Shown: positions 1-64,000 of the stretch, piece by piece
Numbering within the stretch: position 1 is the first letter of the stretch
Layout: every line of letters begins with the position of its first letter
Source of the DNA: Podarcis vaucheri
Lineage: Eukaryota
Reading direction: 5' to 3' (one strand)
DNA: 64,000 bases
NCBI GenBank assembly: GCA_965113315.1
Contig: OZ220363.1
Program-made: the position numbers and the translations under genes
Notes under the pieces: model-generated
The model's input: only the letters and a program-made list of their open reading frames with translations
What the model was told of the DNA's origin: nothing
Databases searched by the model: none

Positions 1-574
1 TCTTGGTGCTTGTGAATGAAATCTCATTTTAAAAGATTGTGGATTTGGGGGGGGGGGGATACTTGTTTCAAAATGATCACACAAGCTCTAACCTCTGAAA
101 ACAAACACCCTAGTAACCATTGATAGCCAAAATTCATAATTATGGTAGATTAAAAGCAAGTGGGTGAGCGCTAAGTCATATTCAGAGTACAGCAACTAAA
201 ATTAATGTACTTAAATACACAGAATTCAATGGTCCTGTTCTGAGTATGACTAATATTGCTTATCATCCAGTGACTTTAGCTTATGCATTTCCTGGATGGG
301 TGTGATGTAAAAGTTCTATTTCGCTTGTGACACAGGAACAGAAAGAGCAAGGCTCTTGCAATTACTTTTGTCAAAGGTACCCAGTAAGGGTGGAAGTGAA
401 CACAGTGCTGAAGTTCTAAGAGGGTGGTTTTCCCTTGACAGTGTGGCTGGAGTAAGGGAGAACTCAGTGGATGTTGCTTGTGTTTTCAGAATCTAACCTT
501 TCTATAGGAAACTTCTTTTGGGGCCCATATTTCTAGTTAGCAAGTAAATTGCTCAGAAAATGCACATGAGATTC

Positions 575-640
575 TTGCATTGCAGGGGCTTGGACTAGAT
601 GACCCTTGGGGTCCCTGCCAGCTCTACAATTCTGGGATTT
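575..640 (+). mobile_element. CR1-type 3' end fragment (CR1 LINE or CR1-tailed SINE)
   Basis: TTGCATTGCAGGGGCTTGGACTAGATGACCCTTGGGGTCCC...CTCTACAATTCT. Confidence 0.55.
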
Positions 641-834
641 GCACACACCCACTATTCATGAAAGCACCAAAGCTGGTGTCCATAGGTCTATACATACAGA
701 AAATTTTCTGTTCCTAGTTTCTCTCCGTTAAAGCTCAGTTCATTAGAAGTTATTGTCTGGGAAGCTTAATTCATGTAGCAATTTGTGGTATGTGTACATG
801 TGAGAGCTACTTGCCTAGATAGCCAATCAAGGTA

Positions 835-1350
835 CAGTGGTACCTCGGGTTACATACGCTTCAGGTTATATACGCTTCAGGTTACAGACTCTGCTAACCC
901 AGAAATAGTATCTCGGTTTAAGAACTTTGCTTCAGGATGAGAACAGAAATCGTGCTCCAGCGGCACGGCAGCAGCAGGAGGCCCCATTAGCTAAAGTGGT
1001 GCTTTAGGTTAAGAACAGTTTCAGGTTAAGAACAGACCTCCAGAACAAATTACCGTAGATTCCGGCATATTAGGCGACTGGGCGTATAAGATGACCCTGT
1101 CTTATATATTGGCCCGGCACTGGGAGGAAGCCACCCAGCGAAGCCGGCTTAGCATCGCTGGGCGGCTTCCTCCTGGCACGGAGCCCGCCGCCCATTGCTG
1201 CTGCAGCGGCAGCTTCCGAAGCAGCAGTGGGTGTTGGGCTCCGCGCTGGGAGGAAGACATACCCGGCGTATAAGATGACCCCCAACTTTTTAACCTCTTC
1301 CAGGGTTAAAAAGTCGTCTTATACGCTGGAATCTATGGTAAGTACCACTG
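835..1350. mobile_element. Tc1/mariner (Tigger-like) MITE, family A, with a nested MITE
   Basis: TA|CAGTGGTAC...GTACCACTG|TA; homologous to 60712-60938 and 62027-62242. Confidence 0.85.
1053..1338. mobile_element. Mariner-type MITE nested in the family A MITE
   Basis: TA|CCGTAGATTCCGGC...GCTGGAATCTATGG|TA. Confidence 0.8.
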
Positions 1351-1678
1351 TATAGCGCTGCCTTGACCATGACACTACTAGGTTCCTGTTTACGTCGTAT
1401 CTCACAGCTACTGTATCTCACGAGTTGTAGCTGGCACCTTTTTGGAATATAGTGATTAGCAGGGTCTCTTTAAAAACATTTTTTCTTAGGACCAAAGCAA
1501 AACATTCAAACATAAATCGCAAATAAAATACGTTTCAGTAACATGAACCTTGAGAAGAAAACAGTTGAGGTAAATATATTTCTCTACCCAAAAGCTATAA
1601 CAGGTTTTGTTGCACTACCTCTATACTCTCTATACCCTGCAATTTACACACATTTAACTTGTGCACATACAGCTTTAT

Positions 1679-1679
<1 letters not shown>

Positions 1680-1725
<46 letters not shown>
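1680..1725. repeat. (AAT)n microsatellite
   Basis: About 15 perfect AAT units. Confidence 0.95.
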
Positions 1726-1726
<1 letters not shown>

Positions 1727-3816
1727 GGCGGAATAGAGGTGAGGCTCTGGGAAGAATTGCTTTGGCAATCCCACTCACCTTTGAACCCAGTTGGTTTTGA
1801 CGGTAATACAATCTTTTGGCTTTAGGTGCAATCCACAGAATGTAACCCTTGTGTAAATTGCGAGCTTAGTATAATCCAAATTGTAACCTCGGTTACTATC
1901 ACCTGTTTTATTTAACACAACCCCCCTTTTTTCTCTGTAACCCTAGTCTTTTTCTTATAACCATCACCAACAGACTTTTCTTAGACTTTTCTCAGAGGAC
2001 AACTGTTTTTCCTCCAGCCACCCACTCCCACTTTTGCAGAATTGTTACTACTGTGAAGAGTGGATTGTAAGCTGTGGAAACCCATCTACCTCTTTGTTAA
2101 TTTTCTTTTGTCCAGAATGTCCAGAAATATTAGGCAATATAAATACAGTAATATGCTCTTGTGCTATTTTCCCTTTCTGCTTCCTGGTTAATGTACAAAG
2201 CTAGAACTTTTGCATCTACCATGCATTGACGTGTGTAGGTGCTAGATATGGAACTTGGTTGAATTCCTGCTTTGCATGGTACACAGCAATTGTGAATCAT
2301 TAATACTTCCTGTTACTACTTGTGTGCAACGTCAAAGACTGATCTTGGAAATTTTGTGCAACAGCCCAGAATTCTGAATTAGTTAGATAGCATTTCAGTG
2401 ATACCTAGGGAATAAAAACTCTTACATGAAGAAATTTATGAGATTTTCCCCCGTCCATCTCTAGTAACTTGATTATTTTAAAATAAGCTGGTACAGACCA
2501 TACTATTTGTTTATTTATCTATTTATTCATTTAATTTATATACCACCTTTATCTTCCAAGGATCTCAAGATATAGCAGTTGCTATTTCTGCTATGTGGTT
2601 TGATTTCTGAAACAGGTTTGATCTGAATAAAAGCATTTTTCTGAAAGAAGGACATCTTCATTCCCTTAATAAATACACAACAAATATTTGTCTACTTTTT
2701 CTGAGGCATTTTGGATTACTGCCATGATTACTAAATATAGTGTTATCAGAAAATTCATGTTTCCTGTTCCTGGAAACAGTTTGATTCTGCACAGAACAAA
2801 CACATTACTAAGATTATATTATTAACAAATTATAATATTAGAATATGTCCCATGAAATAGATGGAACTGAGTGAAATAACTCCTGATGGTAGAAAAAAGG
2901 AAACATGTATAAGTTTTGTTTTTTTGTTTTGTTTTTAAAAATACTTTACCAAAAACACCCTTCTTTGAAAAAGTATAGTATATTTCAATGCAGATTTTTG
3001 CCATCTGCAATCAGAAAAAACTAGCATACTTCAAACTAGTTTTGGCTTGTATGTTTTTCAGACTATCCTGTCCAAAGTAGAGCTCAAAAAATGTGCTGAA
3101 AAAGTAGATCTGAAGAGTTGTCAGTAGTCAGGGTAGTTGTCTGACAGGGTAGTTGTCAGTAGTCCCTGACTCCTGTCAGCACCTTTTTGTTTTTTTGTTT
3201 TATCACTACTGTTGTCTTTTGCCAAAAATCCAAGAGGAAGACACACAAACAGAAAGAATGCAAAAAATAGAAGCCTATTCTCAAAAGTGCAAATTGATAA
3301 GTTTTATTACAAGCCATTGATAAGCATTGTATTTTGTTCATATCACATTATTTGACTTATATATTTTTAATTATGTGTACATTGTTCCTGAAGGAGAAAC
3401 TACACCCTGAAATACATTGAATTGTAATAATTCATTGACACTTTTGAGAACAGGTTTTTCCTTTTTGCATTTTTTCTACCTCTTTCTTTTGTCTTAGCTC
3501 AGTGGGCTGCCTATACCCAATCTTCATACCATTTGTTTCTTTATGTTGTTTTTAAAATAATTTTGATTGTTCGTTCATTTGAAAACTGGGCCATGGAAGC
3601 AGACCAAATTATTTAAGTTAGGAGATATAACTCATATTCTTATGTTAAGACTAAATCTTTTATTCCTTTGATGCGGAATTTTGGTTAACTTTGTGTGGAG
3701 TTGATGACTTTGGGTAAAGAGTTCATATACTTCATTGGTTAGAGAAATTGCAAAAGGGGTATGAAAATGAAGGGTTATGTGTTAGTATTTACATGCAAAT
3801 AGTATCTGGTTTTTAG

Positions 3817-3819
<3 letters not shown>

Positions 3820-3880
<61 letters not shown>

Positions 3881-4229
3881 TTATTATTTATACCCCGCCC
3901 ATCTGGCTGGGCCTCCCCAGCCACTCTGGGCGGCTTCCATAAAAACCAGAAATACAGTAAAATGTCACACGTTAAAAACTTCCCTGAACAGGGCTGCCTT
4001 AAGATGTCTTCTGAATGTCAGGTAGTTGTTTATCGCTTTGACATCTGCTGGAAGGGCGTTCCACAGGGTGGGCGCCACTACCGAGAAGGCCCTCTGCCTG
4101 GTTCCCTGTAGCTTTGCTTCTTGCAATGAGGGAACCGCCAGAAGGCCCTCGGCGCTGGACCTCAGCATCCGGGCAGAATGATGGGGGTGGAGACGCTCCT
4201 TCAGGTATACTGGACCGAGGCCGTTTAGG
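3820..4229 (-). mobile_element. L2-clade LINE 3' fragment with (ATT)n tail
   Basis: ORF 3965-4168 RAFSVVAPTLWNALP...FRRHLKAALF resembles an L2 ORF2 C-terminus; 3'UTR ends GGGCGGGGTATAAATAA plus about 20 trinucleotide units (3820-3880). Confidence 0.85.
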
Positions 4230-4466
4230 AAAGCGCTTCCTCTTGCAGGGCAGAGTAAAACCTGTGGAACTCCCTTCTCCCAAGCTAGAAGAGGGAGACT
4301 GAGTGCTCCGTCTCCCTCTTCTGCCTTCAGGGACAGCCTCCCTAGCCTCCGTGGGGCAGCGGCTTGCCCTGCTATCCCCCGAGCTTGTGGGGCTGGCGGT
4401 GGGGAGAAGCGCTAGTGAACTCTCATGAGTGCAAAACTGTTCTAAAACCATCTCTTATTTTCTTAG

Positions 4467-4599
4467 GTATTCAGTACTTACTCAAATGAAGACTATGATA
4501 GACGTAATGAAGAGGTTGACCCTGTGTCAGCATCAGCTGAGTATGAACTTGAGAAAAGGGTGGAGAAAATGGAGGTTTTTTCTGTGGAAATTGAAAAAG
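4467..4599 (+). CDS. Neurabin-like exon (C-terminal part of PP1-binding region)
   Basis: ttag|GTATTC...AAAAG|gtatgc; [44 protein letters not shown]. Confidence 0.93.
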
Positions 4600-7500
4600 G
4601 TATGCATTTTAAACATTTATCCTGCAAAAATAACTTTTACTTTCAGGCCAAAGTGGTCAAAATGGCCTGGAATTAAGCCTTGGTGAAGTTGATGGGAATT
4701 CTGAGTAGACATAGAAGACTAATGAAAGACCTTGTCAGCTGAGTTTAGGATTGCTTCTTAAATGTTTGATAAGGGCTGGAAGGCTGAAATATAAAGATTT
4801 TTGAAAATTGAATGGAGGATTGTACAGTACAGGAATGTGTGCAAAAACAAAATTCATTGGATTGTCACAGTACATCGTTCTTTTTTTAAGAATGCATAAA
4901 TGCATTTCTTACTTCAGTCATCATAGAATGACTTCCGGTTTATGATTTACCTTATTTTTCGCCCCATAGGGCGCACCTAGTTTTTTTTTTGGGGGGGGGA
5001 ATCAAGGAAAAAATCCCCAAGCTAGAAGAGGGAGACGGAGTGCTCCGTCTTCCTCTTCTGCCTTCAGGGACAGCCTCCCTAGCCTCCGTGGGGCAACGGC
5101 TTGCCCCGCTATCCCCCGAGCTTGTGGGGCTGGCGGTGGGGAGAAGCAAGCTTCTCCCCACCGGCAGCCTTCAAACCAGGTCGGGGAACAGCGGGATGGC
5201 GGCGCTCCGCCTCCCCGCTGTCCCCCGAGCTTTTGGGGCTGCCCGATATCTGCCTGAAGCCCGGGGTGCGTTCCGGAGCGAGCCCCGTGCTTCGGGCTGC
5301 AGCCTGCCGCCCGCAAGCCTTGCGAGCCCGGCGGGAACTCCTGCCGGGCTTGCAAGGCTTGGGGATGGCTTCCTGAAGCCTGGAGAGCGAGAGGGGTCGG
5401 TGCGCACCGACCCCTCTCACTCTCCAGGCTTCAGCGAAAGCCTGCATTCGCCTCATAGGACGCACACAAATTTCCCCTTCATTTTTGGAGGGGAAAAGTG
5501 TGTCCTATAGGGCGAAAAATACGGTAAATACTATATTAAGCCAATAAGGCATTTTGCAGATATGACCAATAATTATTAGCTATGAATCTAATTTTATAAA
5601 TACACGGTCTTTTTCTTTTCTTTTGTAACCCATAGGTGACAGTGGTTTAGGTATCAGTATTATTGGAATGGGTGTTGGTGCAGATCAGGGACTGGAAAAG
5701 CTGGGAATCTTTGTCAAAACAATTACTGAAGGTGGAGCTGCTCAGAAAGACGGTCGGTAAGTTTCCGCTAGGAATGCTTATTCTGTTTTGCAGATATTAG
5801 TAAAACCAAGCCAGAGTAAAAGTATATGAACGAAGTTTTATTACTTTCAGTATCTGAATGTTTCACTGGCTCAGTTCAGGTGAAATGGGAAACCATGTTT
5901 TCCTTCTATAAGGATAGTGTGTATTAGAGAAACAGTTGCACAACACAGTAGGCCATGTAAATTCTACTTTTTCACTCATGCAGTGTTAGTGTGCAAAGGT
6001 GGATGTCTTCTTTAAATATCCTCAAGAGATTACAGCCCCTATATTGTGTTGAATGTCATTCTAGAAGGTTCTCCAACCCCTAGAAGCTTGCTTATTACCA
6101 CTGTAACAGAAGGAAAGTGCAGATAGGATCTTACACAAGCTCTTCATTAAGTCACCATTGAAAATATTCTGTAGGGTATGTTCTGTAGAACATAATCACA
6201 GACAGGCCCTTACTCATATGCTTTTTATTGTTTTCATTCAAATGCCCTTTTATTTTAACAAATATAGTGTGGTGTGTAATACCAAATATGTTTATTCTTT
6301 GCCTTGCAGAATCCAAGTAAATGATCAAATTGTTGAAGTTGATGGTATCAGTCTTGTTGGAGTAACCCAGTTTTTTGCAGCAACTGTACTAAAAAATACA
6401 AAAGGCACAGTCAGGTATGTGTAATTTTATAAATAGCTAAGCGGGGTTTTTTTTAGTAATAGAGTTGAAGGGGAAATATTAAAATTATTTCCTGCTGGTG
6501 ACACTGTCATTTTATATTTGACTTATTGATGGTGGTTGATGGTTTTCTGTAGGTTTCTGATTGGAAGAGAAAAACCAGGAACTCAGAGTGAAGTAGCTCG
6601 ACTTATAAGTGAGACATTGGAGCAGGAGAGATGTTTGTATGAGCATCAGTATGCCCATGATGATACAGAACAGGTATCAATTAAAATATAACATTGCATG
6701 TACGTTGTACACCTTTCCTGTGCCCTGCTCCCAAGTTCTTTCTCCTGGCTCATTCTGAGCCCCCTTTCCTGCTGATCTTGTTGTGTTACCTTTCCTTCTC
6801 CACACCTCATAACTGTCCACATAATCAAGAGGCGGTACAGTCATGTTCAGCCTTACCGGTCAAATATAGTTCATACTCTGAATGGGCGACTTTGCTGACT
6901 GAATCCACTGCCATTTTTGTTCTCTATTCCTCCCCCCTCTTCCTTCACCCTGGTAAACTCCCAGGGTCCCTCAAGCATTTGCTCCATCTTTGTGGGTGGT
7001 GATGTTTTGAATGTGTAGAGATTGTCACTTACCCTGAACACCAGTAATAGAAAGAAATATTACAACTTCCCACTGTACATGTTCAAAATATTTCAGCAAA
7101 CCATTTCTTTTCCTGGAGGATGCTGAGTGGACAACAGATGTTTAATCTATAGCCCTAGCCAGCAAGTAGCTTTCTTAAAGAGCTATTTTGAGAAATGAGA
7201 GAGTGGGCCAGTATATTAACCACCAGCCTATAAAGTACAGTATTTTTCTGTGTACAAGACGATGTTTCCGCCCCCCGAATTTTTAGTCAAAATTGGGGGT
7301 TGTCTTATGCACAGATTTATACAGTAAGTCTTGGGTGAGCTGGTACTCAGGGCCATGGAGAGGCGAGGCGGTGTTGAGGTGAGGAGGGAGCATGGCCGTG
7401 GCGCTGTCAGCTTTGTCTGGCTGAGGTGAGGCGAAGCCAGACACAGACTGGAGAGGCGAGGCTGTGCTGAGGTGCGAGGAATCAAGTGGGGAATCGCCAT

Positions 7501-10500
7501 AAAAAAGCTCAACAACCTTTTGGGCGATTTCCCCAAAAAGCTGAACAACTTTAAAATAATGATTTCTAAATTTTGGGCTCCCAAAAGTAGGGGTTGTATT
7601 ATACATGGGGTTGTGTTATACACAGAAAAATATGGTATCTTGCTTTTTGTTACCAGTTACTGTATTTTTCTCTTCAACTTAGGTGTCTGTAAGTTGGCAG
7701 CTGAGGGGGCAGGTTGCACTCCCCAGTTGACCGGATTTAGTCCCAGGGGACTCTGGTTGCTGACTTCTAATGTAAAAGCTGTAATAAAGTAATCTATGCA
7801 ACTACAAGCTTTTGGATATGTTTGGACCTGAGCAGTGCCCTCCTATAATGATCAAATACAATGGAGTTCAAAACTAGTATGTGTCTTTTTTGGACAGCAA
7901 GTGCAAGAAAAATGTGTAGTGTTATAAGAGAGTGGAAGAAACACTTCTCTACCTTCTTTCTCCATGTCATAATTTTATACACTGCTATCATGTAGCCTCC
8001 TGCTTGGCTTTTCTCTAAACTTAAAAGCTCCAGATGCTGTAACTTATCAAATGGGAGTTTTCCCACTCCCTTGGTCATTTTGATTGTCTTTTCTTGAACC
8101 TTTTCCAACTTTACAATATGCTTTTTGAAACGAGGCAACCAGAACTGAACTGTTTTTGAGTATTTCAAGTTGAATTGTGTATGGATTAACACAAGTTATT
8201 ATTATTATTTTAAATGCAGAAATCTAGAAGTGACATTTCAAAGCCATTTTATCTTTGTTAGAAAAAGTTGTACTTATTTTCAATAATACATAATACCTTT
8301 TCAGGATGATGATTATGATGAAGATGAAGATTCTTTTGAATCCCATTTACATGGAAAATCAGTGGAGGTGTTTTATCTTCCTGAAAATGAGGATATTAAT
8401 TTGCCACTAGACATGGATTCTACACAGTTTCTGTTGAAGTTTAAAGAGGTATGATGCAATGATTTGCTGTCTATTAAATGGATAGTTAATTTTGGTTGGA
8501 CGCCATTACATGTCCCTGTTACATGTTCTATTGTCTACAGACATTAGCATGATTCACACATTTGCCTTAGACTGCACAAATGTGCAGGCTTCTGCCTTAA
8601 ATCTACTTTGCTCTTCCCTGACACTTTTTTTGCTGCTGTGCTGCACTGAGCTAAGGTTTGGCTTAACATGTCATCTGAACTTGGAGTCATGGTTAAGCTC
8701 CCTCCTCCCTAACCATGAGCCTGTAACAAAGAGCAAACCTTAACCAGGCAATTTAGCTTAGTGTGGCATGGTTGCAAAGAGGACTGGGAGCAGCAAAATG
8801 ACTGCAATCAACTCTCCAGGAGCTGACACGTTAATTCAGTTTTACTTAACCAAGGTTTGGTTACAGCATCTACACTGTAATTCTAGATTTAAGGATATTT
8901 TTCTCCCTAAATCTTCTGTTGTTCCTTTATGAAAAGAATAATTTATTAGCAAATCACTTCTCAAATGGTAGATTTCATGGAAAAAGAGCAAGTAAGCAGA
9001 AATTTATCAATATATGTTAGCTACATATTGGCAATATATTTTATCGATTACAGAACTATATCCATTCCACTGCCTGCTTGCTTGCCTTTATTTCACACCT
9101 TTTCCCCAGAAGTGAGGCTCAAGGCAGCTCACTTAAATTAAAGCAACATGGATAAACTGCAGATAGGTGAAAACATAGGGTGATATCAACTGAGCAAGTA
9201 ATAATAAACATAGGTTGAAATCCGAAGAGTTTCTTAGATCCGTGTTGGTGCTTCTGTTTACATCCAGGAGCTTCCCTGTTTGGTTGAAGTTTTTTCCTCA
9301 TCTGCACTGGGAGAGCACTACTGAAGTGTGCTTTCACAGTTATTCTGAGTTCTATGGGTGACGTGTTCAGTGGCCTCAAAACCTTTACGTTGAGCTTCTT
9401 CAGTGGATATTTAGATCTGAGTCTTTATCAGATAGACCTTACTAACTCTGATATAAAAACCAAGGCTTGTTTTTGCATTGGCATGTGTAATATCAAGCCT
9501 TCAGAATACACTTCTCCAGAGATGCTTTTTAAAAAACACAAAACTATTCAAGACCAAAAGTATAATCTTTCAGTCTCCACATGTGTGAGCTGGGGACTTG
9601 GTTGTTCTCATTTGAATTATGCTCCTTTGGTCATGCTGCAACTGTGAGAGTCTCATAAGTTAGTAGTGGATCCCTTCTTTTATTGCTATCTTACAAAGGA
9701 TAGGCAGCCTAAAATGTTTTCCTTCTTAGAATTCTGTCAGTGAACAATGAAACTTGATCACTAATCTTTAAAAATATTTAAATTCAGTTCTTTTTTCCAG
9801 AAAGCTTTGACTTGAGACATTTTTATTTGCTTTCATATTTTGTGTTAGATATTTGGTAAAAAGTATATGTTAGCATTACATTCCTGAACCAGCTATAGTT
9901 GGAAATGAGTGTTTGACTCACAAATAGGAATACATACACCAGCAAACTCATCCAATAAGCGCAGTGTGATCAACATAAATATTACGTTGCAGGTAAACAG
10001 ATCTCAGTTGCTTCATAGATCCTTTTTATGTTTAGAGATACTCTGAACATAGCAGTAGAAACTGCAGTATAGAATTACTGTGTTTAAGGACTTAATGATC
10101 TTACAAAAACAACAACCTTTCATATACCATTGTTTTCTCCTCTGACAAGTTGTTTTTTTTTTATTATCCTTTTGTAGCTACAGTTGAAGCATGCAGTTAC
10201 GACAGCTGAAGTTAACCAGCTTAAGGAAAAGGTACAATTTTAATATATAATAATATATGAAAATTGTTTTGGTTTGTATGTGGATATGCTGAGGACAGCT
10301 ATGGTGAAACCAAACTTTAATCAAAAGCAAGTAAGCATTTATGATGATTGATGAAGGATATTGGTGCTTGTATATTTTTTCCTCTTTCTCTTGGTATTTT
10401 TGTTTTAAATATAAATATGATGTGTTTATTAAATTATTCCATGTAATAATGCTTTGGAAACAAAAGCAAGCTCAGAACTATCCAGGTAGAAATGGCAACT

Positions 10501-13500
10501 GTATTGGAGGAAGATTGCATTCGATCTTGCTCTGTGCACCCTAGTTTTTATTTCCAACACACCTTTGTCTACTGCCTATTCTCATTTTGTAAAGGGAACA
10601 ACCTCCTTTCCCTTCATCATCTATAGTGCCAGGCTTGAGAATTACATGGTGCAGTCTGATTTCTTAGCTCCTGCTACAGAAGGGAAAGTTCTACCAGATG
10701 AACTGTAAAAATGTTGGTATGTTGTCTATATTCTGAAAGTTTTATTAAGATGGAGAATTGCAACATTTGTTGATAAGGAAAGCGTGCACACACACACACA
10801 CACACAAATTGAATGTTAGCATGAAAAACTGTACCAGGTGTGGGATTTTTCAATCACTGCAGAACTGTGTTGGGAAAATATCTGACAGGCAAAGTAAATT
10901 CATTCTATGTAAATTTCAACAGCATAGATCTGTCAATATTATTCCTACATTATCATTTTAGTAGCAGAGTGGCAATGACTTGTTGCACAGAGTGAGCTAT
11001 GGCTATGAATGAATGAATTTTATTATTACGGTCACAGACCAGTTCCGGCTGTGGTTACTCTCTTTCCTTCTATCTAAAGTACAGTATGAAAAGTAAATCT
11101 CATGCTGCACTGGGGCAGCTGCTTACATGGCAGGGAGAAAACAGGAACCTCTGCAAAAGCATCTTCTATGAAACTCGTAAATGTTACTCAAGCCTTGGAT
11201 CTGACAACGCCACTGCCAATTTTCATTTATTTAAAGCCTTTTAATTCCACTCTTCAACCAAAAAAAGCCCCCAAATTCCGATGCAGATACGGATTGAATG
11301 TAAATGTATACTGCAGCTTCAATGACTTGTATGAAACTTTCAAAATGTTGCTAGCAATAAACTGTCTGATGATGTAGGCCTTTAGAAATGAGTTTGTTTA
11401 TGAAGGTGGGATAGCATATTTGTCTTCCATACTGACAGGAGCAGCCTGAATCTTAGAAGTTTGGTTCCTCATTTATTTGGGATGTGGCCAGAAATAAAAA
11501 ATAAAATGAGAATATGTTGTAAAATGAATAATCCTGAACAGATTTTGTCCAGAAGGACTTCTATGAATCTACAGCAATATTAGCTGTATCAGTGATATGC
11601 AAGTCAGTAGCTTTTTGTTGCTGTTGTTGTTTTATTTTCATTGCTGCACATAGCTGTCAACTTTTCCCTTTTCTTGCGAGGAATCCTATTCGGAATAAGG
11701 GAATTTCCCTTAAAAAAAGGGAAACGTTGACAGCTATGTTGCTGCATTAGAACTGACTTATTCTTTTTTAAGACTCATAAATGATTGTGAAGAGTTACAT
11801 AGCTAATACCTAATACTGATGAATTGTTTTTTAAAGTTAAAAGCATCAGAAGCTGAAAAGATTGAATGGGAGTTAACTAAATCCCAGCTCCAGGAAACTT
11901 TAAGTGAGAATAAAGAAAAAATAAAGAAGTTGGAGACCTATTGGTTAGAAGCGCAAAGTTTATGCAAAACAGTAAATGAACATCTTAAAGAAACTCAGGA
12001 ACAATATGATGCCCTGGAGAAAAAATACAACAAGGCCAAGAAATTACTCAAAGAATATCAGCAAAAGTGAGTTCATTGTCATTTTCTTTCAGTTAATCTC
12101 ATACAGGACATTCCTTGTCGTTTCTTGCATGTACTATAAGTTATGCATATATGTCAGTGGTTGATTTTGGATGATGCAGAAAAATCTAAGAGAGTTTGAT
12201 TTCAGTAGTGCAAACACTCTGAAACATAGAAAGCATAAATAGAGGGAAGTTATCTAAGTTGATGCCACAATGGGAAAATGCATCCTTTACAACATTTATC
12301 TCATAATCTGACAGATACTCCATGTAGTTTCTACAGAATATTTAAAAACAAAATCACAATACTTTGATAGTGTATCATTTGCTATTATCTTGGAGGGGCT
12401 TTGAGAGACTTTTTGAGGCACCTCAGTTCTCTAATAAACACAGCAGAGAGGTAAATTGGATAGGATTCAGAGCGTGTAACTCTAAAGGTAAATTTTAAGT
12501 AAAAACAAATAAAGAACTTTTAAAGGAACCAGGAGGTCACATGGAACATCTGCTAAGCAACAGAATTAACATTTAAAATAGGGTGGCAGGTGGGAGTAGA
12601 ATAGAAAACCACAACACATTTTCTCCTTAGACTGGTTAGTCAAATCCTGCAACAGGGTCTCCTGTATGTGCATTCAGAGGCATGCAAGAAAATTAAACCC
12701 ATCAGGCTGCTTACAATGTGGAATGGGTTTTGGTCTTAAGGAAAAATGGAACTGGTCAGGTTAATAAAAAACAATGAGATTACTTGGAAATGTATTTTGC
12801 TGGTAAGAACAGGCCGTCTTGGTAAGCGGGAGAGGACAGTGGCAATAGAAAGAGATGGTGTGGGGCAGGAAGGGAGTGAGTGGGAGAACAAAGAACAAGT
12901 AGAAAGAAAGAGGACAAGAAGCTGTGGAATTTCATGGAGCTGTTGGTGTTCACTAGTTGTATATAACAACCAGAATAATACTGTGTAAGAGATGAGATTG
13001 TAAAAGTAGAAGACTTAACAATATACTGGTAGTTATTTTTAGTTTTTCAATACACGTTGATAACTAGCTCAACATGCTCCTTCTAAATTGCATAATGTGA
13101 CTGTTTCTTTCCCCTTCCAGAGAAGTAGAACTCATGAAAAAGGAAGAGGATCATACAAAAATTATTGGAGAGAGAGACCAGGAGCATGTAAATCAGCTGA
13201 AGATATTGCAGGAGAAGGTTAGGCAAGATGACTTAGTAATTACTGGCTTTAAATATGTTAAAAACTGCTTTATTGATTTTTAAATTGCATTGTAACATTT
13301 TCAGATTTCAGAGCTCGAAGATAAATTAAAAATATATGAGAGACTCCCATTTATGTTTGGAAATAGCAGTTTATTAGATACTGCAACTCCAAGTCCTGAA
13401 CAACTTACAGAAAACCTTGAAGTAAAAGATGATGTTCAAGAATTTGAGTCTTCAATAGAGAAATTGGATTTTTCTGGTAAGTAAAAGTAGAAATTCAGCA

Positions 13501-16500
13501 ACATTTATTTCTTTGATTTCTTAAATATGTGCTATATGTTGTTGCTATGAACTTTACAGTGGAAGGTGTCAATCTTGCTAGTAAGTAGAACTGTTAGTCC
13601 CTAGGTGAAGCGTCAATCTGATGAAGCAGGAATAATACTGATTCCCTTTGTATAAATAGGGCTATTGCAGGGCTTAAAACCTTTACTGCACTTTTACTGC
13701 ATCAATGGGAACCTCCAACCCTGAAAACCCTGGATACTTACCCTGTATTATTTGATTCCAGCCAGCGTTCGAAACTCCCATTTTTCTAGGCGCATTTTGC
13801 GACATGGAATTTCATTAGCACGAGTAGTTTCTGAGCTCTGGGCGCAGTACTGCACCAAAGATTTCAGATTAAAACTGCGGAGTTGAAGGAAAGGAGGACC
13901 TTTTTCTGCCTCCCCACTTCCAGCTACTCTATGAGGACTGGAGATGATACCCTCTTAAGAATATTAGGGTGGGTGGGGAGGGGAAGAACTACACCATGTG
14001 AAAAATGAGCATAATATTTTAGCTGCAGTTCATTCCTTTTCAGCTTTGTATTCTTGCTATTAAAAAAGTGCACCTAGACCAGGGGTCAGCAAACTTTTTC
14101 AGGAGGGAGCCGGTCCACTGTCCCTCGACCTTGTGGGGGGCCAGACCCACCCTCTCCTGAAAGCACCCCACCGCCGCCACTCCACTCACACCGCAGCTGT
14201 CGACACCGCCTTGTCTTCGGCAGTGTCGTCGTCGTCCTGTGAGAGCCAGTGTGGTGTAGTGGTTAAGAGCGGTAGTCACGTAATCTGGGAAACCGGGTTC
14301 ATGTCTCCGCTCCTCCACATGCAGCTGCTGGGTGACCTTGGGCCAGTCACACTTCTGTGAAGTCTCTCAGCCCCACTCACCTCACAGAGTGTTTGTTGTG
14401 GGGGAGGAAGGGAAAGGAGAATGTTAGCCGCTTTGAGACTCCTGAAGGGGAGTGAAAGGCGGGATATCAAATCCAAACTCTTCTTCTTCTTCTTCTGTGC
14501 CTCGGCTAGGGGTCCGTGGGGCACAGAGCCCAGGCCGCTGGCCTTGGCGGCGAAGGCAGCCTACCTGCCATTGCCTTTTCCTCCCGCTCAGCTCTTGGCC
14601 ATACACAGCCATCTCAGCGGGAAGGAAGGGGCATCGCCCAGAGGTGTCCACGGCTTTGGATTGGCTGCTGGAGCTTCCTGGGGCCAATCCGAAGCTGCGC
14701 CAGCGTCGCCAACCACCCAGAGGCGTCCGCAGCTTCGGATTGACTACAGGAGCTTCCTGCAGCCAATCTGAAGCCGTGCCAGTGTCGCGGAAGTCAGTCC
14801 CCATGTGACGAGGTCTCCGCTCTGTGCTAGTTAGCGCGGGGGCTGACTTGCAGCAGGGTCCGCAAGGTTCGTGGGCCAGATTAACGAGCCCGGTGGGCCG
14901 CATCCGTCCCCCGGGCCTTAGTTTGCCGAACCCTGACCTAGACATTCCATTGTTGCACCCATAACCTAGGTTTAAGGTGCCATTTAGCTCCTAGCTTTCA
15001 TTTCTCAGTTTCTAACACCGATTCCAGACCATTGGGCACAGGAAACTGCTTGCAGGCTCAACAGATCAACTGACTCTGCATGCCCCCTAAGCCTTTGCCT
15101 GCAATGTTGATTTTAAATCACGTGGGCATAGGAAAACATTTCACCTGACAGAATGGTGACTTCAGATGATTGCTGTGAAATGGCCCACAGGGTTTGGGGG
15201 AGGTAACAATTTAGCCTGCTGGCATCAAAAGGTTCACCACAATTGTATTGCTGAGTCTAGTTGTCTTCAGGGTTCCTAACTGAAAGAGTCCCTGCTAAGG
15301 AATATATATATATATATATTAATGAAACGTTTCCTCTTTCTAAGAGGAAAACTTGCTTGTAGCTGCTCCAACAGAAAGTGCAATGGTCATCTTAAAAGTC
15401 AATCTAAATCTGACCAGGGCAGATCCTTAACTGGAGTTAAGTGATAGGACCACTGGGATATGCATCTCCCAACATCCTGTAATAAAGATCTCCTGATATC
15501 CTTACTCATGGTATGCACAGAAGTTGCATACATGAGAAGAACTCATATATTTTGTATCCTCAGTGAAGTAATAAATAAGTAGGGATGTAGTATTAGACAG
15601 CTGTTAGACAACTGTTAAACAACCTGTAAAAGGTGCACAGTACAAGCAAAATTCAATATGTTCTTTAATACGATCCACTTTGAATTGCCATCTGTTTGCT
15701 AATTCAGCAAGGTATGCCTTCTGTTGTAAAACTCAGGTATGGTCTTGACTGTTGTGTACTAACAAAGAACTTAACAAACAACTTATAAAAGGGCATTTTA
15801 TTGAACCAGCTGCGCTACTGAAAAGGGTGTGCAAGCTTTGGAGTCTGAATTCTGTGTTTCCATTCAATTTATAGAGAGTCAGATTACTTAAGACATTGAA
15901 TGCAAGCTTATAAAAGAGCACTGACTAATTTTGTTAGGGAGGGAATGGGGAGATAAAAGTTCTGTTGCTGGAATATCCTTTTTTAGGTAACTTTGTTTTG
16001 TTTTGTTTTGTTTACAGATTTTGATACTTTTGTTGGGGACACACCAAGGTTAGACACCAGTGCACATAAAGCAAAAGCCCAGCTTGCCTTGAAAGTGAAA
16101 CGTCAGCCACCTTCTCGGTCAAAGCTGAAAGCATCTCTTGGGGCTGGACAGAAGGAAATAAACTTGCTGGTACAGTATTCACTTTACTGATTCCCCTCCA
16201 GTTATAATTTAACTTTGTTTAAATGCACTCACTGATGAGATTAATTTTGTCATTTACCCAACACTCCTCTGTACCACCTTTCCACTCTTAATAAGATGTC
16301 CTGCTGTGAGCTGGGTTTTTGCTGCACATTTCAGTAAATCTCTCTTCCTGCTGCCACCACAACAAATTTATCTGAAAACTCCACCCCTAACTTAGCCAAG
16401 TATGAGGCATGTCGTTTAATACAAATAATATATTAAATAAAAAAGTAATGAACAGTAGTTGTATGATTACTTGAAGTACATAAGCATTTGGTACCTTGGA

Positions 16501-19500
16501 CTTAGGCAATTATTAAAACTTTAAATTTAAAAACTTTTATTTCTTAATACATTTTTAGGATGTGGATGATAATGGTGATAATACAGAGGAAATAATCCAG
16601 AGCAGATCTTCAGAAGTGACAGAGAAGATCATTTCATCACAGCAGAGTGATGTAGATCAACGAGATGAGAAGCATGAGCATGCTGAAAGCACTGACAGTT
16701 TATTAGAATCAAGTCCATCAACTTCCTTGCACTCTTCTCCAGTATATAAACCAAACACAGAAAATAGTCCTGAAACAACTCAGCCAGCTTCTAATGATGA
16801 TACAACTCCAAATTCTCCTTTAGGATGCAGCAGAAATGTCAAGCATAGAGACTCCAAAGGCAAAGGAAGAGTGAATAAAGGTAATTTAAAATTCCTAGTG
16901 TTTAAAAAATTTAAGTCCTGAAAAACTGTCGATACACACAGAGTGGTTCTTGCCTCCTGCTATTAAAAGTTAAACAATTGCTGTTTCCCCATTCTTGTAC
17001 ATTATGCCTCTAATGTAAGCAACACTGTAAATTTAATATTTAATCTTCTATTTAAATGTAAGAAATTGCACAATCTGTATGCTTCAGTCATTTGATGTCA
17101 CCTTGCAAAAGCAAAGAGAACAATATATTGTAAAATGTTTGTCAGCACAATACAGTTTCTGTTGTGCTTATCTATAGAAGAGGCTTTGCTTTCTTTTAAG
17201 TTAGGAAGTATATCAGTGTTAGCCTTCTTATGTCATTATTTTATTTTACACAGATGACAAACGAAGTGAAGAAAAGACTGAATCTAGTGAAGGTGCCTCT
17301 GCGGGCAAGTCCAAAAGGCGTTTCCCAGATTTTGGGTACGACGTGCATGTTTTTAAATGATAGAATGTTTGTTAAAAGTTCCTGTAACTGAACTGCAGTT
17401 TTTTCATGTGTCAAAAACTAATTTGATGCTAATCTGCATAACTGGCGGCTGGGAATAATTGTGTGCATGATTGTATCAAAATTGAAAATGACACTGGTTT
17501 GAAGAATACGCGTAAGTGGAAAGAACCGTGCTTCAAACTTCTTTCTTCCTCTGGCATCTCAAAGCTTTAATAATTTGCTTCATGCCGTAAGGGTCCTTCA
17601 GTGCTTGAGTGACTGATCTTTGGGAATGGCTTTGCCTCAGTCTGCAATCTTTAAACACACTTTAATAAGAAATAAATTTAATTTGGGATAGGCACCTTTA
17701 GGATCAGACTATACACATTCAAATAAATAAAGAACATTGTTCTGTTGCATCATGACAAAATATAATGGTTATATCTTTTATGGTAGGGCTTTTATGTTTA
17801 AAATTTGAGACAATAAATCTAGCTAAATTGCAGTTGGTTCTGTATGAGACCAGCAAGTTACTTTTAAAGTGGAATGCTTTTATTGTTGTTTAACTTTGTG
17901 AATCTTTAGAGAAGGATGCTCAGGTTCCCCTCTGTCAGAGTTGAGGGTAAAATTACAGTGTATGTCCATAGCTCATAACTGAAATAATTATTCGTTCCTT
18001 TGTGTGCCAGTGTGGTGTAGTGGTTAAGAGTGGTAGACTCCTAATCTGGGGAACCGGGTTCGCGTCTCCGCTCCTCCACATGCAGCTGCTGGGTGACCTT
18101 GGGCCAGTCACACTTCTCTGAAGTCTCTCAGCCCCACTTACCTCACAGAGTGTTTGTTGTGGGGGAGGAAGGAAAAGGAGAATGTGAGCCGCTTTGAGAC
18201 TCCTTAAAGGGAGTGAAAGGCGGGATATCAAATCCAAACTCTTCTTCTTCTTCTTCTTCTTTGTATCCCTCTCCTTCAAAACCTGAGACATGAACTCTGG
18301 CTCATAACAGCAGCCACCATTGTAACACAGAGCAAAGAAGGCACAGATGGGATGGGATGTAAAGTTGTGGGTGTTCAAGACAATTCTTGTTTTGGGGGAG
18401 AGACCATATATATCACAGCTAAGGATTCACCTATGCATCTTGAGTTATATTTACTAGGTTATATGATGATGGGTTGCTTCTTTTTTCCTTCAGTGTATAT
18501 TCTCATAATGGAATATTACAAAATATTTTTTATGATTGATTGCACTGTGGAATACATTTGAAATGTGAACCATATTTCTATTTATAATTGACAATTGGGC
18601 TGATTCAAAGATAGTGGGTCATTTCAGTTTAACTTGATTGCTTGTGGTCAGTTGGGGATTGATCTACTTGTTCTCTCATCTACCCCACTTCCCATTACTA
18701 TACTTGACTAGTGTGAATTGACAATTGTGTGAAACCTGTTGATTTATTTTGCAGTATGCCACAGATATATTGGGACAGATTTGACTTAGCTAATTTGTGC
18801 GTTTTATTAAACTACTTTCTTTAATTTCAGGGGCCTAAGAAAATCTGGTGGTAAAGGAAAGAAGCAAGAAAAAGAAAATGCAAGGAGTTCACTAGACAGC
18901 CGGTACTTAGAGAAGCATTTTATGTTCTTAACTATGCATTCCAATGAATTGTGCAATTTGAACAGTCATCTGAATGAATATACATCATTCTCAATTTTGT
19001 ATCGTGTTCATTGTTAGAATGTTGAACCTCAGTTTCAGTCTTTTTGAAAAAGGAAAGTATTCAAAGGCAATCAGATTTACTTTTAAAGTGTTTCATAGCT
19101 GGTAACATACTAGTGCCCAGTTTGCAAAAAAATAACATAGCAGGAAAGCTACTTCTGAAATACTTTATACATAGTAATTTAGACCTACTAGTCTGAATAA
19201 CATTAAATTGCTTTAAACTGTGTGGTGTATAATGTGTTGTTGTGTACTGATGATGAAAATATGACTGTTATGTCTTATCTATTTCACATGGTATGATTAT
19301 ATGTACAATAGATTGTCAAAGCTCATAGATGAAAAATTACATTCTTTCAGGGGCTCTCGAGAATTGCTGGAGGACTCTGTCAACAACTTATCTGCATCAG
19401 ATTCAGATTCCCCTATCCCAACTTGTATGCCTTTCTCCTGGTTTGGAGACAGCCATAAAGAGCATAGTTCTAGTAGCACTCTGAGCTTTTCTCAGGGTGG

Positions 19501-22500
19501 CCATGATGTTGCATTGGAACAGAGCCAGGAGAAGAACAGAAACAAGGTAAATGGTGTTTATTTGTATATACTTTGCACATTTAGATTTGATTAATGTTGC
19601 TCAAGAGTTAAATGCTGTGACAAGTATCGTAAAAACGAAACATGTGCAAGTTGTTCACCTTAGGAAATAATATGTTATATATGACTAGTGATCCTCTGTG
19701 GCATTCAAAAGTATTTATACTAGTGCTGACTTATTTTCTCTAGCTTTCCCAGTTATGATAAGGCTAGCCTGTTAAGAACAATGGATTGCGATCCAAGCAT
19801 GCCCTCCCATGAACATAAGGGCTTATTCTGATCACAGAAAGAACTCCGAACCAACGGAGGCTTCCACTGGAGGAAATGGTGTAGTGGAAATTCCCTTGTT
19901 AAAGAGTTCATCATCATGTTGCTTTCTGAAAAAACTTAAGGCTTTACATGTACACAGATGAAAATAGAAAATCTGCACATTAAAAGGCAATGGTTATGGC
20001 AAGGCTGTCTGCAGTCACATGAAGCCTTTTTCTACTTTGTCCTTGCCACCCATTAAATGTGCATGTTGTTGCATGCTTGATCCTTTCTATATGGTAATAA
20101 CTTCGACAAAACAAATGTGCTACTCTTCCCATAGTTTTCTTTTCTTTTGTGGATTCCATATTTGTTTCAGTTTGTTAAATTAATCTACATGTGCATTTCA
20201 AGCCATCAGCATTTCATTTTGTATGTTTTGGTCTTGGAAAAGATTTCTAAACCTCGGAAGTGTGTACAATCTATGCCAGCAGAAGTTTAACCAACATAAA
20301 ATACCTTAAGTGTTTTTATGCCTGCTTGTGTCCACATTCAATGCTTGAACAGTTTACTCACATCAACTTGTGAGTTGTCAGATAGGTGAGACAGTGTGAT
20401 TGTGACTTTAGTTCTTCCCATGCAGGGAAGTGACTCAGGTTGCAATCTTATGCACACTTACCTGGGAGTAAGTTCTGTTGAACTCATCATGCTTACTTCT
20501 GACCAGAGGTGGGGAACGTTTTTCATTTCTATGGCCACATTCCCTTGTGAGGAACCTTCTGGATGTCTTATGCTAATGGTGGGTGTGGCCCCAGGGCTGC
20601 ATAGAGAGAGGCCTGCAGGGCTGAATTTAGCTCCTCTGTCTAACATTCCCCATTCCTGATGTATAGGGTTGCACTGCCAGTCATTTAAAACAAAATGCAT
20701 GGTGTCTTTGTCCAGACTTTTCATGCTACAGTTGTAGGTCTGTCTTTAGAACTTTCTGATTCTGTATCTCTAGCCTTTTCAGTTCAACCCAGGGTTGATA
20801 ACTTGCAACTGCAGTGAGCACAGTAGTGCTTAACTACACTTGAATGTATATGGCTTAAAAAGCACCTTTCTGTCCTTGAGTCTACATCTTTTTGTACTGT
20901 TATGAGAGAGTGGTTCATTGTTTTCTGTTTGCATAGATAAGTCTTGCCTGTTATTGCAGACCTCAAAAGCTATGTAAGAATTGTCACCACATGGTACCTA
21001 TGATAAATACCGGTGATACATTCAGTTTTATTAAAGTCAGGTTTGTTGTGCTGTGGTTCTCAGAGTGGGAAATGCATGCTTCTAAAGAAATAGGGCCAGG
21101 TAGGAAGGATTGCACTTCCCTGATCTAATGAAGGAATGAAGGTTAAAGTTTGAAGAAGCATTAAAATATAGGAAGCTATAAAGGCTTTGTGCCTGTTTAC
21201 CTGTGCCCATAATTACTTCCTCCTTCCATAGCTTGTTTCATATACACTACTAAAATAAGGTAACAGCACCTCAATTGATGTGAGCCCTTTGTTCCCCAGG
21301 TAATCTTCTCCTGCCTCCTATTTTGTTGGGCTTTGTTGCCGTTATATTTTTGTGCCTTTGAGTGAAGGAAACTAAATACACCAGCTATAAGGCAGGCACA
21401 GCAGTGGAGCGTATGCCTGCGCTACCTGTGGCGGGTTGCAGAACATGCCCCCGAGGATTGCGGAGGGCACCCTCCAGTGTGCCAGAGTACAAGGTTGGAG
21501 AGAGGTGGGGAGCTCCTGCCTATTCTCCTCCTGCTTTCCGTTGCTACATTAGGCCCGACCTGGCAGGAGTGCTGCTATGGCCAAGAATTGGCTTGAGAGC
21601 TTTGCCGCTCTCTCTCCCCCTGCTGTCTGCCACCGGGTCAAGCCTGACCCACTGGCGGAGGCAGAGCTACTGCAGCCAGGCGCAAGGCACCTTGCCGCCT
21701 AGGAGGGTGGACAGCAGTTTTACTGCTGCTTCTCCTGCTTTCTGCCGGCAGGTCAGACCTGACCCGGTGACAGACCCACTGTGGCCAGGCATGCCACACC
21801 ATGTCATCTCCACCACCATGTCAGAAGTGACCCGCTGGCAGAGCTGTTGCCACCAGGCACGAGGTATGCCGCGGCCAAGGAGGGTGGGCAGCAGCTCTCC
21901 TCCCCGGGTCTGGCCTAACCCAGGGGGCAGAACTGTAACAGGCACCAATGCTACAGCCAAGGCTCAGTTCTTTCTGGCCCACATCCAGGCTCCGATGAAG
22001 GAGCCTGCTGGGGGGGGCACCTTTTTGGGCCCCCTCTCAAAATTGCACCCAGGGCCATTGCACCAATGCCCCCCCATGCTACGCCTCTGGGCAGGCATAG
22101 TTTTTCTCGCTTCTTGTGGGCTTGTTGGGAGTGAGATGGATTTGAATCCAAGGCCTCCTTGATCCATCACAATGTGGCCCTATTCTTTTCCTATCACCAT
22201 TGGCCTCTAGTAGTGGACCATCTACTCCACCTGCAGAGTGGTATATCTTCAGGATCCAGTGGTCCCCCTATCTCTAAGGGGCATAATTACTACTAAAATA
22301 CCTGGTCCTCCCAATTTTCTTGTTCCATCTTTGCCTCCATGAAATCCCATAACCATCACCATACATATGTGTAACAGACAGCTGTCAGGATAGAAATACA
22401 TGTTACTGTCGATTTTGGTGCTTCATTCCAGCCACCCCTCAGCCTGTGTTATTTTGGACTAGCTATTCTCTCCTCCCATATTAGACAGGAAGAGGACTCA

Positions 22501-25500
22501 GCCAATGCCTGTTGGGCTCTTGAATATTATTACTTAATGTATTTATATCCTGCCTTTCTCCCAAATTGTGATTCAGGGCGGTGAGTATCTGAGAGGGTGG
22601 CAGATTAGGGAAGCCAGCTTTAGGGGAGGGGGAGTCAGCAAGGGTGCAGCAGGCAAGTGTCAGTCCTGGGGGGGGCCCCTCAGCATTTGCTTGACCATTG
22701 TGGGTGCTAATGTAGGGCCTGCTTGCTCTAAATAGGGCAGGTGGTGCAAGGACAGTAGCAAAAGGAAAAGTTGTCATGGCAGGAAGCCATACTGCTTCCT
22801 GTTTTCCTTACTCTGCCTGCAACTTGAAAGCAGGGATGGAACATTTGGAAGCAGAGTCGTTTGTGCTCCTCAAGACCAGGAGTTGCCCATAGTGCAGGTC
22901 TTGGTTCCAGTCTCTGATAATCAGAAAACTAAGGTCAAAGTGTAATCCCTCCCTAGCCCCCATTAAGGGAATGAATTCACGACTAACCCTATTCATTCCT
23001 GACTAACCCTATGTGCTGAAAATAGCTACCAGAACTCTCTGAATGTTTCTATAGATCAGATGATAAGAGCCCAATACTTGTGTATTGTGAATTGGGAGAG
23101 AGTCATGATGAATGTAGATAAGCTTAGTTCAGAGTTACTGGAAATAAATGATTAGTTATTTTTACTTTTTAAAAAATAAGACACTGTGCCTCCTTGTGAT
23201 TTATTGTTCCAAGGGGGAAGTTAACAACACATTATTTTCACTTGTTTGCAGAGTAGAATTGTCATAGATGATTCATACGATAGCAAGCCAAGTTGTGATC
23301 TGTCAGGGTTAGTGACAGAACCAAATCTTTCAGGGCGTTCACACACTTTAACCTTCTCTTCAAACGAGGTGAGTTTCAGTGTGTCTGTGTATTGTTGATA
23401 TCACAATTCAGACTATATTATGCAATTTAAGTTTGTCTCTAATGAAAAGAGCAGGTTATCATCATTGCACCTTAATATTTTTATAAGCCCACATTGAAAA
23501 ATGTACCTAGGAGACAAAAAGTATTTTTCTTGTTATCAGTTTTGGGTTTGATATATTGTTGACAACATTTACACTGAGCTACTTTGCATGTAACCGAAGC
23601 CAAACCAAGACTGAATGTGCATCTGCTCTGCTCCTGCATTGCAAGAAGAAAACACTTTAATTGCATCCCTAATATTATAAGACAGCCAATTGATTAATAG
23701 TACCATCAGGCAATGCAGATTGCTTTCTATGCTTCTGCTATTTGTGTGAATGGCATGCATTAGTACTTCTAACAGAATACACATCTGTCTTCCTCATTTC
23801 AGTCTTTTGGCTGTAGAGCTTAATTCTTGCTGCGTTATTTTTGAAATATTTTTAGATCATTATAAAGCCAAACATTTTTTGAATTTCCTAAATTGGATCT
23901 TTCAAAACTTTGCAGACTTCAGTGAGGAAGGTTTTGTGGTGCCAGCTAAGTTCAGCCTTCAGAATGGAGTTTCACAGCTCCTCATGTAGCATCTGGGCAT
24001 TTAGCCCTATAGGTACTCTACTCTTATGAATAGTTCTTTCTTGAACAGTTTTGTGTCTATACACTATGTTGACCTTTCACCTCTCTTTCAAATTACTCCG
24101 TAATTCAGTTTAGATGGATACTGTTCCTTGCGACTCTTTTCCAGTTGTCTTGAGGATTTTGCACACTCAGCACAATAGGGCCGGATTTTATTCTTCATTT
24201 TCTCTCTCTGCATCAACGGGGCTTTCAGAAACTGACCTTTACTTGATTTCTAGAAATGGAATTTGCATATCTCTACAAGGAAGGATGGAGATAGTTTCCT
24301 TTCAGTAATACAAGTTAATGTTTTTGAGTAAATATTGGATACTTGCTTGTGCTAAACATTTTAATGTAACAAAAGGAGTAGTCTATTTGTATTTTTAAAA
24401 AATATCGTATTTTTTGTCCCATAGGACGCACCTAGTTTTTTTTGGGGGGAAATAAAGGAATCCCCCCCCACTTTATTTCCCCCCCAAAACCAGGTCGGGG
24501 AAACCAAACCAGGTCGAGGAACAGCGGGATGGCGGCACTGTGCCTCCCTGCTGTCCCCCGAGCTTGTGGGGCTGGCCGATGTCTGCCCGGCACGCAGGTG
24601 CCCTGAAGCAGAGCGCCCCGCACGCCGGACAGCAGGCTGCTATCCGCAGCCTAGGGAGCCCTGCGGGAACTCCCACAGGGCTCCCCAGGCTGCGGATATC
24701 TGCCCGGCGTGCGGGGCGCTCTGCTTCAGGGCGCCTGCGCGCTGGGCAGCAGGCTGCTATCCGCAGCCTAGGTAGCCCTGCAGGAACTCCCGCGGGCTCC
24801 CCAGGCTTGCTGATAGCTTCCTGAAGCCTGGAGAGGAAGAGGGGTCGGTGCGCACCGACCCCTCTCGCTCTCCAAGCTTCAGCGAAAGCCTGTATTCGCC
24901 CCATACGACGCACACAGATTTCCCCTTCATTTTTGGAGGGGAAAAAGTGCGTCCTATAGGGCAAAAAATACGGTATGTCTACAAGAGTAGCTGACAAGCC
25001 TGGCATTGTGAAACAGGCTCGGAAGAAGTATTCTGTGTTCACGGACATCACTTGTTAATTCCTTGTTTTTATATTATAACTTGAAAAGTTATTTTGCTTT
25101 TAAATTTGAACAAGTGGCTCTTGCATTCGTGATCCCTGCTGTTTTCAGGTGGTCCTTGCATCTATATTGAAAGTAAAAGAAATGCTGAAGAGCCCAGGTG
25201 GGGAGGCTGTGTGAAGTTTGCATGCTGTAGCAAAGAGTAGTTCCCTTTCCAGTTAAATTTCTCAAATTTAACTGAAAAAGTGCCTTGGCTCTTCAGCACT
25301 GTAAGGTGCTATGATGGAAACTTGTAAGAAACCTGTTTGCCCCCATATGCATGCATAGTTTGATCTAGAGCAGGGGTCTGCAACCTTTAAGACAAAAAGA
25401 GCCACTTGGACCCGTTTCCGAAGAAAAAACAACAACTGGGAGCCGCAAAACCATTGCGACATTTAAAACAAATATAACACTGTGAACGGCTTACTGTGCT

Positions 25501-28500
25501 TGACTATTTCCTGAGCGGCTACAAAACTAGCATATGTTGTGGAATTTGCAGACTTCACCCAATTCTTGAAATTATTTTTGCTCCTATCAACCTTCCTCAT
25601 AAGTTCTGCAATGGCTTTTCGTCTCTCATCTCCATCTGGATATTTTTCAGCAAAGGCTGTGTGTTTATTGTGGAAATGTCTTGCAATATTTGACTTTTTG
25701 TTGTTTGCAAATTTCTCACCATATATTAAGCATACTGGTAAACCAGTCTTGTCAGTAGAGAAGGCAAATGATTCTGTCCATGTATCATTAAACATTCTGT
25801 TTTCTTCAGAAATTTTTCTTTTCTTGCCTTTATCCATGGCTGGCCTATCGGGGGTCCAAAAGAGGGACGTAACTAGAAATCAGAGGGCCCCATAGCAAAA
25901 TTTGCTATGTCCAATAATCAATGCCCCAAAATGCCATAGAAAATTAATCAGGGCCCCAGTGTACCATAAATCATAATCAGTGCCTGATGTAAATAATAAT
26001 TAATAATGAGGGCCCAATGTCATCCTCGTCATTTTAAAATAACTTTTTTTGACACTTTTTTATTATTTTTTTGTTTGACCCCTCAGAATTACTCCTCCTC
26101 ATAGAAATAAACGTTAAATTAACAAGTTACCTTTTTTTGAGTGTGTGTTCTTCACTCCCCTTCAAAACAGTGACCAGCTTACATGCCCCCTTTTCAATGC
26201 AGCCTGCTTACAGCCCTCAACCAAAATGGCCGCTCCCGCGACTCCCACGTGCGCCCACAAAGATGGCGCCGACGATTTTCCCTTATCGGTGCCCTTTAAA
26301 GAAATGGCCGCCGCAGCTTCAACCCACGCCTAGAGGAGGCTAGAGAGGGAGAAAAGCGGGGGGGAGGAAAGCAGCGAGGACGGCAGAGAAGGACTGCCGG
26401 GAGTGGAATCCCACACACCGCGAGGGGAAGGAAGGGAGAGGGTGCGAGCTGGAACGGGGCAAAGAGGGCGGTCCCCGGTCGTGCCTGGCCTTAAATGGGC
26501 TAGGCCACGCCTCCCCGGCCCCGCCGATTGGCGGGCAGGGTTGCAGGGACGCCCGGGGATTCCCCTGTTCTCGCGGGGGCAAAAGGCCAGCCCCCGCGAG
26601 TGGAGTGTGGGAGGGGTTAGCTCGCAACCCCGTCTCCTCTCTAGCTCGGAAATGGCTTTGCGGAAAATGCGCCTCCTCCCCTCGCCTCCGCCCCGGAGCC
26701 GCGGCAAAGGCGTTAAAGAGCCGCATGCGGCTCCGGAGCCGCAGGTTGCCGACCCCTGATCTAGAGCAATGCAGCAGTTAGTTCATAAACCATTGCTATC
26801 ATCTAAAGAAATAAGCAGTAAGCCAATAAAAAAATGAGCTGCAAGTACAATAACAAAAGTAGGGATCACATACTACATTTTTACAAGCATATAGAAAGCA
26901 ACCTTGAGTTAGTGGTGCAAATGCCATTGCGGAATTTTAACAAAAAAACTGTATTATCAGTACTTCATTTTTTTAAAGTTCAATGAAGATGCATAATCAG
27001 CATGGTTAGTCTTTATGTATTGTGATCCTTTTCTTTTCGGCACAGGATAAAATAAAGAGTTTTTAGTATTTGTCTTGAGTAAGAAAGAAAAACTTCCTCT
27101 TCAACCAAACACTGTATGATAGCTTTAGAAAAATTGAAAAATAGTTTTTGTTTCTAGCCTTGGTAGGTCAGAAGTATGTCCTTTGTCCCCTTAGCTACAG
27201 ACTCCTAATAAAAGTTGGGGAACCAAAGAAACCGTGGCACTCTTGTACAAAATGAATATACAGTAATACATAATAGTTTTGTATTTTTCCGCTAATGACA
27301 CATCCAGACCGAGGTGGTATTTTAAGTGATAAGTTGTAAAAACTGACTCACTATCTCCATAAAATGAATTCAGCAATAGAGACCTACCCAATAGATAAAA
27401 AGAGTGTTTTGTTCCCTTCTCTCTAACATGAAGTGTTCACTCTGATGTGGACTTTCACCAGCAGTTCATTTGCTTTGGCCTAATTTCCATTTCAAGGGCA
27501 TTTGTGATGTATGTATGGAAACAGTATAATATAGGTGGACTTTATGTGGCACAAACATAGAGAGTGGTATGCCATCAAGTTTTACTTATGAGTAGACCCA
27601 TTGAAATAAATGAACATGACTAAGTGAGGGCCATTAATTTATGTAGATCTACTCTGAGTAAAACCTACCACCTAGAGTGCTGCACCTAGAAGACCAGAAA
27701 CTCTATGATCCTTTGCAATAATTTAAAACTCTCTTTTGGACATTCGGTCAGTGATACCATAAAACGAGTGAATTTGAGAATACCTGTAAGTTATCGAGCA
27801 GGGTCTGAAAATCCTATATCTCACGCACCTGGAAATTTACACTTGGTTCAGCGAGTCCACTTTTTCATAAAGGTATTTACAATGAGCGTTCTTTAAATTA
27901 CTGTGCATTGATATATGTATTCAGACACTTTGCACTATGGGAATTAAATAATAAAACAAACTGAAATATTGGAGGGGAGACCAGCTATGCACTCAACAAT
28001 TCAAAGTCTTGAATGTTTATATTTTATATATATATATCAGAAATGCAGTAAGTTAAATTGCTATGTACCTAAGTAAAAGCTGATTTGCTTTGTTAGACTT
28101 CCGATGATGAACCATCAACTACAGGGAAACAAAACCAGTGGCACAGTCGGCCCATTTCTGAATGGACAACACAACAGGTGTGCCATTGGCTAATGGGAAT
28201 GAATATGGAGCAGTACATTGCAGAATTCACAGCCAAATGTATAGATGGACAGCAGTTAATGCTGCTTGACAGTGACAAGTTGAAGGTAAGCTTGTATACC
28301 TGCTGCCTTATGCCAAGCCAAAACTATGCACTGAAAATCTGAACACACTTAATAATATAAGTACAAAAAGGTAAAGGACCCCCGACGGTTAAGTACAGTC
28401 GCAGACGACTCTGGGGTTGCGGTGCTCATCTCACTTTACAGGCCGAGGGAGCTGGCATTTGTCCGCAGACAGTTTTTCCGGGTCATGTGGCCAGCATAAC

Positions 28501-30821
28501 TAAGCCGCTTCTGGCGAAACCAGAGCAGTGCACAGAAACGCCGTTTACCTTCCCGCCGGAGCGGTACCTATTTATCTACTTGCACTTTGACGTGCTTTCG
28601 AACTGCTAGGTTGGCAGGAGGATACTCACCCCATTGCGGGAATTCGGACCGCCAACCTTCTGATTGGCACGCCCAAGAGGCTTAGTGGTTTAGACCACAG
28701 TACCACCCACGTCCCTAATTAAGTCCTTAATACCGCGTCCCTAATATACTTTTAAGTACTGTACTGTATAGTGTTATGTGTTGATAATTTAGGGGTTGGC
28801 TTCCTTCAATTCCTTGTTACATAAAATAGATTCATTTTACTGGGTGTTTTTGTTGTTGAATTAGGACACACATTTTTAACGTATCCTAAGTTAATGCATT
28901 AAGCTTTGACTGTATGAAATGTTAGTATGTTAAAAAGTAGTCAAAAAGGTTTTCTGGGCTTATCAGATGTTGCCATCTGCTGATAAAAAACTATACTGCA
29001 CCATGCTAACAGAGTGTTACTAGCTTCTCATATTCCATGGCAGCACATCTGTTTGGCCTTCCTTTAGGGACCTCACAGCAGTCACATAAAGTAATGTAAC
29101 CCTATTTGAATATGTAGAACGTTGTATTTCTTTAGACCCTAACTATAGGGTGCTACTCTATTGGGACATGGATGGTGCTGTGGTCCAAACCACAGAGTTT
29201 CTTGGGTCGGTAGTTTGAATCCATGCGATGGAGTGAGCTCCTGTTGCTTTGTCCCAGCTTCTGCCAACTTAGCAGTTCCAAAAGCATACCAGTGCATGTA
29301 GATAAATAGGTACCACTGCCGCAGGAAGGCAAATGGTGTTTCTGTGTGTACTCTGGCACTTGTCATGGTCCTCCAGCGGTTTAGTCATGCTGGCCACATG
29401 ACCCGGAAAGCTGTCTGTGGACAAACACCAGCTCCCTCAGCCTTAAAAGCAGCATGAGTGCTGCACCCCATAGTCACCTTTGACTGGACTTAACCGTCCA
29501 GGGGTTCTTTTTTATAGGGTGCTACCATAAGGTTGAGGGACGCGGGTGGTGCTGTGGTCTAAACCACTGAGCCTTGGGCTTGCCGATCGGAAGGTCGGTG
29601 GTTCGAATCCCTGTGACGGGGTGAGCTCCCATTGTTTGGTCTCAGTTCCTGCCAACCTAGCAGTTCAAAAGCATGTCAAAGTGCAAGTAGATAAATAGGT
29701 AGCGCTCTGGCGGGAAGGTAAACAGTGTTTTCATGCGCTGCTCTGGTTTCGCCAGCAGTGGCTTAGTCATGTTGGCCATATGACCCGGAAAAACCATCTG
29801 CGGACAAACGCTGGCTCCCTTGGCCAGTAAAGTGAGATGAGCGCCGCAACCCCAGAGTTGTTTGCGACTGGACGTAACTGTCAGGGGTCCTTTACCTTTT
29901 TACCATAAGGTTATTTTTGAAGAGAGTTGTGCCAGTCCAAAGAAGTTGCTCTGAAGCCCAGCAAAATTAATAGGTTTTAAGGTAGCTGCAAGCAACTTGT
30001 CCTCTTACTACCAGTACCTCAGCACTGTGAATGCAAATGGCCACTGCACTATGCCTGAGTAGGTAAACTTTAGTATGATCTGGCCTGGATACAGATAACT
30101 ACTGATAGCAATTTTCATGGCTATTGAAGCATTCCCTTCATCTTTTGAAGCCCCATGAATTGTTGTTGAACAGTCCAGTTCACACTAATCTTTACTCGCA
30201 TGATCATGGGTATACTCATGCAGACATTTTATGACTGTTAGTGAATATGAGGGAAATGTGTGGATTCGCCCCTTAAGGTTGGTTCTTCCAACTAATGTAT
30301 TTAGGAGTCAAGGAAATTTAAGTATTTCACATTAAGCTGTCCCATGTTTGTACTACTTGCAAACCATTCTTGTCTGCGCTAAGATGCTTTTTGTTCTGAC
30401 TACAACATTTCTCTTCAGCTTGTTTAAATCATTTGTATTCCTTCCATAGATTTGCTGAATTTTGTAGTTTGCAAAATAATAATAATAATTTGGATGTTGT
30501 TTTCGTTGTAATGATAATTAATGGTTGTGAGTACTGCCGAAAATGTTTTTTTAAAAAAAACAACAATCCAAAACTCATGCAACAACAAAGGGCATTGTTT
30601 ATGCTGCAAATATTTCTACTTCGTAGAATATAATGTGTTTTTTTCTATGAAAGGCCCTGGGAGTATCCAGTCAAAATGACCGATCAACAATAAAGAAGAA
30701 AATTAAAGATATTAAGAAAGCACAAGAGAAGCTGGAGAAACAGAAAGAAAAGTTTCAAAAGAAAGAGAAAGAAGTCCGGAAAACTGGCAGAGTGGTGGCC
30801 ACCGTAGAATCAAGCTGCTAA
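4467..30821 (+). CDS. Neurabin-1-like (PPP1R9A-like) PP1/actin scaffold, 5'-partial, 17 coding exons: PP1-binding tail, PDZ, coiled coil, SAMD14-like region, SAM domain
   Basis: Exons 4467-4599, 5636-5756, 6310-6414, 6553-6673, 8305-8448, 10178-10231, 11837-12066, 13121-13217, 13305-13476, 16018-16169, 16559-16880, 17254-17335, 18831-18902, 19351-19546, 23252-23368, 28097-28285, 30654-30821. All are AG/GT-bounded with compatible phases and join into 2475 nt ending in TAA. The translation has neurabin/spinophilin hallmarks ([70 protein letters not shown]). Symbol left blank because PDK1 linkage suggests a paralog distinct from mammalian PPP1R9A/B. Confidence 0.92.
4950..5524. mobile_element. 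Mariner-type MITE, family B (CCGTATTTTTCGC TIR)
   Basis: TA|CCTTATTTTTCGCCCCATAGG...CCTATAGGGCGAAAAATACGG|TA. Confidence 0.85.
5636..5756 (+). CDS. Neurabin-like exon (PDZ part 1)
   Basis: atag|GTGAC...GGTCG|gtaagt; [40 protein letters not shown]. Confidence 0.95.
6310..6414 (+). CDS. Neurabin-like exon (PDZ part 2)
   Basis: gcag|AATCC...TCAG|gtatgt; [35 protein letters not shown]. Confidence 0.95.
6553..6673 (+). CDS. Neurabin-like exon (PDZ end and linker)
   Basis: gtag|GTTTC...ACAG|gtatca; [26 protein letters not shown]... Confidence 0.92.
7238..7635. mobile_element. Mariner-type MITE related to family B
   Basis: TA|CAGTATTTTTCTGTGTA...TACACAGAAAAATATGG|TA. Confidence 0.75.
7905..8150 (-). 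mobile_element. Degenerate CR1 LINE ORF2 fragment
   Basis: [19 protein letters not shown]...LELLSLEK...MIAVYKIM, a typical CR1 ORF2 C-terminal pattern. Confidence 0.75.
8305..8448 (+). CDS. Neurabin-like exon (acidic linker)
   Basis: tcag|GATGAT...AGAG|gtatga; DDDYDEDED...[11 protein letters not shown]...LKFKE. Confidence 0.9.
10178..10231 (+). CDS. Neurabin-like exon (coiled-coil start)
   Basis: gtag|CTACAG...AAAG|gtacaa; [18 protein letters not shown]. Confidence 0.9.
11649..11738. mobile_element. 90-bp hAT-type mini-MITE
   Basis: TIR CATAGCTGTCAAC/GTTGACAGCTATG; 8-bp TSD TTGCTGCA (11641-48, 11739-46). Confidence 0.85.
11837..12066 (+). CDS. Neurabin-like exon (coiled coil)
   Basis: aaag|TTAAAA...CAAAA|gtgagt; [12 protein letters not shown]...[46 protein letters not shown]. 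Confidence 0.93.
13121..13217 (+). CDS. Neurabin-like exon (coiled coil)
   Basis: ccag|AGAAG...GAAG|gttagg; [32 protein letters not shown]. Confidence 0.9.
13305..13476 (+). CDS. Neurabin-like exon (coiled-coil end)
   Basis: tcag|ATTTCA...TCTG|gtaagt, after an 87-nt intron; [12 protein letters not shown]... Confidence 0.85.
14080..14935. mobile_element. Non-autonomous hAT element with a nested SINE
   Basis: CAGGGGTCAGCAAAC...GTTTGCCGAACCCTG; 8-bp TSD ACCTAGAC (14072-79, 14936-43). Confidence 0.85.
14241..14495 (+). mobile_element. tRNA-derived SINE with L2-like 3' end and (CTT)n tail (Squam3-like)
   Basis: Box A/B head GCCAGTGTGGTGTAGTGG...GGGTTC; (CTT)n tail; near-identical copy at 18006-18261. 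Confidence 0.82.
16018..16169 (+). CDS. Neurabin-like exon (start of SAMD14-homologous region)
   Basis: acag|ATTTT...GCTG|gtacag; [38 protein letters not shown]. Confidence 0.88.
16559..16880 (+). CDS. Neurabin-like exon (Ser/acidic low-complexity)
   Basis: ttag|GATGTG...AAAG|gtaatt; open frame matches ORF 16562-16921; phases fit both neighbours. Confidence 0.82.
17254..17335 (+). CDS. Neurabin-like exon
   Basis: acag|ATGAC...TTTGG|gtacga; [27 protein letters not shown]. Confidence 0.82.
18006..18261 (+). mobile_element. tRNA-derived SINE (Squam3-like)
   Basis: Same family as 14241-14495. Confidence 0.82.
18831..18902 (+). CDS. Neurabin-like exon
   Basis: tcag|GGGCC...GCCG|gtactt; [24 protein letters not shown]. 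Confidence 0.82.
19351..19546 (+). CDS. Neurabin-like exon
   Basis: tcag|GGGCT...CAAG|gtaaat; GSRELLEDS...[15 protein letters not shown] (TCMPFSWF motif recalled from long neurabin-1 isoforms). Confidence 0.88.
21399..22089. mobile_element. Degenerate GC-rich hAT-like element with an internal imperfect duplication
   Basis: 8-bp TSD GGCAGGCA (21391-98, 22090-97); weak CAG...CTG termini. Confidence 0.6.
23252..23368 (+). CDS. Neurabin-like exon
   Basis: gcag|AGTAG...CGAG|gtgagt; [39 protein letters not shown]. Confidence 0.83.
24405..24973. mobile_element. Mariner-type MITE, family B, with an internal ~120-bp tandem duplication
   Basis: TIR (C)CGTATTTTT...AAAAATACGG|TA; homologous to 4950-5524. 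Confidence 0.85.
25371..26758 (-). mobile_element. Internally deleted hAT (Charlie/SPIN-like) transposon retaining the transposase N-terminus
   Basis: TIR CAGGGGTCTGCAACC/GGTTGCCGACCCCTG; TSD ATCTAGAG (25363-70, 26759-66); ORF 25463-25837 KKRK...[11 protein letters not shown]...PVCLIY...[10 protein letters not shown] (BED-like finger with the second Cys mutated). Confidence 0.88.
28097..28285 (+). CDS. Neurabin-like exon (SAM domain)
   Basis: ttag|ACTTCC...GAAG|gtaagc; [49 protein letters not shown]. Confidence 0.94.
28365..28715 (-). mobile_element. Sauria SINE
   Basis: (ACCTTT)-type tail, conserved body GGGTCATGTGGCCAGC...CTTCCCGCCGGAGCGGTACC, tRNA-like head GGGAC. Confidence 0.9.
29162..29512 (+). 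mobile_element. Sauria SINE (older, diverged copy)
   Basis: TSD TATAGGGTGCTAC at 29144-56 and 29513-25. Confidence 0.85.
29535..29900 (+). mobile_element. Sauria SINE
   Basis: TSD TACCATAAGGTT at 29523-34 and 29901-12. Confidence 0.9.
30654..30821 (+). CDS. Neurabin-like terminal coding exon (SAM end, basic coiled tail)
   Basis: aaag|GCCCTG...TGC TAA; [33 protein letters not shown]...VATVESSC*. Confidence 0.92.
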   Translation, partial: ALGVSSQNDRSTIKKKIKDIKKAQEKLEKQKEKFQKKEKEVRKTGRVVATVESSC

Positions 30822-32392
30822 AATTCTTTAAAATATCCTATGCAACTACTTAATCTGGTGTAGTCACAAGGGCTAGTGGAACTATGCCAAGGTAATGTTT
30901 CAATATCTTTATTTTTATCAGACTCCCTTCAGCTTGAAGAAGTGTCACAATTGTATATTACTGTATAATTATGAATGGGGGAGGTGGGAAGTGATAGCTT
31001 TTACAATATAGGTTTTTTAATCTCCCATTTCTACAGCCCTTCCCTGTTTATATGATTCATCAAATGAAATATTTTCCATTTTTTTATATTTAGATCGTTA
31101 ACTTGTACTAATGAACAGTAAATTAACTTTGCATTAAGTAATGTGTATATATGTATTACTTATTCTAGGTCCCTGAAGTGTCTATCAGAAGTATATACAG
31201 TTTTGATGAATAGGATGTGAACATAAATTGCAGTATAATGTTGGGTGGTATCTGGTATAGAGAGACAGTATCAGGTCATTATGTTCTGTTGAAGAGAAGT
31301 TTGTTGCCACTAGTGTTGTATAGAGGAAAAATTAAGTTTAAAAAATAATAGAAAATTAATTTAATCGTATTTTGACTTAATGATGTGTTTAAAATCCTGT
31401 ATTTTCCAGAGTTCATTTTAAATTCAAAATGTATTGTAGTAATATAATTCATGACTTGCATCTTGGCTTTCTTATTTTCTAAAATAAGATAACACTAAGT
31501 TTCTAAGCTGAGTATGTTGAAGCAGGATTTCAAAGTTTATTGATCAATTTTTTACGCTTTTGTATGGACTATGGGGTTTTATAATCCATGTAAGATCAAA
31601 TTGTAATACATGCATTACACTTTCCTACTCAAGATACTGAGGACCAAAAATATATTTTTACTAAACTTTCAATGTTATTGGTCTTCCTAATACCAGAATG
31701 GGAATAGCCGGAGGAGGTATGAATTGAAGCACTGGGTTTCTGCAGTGTGTATAATTACACTGTAGACTACGAAATGTCTTCCTGTTCATGAGTTGCATTT
31801 GTTTTCCAGAATAGTGTCAAACACAATTGCCATGTGCTGTTGGGTAACACATAATCTGTTGTAGGAAAAAATACACTACATTGGAGTGGCACTTTTGAGA
31901 AATGAAATAAATTTCATTCAAAAAAGAACTTGTATTTTGAAATTCTTACTATTATAACTTACATGTGCATGAATTAGTAACATGCTCCCATCTAATGAAA
32001 TGATTATTTTGTAAGAAAACATTGAAAACTGCCAATTGTAAATTAAGACTACAGTAAATGAAATGCACATTTTGAGCATTTTCAAAAAACTTGGATTCAA
32101 GGAACCAAGAATAGGAAGAAATGTGTATTGGTATTATTGCATGAATAAGAGACAGGGTTTTAGTCATCCAGGTTTGACTCAGAGTAGACCTGCTGGAATT
32201 AACCCAAGTTCATCATGTCTTATTTCTGTGGGCTTACTTGGAGTATAACTAACATTGGATACAAGTGGGCTAGAGTATTGAGAACTTGTGCAATGAAAAA
32301 ATGTCTCCAGATTTGGAGTCACTTTGCTCCCAGTGCTGTTTCTATCACGTAACTATGGAAGTGTATACTTGATGTACTGTTTTTAACACTGA

Positions 32393-32480
32393 TTGGGAGC
32401 CGCCCAGAGTGGCTGGGGAAACTCAGCCAGATTGGGGGGGGGGGTATAAATAATAAATTATTATTATGATGATTATGATT
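32393..32480 (+). mobile_element. L2 3' terminal fragment
   Basis: GCCGCCCAGAGTGGCTGGGG...GGTATAAATAATAAA(TTA)n; same family as 3820-4229. Confidence 0.7.
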
Positions 32481-33720
32481 CTGACCGAATTAAGCCTCCC
32501 AGGAGGTTTTTGCTCTAGGAACCTTAGTTTGCTCAGAATTGAGTATACACTTCCAGAGTTAATGCTAAATACATTACTTCTGGTAAATGAACTACCATAA
32601 CCACTAGAGAGCTGTGAAAATTTGTGTCCAGGCTCTTCTACCCATGTACTATCTGAAACCAAAGGAGCATATTGGTTGCTAGATGTGAATTCCCCCCCCC
32701 CCCCAGCTTTCCTACCCCACTACTATGGAAGAGTACCTTTTCCCATTGCATGTAAGGAAGACAGTTGTCAAGGTGAGCCTGTCTGGCAGTCCATAGATGT
32801 AACACACCTGAAGATTATCGCAGCAGAGGATTTGTGGGCCGCTAGATGTTGTCAGACTCTCAACTCTCACCAGCCTCAGCAACCATAACCAATTAGATGA
32901 CTTACATCTGTAACTAAAGTTACAGCCTTAACAAGGGGCGACCCAGTGTTTCCACACTGAAGTGATAATACAAGACAGACACCAGGAGTTATCATGCAAT
33001 TAATCAATGGAGTGCCAGATTTTTTAAAATGCTTAGGATTTATTATTATAAAAATCACAGTAAGCCTCTTTCTTGCAAGCCAAAATTTTCACAGTACAAT
33101 GTTAAAATTCCGAATACAAAATGCCTGGCTGTTGTAATGTTATTCTTCCACCTGCAATAGGAAATTATTTCCAAATCTAGCTCTAGCAAGGGAATACACT
33201 CGGCAACCATTCTGTGTGAGTTTTATTGGCATGCGACTGCCAATGCGAGCACTGTTTTCAGCCCCAGAAGGGAGCGGAATGTGGCGAGCTTATGCACACT
33301 CCACTGACACACGAGATGACCCAGAACGCAACCCCTGTGCAAACGGAGTTGCCTGGAATATAAAGTAGCATTATAAATTATTTTCTCCCGAAATGCTTTA
33401 TTCATAGGAATCAAACCTTAAAATAGCAAATGAACTCATTGTGCCTATGACCGAACAGCGAGTTTGCTACCACAAACAGTTGCTTTGGTTAGTGGTAAAC
33501 CTTCAGTAGATTTTGATTGTTGAACATACTTAAAATAATCATCCAGCTGGGACAATGTGCATGCGTATCCAGATGTGTACATGCAAATTCCCTGGCAGTC
33601 TGGAAGGCAAGCGTGGAAGTGGGCTCAACAAGCATCCATAGTACAGCAGTGCACATGCAGTTCCTCTGACTACTGGATCAGGACTGTAGCCCTGATTACA
33701 ATTCATATTTTACATGAATA

Positions 33721-34077
33721 AAGGTAAAGGTACCCCTGCCCGTACGGGCCAGTCGTGTCCGACTCTAGGGTTGTGCGCCCATCTCACTCAAGAGGCCGGG
33801 GGCCAGCGCTGTCCGGAGACACTTCCGGGTCACGTGGCCAGCGTGACATCGCTGCTCTGGCGAGCCAGAGCCGCACACGGAAACGCCGTTTACCTTCCCG
33901 CTAGTAAGCGGTCCCTATTTATCTACTTGCACCCGGTGGTGCTTTCGAACTGCTAGGTTGGCAGGCACTGGGACCAAACAACAGGAGTGCACCCCGCCGC
34001 GGGGATTCGAACCGCCGACCTTTCGATCGGCAAGTCCTAGGCGCTGAGGCTTTTACCCACAGCGCCACCCGCGTCCC
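33721..34077 (-). mobile_element. Sauria SINE (young, CpG-rich subfamily)
   Basis: TSD ATTTTACATGAATA at 33707-20 and 34080-93. Confidence 0.9.
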
Positions 34078-37000
34078 TCATTTTACATGAATAGAGGATA
34101 CTACCTTCATAAGCGGCAGGCAGGTGCAAATGTGAGTGCTGTTGGTTTTTTATGATGCCAAACCTACTGTACTCTTTGTTTACTAACTCACGGAGCAGAA
34201 ATGTTTTACTTCCAAAGACTGCGATACCTTAAAGCAGTAGCTTGGTATGTCTCTAATTTGAAAACTTCCCTACTAAGCTGCTATTGCTTATAGCCAAGGG
34301 CAGTTTCATTCTGCACAGCACATTCTATGAGCCAATTGACATAATGAATTTCCTAATAAGATGCTCCAAAGTGCAGGTGGGTCTATTTTGCTGTTTCCCC
34401 ACTATCACCAAAAATCTTAACACATCATTTGGCACTGCCATTACTCTGAAAAGGGTTTCATTCCCAAGTAAATATGTTTACAGTCATGGCACTGTACTCT
34501 TTAATCCGGCATCTCTGTTACTCCAAAGTGGCTAAACTGCATTCTTTGATTTCTGCGTGTGCATCTTAATGGAGGATCTTGCCTAGGAGGCATCACATGA
34601 ACATTGCAATTGTGGAGGTGAATTAAACGTTGGCGGCAAAAATTGTCAAGGGAGAGCTAGGAACCAAAGAGAAGGTGAAGAGAGCATTATCTATTTTATG
34701 CCACATTTGCTGGATATAAAGGAATTTAAATGCAACACCAAGTTAGGACCGGAGGTTTATGCAGCAAATAAGAGTTTGTGTCTGTTGAGTAAAAATGTAC
34801 CGTAGCTGCTTTAGATGTCCGGGTGTGTGAGCAACTGTTTTTTCCCCACTGGCAATGCAAGACTATCTGGTTGGTTTATGGCTCCACCAGGTGGTCAAAG
34901 GCAGGATGAACATTTTAAGAAGTAGGCAGTTCCCATAATCCAGTTCACTCCTGCTGTTGGCAAAAGCAGCAATGTCACTTTAAACTTCCATTGGCTTTTG
35001 TCCTCAGGTCAATGTTTCTTGCTTTTGCTACCTTTCCCCCCTTTTTTTCTTGGTCCTACACTGTTTTTCTCTGTCCCGCTCTCTATTGGACTTTAGTTTC
35101 TCATTCCTCAACCCATCACTTTCTCTGCTCCCACTTTACTGTCATGACCTATTTTTTATGCCCTTCTCTCTCTGCTTAATTTTAAAAAAATCCTTCTGTC
35201 TCTGTCTTTCTCGTCCCTCCACCATTCCCTTGCGCACTGACTGTTGAGGAAGGTAGCTGTGTGTGTAGTGGAGCTGCTGAAACATGCTCTTACTTGCACC
35301 ATCAGGGCCTGTTACCTCGGGCACATATGTTGAACACAACCCGATTGCAGCCAAACAGCAGAGCTGCTTCTGAAAGCAGTCCTTCTGCAGCCCCTGGCAG
35401 CTCCTTAGCCTTTCCCTTTCCTTTCTCTGTGTGATCTTTCTCCCAGTACCTTCACGAGATACTGTAAAATTGGTTCCTGTGCTTCGGCTGAAGAAGCGTT
35501 TGGTAAGAGCATCTCTCTCTCTCAAAAAAAAATTCTTTTTCTTTGCTGGAGTGGGGGTCCCAGCCTAGTTGGGGGTAATTTTTGGTACATCCCATCTATA
35601 TAGCTATGTGTTGTCAGTTGGGAAAAAATACCAATTGGTACCTACCTTAAGGGTAGCTTTCATTAGCACCACAAGGCTACTGCACCCTACTTTTAATGAC
35701 TTCAACTTGAATATTCACTCATTCCCATGCAGTAATCTGAATTTTTATTTATATATAGAGACAGACAGACATACACACGTGGAAGTCAGGCCTAGCTGAT
35801 CCTTGTCCTCTCAGTTTCTTGTACTATACTTACATTTTAGGTTCGCTCCTGTGACCTACTTTGGGCTTAGCAAGTCTGCAAACTAGATTGTGGGAGCTCT
35901 TTACTTCCCAAAATGTTTGTTCTACCTTCAACCACCAGTTGGAACTATAACCCAACTCAATAGGCTTTGCCTTGCCAATGGGAAACTACCCTTCAGATAG
36001 ATACCAATTGTGCTTTCTATAACGTATGCACAACTTACTAGATAGCTCCTGTCTTGATTATTCCTTGCAATACTGGCATTACGTTCACGATGGCTGCAAC
36101 TGTTCGTCCGCTTCTTGTTGAGTTTGCAAGTTACCATGACAGTATTAAATACTACCAAATACCCCAGAATTTGGCTGAATTCAGTGAAATTAAATGGCTT
36201 TCATTCTACTACTTGGCAGCTGGCCACATGTTTATAGAAGATAGAGCACAAACAGGAAGTTAAATATGTATAGAAGTATTTAATAGGCTAGAGCAGCAAG
36301 AAACATCAGGAAGTATACCACATTTTTAAAAAGAACTAATACGTTGTTATTGCTCCAGTTTCTTTTCATTCTTAAGAAGCTGAACATATCCAAATGTTTT
36401 AAAAGAAATACTATAATAGTGCAAAGAAACATAGCCATAGCAATTAGATGTCAAAAGTACTATGTGCATAATGTCCAAACTTTCTTAACAACCTGAGGCC
36501 TGTTTCATTTTTGCAAAAATCAGTGCAAGTATCAGTGGCATTAAATTAGGAGGCAGGCTGTGCTTTATTAACAACTTTCATTTACTGAAAAGCAAAATTC
36601 ATCAGAAGTTTAAGCACTTTCAAATACCACTAATTTCAACAGGAGAATTGAGGACTTGCTTAAGCCTCTCCAGCAATTCCATTTTGCCCAGATCATGTTC
36701 AGTGTTTTTGCATTAATTGCAACTGCTGATATAAAAGGGCTGGATCCAGAGATGTCCTGTGCGTGTGGCAAGGCACTCCCCACAAGTCAGCCCCACTGAA
36801 TTCGCCATAATTCCCTATCCCACTATAGCCCCTGTACCCCATCATATGCCATTCCAGACAGTCCTTCAATTCTCAGAACCAACTTTGGTGGTGGCAGGAA
36901 AGTCCCACTACATGAGTGAAGTTCAACTCATCATTTTGGGGATCCAATTCATTATGCCTGAATATTCTGAAGAGAGGCAAATATTCATTCTTGGAACTCC

Positions 37001-37719
37001 ATCTAAAGAATAACATATTTATGCACTACCAGATTTGAGATTTTCATTCAAACTTCCTACAGAGGGTAAAAACACAAGGCACAAGCTAGCCAAATGTAAA
37101 TGTTATCAAGTGCCACTGATTTTAGTGGGAGATATTTAATTATGTACTAAACCTCCAAATTAATATTAATGAAACTCAAGCTGGATCATGTATGAAATTA
37201 AATGCATGTGGTTTGTTAGAAGAACTATGGTGTCTAATATTACAAGGCTCAAACTGTTTGATTCCTAGAAAAAAAGCATGATCATGTTTTATCTAGTATT
37301 TTTCACATTGTAATGCTGTCTGTGCTAGTGCAACTGATTCCCAGATAAGGTTTACAACATTGCAGTTCTTTAATTCAACTAAGTTTTCCATGGAAGTCTC
37401 ATTAGAATGCTTGGCAAGTGAAATTGTACAATACTTGAACAAGCTGTGCACTGACCTTTTTATATAAAATCTAGAACTTGATACACCAGATCTACCTGCT
37501 GAAGCAATTTAAGATGGAATGATTGAAATGAATTTAGCATACTCACTTTTTTAAACGAATGCTGCTCTAGAAAAGTGGTTTTCTGACTCCTGTTTAGTGA
37601 AATTGTGTGCTCCCCATACAAAATATTAGAGCTGTACTGTAGTAAACCAGACTTACACAGTCCTAACATGAACTGTGTACTAAGGCTATCTTCTGCACAC
37701 CACATATTGTCCCATACGG

Positions 37720-37860
37720 CTATATACTGCGGAATGTAGTCATGTCTTTTGGCTCACTACTTGGGACACACCAGTCATCTGCTTCATGATTCGCTGTGTA
37801 ATGTTTCCAAGCTGATTTGTTATATACCGGCAGTCTTTCAACAGATTCTGATGATAAAGC
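37720..37860 (-). CDS. PDK1: PDK1 exon 11 (C-terminal tail with DW motif)
   Basis: ctgcag|GCTTTA...; [46 protein letters not shown]. Confidence 0.95.
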
Positions 37861-40800
37861 CTGCAGAGAAAAGGAAAAGGCAATGTTCAATATAACTTAG
37901 CCATCATCAGATCCTGCCTTTTAAATGGAAAGATGTTTGTCAAAGCGGGTGATAAATAACATGCCTTTATGAAGATAACAGCATCTGTACCATAACCCTC
38001 TAGCGAATAGAGCTTCAGATCTCCTTGGAAGTACTGAGCATAGAGACGGGATATAGGCAAGCCGTAACCAAATCCAGCCTAAACATAACACACACAGAGA
38101 CACAAAAACCGACAACAAGAGAGTTAGCTAAAACATGAAAAACAAAAATAGTAATGGGAGGAGTTCCAACTTGCACTCTTCTGATCATTGCACCAGCGCA
38201 AGCATTTTAGCTTGCCATCCAAATGGCCCCCTTCCTTCCTGCGATGTTCTGTGGCCTTCTTGACACACGTCCCCCACCAATTTTGGGGGGTGCGAGGGAA
38301 GGACAGTGGAAACCCCCATCGCGTCCTTGTGTGAGCTTCTGCTAGTGGGACTTGTCTGTTGAATCCCGCCCAATATAATCAACATTTGCTAGAGAAAAAG
38401 CATTCTGTTGCTGGACACAAACATGAGAAAAGGGGAGCTACTTTTACAGTGAAAAGAAAATGAAGACAAAACTGCAGGTAGGTGTTCTCTAATATTCTTC
38501 CCAATCCGTGCCAATGGCTTCCTATTCAGATGAAACTGAAGCTTGCAGTTATTTATTTTTATTACATTTATAACTTGCCTTCCTTGAAAGGAGCTCAAGG
38601 TAGCATACATTTTTATTCCCCATTTTAATCTCACAACAAAGCTGTGAGAAAGACCCAATGTCACTCAGTAAGCTTCAACACTGGGGATTTGAACCCGAGT
38701 CTTCCAGGCCCTTGATGCAACACCCTTAACCACTAAGCCACACCAGTTGGGTCTTCCTCTCCTGTTCCTTCTTCTGTTCAGTTGCCCTTGAAAAAAAGCT
38801 GTTCATTTATCCCTATTGCATCTGCATGCAATTTTCTCTTCTGATAGGATCGCATGGGCATCTGAAATGGATATTCAGTAATTTCACTGTGTGACATGAC
38901 TGGCATTATCAGATGTATAACCACTAGGCATAAGGAAAGACAAGTGGTAGATAATGTGGTAGAAGATAGCACAGAAACTCAGATGAAATGTAAGAACAAG
39001 CAGACACAGGACCTAATGGTGTATGAATTTGTCTCGCTGAACAATGCTCTTATTTGACTTGCTGTGGAGTATAAAAAAATGCCCAGATAAGCCACCAAAA
39101 CAATATAGGCACCAGCTCACAGACTCTTCAGCCTTAAACTTATTAGCATTTAAAATAGTTGCACACCACTCTAGAAAGCAGGGAGCAAAAATGGCAGTGA
39201 GGCTGTTCTTGCCCATGAACTGGAGCAAGTTACATGCATCATTAACTGCACAAAGCAGGGTTTTACTGATGGAACAGTGCCTCACTAGAGCCTGATTTTC
39301 TTCACTGAAGGTTTTTTTTTTGCATTTGGAAGTTTGTTTATACATGCAACAGTGGAACTCTAGATACTGGCTTTAGTTATTAATAACATCATTCTGGATC
39401 ACAAAACAGAGAAACCAGTAGGAGAACACTTCAATCTCCCAGGACATTCTATACAAGATCTCAAAGTAGCTGTTTTACTACAAAGGAATTTCAGAAATAG
39501 ACTGGAAAGAGAAGCTGCTGAATTGCAACTCATTACCAAACTCAAAACCATGGAGAGACCTGGTCTGAACAGAGACATTGGATTCTTATCTCATTATACA
39601 TGACTAAGCCATTTCTCACCTTCTCACCCCTTGCCTTTTCCTGTAGACCTATTGCAGTCGTTAAGAGTCGTCAACAGGCTCATCTCAGCTACCTGCCAAT
39701 CTCCCATTCCCACCACCCTTCTGGGTAATACCCCTCCCCACCTTCTCACTATATAGAAGGATCTGGCAACTTCTGTTTCAGTGTATCTAAAGAAGTGTGC
39801 ATGCACACGAAAGCTCATACCAAGAACTAACCTAGTTGGTCTTTAAGGTGCTACTGGAAGGAATTTTTTTATCATTCTGGCCCATATTCACCATAAGCAA
39901 CGGATCAGTGTATGGGCAACCTACAGCCAGTGTGGTCTAATTTCATGTGGCTCTTTGCCTAAATTCTAAAGAGTTCTCTGCAAATTTACATCGGGCAAGA
40001 GTGATCTGTCCTTTCCTTGGTAGCCTGCTGGATAGGCAAGAAATGGATAAGGGTGGTGAGAGAAGCAAGAAAGAGCAAGAAGCTCTGCATGTACCCACTA
40101 CTGGCTTTTGCCCCCCACCCCACATTACCCCAAAGGAATGCTGCCCTCAACCGGAAAAGCCCCCCCCCCTTTAATGTACAAGGAAATATTTTGTTAACCA
40201 CTTCAACTAACTAATTTGCTAACTGCCAATGCAAGGCATCACATAAAAATGGCCTACATACCAGAGGTGTTGCTCGCGATGTCTCAACACGGGGACGGGG
40301 TGCAGTTGAATACATGTAGTTAAACAGCCGATCTATTTTCCTCAAAGGAACACCACCGCCACGATCACACATCTAGAATGTGGAGGGGGGATTAGGACTT
40401 GGGGACGATTCTGGCTAAAAACAAATGCTGGCATACCCAACCTTACATCAGAAATATACACCTTGTATTTTTTATTATGTATTTAATGTTTTTATATTGT
40501 GCTTTTACCTAGGGGACTGCGCTGAGACCTGCGAGTATAGTGTGCTATACTAACTGAATGAATGAATGGTGAATGGTGGCCTGCATGCACAAAATGTACT
40601 TCTTCAAAACGATTTATAACACTACTCTTCAGTTAATAGAATAATAAAAAGTTAAAGGGGCCCCTGACCATTAGGCCCAGTCATGGCTGACTCTGGGCTT
40701 GCGGTGCTCATCTCGCTTTATTGGCCGAGGGAGCCAGCATACAGCTTCCGGGTCATGTGGCCAGCATGACTAAGCCGCTTCTGGTGAACCAGAGCAGCGC

Positions 40801-43800
40801 ACAGAAAAGCCGTTTACCTTCCCGCCGGAGCGGTACCTAGTTATCTACTTGCACTTTGACGTGCTTTCGAACTGCTAGGTTGGCAGGAGCAGGGACCAAG
40901 CAACGGGAGCTCACCCCGTTGTGGGGATTCGAACCGCCAACCTTCTGATTGGCAAGTCCTAGGCTCTGTGGTTTAACCCACAGCGCCACCCACGTCCCTC
41001 TGATAGAATAATAATAGGCAGCTAATATAAATATAATAATGCAAATCATACAAAACCAAAGATTTCTTTTTCAATGCCAAATACCGGTAAGTAAAAACAA
41101 CAGAAAACCTTTCAATAGCAGCCCCAATCTACAAAAGATATAATCCCCACAAGGTCTCTTTAAAGCCAGGAGTGGACCACAAGCTGTGATCCAGCAGAGA
41201 GTGTCAGTTAGGATATTTCACAGCTGAGGAGGCAGCAATCGAGAGTCTGCTCATACAACCATCCACTGAACCTCAGATGACACAGGGACATAGTGGAGGG
41301 TCTCCAAATGTGGAATAGGGCTTTGGGAAGCTACATATGAGAGGAGGTGATCAAGAAATCCTAGGCCCTGGCCATCGCTGCTGATGAAACAATATTGTAG
41401 CAATGCATCCTACCTGTCTGGCTCCGTTTAAAACCCTGGCAGCCTTTTGGATCGAGTTTCAGAACGCTCTTCAATGGCAGACAGTCCACTCTTGATATTA
41501 CTATGACTGTGACCAGGCCTGTTCAGTTCAAGAGGGGGGCTGCAGCTGGAGAAAAGCACTCAGGACCACAGCTGCCACTCAAACATCCAAGAATAACGAT
41601 AGATCCAGGAGCATCTCCCAGCTGCTCATCTGAATGTTATGGGGAGCACAACCACGTCCAAAATAGGCTGAACAACTCATCCTGGATCAGAAGATCCCTG
41701 AATTGGCAAAATACTCTAGCAGTCCTGTTTGACATCATATATGCTGCTTCCACTTGCTACTTTATGACCAGGTAATTAAAAAAATGCCCATGGCAGGTAA
41801 ATGCACATCAAGGTGAAAATTACAGTGGTGCCCCACAAGACGAATGCCTCGCAAGACGGAAAACTCGCTAGACGAAAGGGTTTTCCGTTTTGGAGGTGCT
41901 TCGCAAAACCAATCTCCTATGGGCTTGCTTCGCAAGACGAAAATGTCTTGCGAGTTCCTGCAGGTTTTTTTCCCTTCCCCCCCCTTTTCCCAAGCCGCTA
42001 AGCCGCTTATCAGCTGATCCGATAAGCCGCTAAAAGCGCTAATAGCGCTAATCCGTCAATGGGCTTGCTTCGCAAGACGAAAAAACCGCTAGACGAAGAG
42101 AATCACAGAACTGATTCTTTTCGTCTTGCGAGGCACCACTGTACTGCAAAACCAGTGCTTTAACCGTTTGCCAGGACTACAAAGTGGGAAATGAGAGAGT
42201 AAACAAAGCCATTACCTTCACAGTTAAATCCTCATTGCCTAATGTGACGTGGACATGAATTGGAGGGTAAACGTCTCGATTCGCATGATGTTCCATTGTA
42301 GCTCTCATTGCATTCTAAGATTTCAAAACATGGAAGTAATGGCCGAATTACATATCTGTATATCATTTTAGCTTGGTAATTTAATAAAACAGTTCCATTT
42401 AGCTGTGATCACATAATGATTCACAAGATTTTAGAATAAACTTGTTCCAGAATACATTATAAAGTTGCTTCCTGCTTTGTAAACATTTTATGAAGCTACC
42501 CATCCGACTTGACTAGTATTTGGTTATTTCTGTCTTTCAAGATTGAAAGTTATTTCATGGATGCAGTGCAAGAACGGGAACAGTAGTCTGAATTCTGTTC
42601 CCTGCCGTTTTAGAATTTAAATACAGGCAACAACGTATATTTTGTATTTTAGATATGAAATCGAGTCCCTTTACTTGCAGAGCAATGCATGGAAACAAAA
42701 TCTGGAGGGCAACTCTATCATTCTCACATGCGACCCTGTGCACATAAAGGGATCCCCTAGGGGTGGGGAATCTCCAGATGTTAAAAGGCAGTCATGACCA
42801 CAGCTGCCACCTAAACATAGAGGAATAATGCCAGTTCAGGCATGGGGACACTTCACTTCTGACTGCCTAGCCAATGGTCAGATATGACTGGGTTGCAATA
42901 TGTCCGGTATTTCATGGAAATATCCTGAATACTGCGTGTGGTGGGAATCGGTGAAATGTCTGGGAAATTCCAGATGTATGGCAGCCCATGTTATTGCAGT
43001 CGTCTTTCCTGATTTTCCATAACAATAGCTGAGAAACGGCAATTTTTGCGACACTATGCATCTTTGGGCAAACCTAAAATGCTCAACAATTTTGCCTGCT
43101 CCCCTCAAAAGGCTCAACAACTGCCTAGATGTTCAGTTTGTAATATGGCAACCCTGGATATGGTAAGAGTTGTAATCCAACAACATCTGCAGACCCACAT
43201 TGAAGTACTAAGCCCAACTCCAGTCCTGGTGACCACAGCTTGACCTGAAGCCCTAAAGATAAAGGTAAAAGGAAAGGGACCCCTGACCGTTAGGTCCAGT
43301 CACGGATGACTCTGGGATTGCGGCGCTCATCTCGTTTTACTGGCCGAGGGAGCCAGCATTTGTCTGCTTCCGCAGACAGTTTTTCCGGGTCATACGGCCA
43401 GCATGACTAAGCCGCTTCTGGCGAACCAGAGCAGCACACGGAAATGCCATTTACCTTCCCGCTGAAGCGGTACCTATTTATCTACTTGCACTTTGACATG
43501 CTTTCGAACTACTATGTGGGCAGGAGCTGGGACTGAACAACGGGAGCTCACCCCGTCGCAGGGATTCAAACCGCCAACCTTCTGATCGGCAAGCCCTAGG
43601 CTCTGTGGTTTAGACCACAGCACCACCCACATCCTATAACCTGAATAAAAAGTTTGCTGACCCCTGGTAACTCAAAAATCAGCCTGCTCTTCTCTGAGCT
43701 CCTTGTTACACTGGCTACTTCCCTATGAGATTATGTTCACCTGACTCTTTTGACGGGAATGAAAATAAAACATCTAGCTGAGATGTGGGACATTATCAGG

Positions 43801-46800
43801 TATGACCAGGAGAACAGCTTTTGCATGAGGGCAAGATAGGGTGCTGTGGCTCATCAGAATACCTATGGAGACCTCCTTTAAGACAGTAGATTGTGTGTAA
43901 GCCTCAAGCGCTTGTCTTTAAAAGTGATCTACCCTCCCCCCCTCTTTTTTTCAGCGTATCAAATGTCAGGAATTGCCATGTTTGTCTTGTCTCTTGACAG
44001 TTTGGCAACAGAAAACAGAGAAGGAGGATCCACAACATATCAGTGTGTGTTTTATACAAACCTTGAAAAGTTCAAAAACCATGTAGTAGAGATGTGACGG
44101 GACATACACCACCTGCATGGGCTGCCCTGGCGATTTTACTGTAAAAAGAGGGGAACAAAGAAACAACAACCAAGTGCTGAACTATCAGTTTTGGCAAGGC
44201 CTGACTGAGCACGACTAGACAGTGTGGCCCTCTTAGAAGTTTACAATGGCTCAGAGTCAAAAAGCTTCTTTAGGCATGCCAAACAGAGCTTGTATATCTA
44301 TCCAGGGCTATTTTTGGATTCCCACCTGCCCCTTTTTGAACACAAGCAACCTCTGCCCCCCCAAATACCATATTATTCTGAAACTTCAAAAATAGTACCG
44401 TATTTTTCGCTCTATAAGCCACACTTTTTCCCTCCTAAAAAGTAAGGCGAAGTGTGTGTGCGTCTTATGGAGCGAATGCAGGCTGCGCAGCTATCCCAGA
44501 AGCCAGAACAGCAAGAGGGATCGCTGGGATTCAGAATATTTTTTTTCTTGTTTTCCTCCTCCAAAAACTAGGTGCGTCTTACGGTCTGGTGCGTCTTACG
44601 GTCTGGTGCGTCTTATAGAGAGAAAAATACGGTATGTTGGAACTAAGCGCATACATGCTTATTTGGATCCAGGTACATAATATTTGTTTTTCTATTTTAT
44701 TATCTGTCTAAAAGATGTCCACTCCCCAATTTGAGAAGGTATATTGGAAGTATACCATAAATGCTATCTCCGTGGCTTGTGCGTCACAGGCCTTGCACAC
44801 ATAAAGACACATCCTCTTTGCAATAGTAACCGCTGAAGGTTGTTGCAGCTCTTTACCTTTTCAGTAAAAGGTCGCACATGGTGTATATATGTCCGATTTA
44901 CTCTCTGCCCAGTGAAATAAAATCCTGATCTGGCAGCATTACAGGGCTGTGTTAAAGGTAAAGGGACCCCTAACCATTAGGTCCAGTCGGGGACGACTCT
45001 GAGGTTGCGGTGCTCATCTTGCTTTATTGGCCGAGGGAGCCGGCGTACAGCTTCCGGGTCATGTGGCCAGCATGACTAAGCCGCTTCTGGCAAACCAGAG
45101 CAGCGCACGGAAACACCATTTACCTTCTACTTGCACTTTGACATGCTTTTGAACCGCTAGGTTGGCAGGAGCAGGGACCGAGCAACGGGAGCTCACCCCG
45201 TCGCGGGGATTCGAACCGCCGACCTTCCAATCGGCAAGCCCAAGGCTCAGTGGTTTAACCCACAGCGCCACCCGTGTCATGCTGAAATGTGTTCAGTATG
45301 TGCAAGTTCCAAGTAAACCTTAAATAGCTCGTTTCAAAGAAGTATTTGAAGAAAAAGTATCGCCCACAGTGTAGCTGTTGCAGTTATCATTGTGGGATAA
45401 GTGGTCTCACAACAAAATGTGCCTGGTGGAGTTATGAACTCATGGGTAGGCAACCTAAGCCCTGCGGGCCTTCTAAATCGCCTTCTAAATCGGGCCCATG
45501 GACAGTCCGGGAATCAGTGTGTTTTCCCATGAGTAGAATGTGTCCTTTTATTTAAAATGTACCTCTGGGTTATTTGTGAGGCACAGGAATTTGTTCATTT
45601 TTTCTTCTTCAAAATATAGTCCGGCCCCACCACAAGGTCTGAGGGACAGTGGACCGGCCCCCTGCTGAAAAACGTTTGCTGACCCCTTGTAACTCGACAC
45701 CGAAAGCTACTTCACAAGGTCACGCTATGAACTTTTCACAGCAAACCCTGCAAGACGTTTCTTTCACTGTGCAAACACAATGCAGAGACCTGCAGCCGCC
45801 CGAGGTCCCCCATAGCATATTTCTATAATGAAATCGGCATATATAGACACATCGTGTTTAAGGCTGTGCCCAGGATACCCGATTAACATTCTATCCACCA
45901 GAGGCAGCCCCTGTTTGTACTGCAGACTGAGCAAGACAGTCATCACACACGTGAGGCCCAACCAATGGAAAGATGAGCACTACTACCGCAGACACAGTCT
46001 AAAAAGGGAGACCGGCACAAAAAAGAGGCAGCGTATGATAAATCCTTGCCAAGGACTTGTGACTTCCTTTAATAACCCACTCCACTTCCTGTCCTTACCG
46101 TTTCTCTCCTCGAGTACAAGTTCTGGAGAATTCATGTAATACAGGTCACAAAGGGTCTTTGCATTTTCATAGCCGTCTGCAAAAAAAATGAAGCACAACA
46201 ATTTTGTTTAAAGGTTTACACTTCGCAGCTCTGCACAATATCCTGGCGGAAGTTTTTTAAAATGTCAGGAAACAGATTAACGACAGCCCAGTTCTTAAGT
46301 GTTCAGGAATGAACTGCTGACGACTGCAGCTGACACCAATTATGAATATTTCTGGCCACAACAACTCAAATTACTAACTACAGCTGCATGCATGCCTTGA
46401 TTCGGTGCAAAGTACAGAAAAAGTGTATAGTAATGCAGATTTTAATTTCCAGAGCTTTCTTTTCTTTTTTAAGAAAAAAAAAGTCAAATATATTGTCCCT
46501 GAGGTTGAACGTGTTTGAAAGTGTGTGAGCAATGTTTGGTAAAATCTCAGAAGCCAGAGCGGATTAAAATTTCCAGTAGCCTTTCACAGCCCCCGCCCGC
46601 GGTGACCAGCCAAATACCATATATTTCGCTCTATAGGACGCACCCGACCATAGGACGCACCTTGTTTTAGACAGGGAGAACAAGAAATTCTCTCCCTCTC
46701 TGCGCGGCGCCCCTTCAGCGAAGCGGCAGGAGAAACAGAGCCCCTTCCATTTCTCCTCCCGCTTCGCTGAAGGGGCGCTGAGCGGAGAGGGAAAGCTGTG

Positions 46801-49800
46801 CAGCGCCTCTCCAGCGAAACAAAGCCAGGAGAGCAAGAGGGATCAGTGCGCACCGACCCCTCTCACTCTCCAGGCTTCAGCGAAAGCAATGTGAAGCCTC
46901 CGGAGCGCAGCAGGAGCGCTCCCACTGCGTTTCGGAGGCTTCGCATTGCTATCGCTGAAGCCATGGAGCCTGCATTTGCTCCATAAGACGCACACACATT
47001 TCCCCTTAATTTTTGGAGGGGAAAAGGTGTGTCTTATAGAGCGAAAAATACGGTACACGCTATAAAAAGCATAGGGAAGTAACCATGATCCTATGCACGT
47101 TTACTCTGTTGTCAGTCCTGTTTAGATCCATGGTGTTTACTCTCCGGCCAAGTAAGTTGAAGTCACACTCTCTAGTTTAGGACTAAATTACAAAAATTGT
47201 CTACAAGTTCTATAATTCAGCTTTTCTTTATGTATAATTTGGGTCAACTTGTTGAGAATCCTTTCCCTTTTTTGGCAAAGTATCACACAGTCCTGATTAT
47301 AACCACCGGCATAACTGACAACACGAACGATGTTAAACACAGTCAACAGCCCGTTTAGACTGCCACCAATGATTTGCTATTACATCTGTTTTCCTTGATA
47401 AGTCTGCCTGATGTTACCTTTTATGACTTCAACCACATTGCACTTAGGATCAATGCTTCCAATGTGTTTGGGATGAGCAGGGTTGACCTTGACTTTCCCC
47501 CCGAACAACAAAGCTGCCAAATGGAAGAAGATAACAAGTGAATTCACAATTTATGGGCTGCAAGAGCAGCAGCTTTTACATCCAGGGAACAAACAATTAA
47601 TATATTGTTTTAAGAACAAAACTGGCAGGCATTTACAGACAAGGACAGGGGTCTGCAACCTTTAAGACAAAAAGAGCCACTTGGACCTGTTTCTGAAGGA
47701 GAAAAAAAAAAGGGAGCCGCAAAACCATTGCGACATTTAAAACAAATATATCTCTGGAGCCGCGATCTGACGGCGGGCGGGAAGGTGACGTCGGGACGGT
47801 GCGTGACTAACGCACACACCGCCCCCATGCGACGTCACAGCCAGTACAGCACCCACCACAGTGGGGAGTGTCGGGGCGCACAATGCGCCTCCTCCCCTCG
47901 CTAGTATCCGCCCCGGAGCCGCGGCAAAGGTGTAAAAGAGCCACATGCGGCTCCGGAGCCGCAGGTTGCAGACCCCTGGACAAGGAAAATGCTAAAACAC
48001 GGTGATCTATATACAAGCCCCTGGCTTTGAAAGAAAACCACTCTCAATTGCTCTACACATACATTTCATCTCTGCAATTAACCGAAGTACTTACTGTGCT
48101 GATTAAGAAGCATTCTGATTGAAATACGGCTCATGAAGAAGCGGTCTAAAAAATACTGCACATTCTGACTGGTCACTGGATCAACACCATAGTGGTCCTT
48201 GTACTCTATCACGCCCTGAGCCATGGTAGGAATGACATCGTTGTGACGATTCCGGATTGTTATCACAGTATCTGTAAAACTGAAACCAAGTGCATGCTCT
48301 GTGAAATGGGTCTAAGGCACATTAAAGGCCCGAGGTGGCTAAACTATGGTCTTCCATATATTGCTGTACTACAATTCCCACGGACTATGCTGACTGTGGG
48401 CTGATGCAAGTCCTGAAGGGCCAATATTTCCCCACCCCTGCTCAAGAGTCACAGCTTCCACTTAACTATTCAGTGCAAAAAAATAAATAAAAATAAATGG
48501 TCTAAAAAAAAAAATAGTATCTTGCTATTCAACAAATCATCCAGGAAGCAAAAATTGAGGAAAAAATTTGAACTTTCAAATATGGGTCTATCTCTGTTAG
48601 CATAGCTGTGATCATTTTCAAAGCAAGGTCCATCAACCCTTGTTATTTTAGACGCTTAATAAAGATGTGTCTACCTCTGACTTCTCTTCATTCAGAATAC
48701 AGTCATACCTCATGTTACATTTGCTTCAGGTTGAGCGTTTTCAGGTTGCGTCCTGCAGTGACCCGGAAGTACCAGAAAGGGTTACTTCCGAGTTTCGCCG
48801 CTCGCGCATTCATGCAAAATTATGTTGCGCGCATGCGCAGAAGCGGCAAATCGCAACCCGCGCGCACACAGACACGGACTGTGTTCCTTTCAGGTTGCAA
48901 ACGGGCCTCTGGAACGGATCCCATTCACAACCAAAAGTACCACTGTAATCTTGAAGACTGCCCTTAACGTCAATGGCATAAAAGGATGACACTCATCTTC
49001 TCAAAGCAAAATAACAGCTGCACACAAAGAGTGTAGAGAATCCGTTGCCACAATATATTCAGATGCATTAAAATGCACTTACCAAGAAACAGCCTCTGCA
49101 TCTTCTGCACTTTTGTCTTTGAAATCAAGGATCTCCTGAAGGCTCTGGACGTACCTATAAACACAATTTCCGCACGGTTGGCCTTTGTCATATATATATA
49201 GTCTAGCTGAAATTATTAGCCATTTCCTGCTAACATTTTCTAACAAAGTCGAGATCATTAACTCAGCAGAATAACATTGGAGAGGGCTAAAGGGCTGCTT
49301 TCAGCTTCCAAATCTTTCCTCACAAGTGAGAAGAAAACACGCAGCAAAGGTACGTAAAAAATAAGTGAAGGAACTTCACATTTTCTATCATCACTTGCTG
49401 TGTCTATTAAATACTCAAGTTCAGTTTTGCTTTTCGTTTTTAAAAACTGATTCTTACCAACTCTGGACGAGCTGAACGGAAGGAGTTTTGAGAAGGTTGT
49501 CTGGAAGCAGACTTATTTCTTTCATTATGTTTGCTAATCTTACTGGCAACTCCTGTCGCAGAAACATAAACGAAGTTTTCTCACATGCATTGTCAGATCC
49601 TAAAGGGGGGGGGGGAAATATAGGAATCAAACAGTATCTGCAGAACCACTGGATGTTATTTTATAAAGGGAGCATTGAACCCAAGTATGGAAATGTGCAA
49701 ATTCATGAGGAAGAAGGAAATGTGGGGACAGAATTTGTAGTTATTCTCCCACAAAAACAAACACACACACACTAATATATGGAACATTTAAATCCTAAAT

Positions 49801-52800
49801 GGGGAACCCTTTTCCTGTGAAGGAGGGCTACATAATGATTCTTATTCTGACAATTAATTTATTACTCACCTTCTAAACCACTGCCTCAACGCGATTTACA
49901 CACAAGATAATTAAAAACACAAAAACAGCAAATGCATATAAAACATGACTGAATCCTGAAAATTTGGTAGTAAAAAACTATTTAGCCAGCTGGGAAATAA
50001 TTCAACAGGAATGCTGTTCTATTCCACAGGTCAGGGACAGTCACATGAAAAGTCCTGCTCTGTGGAATACACAGCTGTTTCTTACAGGGATCGAACCTGC
50101 AACCTTGGGGTTATCAGCACCATGCTCTAACCAACTGAGCTATCCATGAGCCCATTGCAGTAATCCAACTCTGAAGTTACCAGAGCATGGGCAATCAAGG
50201 TTAAGTTATCTCAATCCTGGAATGGTTGTAACTTCCTTACCACCCAAAGTTGGTAAAAGACACTTCTAGTCACCCCTACATCAACTTGAGGGTAATCTGT
50301 TATGGACCACAATCTGGCAGTGGGCAGGTCTCCCTTTTTCTTTCTCTCTTCCTCCAGTGGGCTGCGAGGGGAGGGTCAAATAGCTCTTGCTAGAGATATG
50401 AACCTTCACCTTCCTTCCATTACTCCATCCAATTGAGCTGTTCACCCATTCCTCCCTCGTCCTACCCTACTCCCATCCTTTCGGGCGCATCTGTCACCTG
50501 CCACAAAGAAATTAGGTTGAGGTCTGCATTAAATTAGTAACATTGGTTTCTATCAAAAGGGATTTGGACAAGAAGCAAGCACGTAGCTTTGCTCAAGTTT
50601 AGCAAAAATCCTTATGTACTCTATGAGCAATGCAACAGAAGCCACTGACACTGCAATATATTTTTCTTGTGTAACACTGTTGAAATGCCAACAACACACA
50701 ACTGCTATAAGAAAAACAACCACCCCACACTCTTGAAGAGTGGCAAAATGATTTTTTCATTTCCTAGCAATATCACCACAGTATTAGCTAATGCTCAATT
50801 TAGAGCTCATTCACCACACTTGCCTGATACATGTCAATATTTGGAGATACACATTTTCCTTCACATTTTTTACGCTACTGAGCACTGTAAACACCAAACA
50901 CGGAGGTGTACTTAGCAAAAGCGAAATTATCGCATAAAGTCCAAATTAGTCTTCATAATGTTTCTGCTATCAGGTACACTGTTTGAATACAACATATCAG
51001 CTGCCATGTCACACATGGTAGTGTTAAGAGTGCTGCAATTAGATACATTGAGGCAAATGGCAGACTACAAACCAGATTAGATTTGAACAATATTGCTGAA
51101 ATGTTTTTTTTTTTTTTTTTTATAATAATTTTTATTACATTTTTTGCAGAAATAACAAAGAGATAAAAAGAAAAAAAGACAAGAAAAAAAAGGAAAAAGA
51201 AAAACACGACCATTTCGATAACTCATTTCAAATTTCCATTGGACTTCCCCCATCCCTCGCAGAATGCATTTCTTGACAATAAATTTATCAGCAAATTATA
51301 TCCTTATTTCGTGTGTTTCTTTCTATTTTCAATTACAATTTAAGTTTAAATCTCTTGATCAACATATACTCTAAGCAATATACCATAATATCGTTTTTAC
51401 CCATTTAAACCTTGGTTCTTTCGTAAATCTTATCAAATTTCATAAATAATTAAGTTTTGTTACTGGGGCTAGATTCCCAATCACACGACATCTTATGTTT
51501 CATATAACTTATAATACTTTTGCAAATAGTCTTTAAATTTTTTCCAGTCCTCCTCCATTGCTTCTTCTCCCGTGTCTCGGATCCTTGCAGTCATCTCGGC
51601 TAATTCCATGTAGTTCATCAGTTGCGTGTGCCAGTCCTCCAGTGTGGGCAAATCTTGGGTCTTCCAATGCTTAGCGATAAGAATTCTTGCTGCTATTGTA
51701 GCGTACATAAAAAAGGTTCTATCCTTTTTAGACACCTTCTGGCCGACAATGCCCAGAAGGAAGGCCTCTGGTTTCTTGGGAAAAGTGTACTTAAACACCT
51801 TTTTTAACTCATTATAGATCATTTCCCAGAAGGCCTTCAGTCTTGGGCAGGTCCACCAGAGGTGAAAGAATGTTCCCTCAGCTTCCTTGCATTTCCAACA
51901 TTTGTTATCGGACAGATGGTAAATCTTAGCTAACTTAACCGGGGTCATGTACCACCTGTATACCATTTTCATAATGTTTTCTTTCAGAGCATTACATGCA
52001 GTAAACTTCATACCGGTGGTCCATAACCTTTCCCAGTCATCAGACATAATATTATAACCAATGTCCTGAGCCCATTTTATCATTGCTGATTTAACTGTCT
52101 CATCTTGAGTGTTCCATTTAAGCAGCAAGTTATACATTCTGGATAATAACTTGGTCTTTGGTTCAAGCAACTCTGTCTCAAGTTTCGATTTTTCCACCTG
52201 GAAACCTGTTTTTTTGTCTAACTTAAAAACCTCATTGATTTGGGCATAATGCAGCCAATTTTGCACCTTATCCTTTAATTTTTCAAAGCTCTGCAATCTC
52301 CAGTTACCTTCAATATTTTCTATTATTTCCCAATATTTCGGCCAATAAGCCTCCATATTGGTTGTTTTCCGAGCTTTGGCCTCTATTGGTGAGATCCACC
52401 TCGGAGTTTTACTTTCCAATAAGTCTTTGTATTTTTTCCAGACCATATATATTGCTTTTCTGACAATATGGTTTTTAAACATTCCATATGATTTACCCTT
52501 GTCATACCACAAATACGCATGCCAACCTGACGAATTGTTAAAGCCTTCCAGATCTAGGACATCAGTGTTTTCTAATAGAATCCAATCTTTCATCCAGCAG
52601 AAGGCTGCCGCTTCATAGTATAACCTTAGGTCCGGCAGGGCAAACCCCCCTCTCTCTTTTGCATCAGTTAATATCTTAAACTTTATTCGGGGCTTTTTGC
52701 CCTGCCAGACAAACCTAGAAATGTCCTTCTGCCACTTTCCAAAACATTCCACTCTGTCCACAATCTGCAAGGCTTGAAACAGAAACAACATCTTTGGCAA

Positions 52801-55800
52801 AACGTTCATCTTTATAGCTGCAATTCGGCCTAACAAGGATAATTTCAGTCTTGACCAAATTTCTAAATCTTTTTTAACTTCTAACCAACATTTCTCATAA
52901 TTATCTTTAAATAGATTCAAATTCTTAGAAGACAGATTGACCCCCAGGTATTTCACTTTCTTAACAATATTTAGTTCTGTCTCTTTCTGAAACCCTTCTG
53001 TTTCCATGGCCGTCAAGTTTTTCCCTAAGACTTTAGTTTTTTGCTTGTTCAACTTAAAACCCGCCACCCAACCAAATTTCTGGATCAGTTCTAAAACTCT
53101 TTTTGTACTGGCTTCTGGCTCCTGTAGTGTTAAAACCAGGTCATCTGCAAATGCTTTCAGTTTATATTGTTTCGCTCCGACCCGTATTCCTTGTACCTGC
53201 CGATCCTCCCTTATCATGTTCAGCAAAACCTCCAGGACTGAAATAAACAATAAAGGGGATAGGGGGCACCCCTGTCGTGTTCCTTTCTCAATATGAAGTT
53301 CTTCTGTCACCACATTGTTCACTATCAACTTAGCTTTTTGTTCTGAGTAGATTGCTTCTATTCCATTCTCAAACCCCCTTCCCACTCCCATCCCTTCCAA
53401 ATTTTTCTTCATAAATTTCCAGGAAATGTTGTCAAAGGCCTTCTCCGCATCTATAAAGATCAATACTGCTTTGGTGTTAATATTTGTTTGTAAAAGTTCC
53501 AAGATATCAATAATGTTCCTGGTATTGTCAAACAAATGTCTACCTGGGAGAAAGCCGGCCTGGTCTTTATGGATTATCTCATTTAATACTTTTTTAAATC
53601 TGTTGGCCAAAATATCCGCAAATATTTTGTAATCCACATTTAGGAGTGAGATGGGACGGTAGTTCTTAAGTTGAGTTTTTTCAGTTTCCACTTTGGGTAT
53701 CAATGTGATGAATGCTTCTTTCCACGTATCTGGTGCCTTCCCTCCCCCCATAATCTGGTTACAAACCTCCTCTAGTGGTTGTATCAAATAGTCTTTTAGC
53801 GTCCTATAATACTTGGAGGTAAGTCCATCAGGTCCTGGAGATTTGCCCAGCTGCATATTCTGAATGGCATCCTCGATTTCCTGTTGTGTTATTTTACAAT
53901 TCAAGGTTGATCTCTTCTCTTGAGATATTTCTGGAAGACCATTTTCTTTCAAGAATTGTTCTATCTCGGTTACATCCTCGGGTCCTTGTGTATACAATTT
54001 TTTAAAATATTTCTGGAAACACTTTCTAATTTCTCCCGGTTTCTGGATGTTCTTTCCTTCAACTTCTAGATTGGTAACATAGTTTAATTTTTGTCTCTTT
54101 TTCAACTGCCAAGCTAGCAGTTTCCCACATTTATTCGCCGATTCAAATGATCTTTGTTTCATTTGTTTAATTCTCCATTCCACTTCTTGGTTGATCAATT
54201 GCGCATATTGTGACTGGTGGAATTTAATTTCTCTTAAGGTCTCTTTGGATTTTGGGTTTAATCTTAATTTTTTCTCGCCGTCCCTTATCTTCTCCAATAT
54301 CTTGTCCTTTTTACCATTCCAGAGTTTTTTCTTAATCGTATTCTGTTGTATCAGAAACCCTCTCATAACAGCTTTGCTCGCGTCCCAGATTATTCTTTTT
54401 TCCACCGAGGTGTTCAAGTTGATTTCAAAATAATCCTTTAAAGCTTTTTGGGCCTTCTTTACAATCTCTTGATCTCTTAGCAGGTTGTCATTCATTTTCC
54501 ATCTGAAGGAGTCGGCAGTAGTAAATCTCATTTCCATTTTCAAAGCGTTATGGTCGGAGCAAGTCTTTGGGCAGATTTCTATTTTTGTGGTCTTAGGTGC
54601 CAGCCCTCTAGTTGTCCAAATTTGGTCGATCCTTGTCCATGACAGGTGGGCCTCAGAAAAGAAAGTTCCTTCTTTACCGAGGGGGTTTCTCGTCCTCCAT
54701 GAGTCAATTAAATCCATATTGTCAGTTAGTTCAAAGAAAGTTTTTGGTAGTCTTCCATCTTTAGTCAAATTCTGGTTCTGTGACTTATCCATAAAGGTAG
54801 AGACAACCCCATTCATGTCTCCCATCATAATGATGTTCGAATAGTCCAGATAGTCCAATAATGTCTCATGCAGCTTCTTATAAAATTCTGATTTCCCCTC
54901 GTTTGGTGCATAAATTCCTAATATCAAAATTTTCTCTCCTTGGGTCGAAATCTCAATAGCCAGGATTCTTCCTTGTTCATCTTTAAACAAAAATTTCGGT
55001 GAAAGAGTCTCTTTGGCGTAAATCACCACGCCTCTCTTCTTGACTCTATCTGATGAGATAAATTCTTGGCCTAATCTTTTATTTGTTAACACCTTCCTGT
55101 GAGCCCTTGTCACATGGGTTTCTTGCAAACAAATTATGTCCAAGTTCTCTTTCTTTAGGATATGGAAGATCCGTTTGCGTTTTTCTGGGGAATTCGCGCC
55201 ATTAATGTTCCAACTATACAGCTGCAGAGACATCTTGTATCAATCTGTTGTTAGTCTTGTGGGGTGTCTTCTTTTTTGTCCGAGTCCGAAGGTGGTAACT
55301 CTTTCCCTGACTCTGGTGGTGGCCAAATAGCTGCTCCTTTCTGTAGGTCTTCTCCGTGATCGTGTAGGAACTTCTGGCAATCCTCTTTCGTTTTGATTTT
55401 TATCTTCTTTCCTTTGTATTTAAATAAGACGCCTTGTGGAAACTCCCACCTGTAAGGTATTCCGTTACCTCTCAGAAGTCCAGTTAGGTCAGTGTAGTTG
55501 GCTCTTAGATCCAGTAATTGTTTGGGAATATCTTTGTAAATTTGTGCTCTTCTATCCTGGATCACAAGTGCTTTATTGAAGTGTAAATCAAGTAGCTTGT
55601 CTCTCTCCTGTTTAGTCCTTAAAATAATCAAACAGTCTCTAGGCCTGTCCTTCCCAGCGACTCTTCCCAATCTAAATGCAGTCGTTATTTTGAAATCTGT
55701 GTCTTGATTTATACCCCAGAATTTGGAAAATTCTGCCGTTAGAAAGCCGGTCAAATCCTCTTTCTCAATCTCTGGGATAGAGCGTAATCTCAGGTTATTT

Positions 55801-58581
55801 TCCCTGTTTCGCAGTTCCACCAAAGACAGGTAGGCCTGCTGGTCTGTGATATGTTTGTGGAGCGGTCTTACCTCTCCTTTCAATTCCTCCACTCCTTTGG
55901 CTGCGGCCTCTGCTTTCCCAATCGCAGCCTCCGCCAATTTTCGATTTTCAGATGTTACGTCGTTTAAGTTTCCAATATCCTGTGAATGCTTAGCCACCTG
56001 TTCCGAAAGTTTGGTAATTGAAGATGTGGCTAAGTCAATTTTTGCAGTTTGATCATCCACTTTTTTGTTCAAAATTGCGAATTGTTGTAACATTTCCTCT
56101 AAAAGAGTGTTAGATCCTCCAGATGCCATATCCTCACCTATTGGTTGTTCAGCTTCTTCAGCTGGTGTTGTTGGCGAGGGTGCAGTCTGTAAAACGGCAG
56201 GGACTGAAGATCTGCGTCCCTGAGAAAACAGGGTTGTTTGTGTCAGTTTGCCTTTCCCTGCCTTCGACGCAGCTCTTGTTTTTACTTTATCGCTCATTCC
56301 ACACCTGTCTTTGGATTCAAGGTCAGGCTGTCAAAAGTTTCATGAGAAAGGCAGGCACAAGCGTAAACAATCCAACCACAGAAAGACAAAGCAAAGTTAG
56401 TTCTCAGGAAATTGTAAGTCCCAAGTTCCACTAGAGGGAGTAAGTTGCAATTCAGGGAAGAAGAAACAAAGTTTCAGACGCCATTAAAGTTCCTTAAGTT
56501 AAATAAATTAACGCTGATCCTTGGAAAAGACCTTTTCCCTCTAGCAGAGCTCTCACAATGTTGCCATAAGCTTCTTAAAAGGTGCAAAAGTACAGTTGTT
56601 TAATTGTATCCAACAGTAATGCCTCTAAGTGTCCATTTCAAATTTATAAGTATATCCGCAAAGTAGCCTTTTGTCCCACTGCAAGCCCGAGACTGGGGGT
56701 TTTAAAGTCTTTAAAATTTAAAAAAGTCCGGCGGAGGAGAAAGTCCCCAGATAAGGTACAGAAAATAGCAAGGAAATAAAGGTAACTTGCCTGCTTCAGT
56801 TTCCGACTTTTCCGAACGTATGATGTCTCACTTTAAAATCTCTCCGCACTGCTTCCAGCTTGTCAAATCTTTGCTTTTGATCACTAGCATCCTCGGGAGA
56901 CGGACTTCCTTTTTCTCGCCTCCCGCTTTCAGCCAAATTCGTAAATTTGTAATCCAATTTTGAGTAAATCTTACTCACGAGTAGTTGGTTTGTAATCCAA
57001 TGTAAAAGGAAGAAAGGTCGGCGCTCATCCGCAACAGCCGCGCGGCTTCACTCCCACAGAAAGAGCGATGAATCCACAGCACCGCTTCCCCTCCGCGCTT
57101 CCGGAGCCCCTTACGGGGTCCCTTCTTCGTTTTGGGGGTCGCTCTAGGTGCCCGCCGGATCCCACGGCCACGAGCTCACTCTGCTCGTAGTTTTTCTTAA
57201 TGGGTCGTCGCTTTGCCGCAGCGAACGACCCTTTTCTGCGGAGCCCCTCTTCGCAGCGCAAAGAGGACCGCCATTGCTTGCTTCGCGCCGCCTCCGGAAG
57301 TCAACAATATTGCTGAAATGTTTTTAAGATATTATATAAACCTGGCGCTTGCAGGCTGATATCATAGGACGTTACTGCTTCTCAACAGATAAGGGTGTAG
57401 AGTTTAGCTGATGCAATATGCACATGTTGTATAAAACATTCAGCAGGGCCACTTGCAATAAATAAGGAAAAGTAGCCATTCACACACACACACAAACACA
57501 AGTCCATTTTATAAATGGTCCACTTTGAGGAGAAATTAACATTATGGAATCCTGGCTTTAGAAGAGGACTCCGCACACTATGATTGGGAAGTGCAGGCCT
57601 CTGCAATAATGACAACCAGAGCAGAAAACCGTTCCAGGATAAAAAGGGCCATCACTTACTAAGACACATCTGAGCAGAGAGAAAAGTGCTAGATTCAATA
57701 AAGCTGAATTATTTGCACGGCAACATCACACCTCTCTGCTCAGACTCCAGAAGAATCCCTTCCTCGCCTGTTAAGGTGGCTGCGTGGCAATTTCCCTTTG
57801 CTGGAATCAGTCGCTTGGCACACTAAGCAAGAGAATTTGGGCGCGCGTGTTAATGAAAGCTCTTAATTAAAACTGGCACCGCCAACCACAAGCGTGTTTA
57901 CTCAGCCTCGGGAATGCAATGTGTTGTTGTTGCTGCTGCTGCTGCAATAAAAGCGTGAGCCTATTTGCAAAGCTAAGCGGGGTCAACTTGGATGGGGTCC
58001 CCGCCCGCGTGTTGACATTCCTGCACTGCAAGGGGTTGCGCTAGATGAGCCTGGGAGTCCCCCTTCCAGCTCTGCGCCTGCCGCCGCAGCATTACATTTG
58101 AACTCTCAGGCAACTCCGGAAGCAGCAGCCTAGTCGGATTTGTTTTGCTCGAAGCGACAACGCGAGGCCTCCTCCTCCTCCTCCTGACCTGCAAACCCAG
58201 AACCCGAATGGGAGCGGAGGGAGGCGGCACAGAGGACGCCCGTTCCCATTGGCTGCCCGCACCCAGGCGCCTGCCATGGCTGAGGGAGGGAGGGAGGGTC
58301 GCCGAGGGGAGGCCTAGCGCCCTCCGACCCCCAAGCAGGGTCTTGCAAGGGACGGCGTCCCACGGGGAGAAGAAAATGGTGGGCCGCTGGGAGGAAGGAA
58401 GTGCGCGAGCAAGCCAAGGGGGCGCCGCGCTTTCCCACCGGGTTGGCGGCGGCGCTCACTCACCGAAGTCGAGGAACTGCTTCATGGAGAGGGGCGAGGG
58501 GGAGAAGCGGCAGTAGAAGTCCACCTGCTGAGGGATAGTGGCCGGGGAGACGCTCCTCAGCAGCGCCCGGAGGAGCCTCAT
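37720..58581 (-). CDS. PDK1: Pyruvate dehydrogenase kinase isozyme 1, mitochondrial; complete, 11 exons, 410 aa
   Basis: Exons (minus strand) 58581-58464, 49599-49458, 49154-49083, 48279-48095, 47513-47418, 46176-46099, 44138-44062, 42314-42216, 40372-40262, 38078-37965, 37860-37720; total 1233 nt in frame. Peptides [78 protein letters not shown] and [20 protein letters not shown] resemble PDK1 more than PDK2-4. Confidence 0.96.
37965..38078 (-). CDS. PDK1: PDK1 exon 10 (GC donor)
   Basis: 114 nt; [38 protein letters not shown]; donor AAG|gcatgt. Confidence 0.93.
39390..39870 (+). mobile_element. Penelope-like element 3' fragment (GIY-YIG C-terminus plus pLTR with mutated hammerhead), in PDK1 intron 9
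   Basis: Frame [64 protein letters not shown]; 39781-39870 matches the 59292-59387 arm. Confidence 0.85.
40262..40372 (-). CDS. PDK1: PDK1 exon 9
   Basis: 111 nt; [37 protein letters not shown]. Confidence 0.95.
40647..40998 (-). mobile_element. Sauria SINE
   Basis: Family body; TSD ATAGAATAATA. Confidence 0.9.
41823..42141. mobile_element. Tc1/mariner (Tigger-like) MITE
   Basis: TA|CAGTGGTGCC...GGCACCACTG|TA with internal CGCAAGACGAA repeats. Confidence 0.85.
42216..42314 (-). CDS. PDK1: PDK1 exon 8
   Basis: 99 nt; [33 protein letters not shown]. Confidence 0.95.
43261..43634 (-). mobile_element. Sauria SINE
   Basis: Family body and tail. Confidence 0.88.
44062..44138 (-). CDS. PDK1: PDK1 exon 7
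   Basis: 77 nt; [25 protein letters not shown]. Confidence 0.94.
44398..44632. mobile_element. Mariner-type MITE, family B (short)
   Basis: TA|CCGTATTTTTCGCTCTATAAG...AAAAATACGG|TA. Confidence 0.85.
44953..45278 (-). mobile_element. Sauria SINE
   Basis: Family body with a small internal deletion. Confidence 0.88.
46099..46176 (-). CDS. PDK1: PDK1 exon 6
   Basis: 78 nt; [26 protein letters not shown]. Confidence 0.94.
46617..47053. mobile_element. Mariner-type MITE, family B
   Basis: TA|CCATATATTTCGCTCTATAGG...GCGAAAAATACGG|TA. Confidence 0.85.
47418..47513 (-). CDS. PDK1: PDK1 exon 5
   Basis: 96 nt; [31 protein letters not shown]. Confidence 0.94.
47646..47978. mobile_element. hAT MITE sharing termini with 25371-26758
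   Basis: Perfect TIR CAGGGGTCTGCAACC; TSD GACAAGGA (47638-45, 47979-86). Confidence 0.88.
48095..48279 (-). CDS. PDK1: PDK1 exon 4
   Basis: 185 nt; [27 protein letters not shown]...[19 protein letters not shown]. Confidence 0.96.
48700..48945. mobile_element. Tc1/mariner (Tigger-like) MITE
   Basis: TA|CAGTCATACC...GTACCACTG|TA. Confidence 0.75.
49083..49154 (-). CDS. PDK1: PDK1 exon 3
   Basis: 72 nt; [23 protein letters not shown]. Confidence 0.93.
49458..49599 (-). CDS. PDK1: PDK1 exon 2
   Basis: 142 nt; [48 protein letters not shown]. Confidence 0.95.
50063..50145 (-). mobile_element. tRNA-Ile-derived SINE head or tRNA pseudogene
   Basis: GGATAGCTCAGTTGGTTAGAGCATGGTGCTGATAACCCCAAGGTTGCAGGTTCGATCCC resembles tRNA-Ile, but the acceptor stem is broken. 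Confidence 0.7.
51493..55233 (-). CDS. L1 ORF2p (APE endonuclease, reverse transcriptase, CCHC), 1246 aa
   Basis: EN motifs SWNING, LQETH, IYAPN, GDMN, RIDQI, SDHN; RT motifs [33 protein letters not shown]; C-terminal CWKC-x8-H-x4-C. Confidence 0.97.
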   Translation of the reverse strand: MSLQLYSWNINGANSPEKRKRIFHILKKENLDIICLQETHVTRAHRKVLTNKRLGQEFISSDRVKKRGVVIYAKETLSPKFLFKDEQGRILAIEISTQGEKILILGIYAPNEGKSEFYKKLHETLLDYLDYSNIIMMGDMNGVVSTFMDKSQNQNLTKDGRLPKTFFELTDNMDLIDSWRTRNPLGKEGTFFSEAHLSWTRIDQIWTTRGLAPKTTKIEICPKTCSDHNALKMEMRFTTADSFRWKMNDNLLRDQEIVKKAQKALKDYFEINLNTSVEKRIIWDASKAVMRGFLIQQNTIKKKLWNGKKDKILEKIRDGEKKLRLNPKSKETLREIKFHQSQYAQLINQEVEWRIKQMKQRSFESANKCGKLLAWQLKKRQKLNYVTNLEVEGKNIQKPGEIRKCFQKYFKKLYTQGPEDVTEIEQFLKENGLPEISQEKRSTLNCKITQQEIEDAIQNMQLGKSPGPDGLTSKYYRTLKDYLIQPLEEVCNQIMGGGKAPDTWKEAFITLIPKVETEKTQLKNYRPISLLNVDYKIFADILANRFKKVLNEIIHKDQAGFLPGRHLFDNTRNIIDILELLQTNINTKAVLIFIDAEKAFDNISWKFMKKNLEGMGVGRGFENGIEAIYSEQKAKLIVNNVVTEELHIEKGTRQGCPLSPLLFISVLEVLLNMIREDRQVQGIRVGAKQYKLKAFADDLVLTLQEPEASTKRVLELIQKFGWVAGFKLNKQKTKVLGKNLTAMETEGFQKETELNIVKKVKYLGVNLSSKNLNLFKDNYEKCWLEVKKDLEIWSRLKLSLLGRIAAIKMNVLPKMLFLFQALQIVDRVECFGKWQKDISRFVWQGKKPRIKFKILTDAKERGGFALPDLRLYYEAAAFCWMKDWILLENTDVLDLEGFNNSSGWHAYLWYDKGKSYGMFKNHIVRKAIYMVWKKYKDLLESKTPRWISPIEAKARKTTNMEAYWPKYWEIIENIEGNWRLQSFEKLKDKVQNWLHYAQINEVFKLDKKTGFQVEKSKLETELLEPKTKLLSRMYNLLLKWNTQDETVKSAMIKWAQDIGYNIMSDDWERLWTTGMKFTACNALKENIMKMVYRWYMTPVKLAKIYHLSDNKCWKCKEAEGTFFHLWWTCPRLKAFWEMIYNELKKVFKYTFPKKPEAFLLGIVGQKVSKKDRTFFMYATIAARILIAKHWKTQDLPTLEDWHTQLMNYMELAEMTARIRDTGEEAMEEDWKKFKDYLQKYYKLYET
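55251..56297 (-). CDS. L1 ORF1p (coiled coil, RRM, CTD), 348 aa
   Basis: Uninterrupted ORF; heptad-rich N half; [29 protein letters not shown] and YRWEFP motifs typical of L1 ORF1. Confidence 0.92.
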   Translation of the reverse strand: MSDKVKTRAASKAGKGKLTQTTLFSQGRRSSVPAVLQTAPSPTTPAEEAEQPIGEDMASGGSNTLLEEMLQQFAILNKKVDDQTAKIDLATSSITKLSEQVAKHSQDIGNLNDVTSENRKLAEAAIGKAEAAAKGVEELKGEVRPLHKHITDQQAYLSLVELRNRENNLRLRSIPEIEKEDLTGFLTAEFSKFWGINQDTDFKITTAFRLGRVAGKDRPRDCLIILRTKQERDKLLDLHFNKALVIQDRRAQIYKDIPKQLLDLRANYTDLTGLLRGNGIPYRWEFPQGVLFKYKGKKIKIKTKEDCQKFLHDHGEDLQKGAAIWPPPESGKELPPSDSDKKEDTPQD

Positions 58582-59060
58582 GGCGACCCCTTGGCGCGGA
58601 GAGGCGCGCAAGGCGCACCAGGGCGCACGGGAAGCTGCGGCGCGGCGCGCTCCGCTCTCGTTCTGGGCCCCCCTTCAGGTCGTCCCCGCCGCCATTTCCA
58701 GGCTCGGCAGCTGCAAGCCGAACAGCCGGTGGCTTTCCCGGGCAGGTTCTCTGCTCTGTGCGGAGATAGAAGGGAGGAGGTGGGCGGCGGCGGCGGCGGC
58801 GACGCCAGGCAGGGACAAGGGGCCGGGCGACAAGAGCGGCAGCGGCAGCGGCAGCGCCTCCTCCTCCTCTCGGCGTCAAGCCAAGGAGGGGGGAGAGGCG
58901 GGCCGAGGCGGCGCGAAGGTGCGGCGGGTGGGTCCGGAAGAGCTGCTCCTTGGCGCTCCAACCTGAGGGAATCCGGGGCTTGCAGTCCGAGCCGCCTTTC
59001 GGCTACCTGCACCCGCTTCTTTGGCTGCGTTTCGGTGTTGCTCGCTGCGCGCGCGCCTTG
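57830..59060 (-). promoter_or_regulatory. PDK1: CpG-island promoter and 5' region of PDK1
   Basis: Sharp rise in GC and CpG density around exon 1; (GCC)n/(GCCGCT)n runs; YY1-like AAATGGCGG near 58697-58689. Confidence 0.8.
58464..58581 (-). CDS. PDK1: PDK1 exon 1 (mitochondrial presequence)
   Basis: gtcgccATGa Kozak; [39 protein letters not shown]; donor G|gtgagt. Confidence 0.94.
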
Positions 59061-59214
59061 TGTCTCTTTTAGCAGCTGGTATCCCACATTGTGGTGATTA
59101 AGATGCCTGCTCCTTGGGAGAAAGGCGATGGCAAACCTAGACAGCATCTTAAAAAGCAGAGACATCTTAAAAAGCAGAGACATCACCTTGCCAACAAAGG
59201 TCCGTATAGTTAAA

Positions 59215-59421
59215 ATAAAAAAATTCCTTCCAGTAGCACCTTAAAGACCAACTAAGTTAGTTCTTGGTATGAGTTTTCGTGTATCGTTTTCTGGTATCTG
59301 AAGAAGTGTGCATGCACACGAAAGCTCATACCAAGAACTAACTTAGTTGGTCTTTAAGGTGCTACTGGAAGGAATTTTTTTATTTTGACTATGGCAGACC
59401 AACACGGCTACCTATCTGTAA
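59215..59421 (+). mobile_element. Penelope-like element terminal fragment (inverted pLTR hairpin plus tail) inserted in BovB
   Basis: About 70-bp near-perfect inverted repeat (59213-59282 vs 59316-59387); 34-nt tail; 13-bp duplication CCGTATAGTTAAA at 59202-59214 and 59422-59434; homologous to the Penelope 3' end at 39781-39870. Confidence 0.8.
59292..59333 (+). ncRNA. Minimal type I hammerhead ribozyme motif (Penelope-type)
   Basis: Stem I TGGTAT(59292-97)/ATACCA(59328-33); core CTGAAGA 59298-59304 plus an extra A; stem II GTGTG-CATG-CACAC; GAAA 59320-23; palindromic minimal helix III (AGCT); predicted cleavage after C59327. Confidence 0.75.
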
Positions 59422-60711
59422 CCGTATAGTTAAAGCTATGGTTTTCCCAGTAGTGATGTATGGAAGTGAGAGCTGGACCATAAAGAAAGCTGATCACCGA
59501 AGAATTGATGCTTTTGAATTATGGTGCTGGAGGAGACTCTTGAGAGTCCCATGGACTGCAAGAAGATGAAACCTCTCCATTCTGAAGGAAATCAGCCCTG
59601 AGTGCTCACTGGAAGGACAGATCCTGAAGCTGAGGCTCCAATACTTTGGCCACCTCATGAGAAGACTCCCTGGAAAAGACCCTGATGTTGGGAAAGATGG
59701 AGGGCACAAGGAGAAGGGGACTACAGAGGACGAGATGGCTGGACAGTGTTCTCGAAGCTACCAGCATGAGTCTGACCAAACTGCGGGAGGCAGTGGAAGA
59801 CAGGAGTGCCTGGCGTGCTCTGGTCCATGGGGTCACAAAGAGTCGGACACGACTAAACGACTAAACAACAACAACAGTACAACATTATTATTACTATTAT
59901 TAGACCCCGCCCATCAGACTGGGTTGCCCCAGACTCTGGCCCAGCCACTCAGGGATACGACTCTGGCAGGGATGGCAGCGAGAATTGGGTTAGCTTTAAC
60001 GCACCTCACAACGGAGCTCAGAAGTAGGATGTGCTCCCAAGTAAGGCCAACTCTACAATTCTATTATTCTCTCTCTCTTCTTAATTCTTTATTGAAAAAT
60101 AAAAAAGTACAAAATTGTAAATGCACAGAGTAAGATAAGACAAAAATGAAGGGGGAAAAAACAAGAAATAAAACCCATATGGGAAACAAAACAGGAAAAA
60201 AGGTACTCTCAGTTTTTATAAATACCATATCTGATTAATGTGTGGTTAACTACAATAACAATCCCCCTCTTTTTTTGCAATGTACACAGTACAATTCTAT
60301 GATTCTTAAGTGCACAGGAGTACAGTCTTGAGTGACTTTGGCTGCAATCCTGAACGCACCTGGGAACAAACCCCACTGAACAATATAGTAGGACTTCCAA
60401 ATAAACATGCATAGGATTACAGTATGTTGTTACACACTGCAAGGGGAGAACAGAAATTCCTGCACCCTTTTTCTGTCTGCTAAAAGTCATGAATAAAGTT
60501 TTTCTCATCATTGTGTTTTTTTTTAAAAAAAGTTTAAACTTTCCCATTTCTTGGCCTGCAGCTCTTTAAAGATGTGTCAGTCGTGGGGGTGGGGAATAGC
60601 ATCATAAATAGACCCTCATGCACCCAGTTCCCACATGAAAACCGCCTTTGGCTGCTGTTCTGGGAGATTCTGCTCAAGGCGGGCCTATATTAGGGTGTAT
60701 TTATGTGTATA

Positions 60712-60938
60712 CAGGGGTACCTCGGGTTACATATGCTTCAGGTTACATATTCAGGTTACAGACTCTGCTAATTGAGTAGTACCTCGGGTTAAGAACTTTT
60801 GCTTCAGGATGAGAACTGAAATTGCGCTGCAGCAGCGGGAGGCCCCATTAGCTAAATTTGGTACTTCAGGTTAAGAACAGTTTCAGGTTAAGAACGGACC
60901 TCTAGAACAAATTAAGTTCTTAACCCGAGGTACCGCTG
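60712..60938. mobile_element. Tc1/mariner MITE, family A
   Basis: TA|CAGGGGTACCTC...GAGGTACCGCTG|TA. Confidence 0.85.
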
Positions 60939-61218
60939 TAATTACAGAGTAAGGCCCACTGAATTCATTGGGACTGCTGCATAAACATGCTTATGATCAT
61001 GATTAAAAATAGAACTTGGTGAGGGCTGTTAGGAGTAGGGTGACCAGATGCAAAACAGAACAGTGCTAACAAATTGTTATCAGTTACATAAAAGGCAATG
61101 CAAAAGAAAATATAGAAGATACTGTCCTTTATACACTATTACAGTTGTGGGAGTCTTGTCTTTTGGACTTGACTAGGCTGATTAGAGCAATCGGTTCTGG
61201 CAAACAGGATTGGAATCT

Positions 61219-61540
61219 ATAAGGTAAAAAGAAGGTAAACGGCCCCTGGATGGTTAAGTCCCGTCAAAGGCGACTATGGGGTTGCGGCGCTCATCTCACT
61301 TTCAGGCCAAGGGAGCCGGCGTTTGTCCACAGACAGCTTTCTGGGTCATGTGGCCAGCATGACTAAACCGCTTCTGGCACAAAGGGACACCGTGACAGAA
61401 ACCAGAGCACACAGAAACACCGTTTACCTTCCCGCGGCAGCAGTACCTATTTATCTACTTGCACTGGCATGCTTTCGAACTGCTAGGTTGGCAGAAGCTG
61501 GGACAGAGCAACAGGAGCTCACCCCGTTGCAGCGTTTCGA
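61219..61540 (-). mobile_element. Sauria SINE (5'-truncated)
   Basis: Family body and tail; head missing. Confidence 0.85.
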
Positions 61541-62026
61541 ATTGGAATCTATAGCACATTATTAAAGATGCAACCCTATACACATCGGAGAGCAAGTCCA
61601 GTTGGATTTACTTCTCACTGGACATCGCTTCTCAGCAGAGTAGGATTGTATTGTAAGATTAATTTTGAGTAGTAGGGACTATTCTTTCGGGATAGTTTAT
61701 TCCATTGAAGTCTGCTTTTTTGATTACTTTCCCAACCTGGTCAGTATCTTAATTATTATGCATGTTTTACTGAGTACTTCCCCCCCATCCACTACACTGA
61801 GTACTACAGAGCTGATACATACACATTCTGTGAAAAGGCCTTAGTTTTCTGCAGTGCAGTAGGCTCACACCTTACTGCATAACTACCATTTTCGTGAATT
61901 TGTGTGTTGGTTCCTCCCTTTGGTAGTGGCTGCTGATTCTCAAACACCACTTCCATTTATTGGTTGCTGAAGAGACCTGCCTGAACTGTCAAATGTAGAA
62001 TCAGCGTGACAGAATTGCTTCCTATA

Positions 62027-62242
62027 CTGTGATACCTCGGGTTACATACGGTTCGGGTTACAGACTCCGCTAACCCAGAAATAGTACCTCGGGTTAAGAA
62101 CTTTGCTTCAGGATGAGAACAGAAATCGTGCTCTGGCGGCGCAGCGGCCCCATTAGCTAAAGTGGTGCTTCAGGTTAAGAACAGTTTCAGGTTAAGAACG
62201 GACCTCCAGTACGAATTAAGTACTTAACCCGAGGTACCACTG
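62027..62242. mobile_element. Tc1/mariner MITE, family A
   Basis: TA|CTGTGATACCTC...GAGGTACCACTG|TA. Confidence 0.85.
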
Positions 62243-63013
62243 TATTGTGGACATGTAAAATCTGTTTGTTTTTTTATTCATGCTAATTTAATAAGTATAT
62301 TATGCATAGCTGTGTAACCGGCTGGAACTCCCAAATGCAATGGTATAATGACAACATGGGACCTGATCTGTCATTAGTGAAACTACAATCCTTTTTCACA
62401 TGCGCATGTATAGGATTAAGTTTCGTAATCCTTAACACAATTCTTTGAAAATGAGGGGCCCTTAATAGCGGTGTGTCTTTACAAAAAAATAATAATGTTC
62501 CATTGAAACTGTGTAAGGAGGTTCCTTTTTTTTTTTAAGCAGGACTTAAAAAAATATTTTACTTGTAAGAAAACAGAAATGTACAAAAGAACATACAAAA
62601 GCAATGTTTAAAAGTTGAATTGAAATGACCGAGTTCTAAATACAGGAAATCCCTGCAAATTATAAATGAATACATTGTAAGTATAAACAAGGGCTTTTGG
62701 AAATAATCAGCCAACACTGGCAGGATTTCCAGTCAGGCATGTTCCTGAGGATATTTATAATTCCAAAATACATGGGTTTGGTTTTTTTTAATCCCAAGGT
62801 GTTCTTCAGAGCTCCATGACTGCCTGCGCTTTTAAATTTGTGTCAATTCTGACATGACCATCAAATACCAGGCTCCCCCCTCCCCTGACAATTTCCAAAA
62901 AAACTCAAGTATTTTTTGCAAAGCTTTGTTCCTGCCCTCCCACCCCTTATTGTCCTTATTTGCTGCATTCCTGAAAATATTTAAAAATCAAGCTTGTTGA
63001 TTCTGGTAAAGTA

Positions 63014-63363
63014 AAGGTAAAGGGGCCCCTGACCATTGGGTCCAGTTGTGACCGACTCTGGGGTTGCGGCGCTCATCTCGCTTTATTGGCCAAGGGAGCC
63101 GGCATACAGCTTCCGGGTCATATGGCCAGCATGACTAAGCCGCTTCTGGCAAACCAGAGCAGCGCACGGAAACACCATTTACCTTCCCACCGGAGCGGTA
63201 CTTATTTATCTACTTGCACTTTGACATGCTTTCGAACTGCTAGGTTGGCAGGAGCAGGGACCGAGCAACGGGAGCTCACCCCGTCGCGGGGATTCAAACC
63301 GCCAACCTTCTGATCAGCAAGCCCTAGGCTCTGTGGTTTATCCCACAGCGCCACCCGCGTCCC
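63014..63363 (-). mobile_element. Sauria SINE
   Basis: TSD TCTGGTAAAGTA at 63002-13 and 63364-75. Confidence 0.9.
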
Positions 63364-64000
63364 TCTGGTAAAGTAGTCACAAATAATTCCCTGAATTATT
63401 CGTTCTATCGTTTCCCAAAGCGTTTGATTTCACACAAATTTTTGGCAATGTTCATCCATTGCATTATTTAGGCTGAGGCTAAATTGGCTAGGACTTCCTT
63501 CCAATGAGAAAATGGGCAATAACTTTACCTTACCTCCCTCCCCTCCCCCGAGTTGTGAAATTTAGCATTTTTCAGAATCCCAAACAAAGTGGCCCTATGT
63601 AATCTACCCAGGCTCTCAGAACTGGTCCCGTGCAGTGTTTTCTCAAAAGCTTCCCTCATAAAAATGCCTCTCTGCTGTATTAAAAGCCTTTTCTGCATTA
63701 ACAGCCTACTGTCGATCAGCCAAAGAAACAACACTGGAGGAATTACCTTTAGATTGTTTTAGTGGTGGAATCGGTTTAAATCCGAGTTTGAAACTAATAG
63801 GTTTTCTTGATTTGCCTCTACAATCATAAATACCCTGGTTAGAGAACAGCATAGCTTTTGCTATGCCAAGCGTTTTATAATTTGAATCCCAAGTTTGTTT
63901 GTTTTTAATTTAGCTGTTTTGATTTTGTGTTTTCTGCTGTATACTGTATGGAGTGGCCCTAACCAGACTTAATATGGGTTACATGTTTGCAGAAATAAAA

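Follow-up and report, generated by a model that had tools for sequence, protein, structure and literature searches.

Minimal hammerhead ribozymes are known from the pLTRs of metazoan Penelope-like elements, PLEs (Cervera and De la Pena 2014, PMC4209133, in the part of the paper available to us). The same partial text describes a single S. mansoni minimal hammerhead that did not cleave, and multimers that cleaved weakly. In the accessible part of the study of the Anolis carolinensis Poseidon element PAc (Frangieh et al. 2024, PMC11167929), the hammerhead cleaved only with protein and was dispensable for insertion in vitro, and no reads of the element ended at the hammerhead cleavage site. The insertions of PLEs have a recognizable signature, which, according to the available portions of PMC8557442 and PMC3846280 (for the tail, also PMC11167929), consists of an inverted 5'-truncated copy, a one-sided tail of 30-40 bp and duplications of 8-10 bp.

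Here we consider a motif of this kind in a 64,000-nt stretch of Podarcis vaucheri DNA (contig OZ220363.1), hereafter the window. With a probability that we put at nearly nine in ten, it is an inert relic, that is, a minimal hammerhead stemming from a high-copy Penelope-like element (likely Neptune), of whose terminal repeat it was part, and now residing in a 207-bp truncated inverted insert 0.6-0.8 kb upstream of the PDK1 start, predicted to be buried by its own antisense arm, likely never cleaving and likely doing nothing for PDK1. The class has been known since 2014 and has a published turtle relative, and the focal motif is one of very many copies. Thus, being probably masked as well, it carries little weight as a PDK1 ribozyme.

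The hammerhead motif and its relatives

The motif, a minimal type I hammerhead, occupies 59292-59333 of the + strand, with the scissile bond predicted after C59327 (consensus as in Fig. S3 of PMC4209133, available in part). By sequence inspection, the strands of helix I are 59292-59297 (5') and 59328-59333 (3'). The CUGAAGA box (59298-59304) is followed by an unpaired extra A, A59305, and by helix II (59306-59310/59315-59319, 5 bp, loop CAUG), whose closing pair is G59306-C59319 (G10.1-C11.1). Then come the GAAA box (59320-59323), GC (59324-59325), U59326 and the predicted cleavage base C59327; helix III is a loop-less AGCU palindrome. All the bases that the first-pass annotation had described for 59292-59333 are present as it read them, and the features of PLE minimal hammerheads are found throughout: CUGANGA with an unpaired H and G10.1-C11.1, GAAA, a palindromic 15.2-16.2, a U-H site, and helices I and II that can form.

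A minimal-hammerhead descriptor, one of the checks proposed at the outset, bore this out with one match in the 64-kb window (both strands) and none in 200 dinucleotide-preserving shuffles. The occurrence of the motif is beyond chance. Judged on its bases, it is a PLE minimal hammerhead by every feature testable here, and its initial assignment to the PLE-type, dimer-dependent kind of minimal type I hammerheads stands; it fits the consensus of Cervera and De la Pena and resembles a turtle motif. A hammerhead was also looked for on the minus strand, which is sense for PDK1, and none turned up.

The second proposed check, a search with Rfam Hammerhead_1 (RF00163), gave no match. At the gathering score, the whole window has two Rfam matches, a tRNA and a Y RNA, and none to a hammerhead family; in 58800-59800, none of the 19 matches with E <= 10 is a hammerhead. 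The motif shares the catalytic boxes and the type I topology with Hammerhead_1 and the other Rfam hammerheads, but differs from these families in being unmatched at E <= 10 and in having a helix III that is not closed. MIR8562, the best local Rfam match, was rejected: its 61.6 bits (gathering score 211) reflect the long hairpin only.

No intramolecular loop closes helix III, as A15.1 and U16.1 are only two bases apart; thus, the monomer has no helix III that could be closed. Helix I comprises 6 bp at 59292-59333 vs only 4 bp in the second copy of the family in the window, where the next pair is U-C. In RNA run X23 of organism F, 364 family reads exit the alignment just before 59294 and continue as the flank of the second copy. 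Hence, of the six base pairs of helix I beside PDK1, two are junction-derived, and of the initially described 6-bp helix I the local presence is correct, but the native helix of the family has 4 bp, the two outer pairs coming from the junction. Helix II with its loop (59306-59319) is a perfect 14-nt palindrome.

The nearest relative listed in the available part of PMC4209133 (Fig. S3) is the motif of the turtle Chrysemys picta bellii. The two have in common the CUGAAGA box, the extra A before G10.1, G10.1-C11.1, a 5-bp helix II, GAAA, a loop-less palindromic G-C helix III and a native helix I of 4 bp. By eye, they differ by two-sided changes, from C-G to U-A in helix I and from G-C to U-A in helix II. 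Compared with the PLE minimal hammerheads described there, the lizard motif has a 4-nt loop II, a palindromic helix II and C, not U, as H17, and it carries two extra junction-derived helix I pairs and a masking antisense arm. No lizard is present among the rows of Fig. S3 that we examined.

Anatomy and parentage of the insert

The motif is part of an insert of 207 bp (59215-59421), which is nested in another repeat and flanked by a 13-bp target-site duplication (left copy 59202-59214, right copy 59422-59434, both given on the + strand). From left to right, the insert consists of an inverted 5'-truncated pLTR arm (59215-59282, minus strand, 68 nt, 97% identical to 39805-39872), an 11-nt inversion junction (59283-59293), a sense pLTR segment with the hammerhead (59294-59383, + strand, 97.8% identical over 90 nt to 39783-39872) and an optional PLE tail of 38 nt (59384-59421, + strand). 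The junction resembles a degenerate repeat of the native 5' flank of the family and provides the two outer pairs of helix I. The inverted arm contains the part from GAAA to the 3' half of helix I and the downstream pLTR, has neither the CUGAnGA box nor the tail, and is antisense, on the + strand, to the 3' half of the hammerhead. The tail is present in the sense arm only: the left arm and the intron copy share an end equal to 59383, the right arm extends to 59421, and 222 family RNA reads of X23 diverge at about 59421-59422 into mixed continuations. The resulting inverted repeat (59206-59282/59316-59392; 77 nt, 97% complementary) covers the 3' half of the motif, and the local picture given by the first-pass annotation, which had missed it, was incomplete.

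The host repeat (59098-59876, + strand, the left edge being approximate) is a 5'-truncated LINE ending in (ACA)n, which we take to be of the RTE/BovB type. Contig depth over it is approximately 10^5-fold that of the unique flanks, with loose ends at 59876; in run X1 the depth is 2.5 million vs 28, indicating a high-copy repeat and not to be taken as a copy number. In eight of the 15 joints shown (463 in total), 219-224 nt are skipped at the insert, so that the host repeat is uninterrupted at other loci. In five of the 15, the reverse arm is joined to the sense arm at breakpoints other than the focal one, and these we read as other inverted copies in the genome. Contigs also jump from the end of the pLTR back to where the hammerhead begins (59387 to 59294 in X3; 59323/59338 to 59292-59293 in X1); this suggests that other loci of organism A hold hammerheads in head-to-tail tandem, which could cleave as dimers.

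A remnant ORF of the host repeat (59423-59662) has one stop. The nearest family to a host-repeat piece in the Atlas search was DUF6451 (score 0.84, with a recognition score below the threshold, hence a weak lead), and two host-repeat pieces had no match in Pfam. The host repeat also contains an exact 18-bp tandem duplication (59145-59180), and 5 bases after 59658 that are missing from it here are present in 884 of 1298 RNA reads.

The second PLE copy (39391-39872, + strand) is 5'-truncated and non-inverted, sits in an intron of PDK1 in the antisense orientation, and has a 10-bp target-site duplication. It comprises the end of a GIY-YIG ORF (39391-39603), a pLTR and a hammerhead in which G5 is changed to A, a core change that kills hammerhead activity. 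The hammerhead copy (39783-39872) is situated 180 nt past the ORF end on the same strand, which places it in the pLTR and in the sense of the ORF. The ORF end is 97% identical to P0001 (tblastn E 2e-37), a 585-aa protein with RVT_1 (E 3.6e-12) and GIY-YIG (E 2.9e-5) domains, both above the Pfam cut-offs; Pfam had no match for the 79-aa ORF end. The focal insert has no ORF, and the RT and GIY-YIG ORF is tied to its family via the intron copy.

The linker joining RT to EN in P0001, C-x4-C-x2-C, conforms to the CX2-5CxxC pattern, which marks Neptune and Nematis PLEs according to the available text of PMC8557442. The parent element is likely a member of the Neptune clade, an assignment based on one linker motif, which is shared with Nematis, and not on a tree. 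Nine of the ten matches other than P0001 are Zootoca vivipara proteins carrying pieces of the ORF. These predicted proteins (P0002-P0006, P0008-P0011) contain a C-terminal piece of the PLE linker and GIY-YIG region at 80-84% identity, and eight of the nine have Pfam PF00619, presumably CARD; such fusions may result from exon capture or from an annotation artefact.

Directly before helix I, the native flank of the second copy (39770-39783, + strand) is a pyrimidine run ending in AG, similar to a 3' splice site, and in the D. virilis Penelope the intron end coincides with helix I (PMC4209133, available part). A masking of the core by the native 5' flank until splicing found no clear support in the folds, the hammerhead-like structure reaching predicted probabilities of 0.66, 0.71, 4e-5 and 0.11 in four windows placed around the intron copy.

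In several respects the family agrees with what the available parts of Craig et al. 2021 (PMC8557442) and Arkhipova et al. 2013 (PMC3846280) describe for EN+ PLEs of the Neptune clade: an ORF combining RT with a C-terminal GIY-YIG, a Cys linker, 5' truncation, a head-to-head inverted pLTR, a one-sided tail of 30-40 bp, a short duplication and nesting in a non-LTR element. The focal locus differs in having no ORF and in its 13-bp duplication, compared with 8-10 bp in the rotifer examples. With PAc, as far as the accessible text of PMC11167929 describes it, the insert shares the origin from a squamate PLE, a pLTR hammerhead, an AT-rich target and a pair of 3' boundaries separated by the tail (59383 and 59421), but the clade indicated by the linker motif is different. 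Animal non-LTR retrozymes (bioRxiv 10.64898/2026.07.22.740005, available part) are likewise non-coding PLE-derived pieces with a type I hammerhead; they are, however, head-to-tail tandems with two or more hammerheads, whereas the focal insert has one hammerhead and a head-to-head inversion. Retrozyme identity was rejected, as the window has one complete motif and the repeats are inverted.

PDK1, the orthologous site and transcription

The coding part of PDK1 exon 1 is at 58464-58581 on the minus strand, with the start codon at 58581 and PDK isozyme 1 as the best match (E 2.8e-9). Among solved structures, both exon 1 and a later exon score highest against isozyme 1, the margin over isozyme 2 being small for exon 1. 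The distance from 58581 to 59292 is 711 nt, in agreement with the earlier figure of about 0.7 kb upstream of the start. The 5' UTR and the CpG island run on to about 58940-59100 (CpG o/e 0.94 in 58600-59100). The motif is approximately 250 nt past the island edge, and the insert approximately 120 nt inside the repeat that abuts the island.

Four of the 24 listed runs (X1, X3, X14 and X23) were aligned to 58600-60300; X1 may be the window's own sample and does not count as independent support. X14, from the related species that we call organism F, includes a 2992-nt contig that matches 58600-59088 and then 59884-60113, the two parts being 5 letters apart. Thus, the orthologous site is empty there, both the host repeat and the PLE piece being absent. 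The motif is not conserved at this site in the one other species examined, and a conserved host ribozyme was rejected on this ground. The unique contigs of X1 end at the repeat edges, 59129 and 59882. In X3, a second sample of organism A, the match extends to 59097, beyond which 22 letters remain, and no contig among those listed bridges the repeat.

The RNA run X23 (one library, of which about 12 in 100 reads were used) comes from organism F, a species without the insert. In its unique 5' UTR bins, the reads have a single direction, as predicted for PDK1 sense transcription, and fade at about 58940; bins 58999-59055 and 59968-60024 have no reads. At 58771-58884, reads of the opposite direction reach depths of 6.7 and 9.8, but four differences are present at 58844-58854 in 18 of 18, so that they probably derive from other GGC-repeat loci. 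Two partly repetitive bins beyond the insert have 0.4-1.5 reads in both directions. At the insert bin itself there are about 300 and 250 reads per direction, which come from other loci, family RNA being abundant in organism F. In 58600-60300, we saw no sites where many RNA molecules begin or end, a weak test with a fragmented library. The search for divergent transcription suggested by the first-pass annotation, made on this stranded run, gave no clear signal. The absence of divergent reads is weak evidence, since the species lacks the insert, a single library was used, and divergent promoter RNAs are short-lived. Nothing relevant to a hammerhead at the PDK1 promoter is present among the literature matches listed.

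Predicted masking, rival explanations and origin

All fold probabilities given here are equilibrium predictions, and the event measured is that both helix I and helix II form while the core stays open. For the motif alone, its probability is 0.17. In the + strand RNA, a hairpin stem predicted to have approximately 68-77 bp holds the GAAA box, AGCU with helix III, C59327 and the 3' strand of helix I; the fold of 59240-59380 has an energy of -72.8 kcal/mol (z = -12), and none of 200 shuffles is as stable. In a chain that starts at 59215 and just reaches 59333, the open-core probability is 1.8e-7, and in four longer contexts with both full arms it is 5.5e-16 in all. The masking cost imposed by the upstream antisense arm is 21.7 kcal/mol, and chains starting between about 59274 and 59292 escape it, the probability returning to 0.17. 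As a divergent + strand RNA would copy the antisense arm (59215-59282) first, the predicted probability of the hammerhead fold in it falls from 0.17 to about 5e-16. Dimerization brings no energetic gain: the double-hammerhead dimer has -20.9 kcal/mol vs -21.8 for two monomers, while in the best two-strand fold (-40.4 kcal/mol) the palindromic helix II strands are paired and helix III is open. Thus, given the 14-nt palindrome of helix II, two molecules are predicted to pair there rather than as the catalytic dimer. A tandem partner is lacking as well, the only other copy in the window being 19.5 kb away and having the G5-to-A change. According to these models, the hammerhead at the PDK1 site likely never cleaves.

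If transcripts diverging from the PDK1 island traversed the hammerhead and cleaved themselves at C59327, as a monomer or as a trans-dimer, the antisense RNA could be trimmed or terminated; this is close to what the first-pass annotation had proposed. The core is indeed intact, it is on the strand that such a transcript would read, only about 250 nt past the island edge, and the isolated motif folds with a probability of 0.17. However, the antisense arm lies upstream and costs 21.7 kcal/mol, helix III has no loop, the catalytic dimer is not preferred to two monomers and the best duplex leaves helix III open, and in the related species the site is empty and its unique bins have no divergent reads. 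We regard this explanation as very improbable, and the proposal of a potentially self-cleaving divergent PDK1 transcript is not supported, given the predicted masking, the open helix III and the lack of a tandem partner. Cleavage might also occur only upon rescue, either by a transcript start inside the junction or by the element's own protein refolding the motif in trans. Masking is gone if transcription starts at about 59274 or later, protein assists the anole Poseidon hammerhead (PMC11167929, available part), and family RNA is abundant in organism F. On the other hand, there is no sign of a start site in the junction, RNA ends do not pile up (the same weak test on a fragmented library), and the anole element has no reads ending at the cleavage site in the same partial source; the chance of such a rescue seems slim indeed.

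Alternatively, with the ribozyme silent, the insert could act near the PDK1 island by forming a long hairpin or a cruciform, or by attracting silencing as a repeat, thus being a lineage-restricted cis-regulatory variant. The near-perfect 77-nt arms, a DNA strand fold of -81 kcal/mol, the position about 120 nt within the island-abutting repeat, and the small RNAs yielded by rotifer PLE copies (PMC3846280, available part) would all be consistent with such a role. Nevertheless, other inverted copies apparently exist in the genome (five of the 15 joints shown), hence nothing singles out the one adjacent to PDK1, and the insert is absent from the relative and is therefore dispensable; a regulatory function is improbable. 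The inert relic is thus the reading that we prefer, and the location beside PDK1 is best explained by a high-copy repeat having inserted there by chance. The intact catalytic core, compared with the mutated second copy, fits a young insert, and selection is compatible with it too.

For such a relic, the course of events might be as follows. An RTE-type LINE fragment would have landed beside the island, and a PLE protein would then have nicked an AT-rich site within this fragment, with only the 3' end of the pLTR reverse-transcribed, twice and in opposite directions. In the parent element, a ribozyme of this class would cleave, if at all, as an AGCU-mediated dimer or with the element's protein, as the available literature indicates. 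The minus strand of the target at the left duplication (59202-59214) matches the continuation of the element, 59384-59392, in 8 of 9 bases, and this may be a priming microhomology. In PAc, priming occurs at RNA sites that are not homologous to the cut DNA (PMC11167929, available part), whereas the focal insert has these matching bases at one end. Apart from one gap, the reverse arm ends in a sequence that matches the native 5' flank.

A tentative explanation, which we consider possible but rather less than even, is that twin target-primed reverse transcription by a dimeric Neptune particle left the insert as its footprint. Both nicked strands of the target would have served as primers, each for one internal start (59383 and 59421), and the two short cDNAs would have been joined by microhomology at 59275-59282; the start at 59383 may have been aided by 9 nt of pairing between target and RNA, including one wobble. 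The two arm ends and the microhomology are compatible with twin priming, as are the cleavage and extension of both strands by the anole PLE protein described in the accessible part of PMC11167929. Snap-back self-priming, proposed for inverted pLTRs of rotifer PLEs (PMC3846280, available part), is almost as good a fit, twin priming being slightly favoured by the shared end at 59383. Our literature search on this idea listed a review of human elements and the rotifer PLE paper; most subscription journals were outside its coverage, so novelty is not implied.

The clean junctions bear on how PLEs form inverted pLTRs, by self-priming (PMC3846280) or by priming on both strands, which is compatible with the in vitro data (PMC11167929; both sources in part). 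If true, twin priming would explain how PLEs come to have pLTRs that are inverted head-to-head and tailed on a single side, and the inversions made in this way would automatically silence the hammerhead that they copy. More generally, PLE inversions place an antisense arm beside the motif, hence hammerheads found by sequence should be folded together with their flanks.

Three further features were recorded in the window. The Rfam Y RNA match (18598-18717, + strand) scores 40.1 bits (gathering score 38) and has a 23-nt insertion. The tRNA match (50084-50142, minus strand; 40.5 bits) is partial, lacks the acceptor stem and is probably the head of a tRNA-derived SINE. A repeat of about 350 bp is present in at least eight copies that are 70-91% alike (28353-28716, 29144-29908, 33692-34082, 40634-41005, 43262-43642, 44953-45278, 61218-61541 and 63001-63370), which we take to be Sauria-type SINEs.
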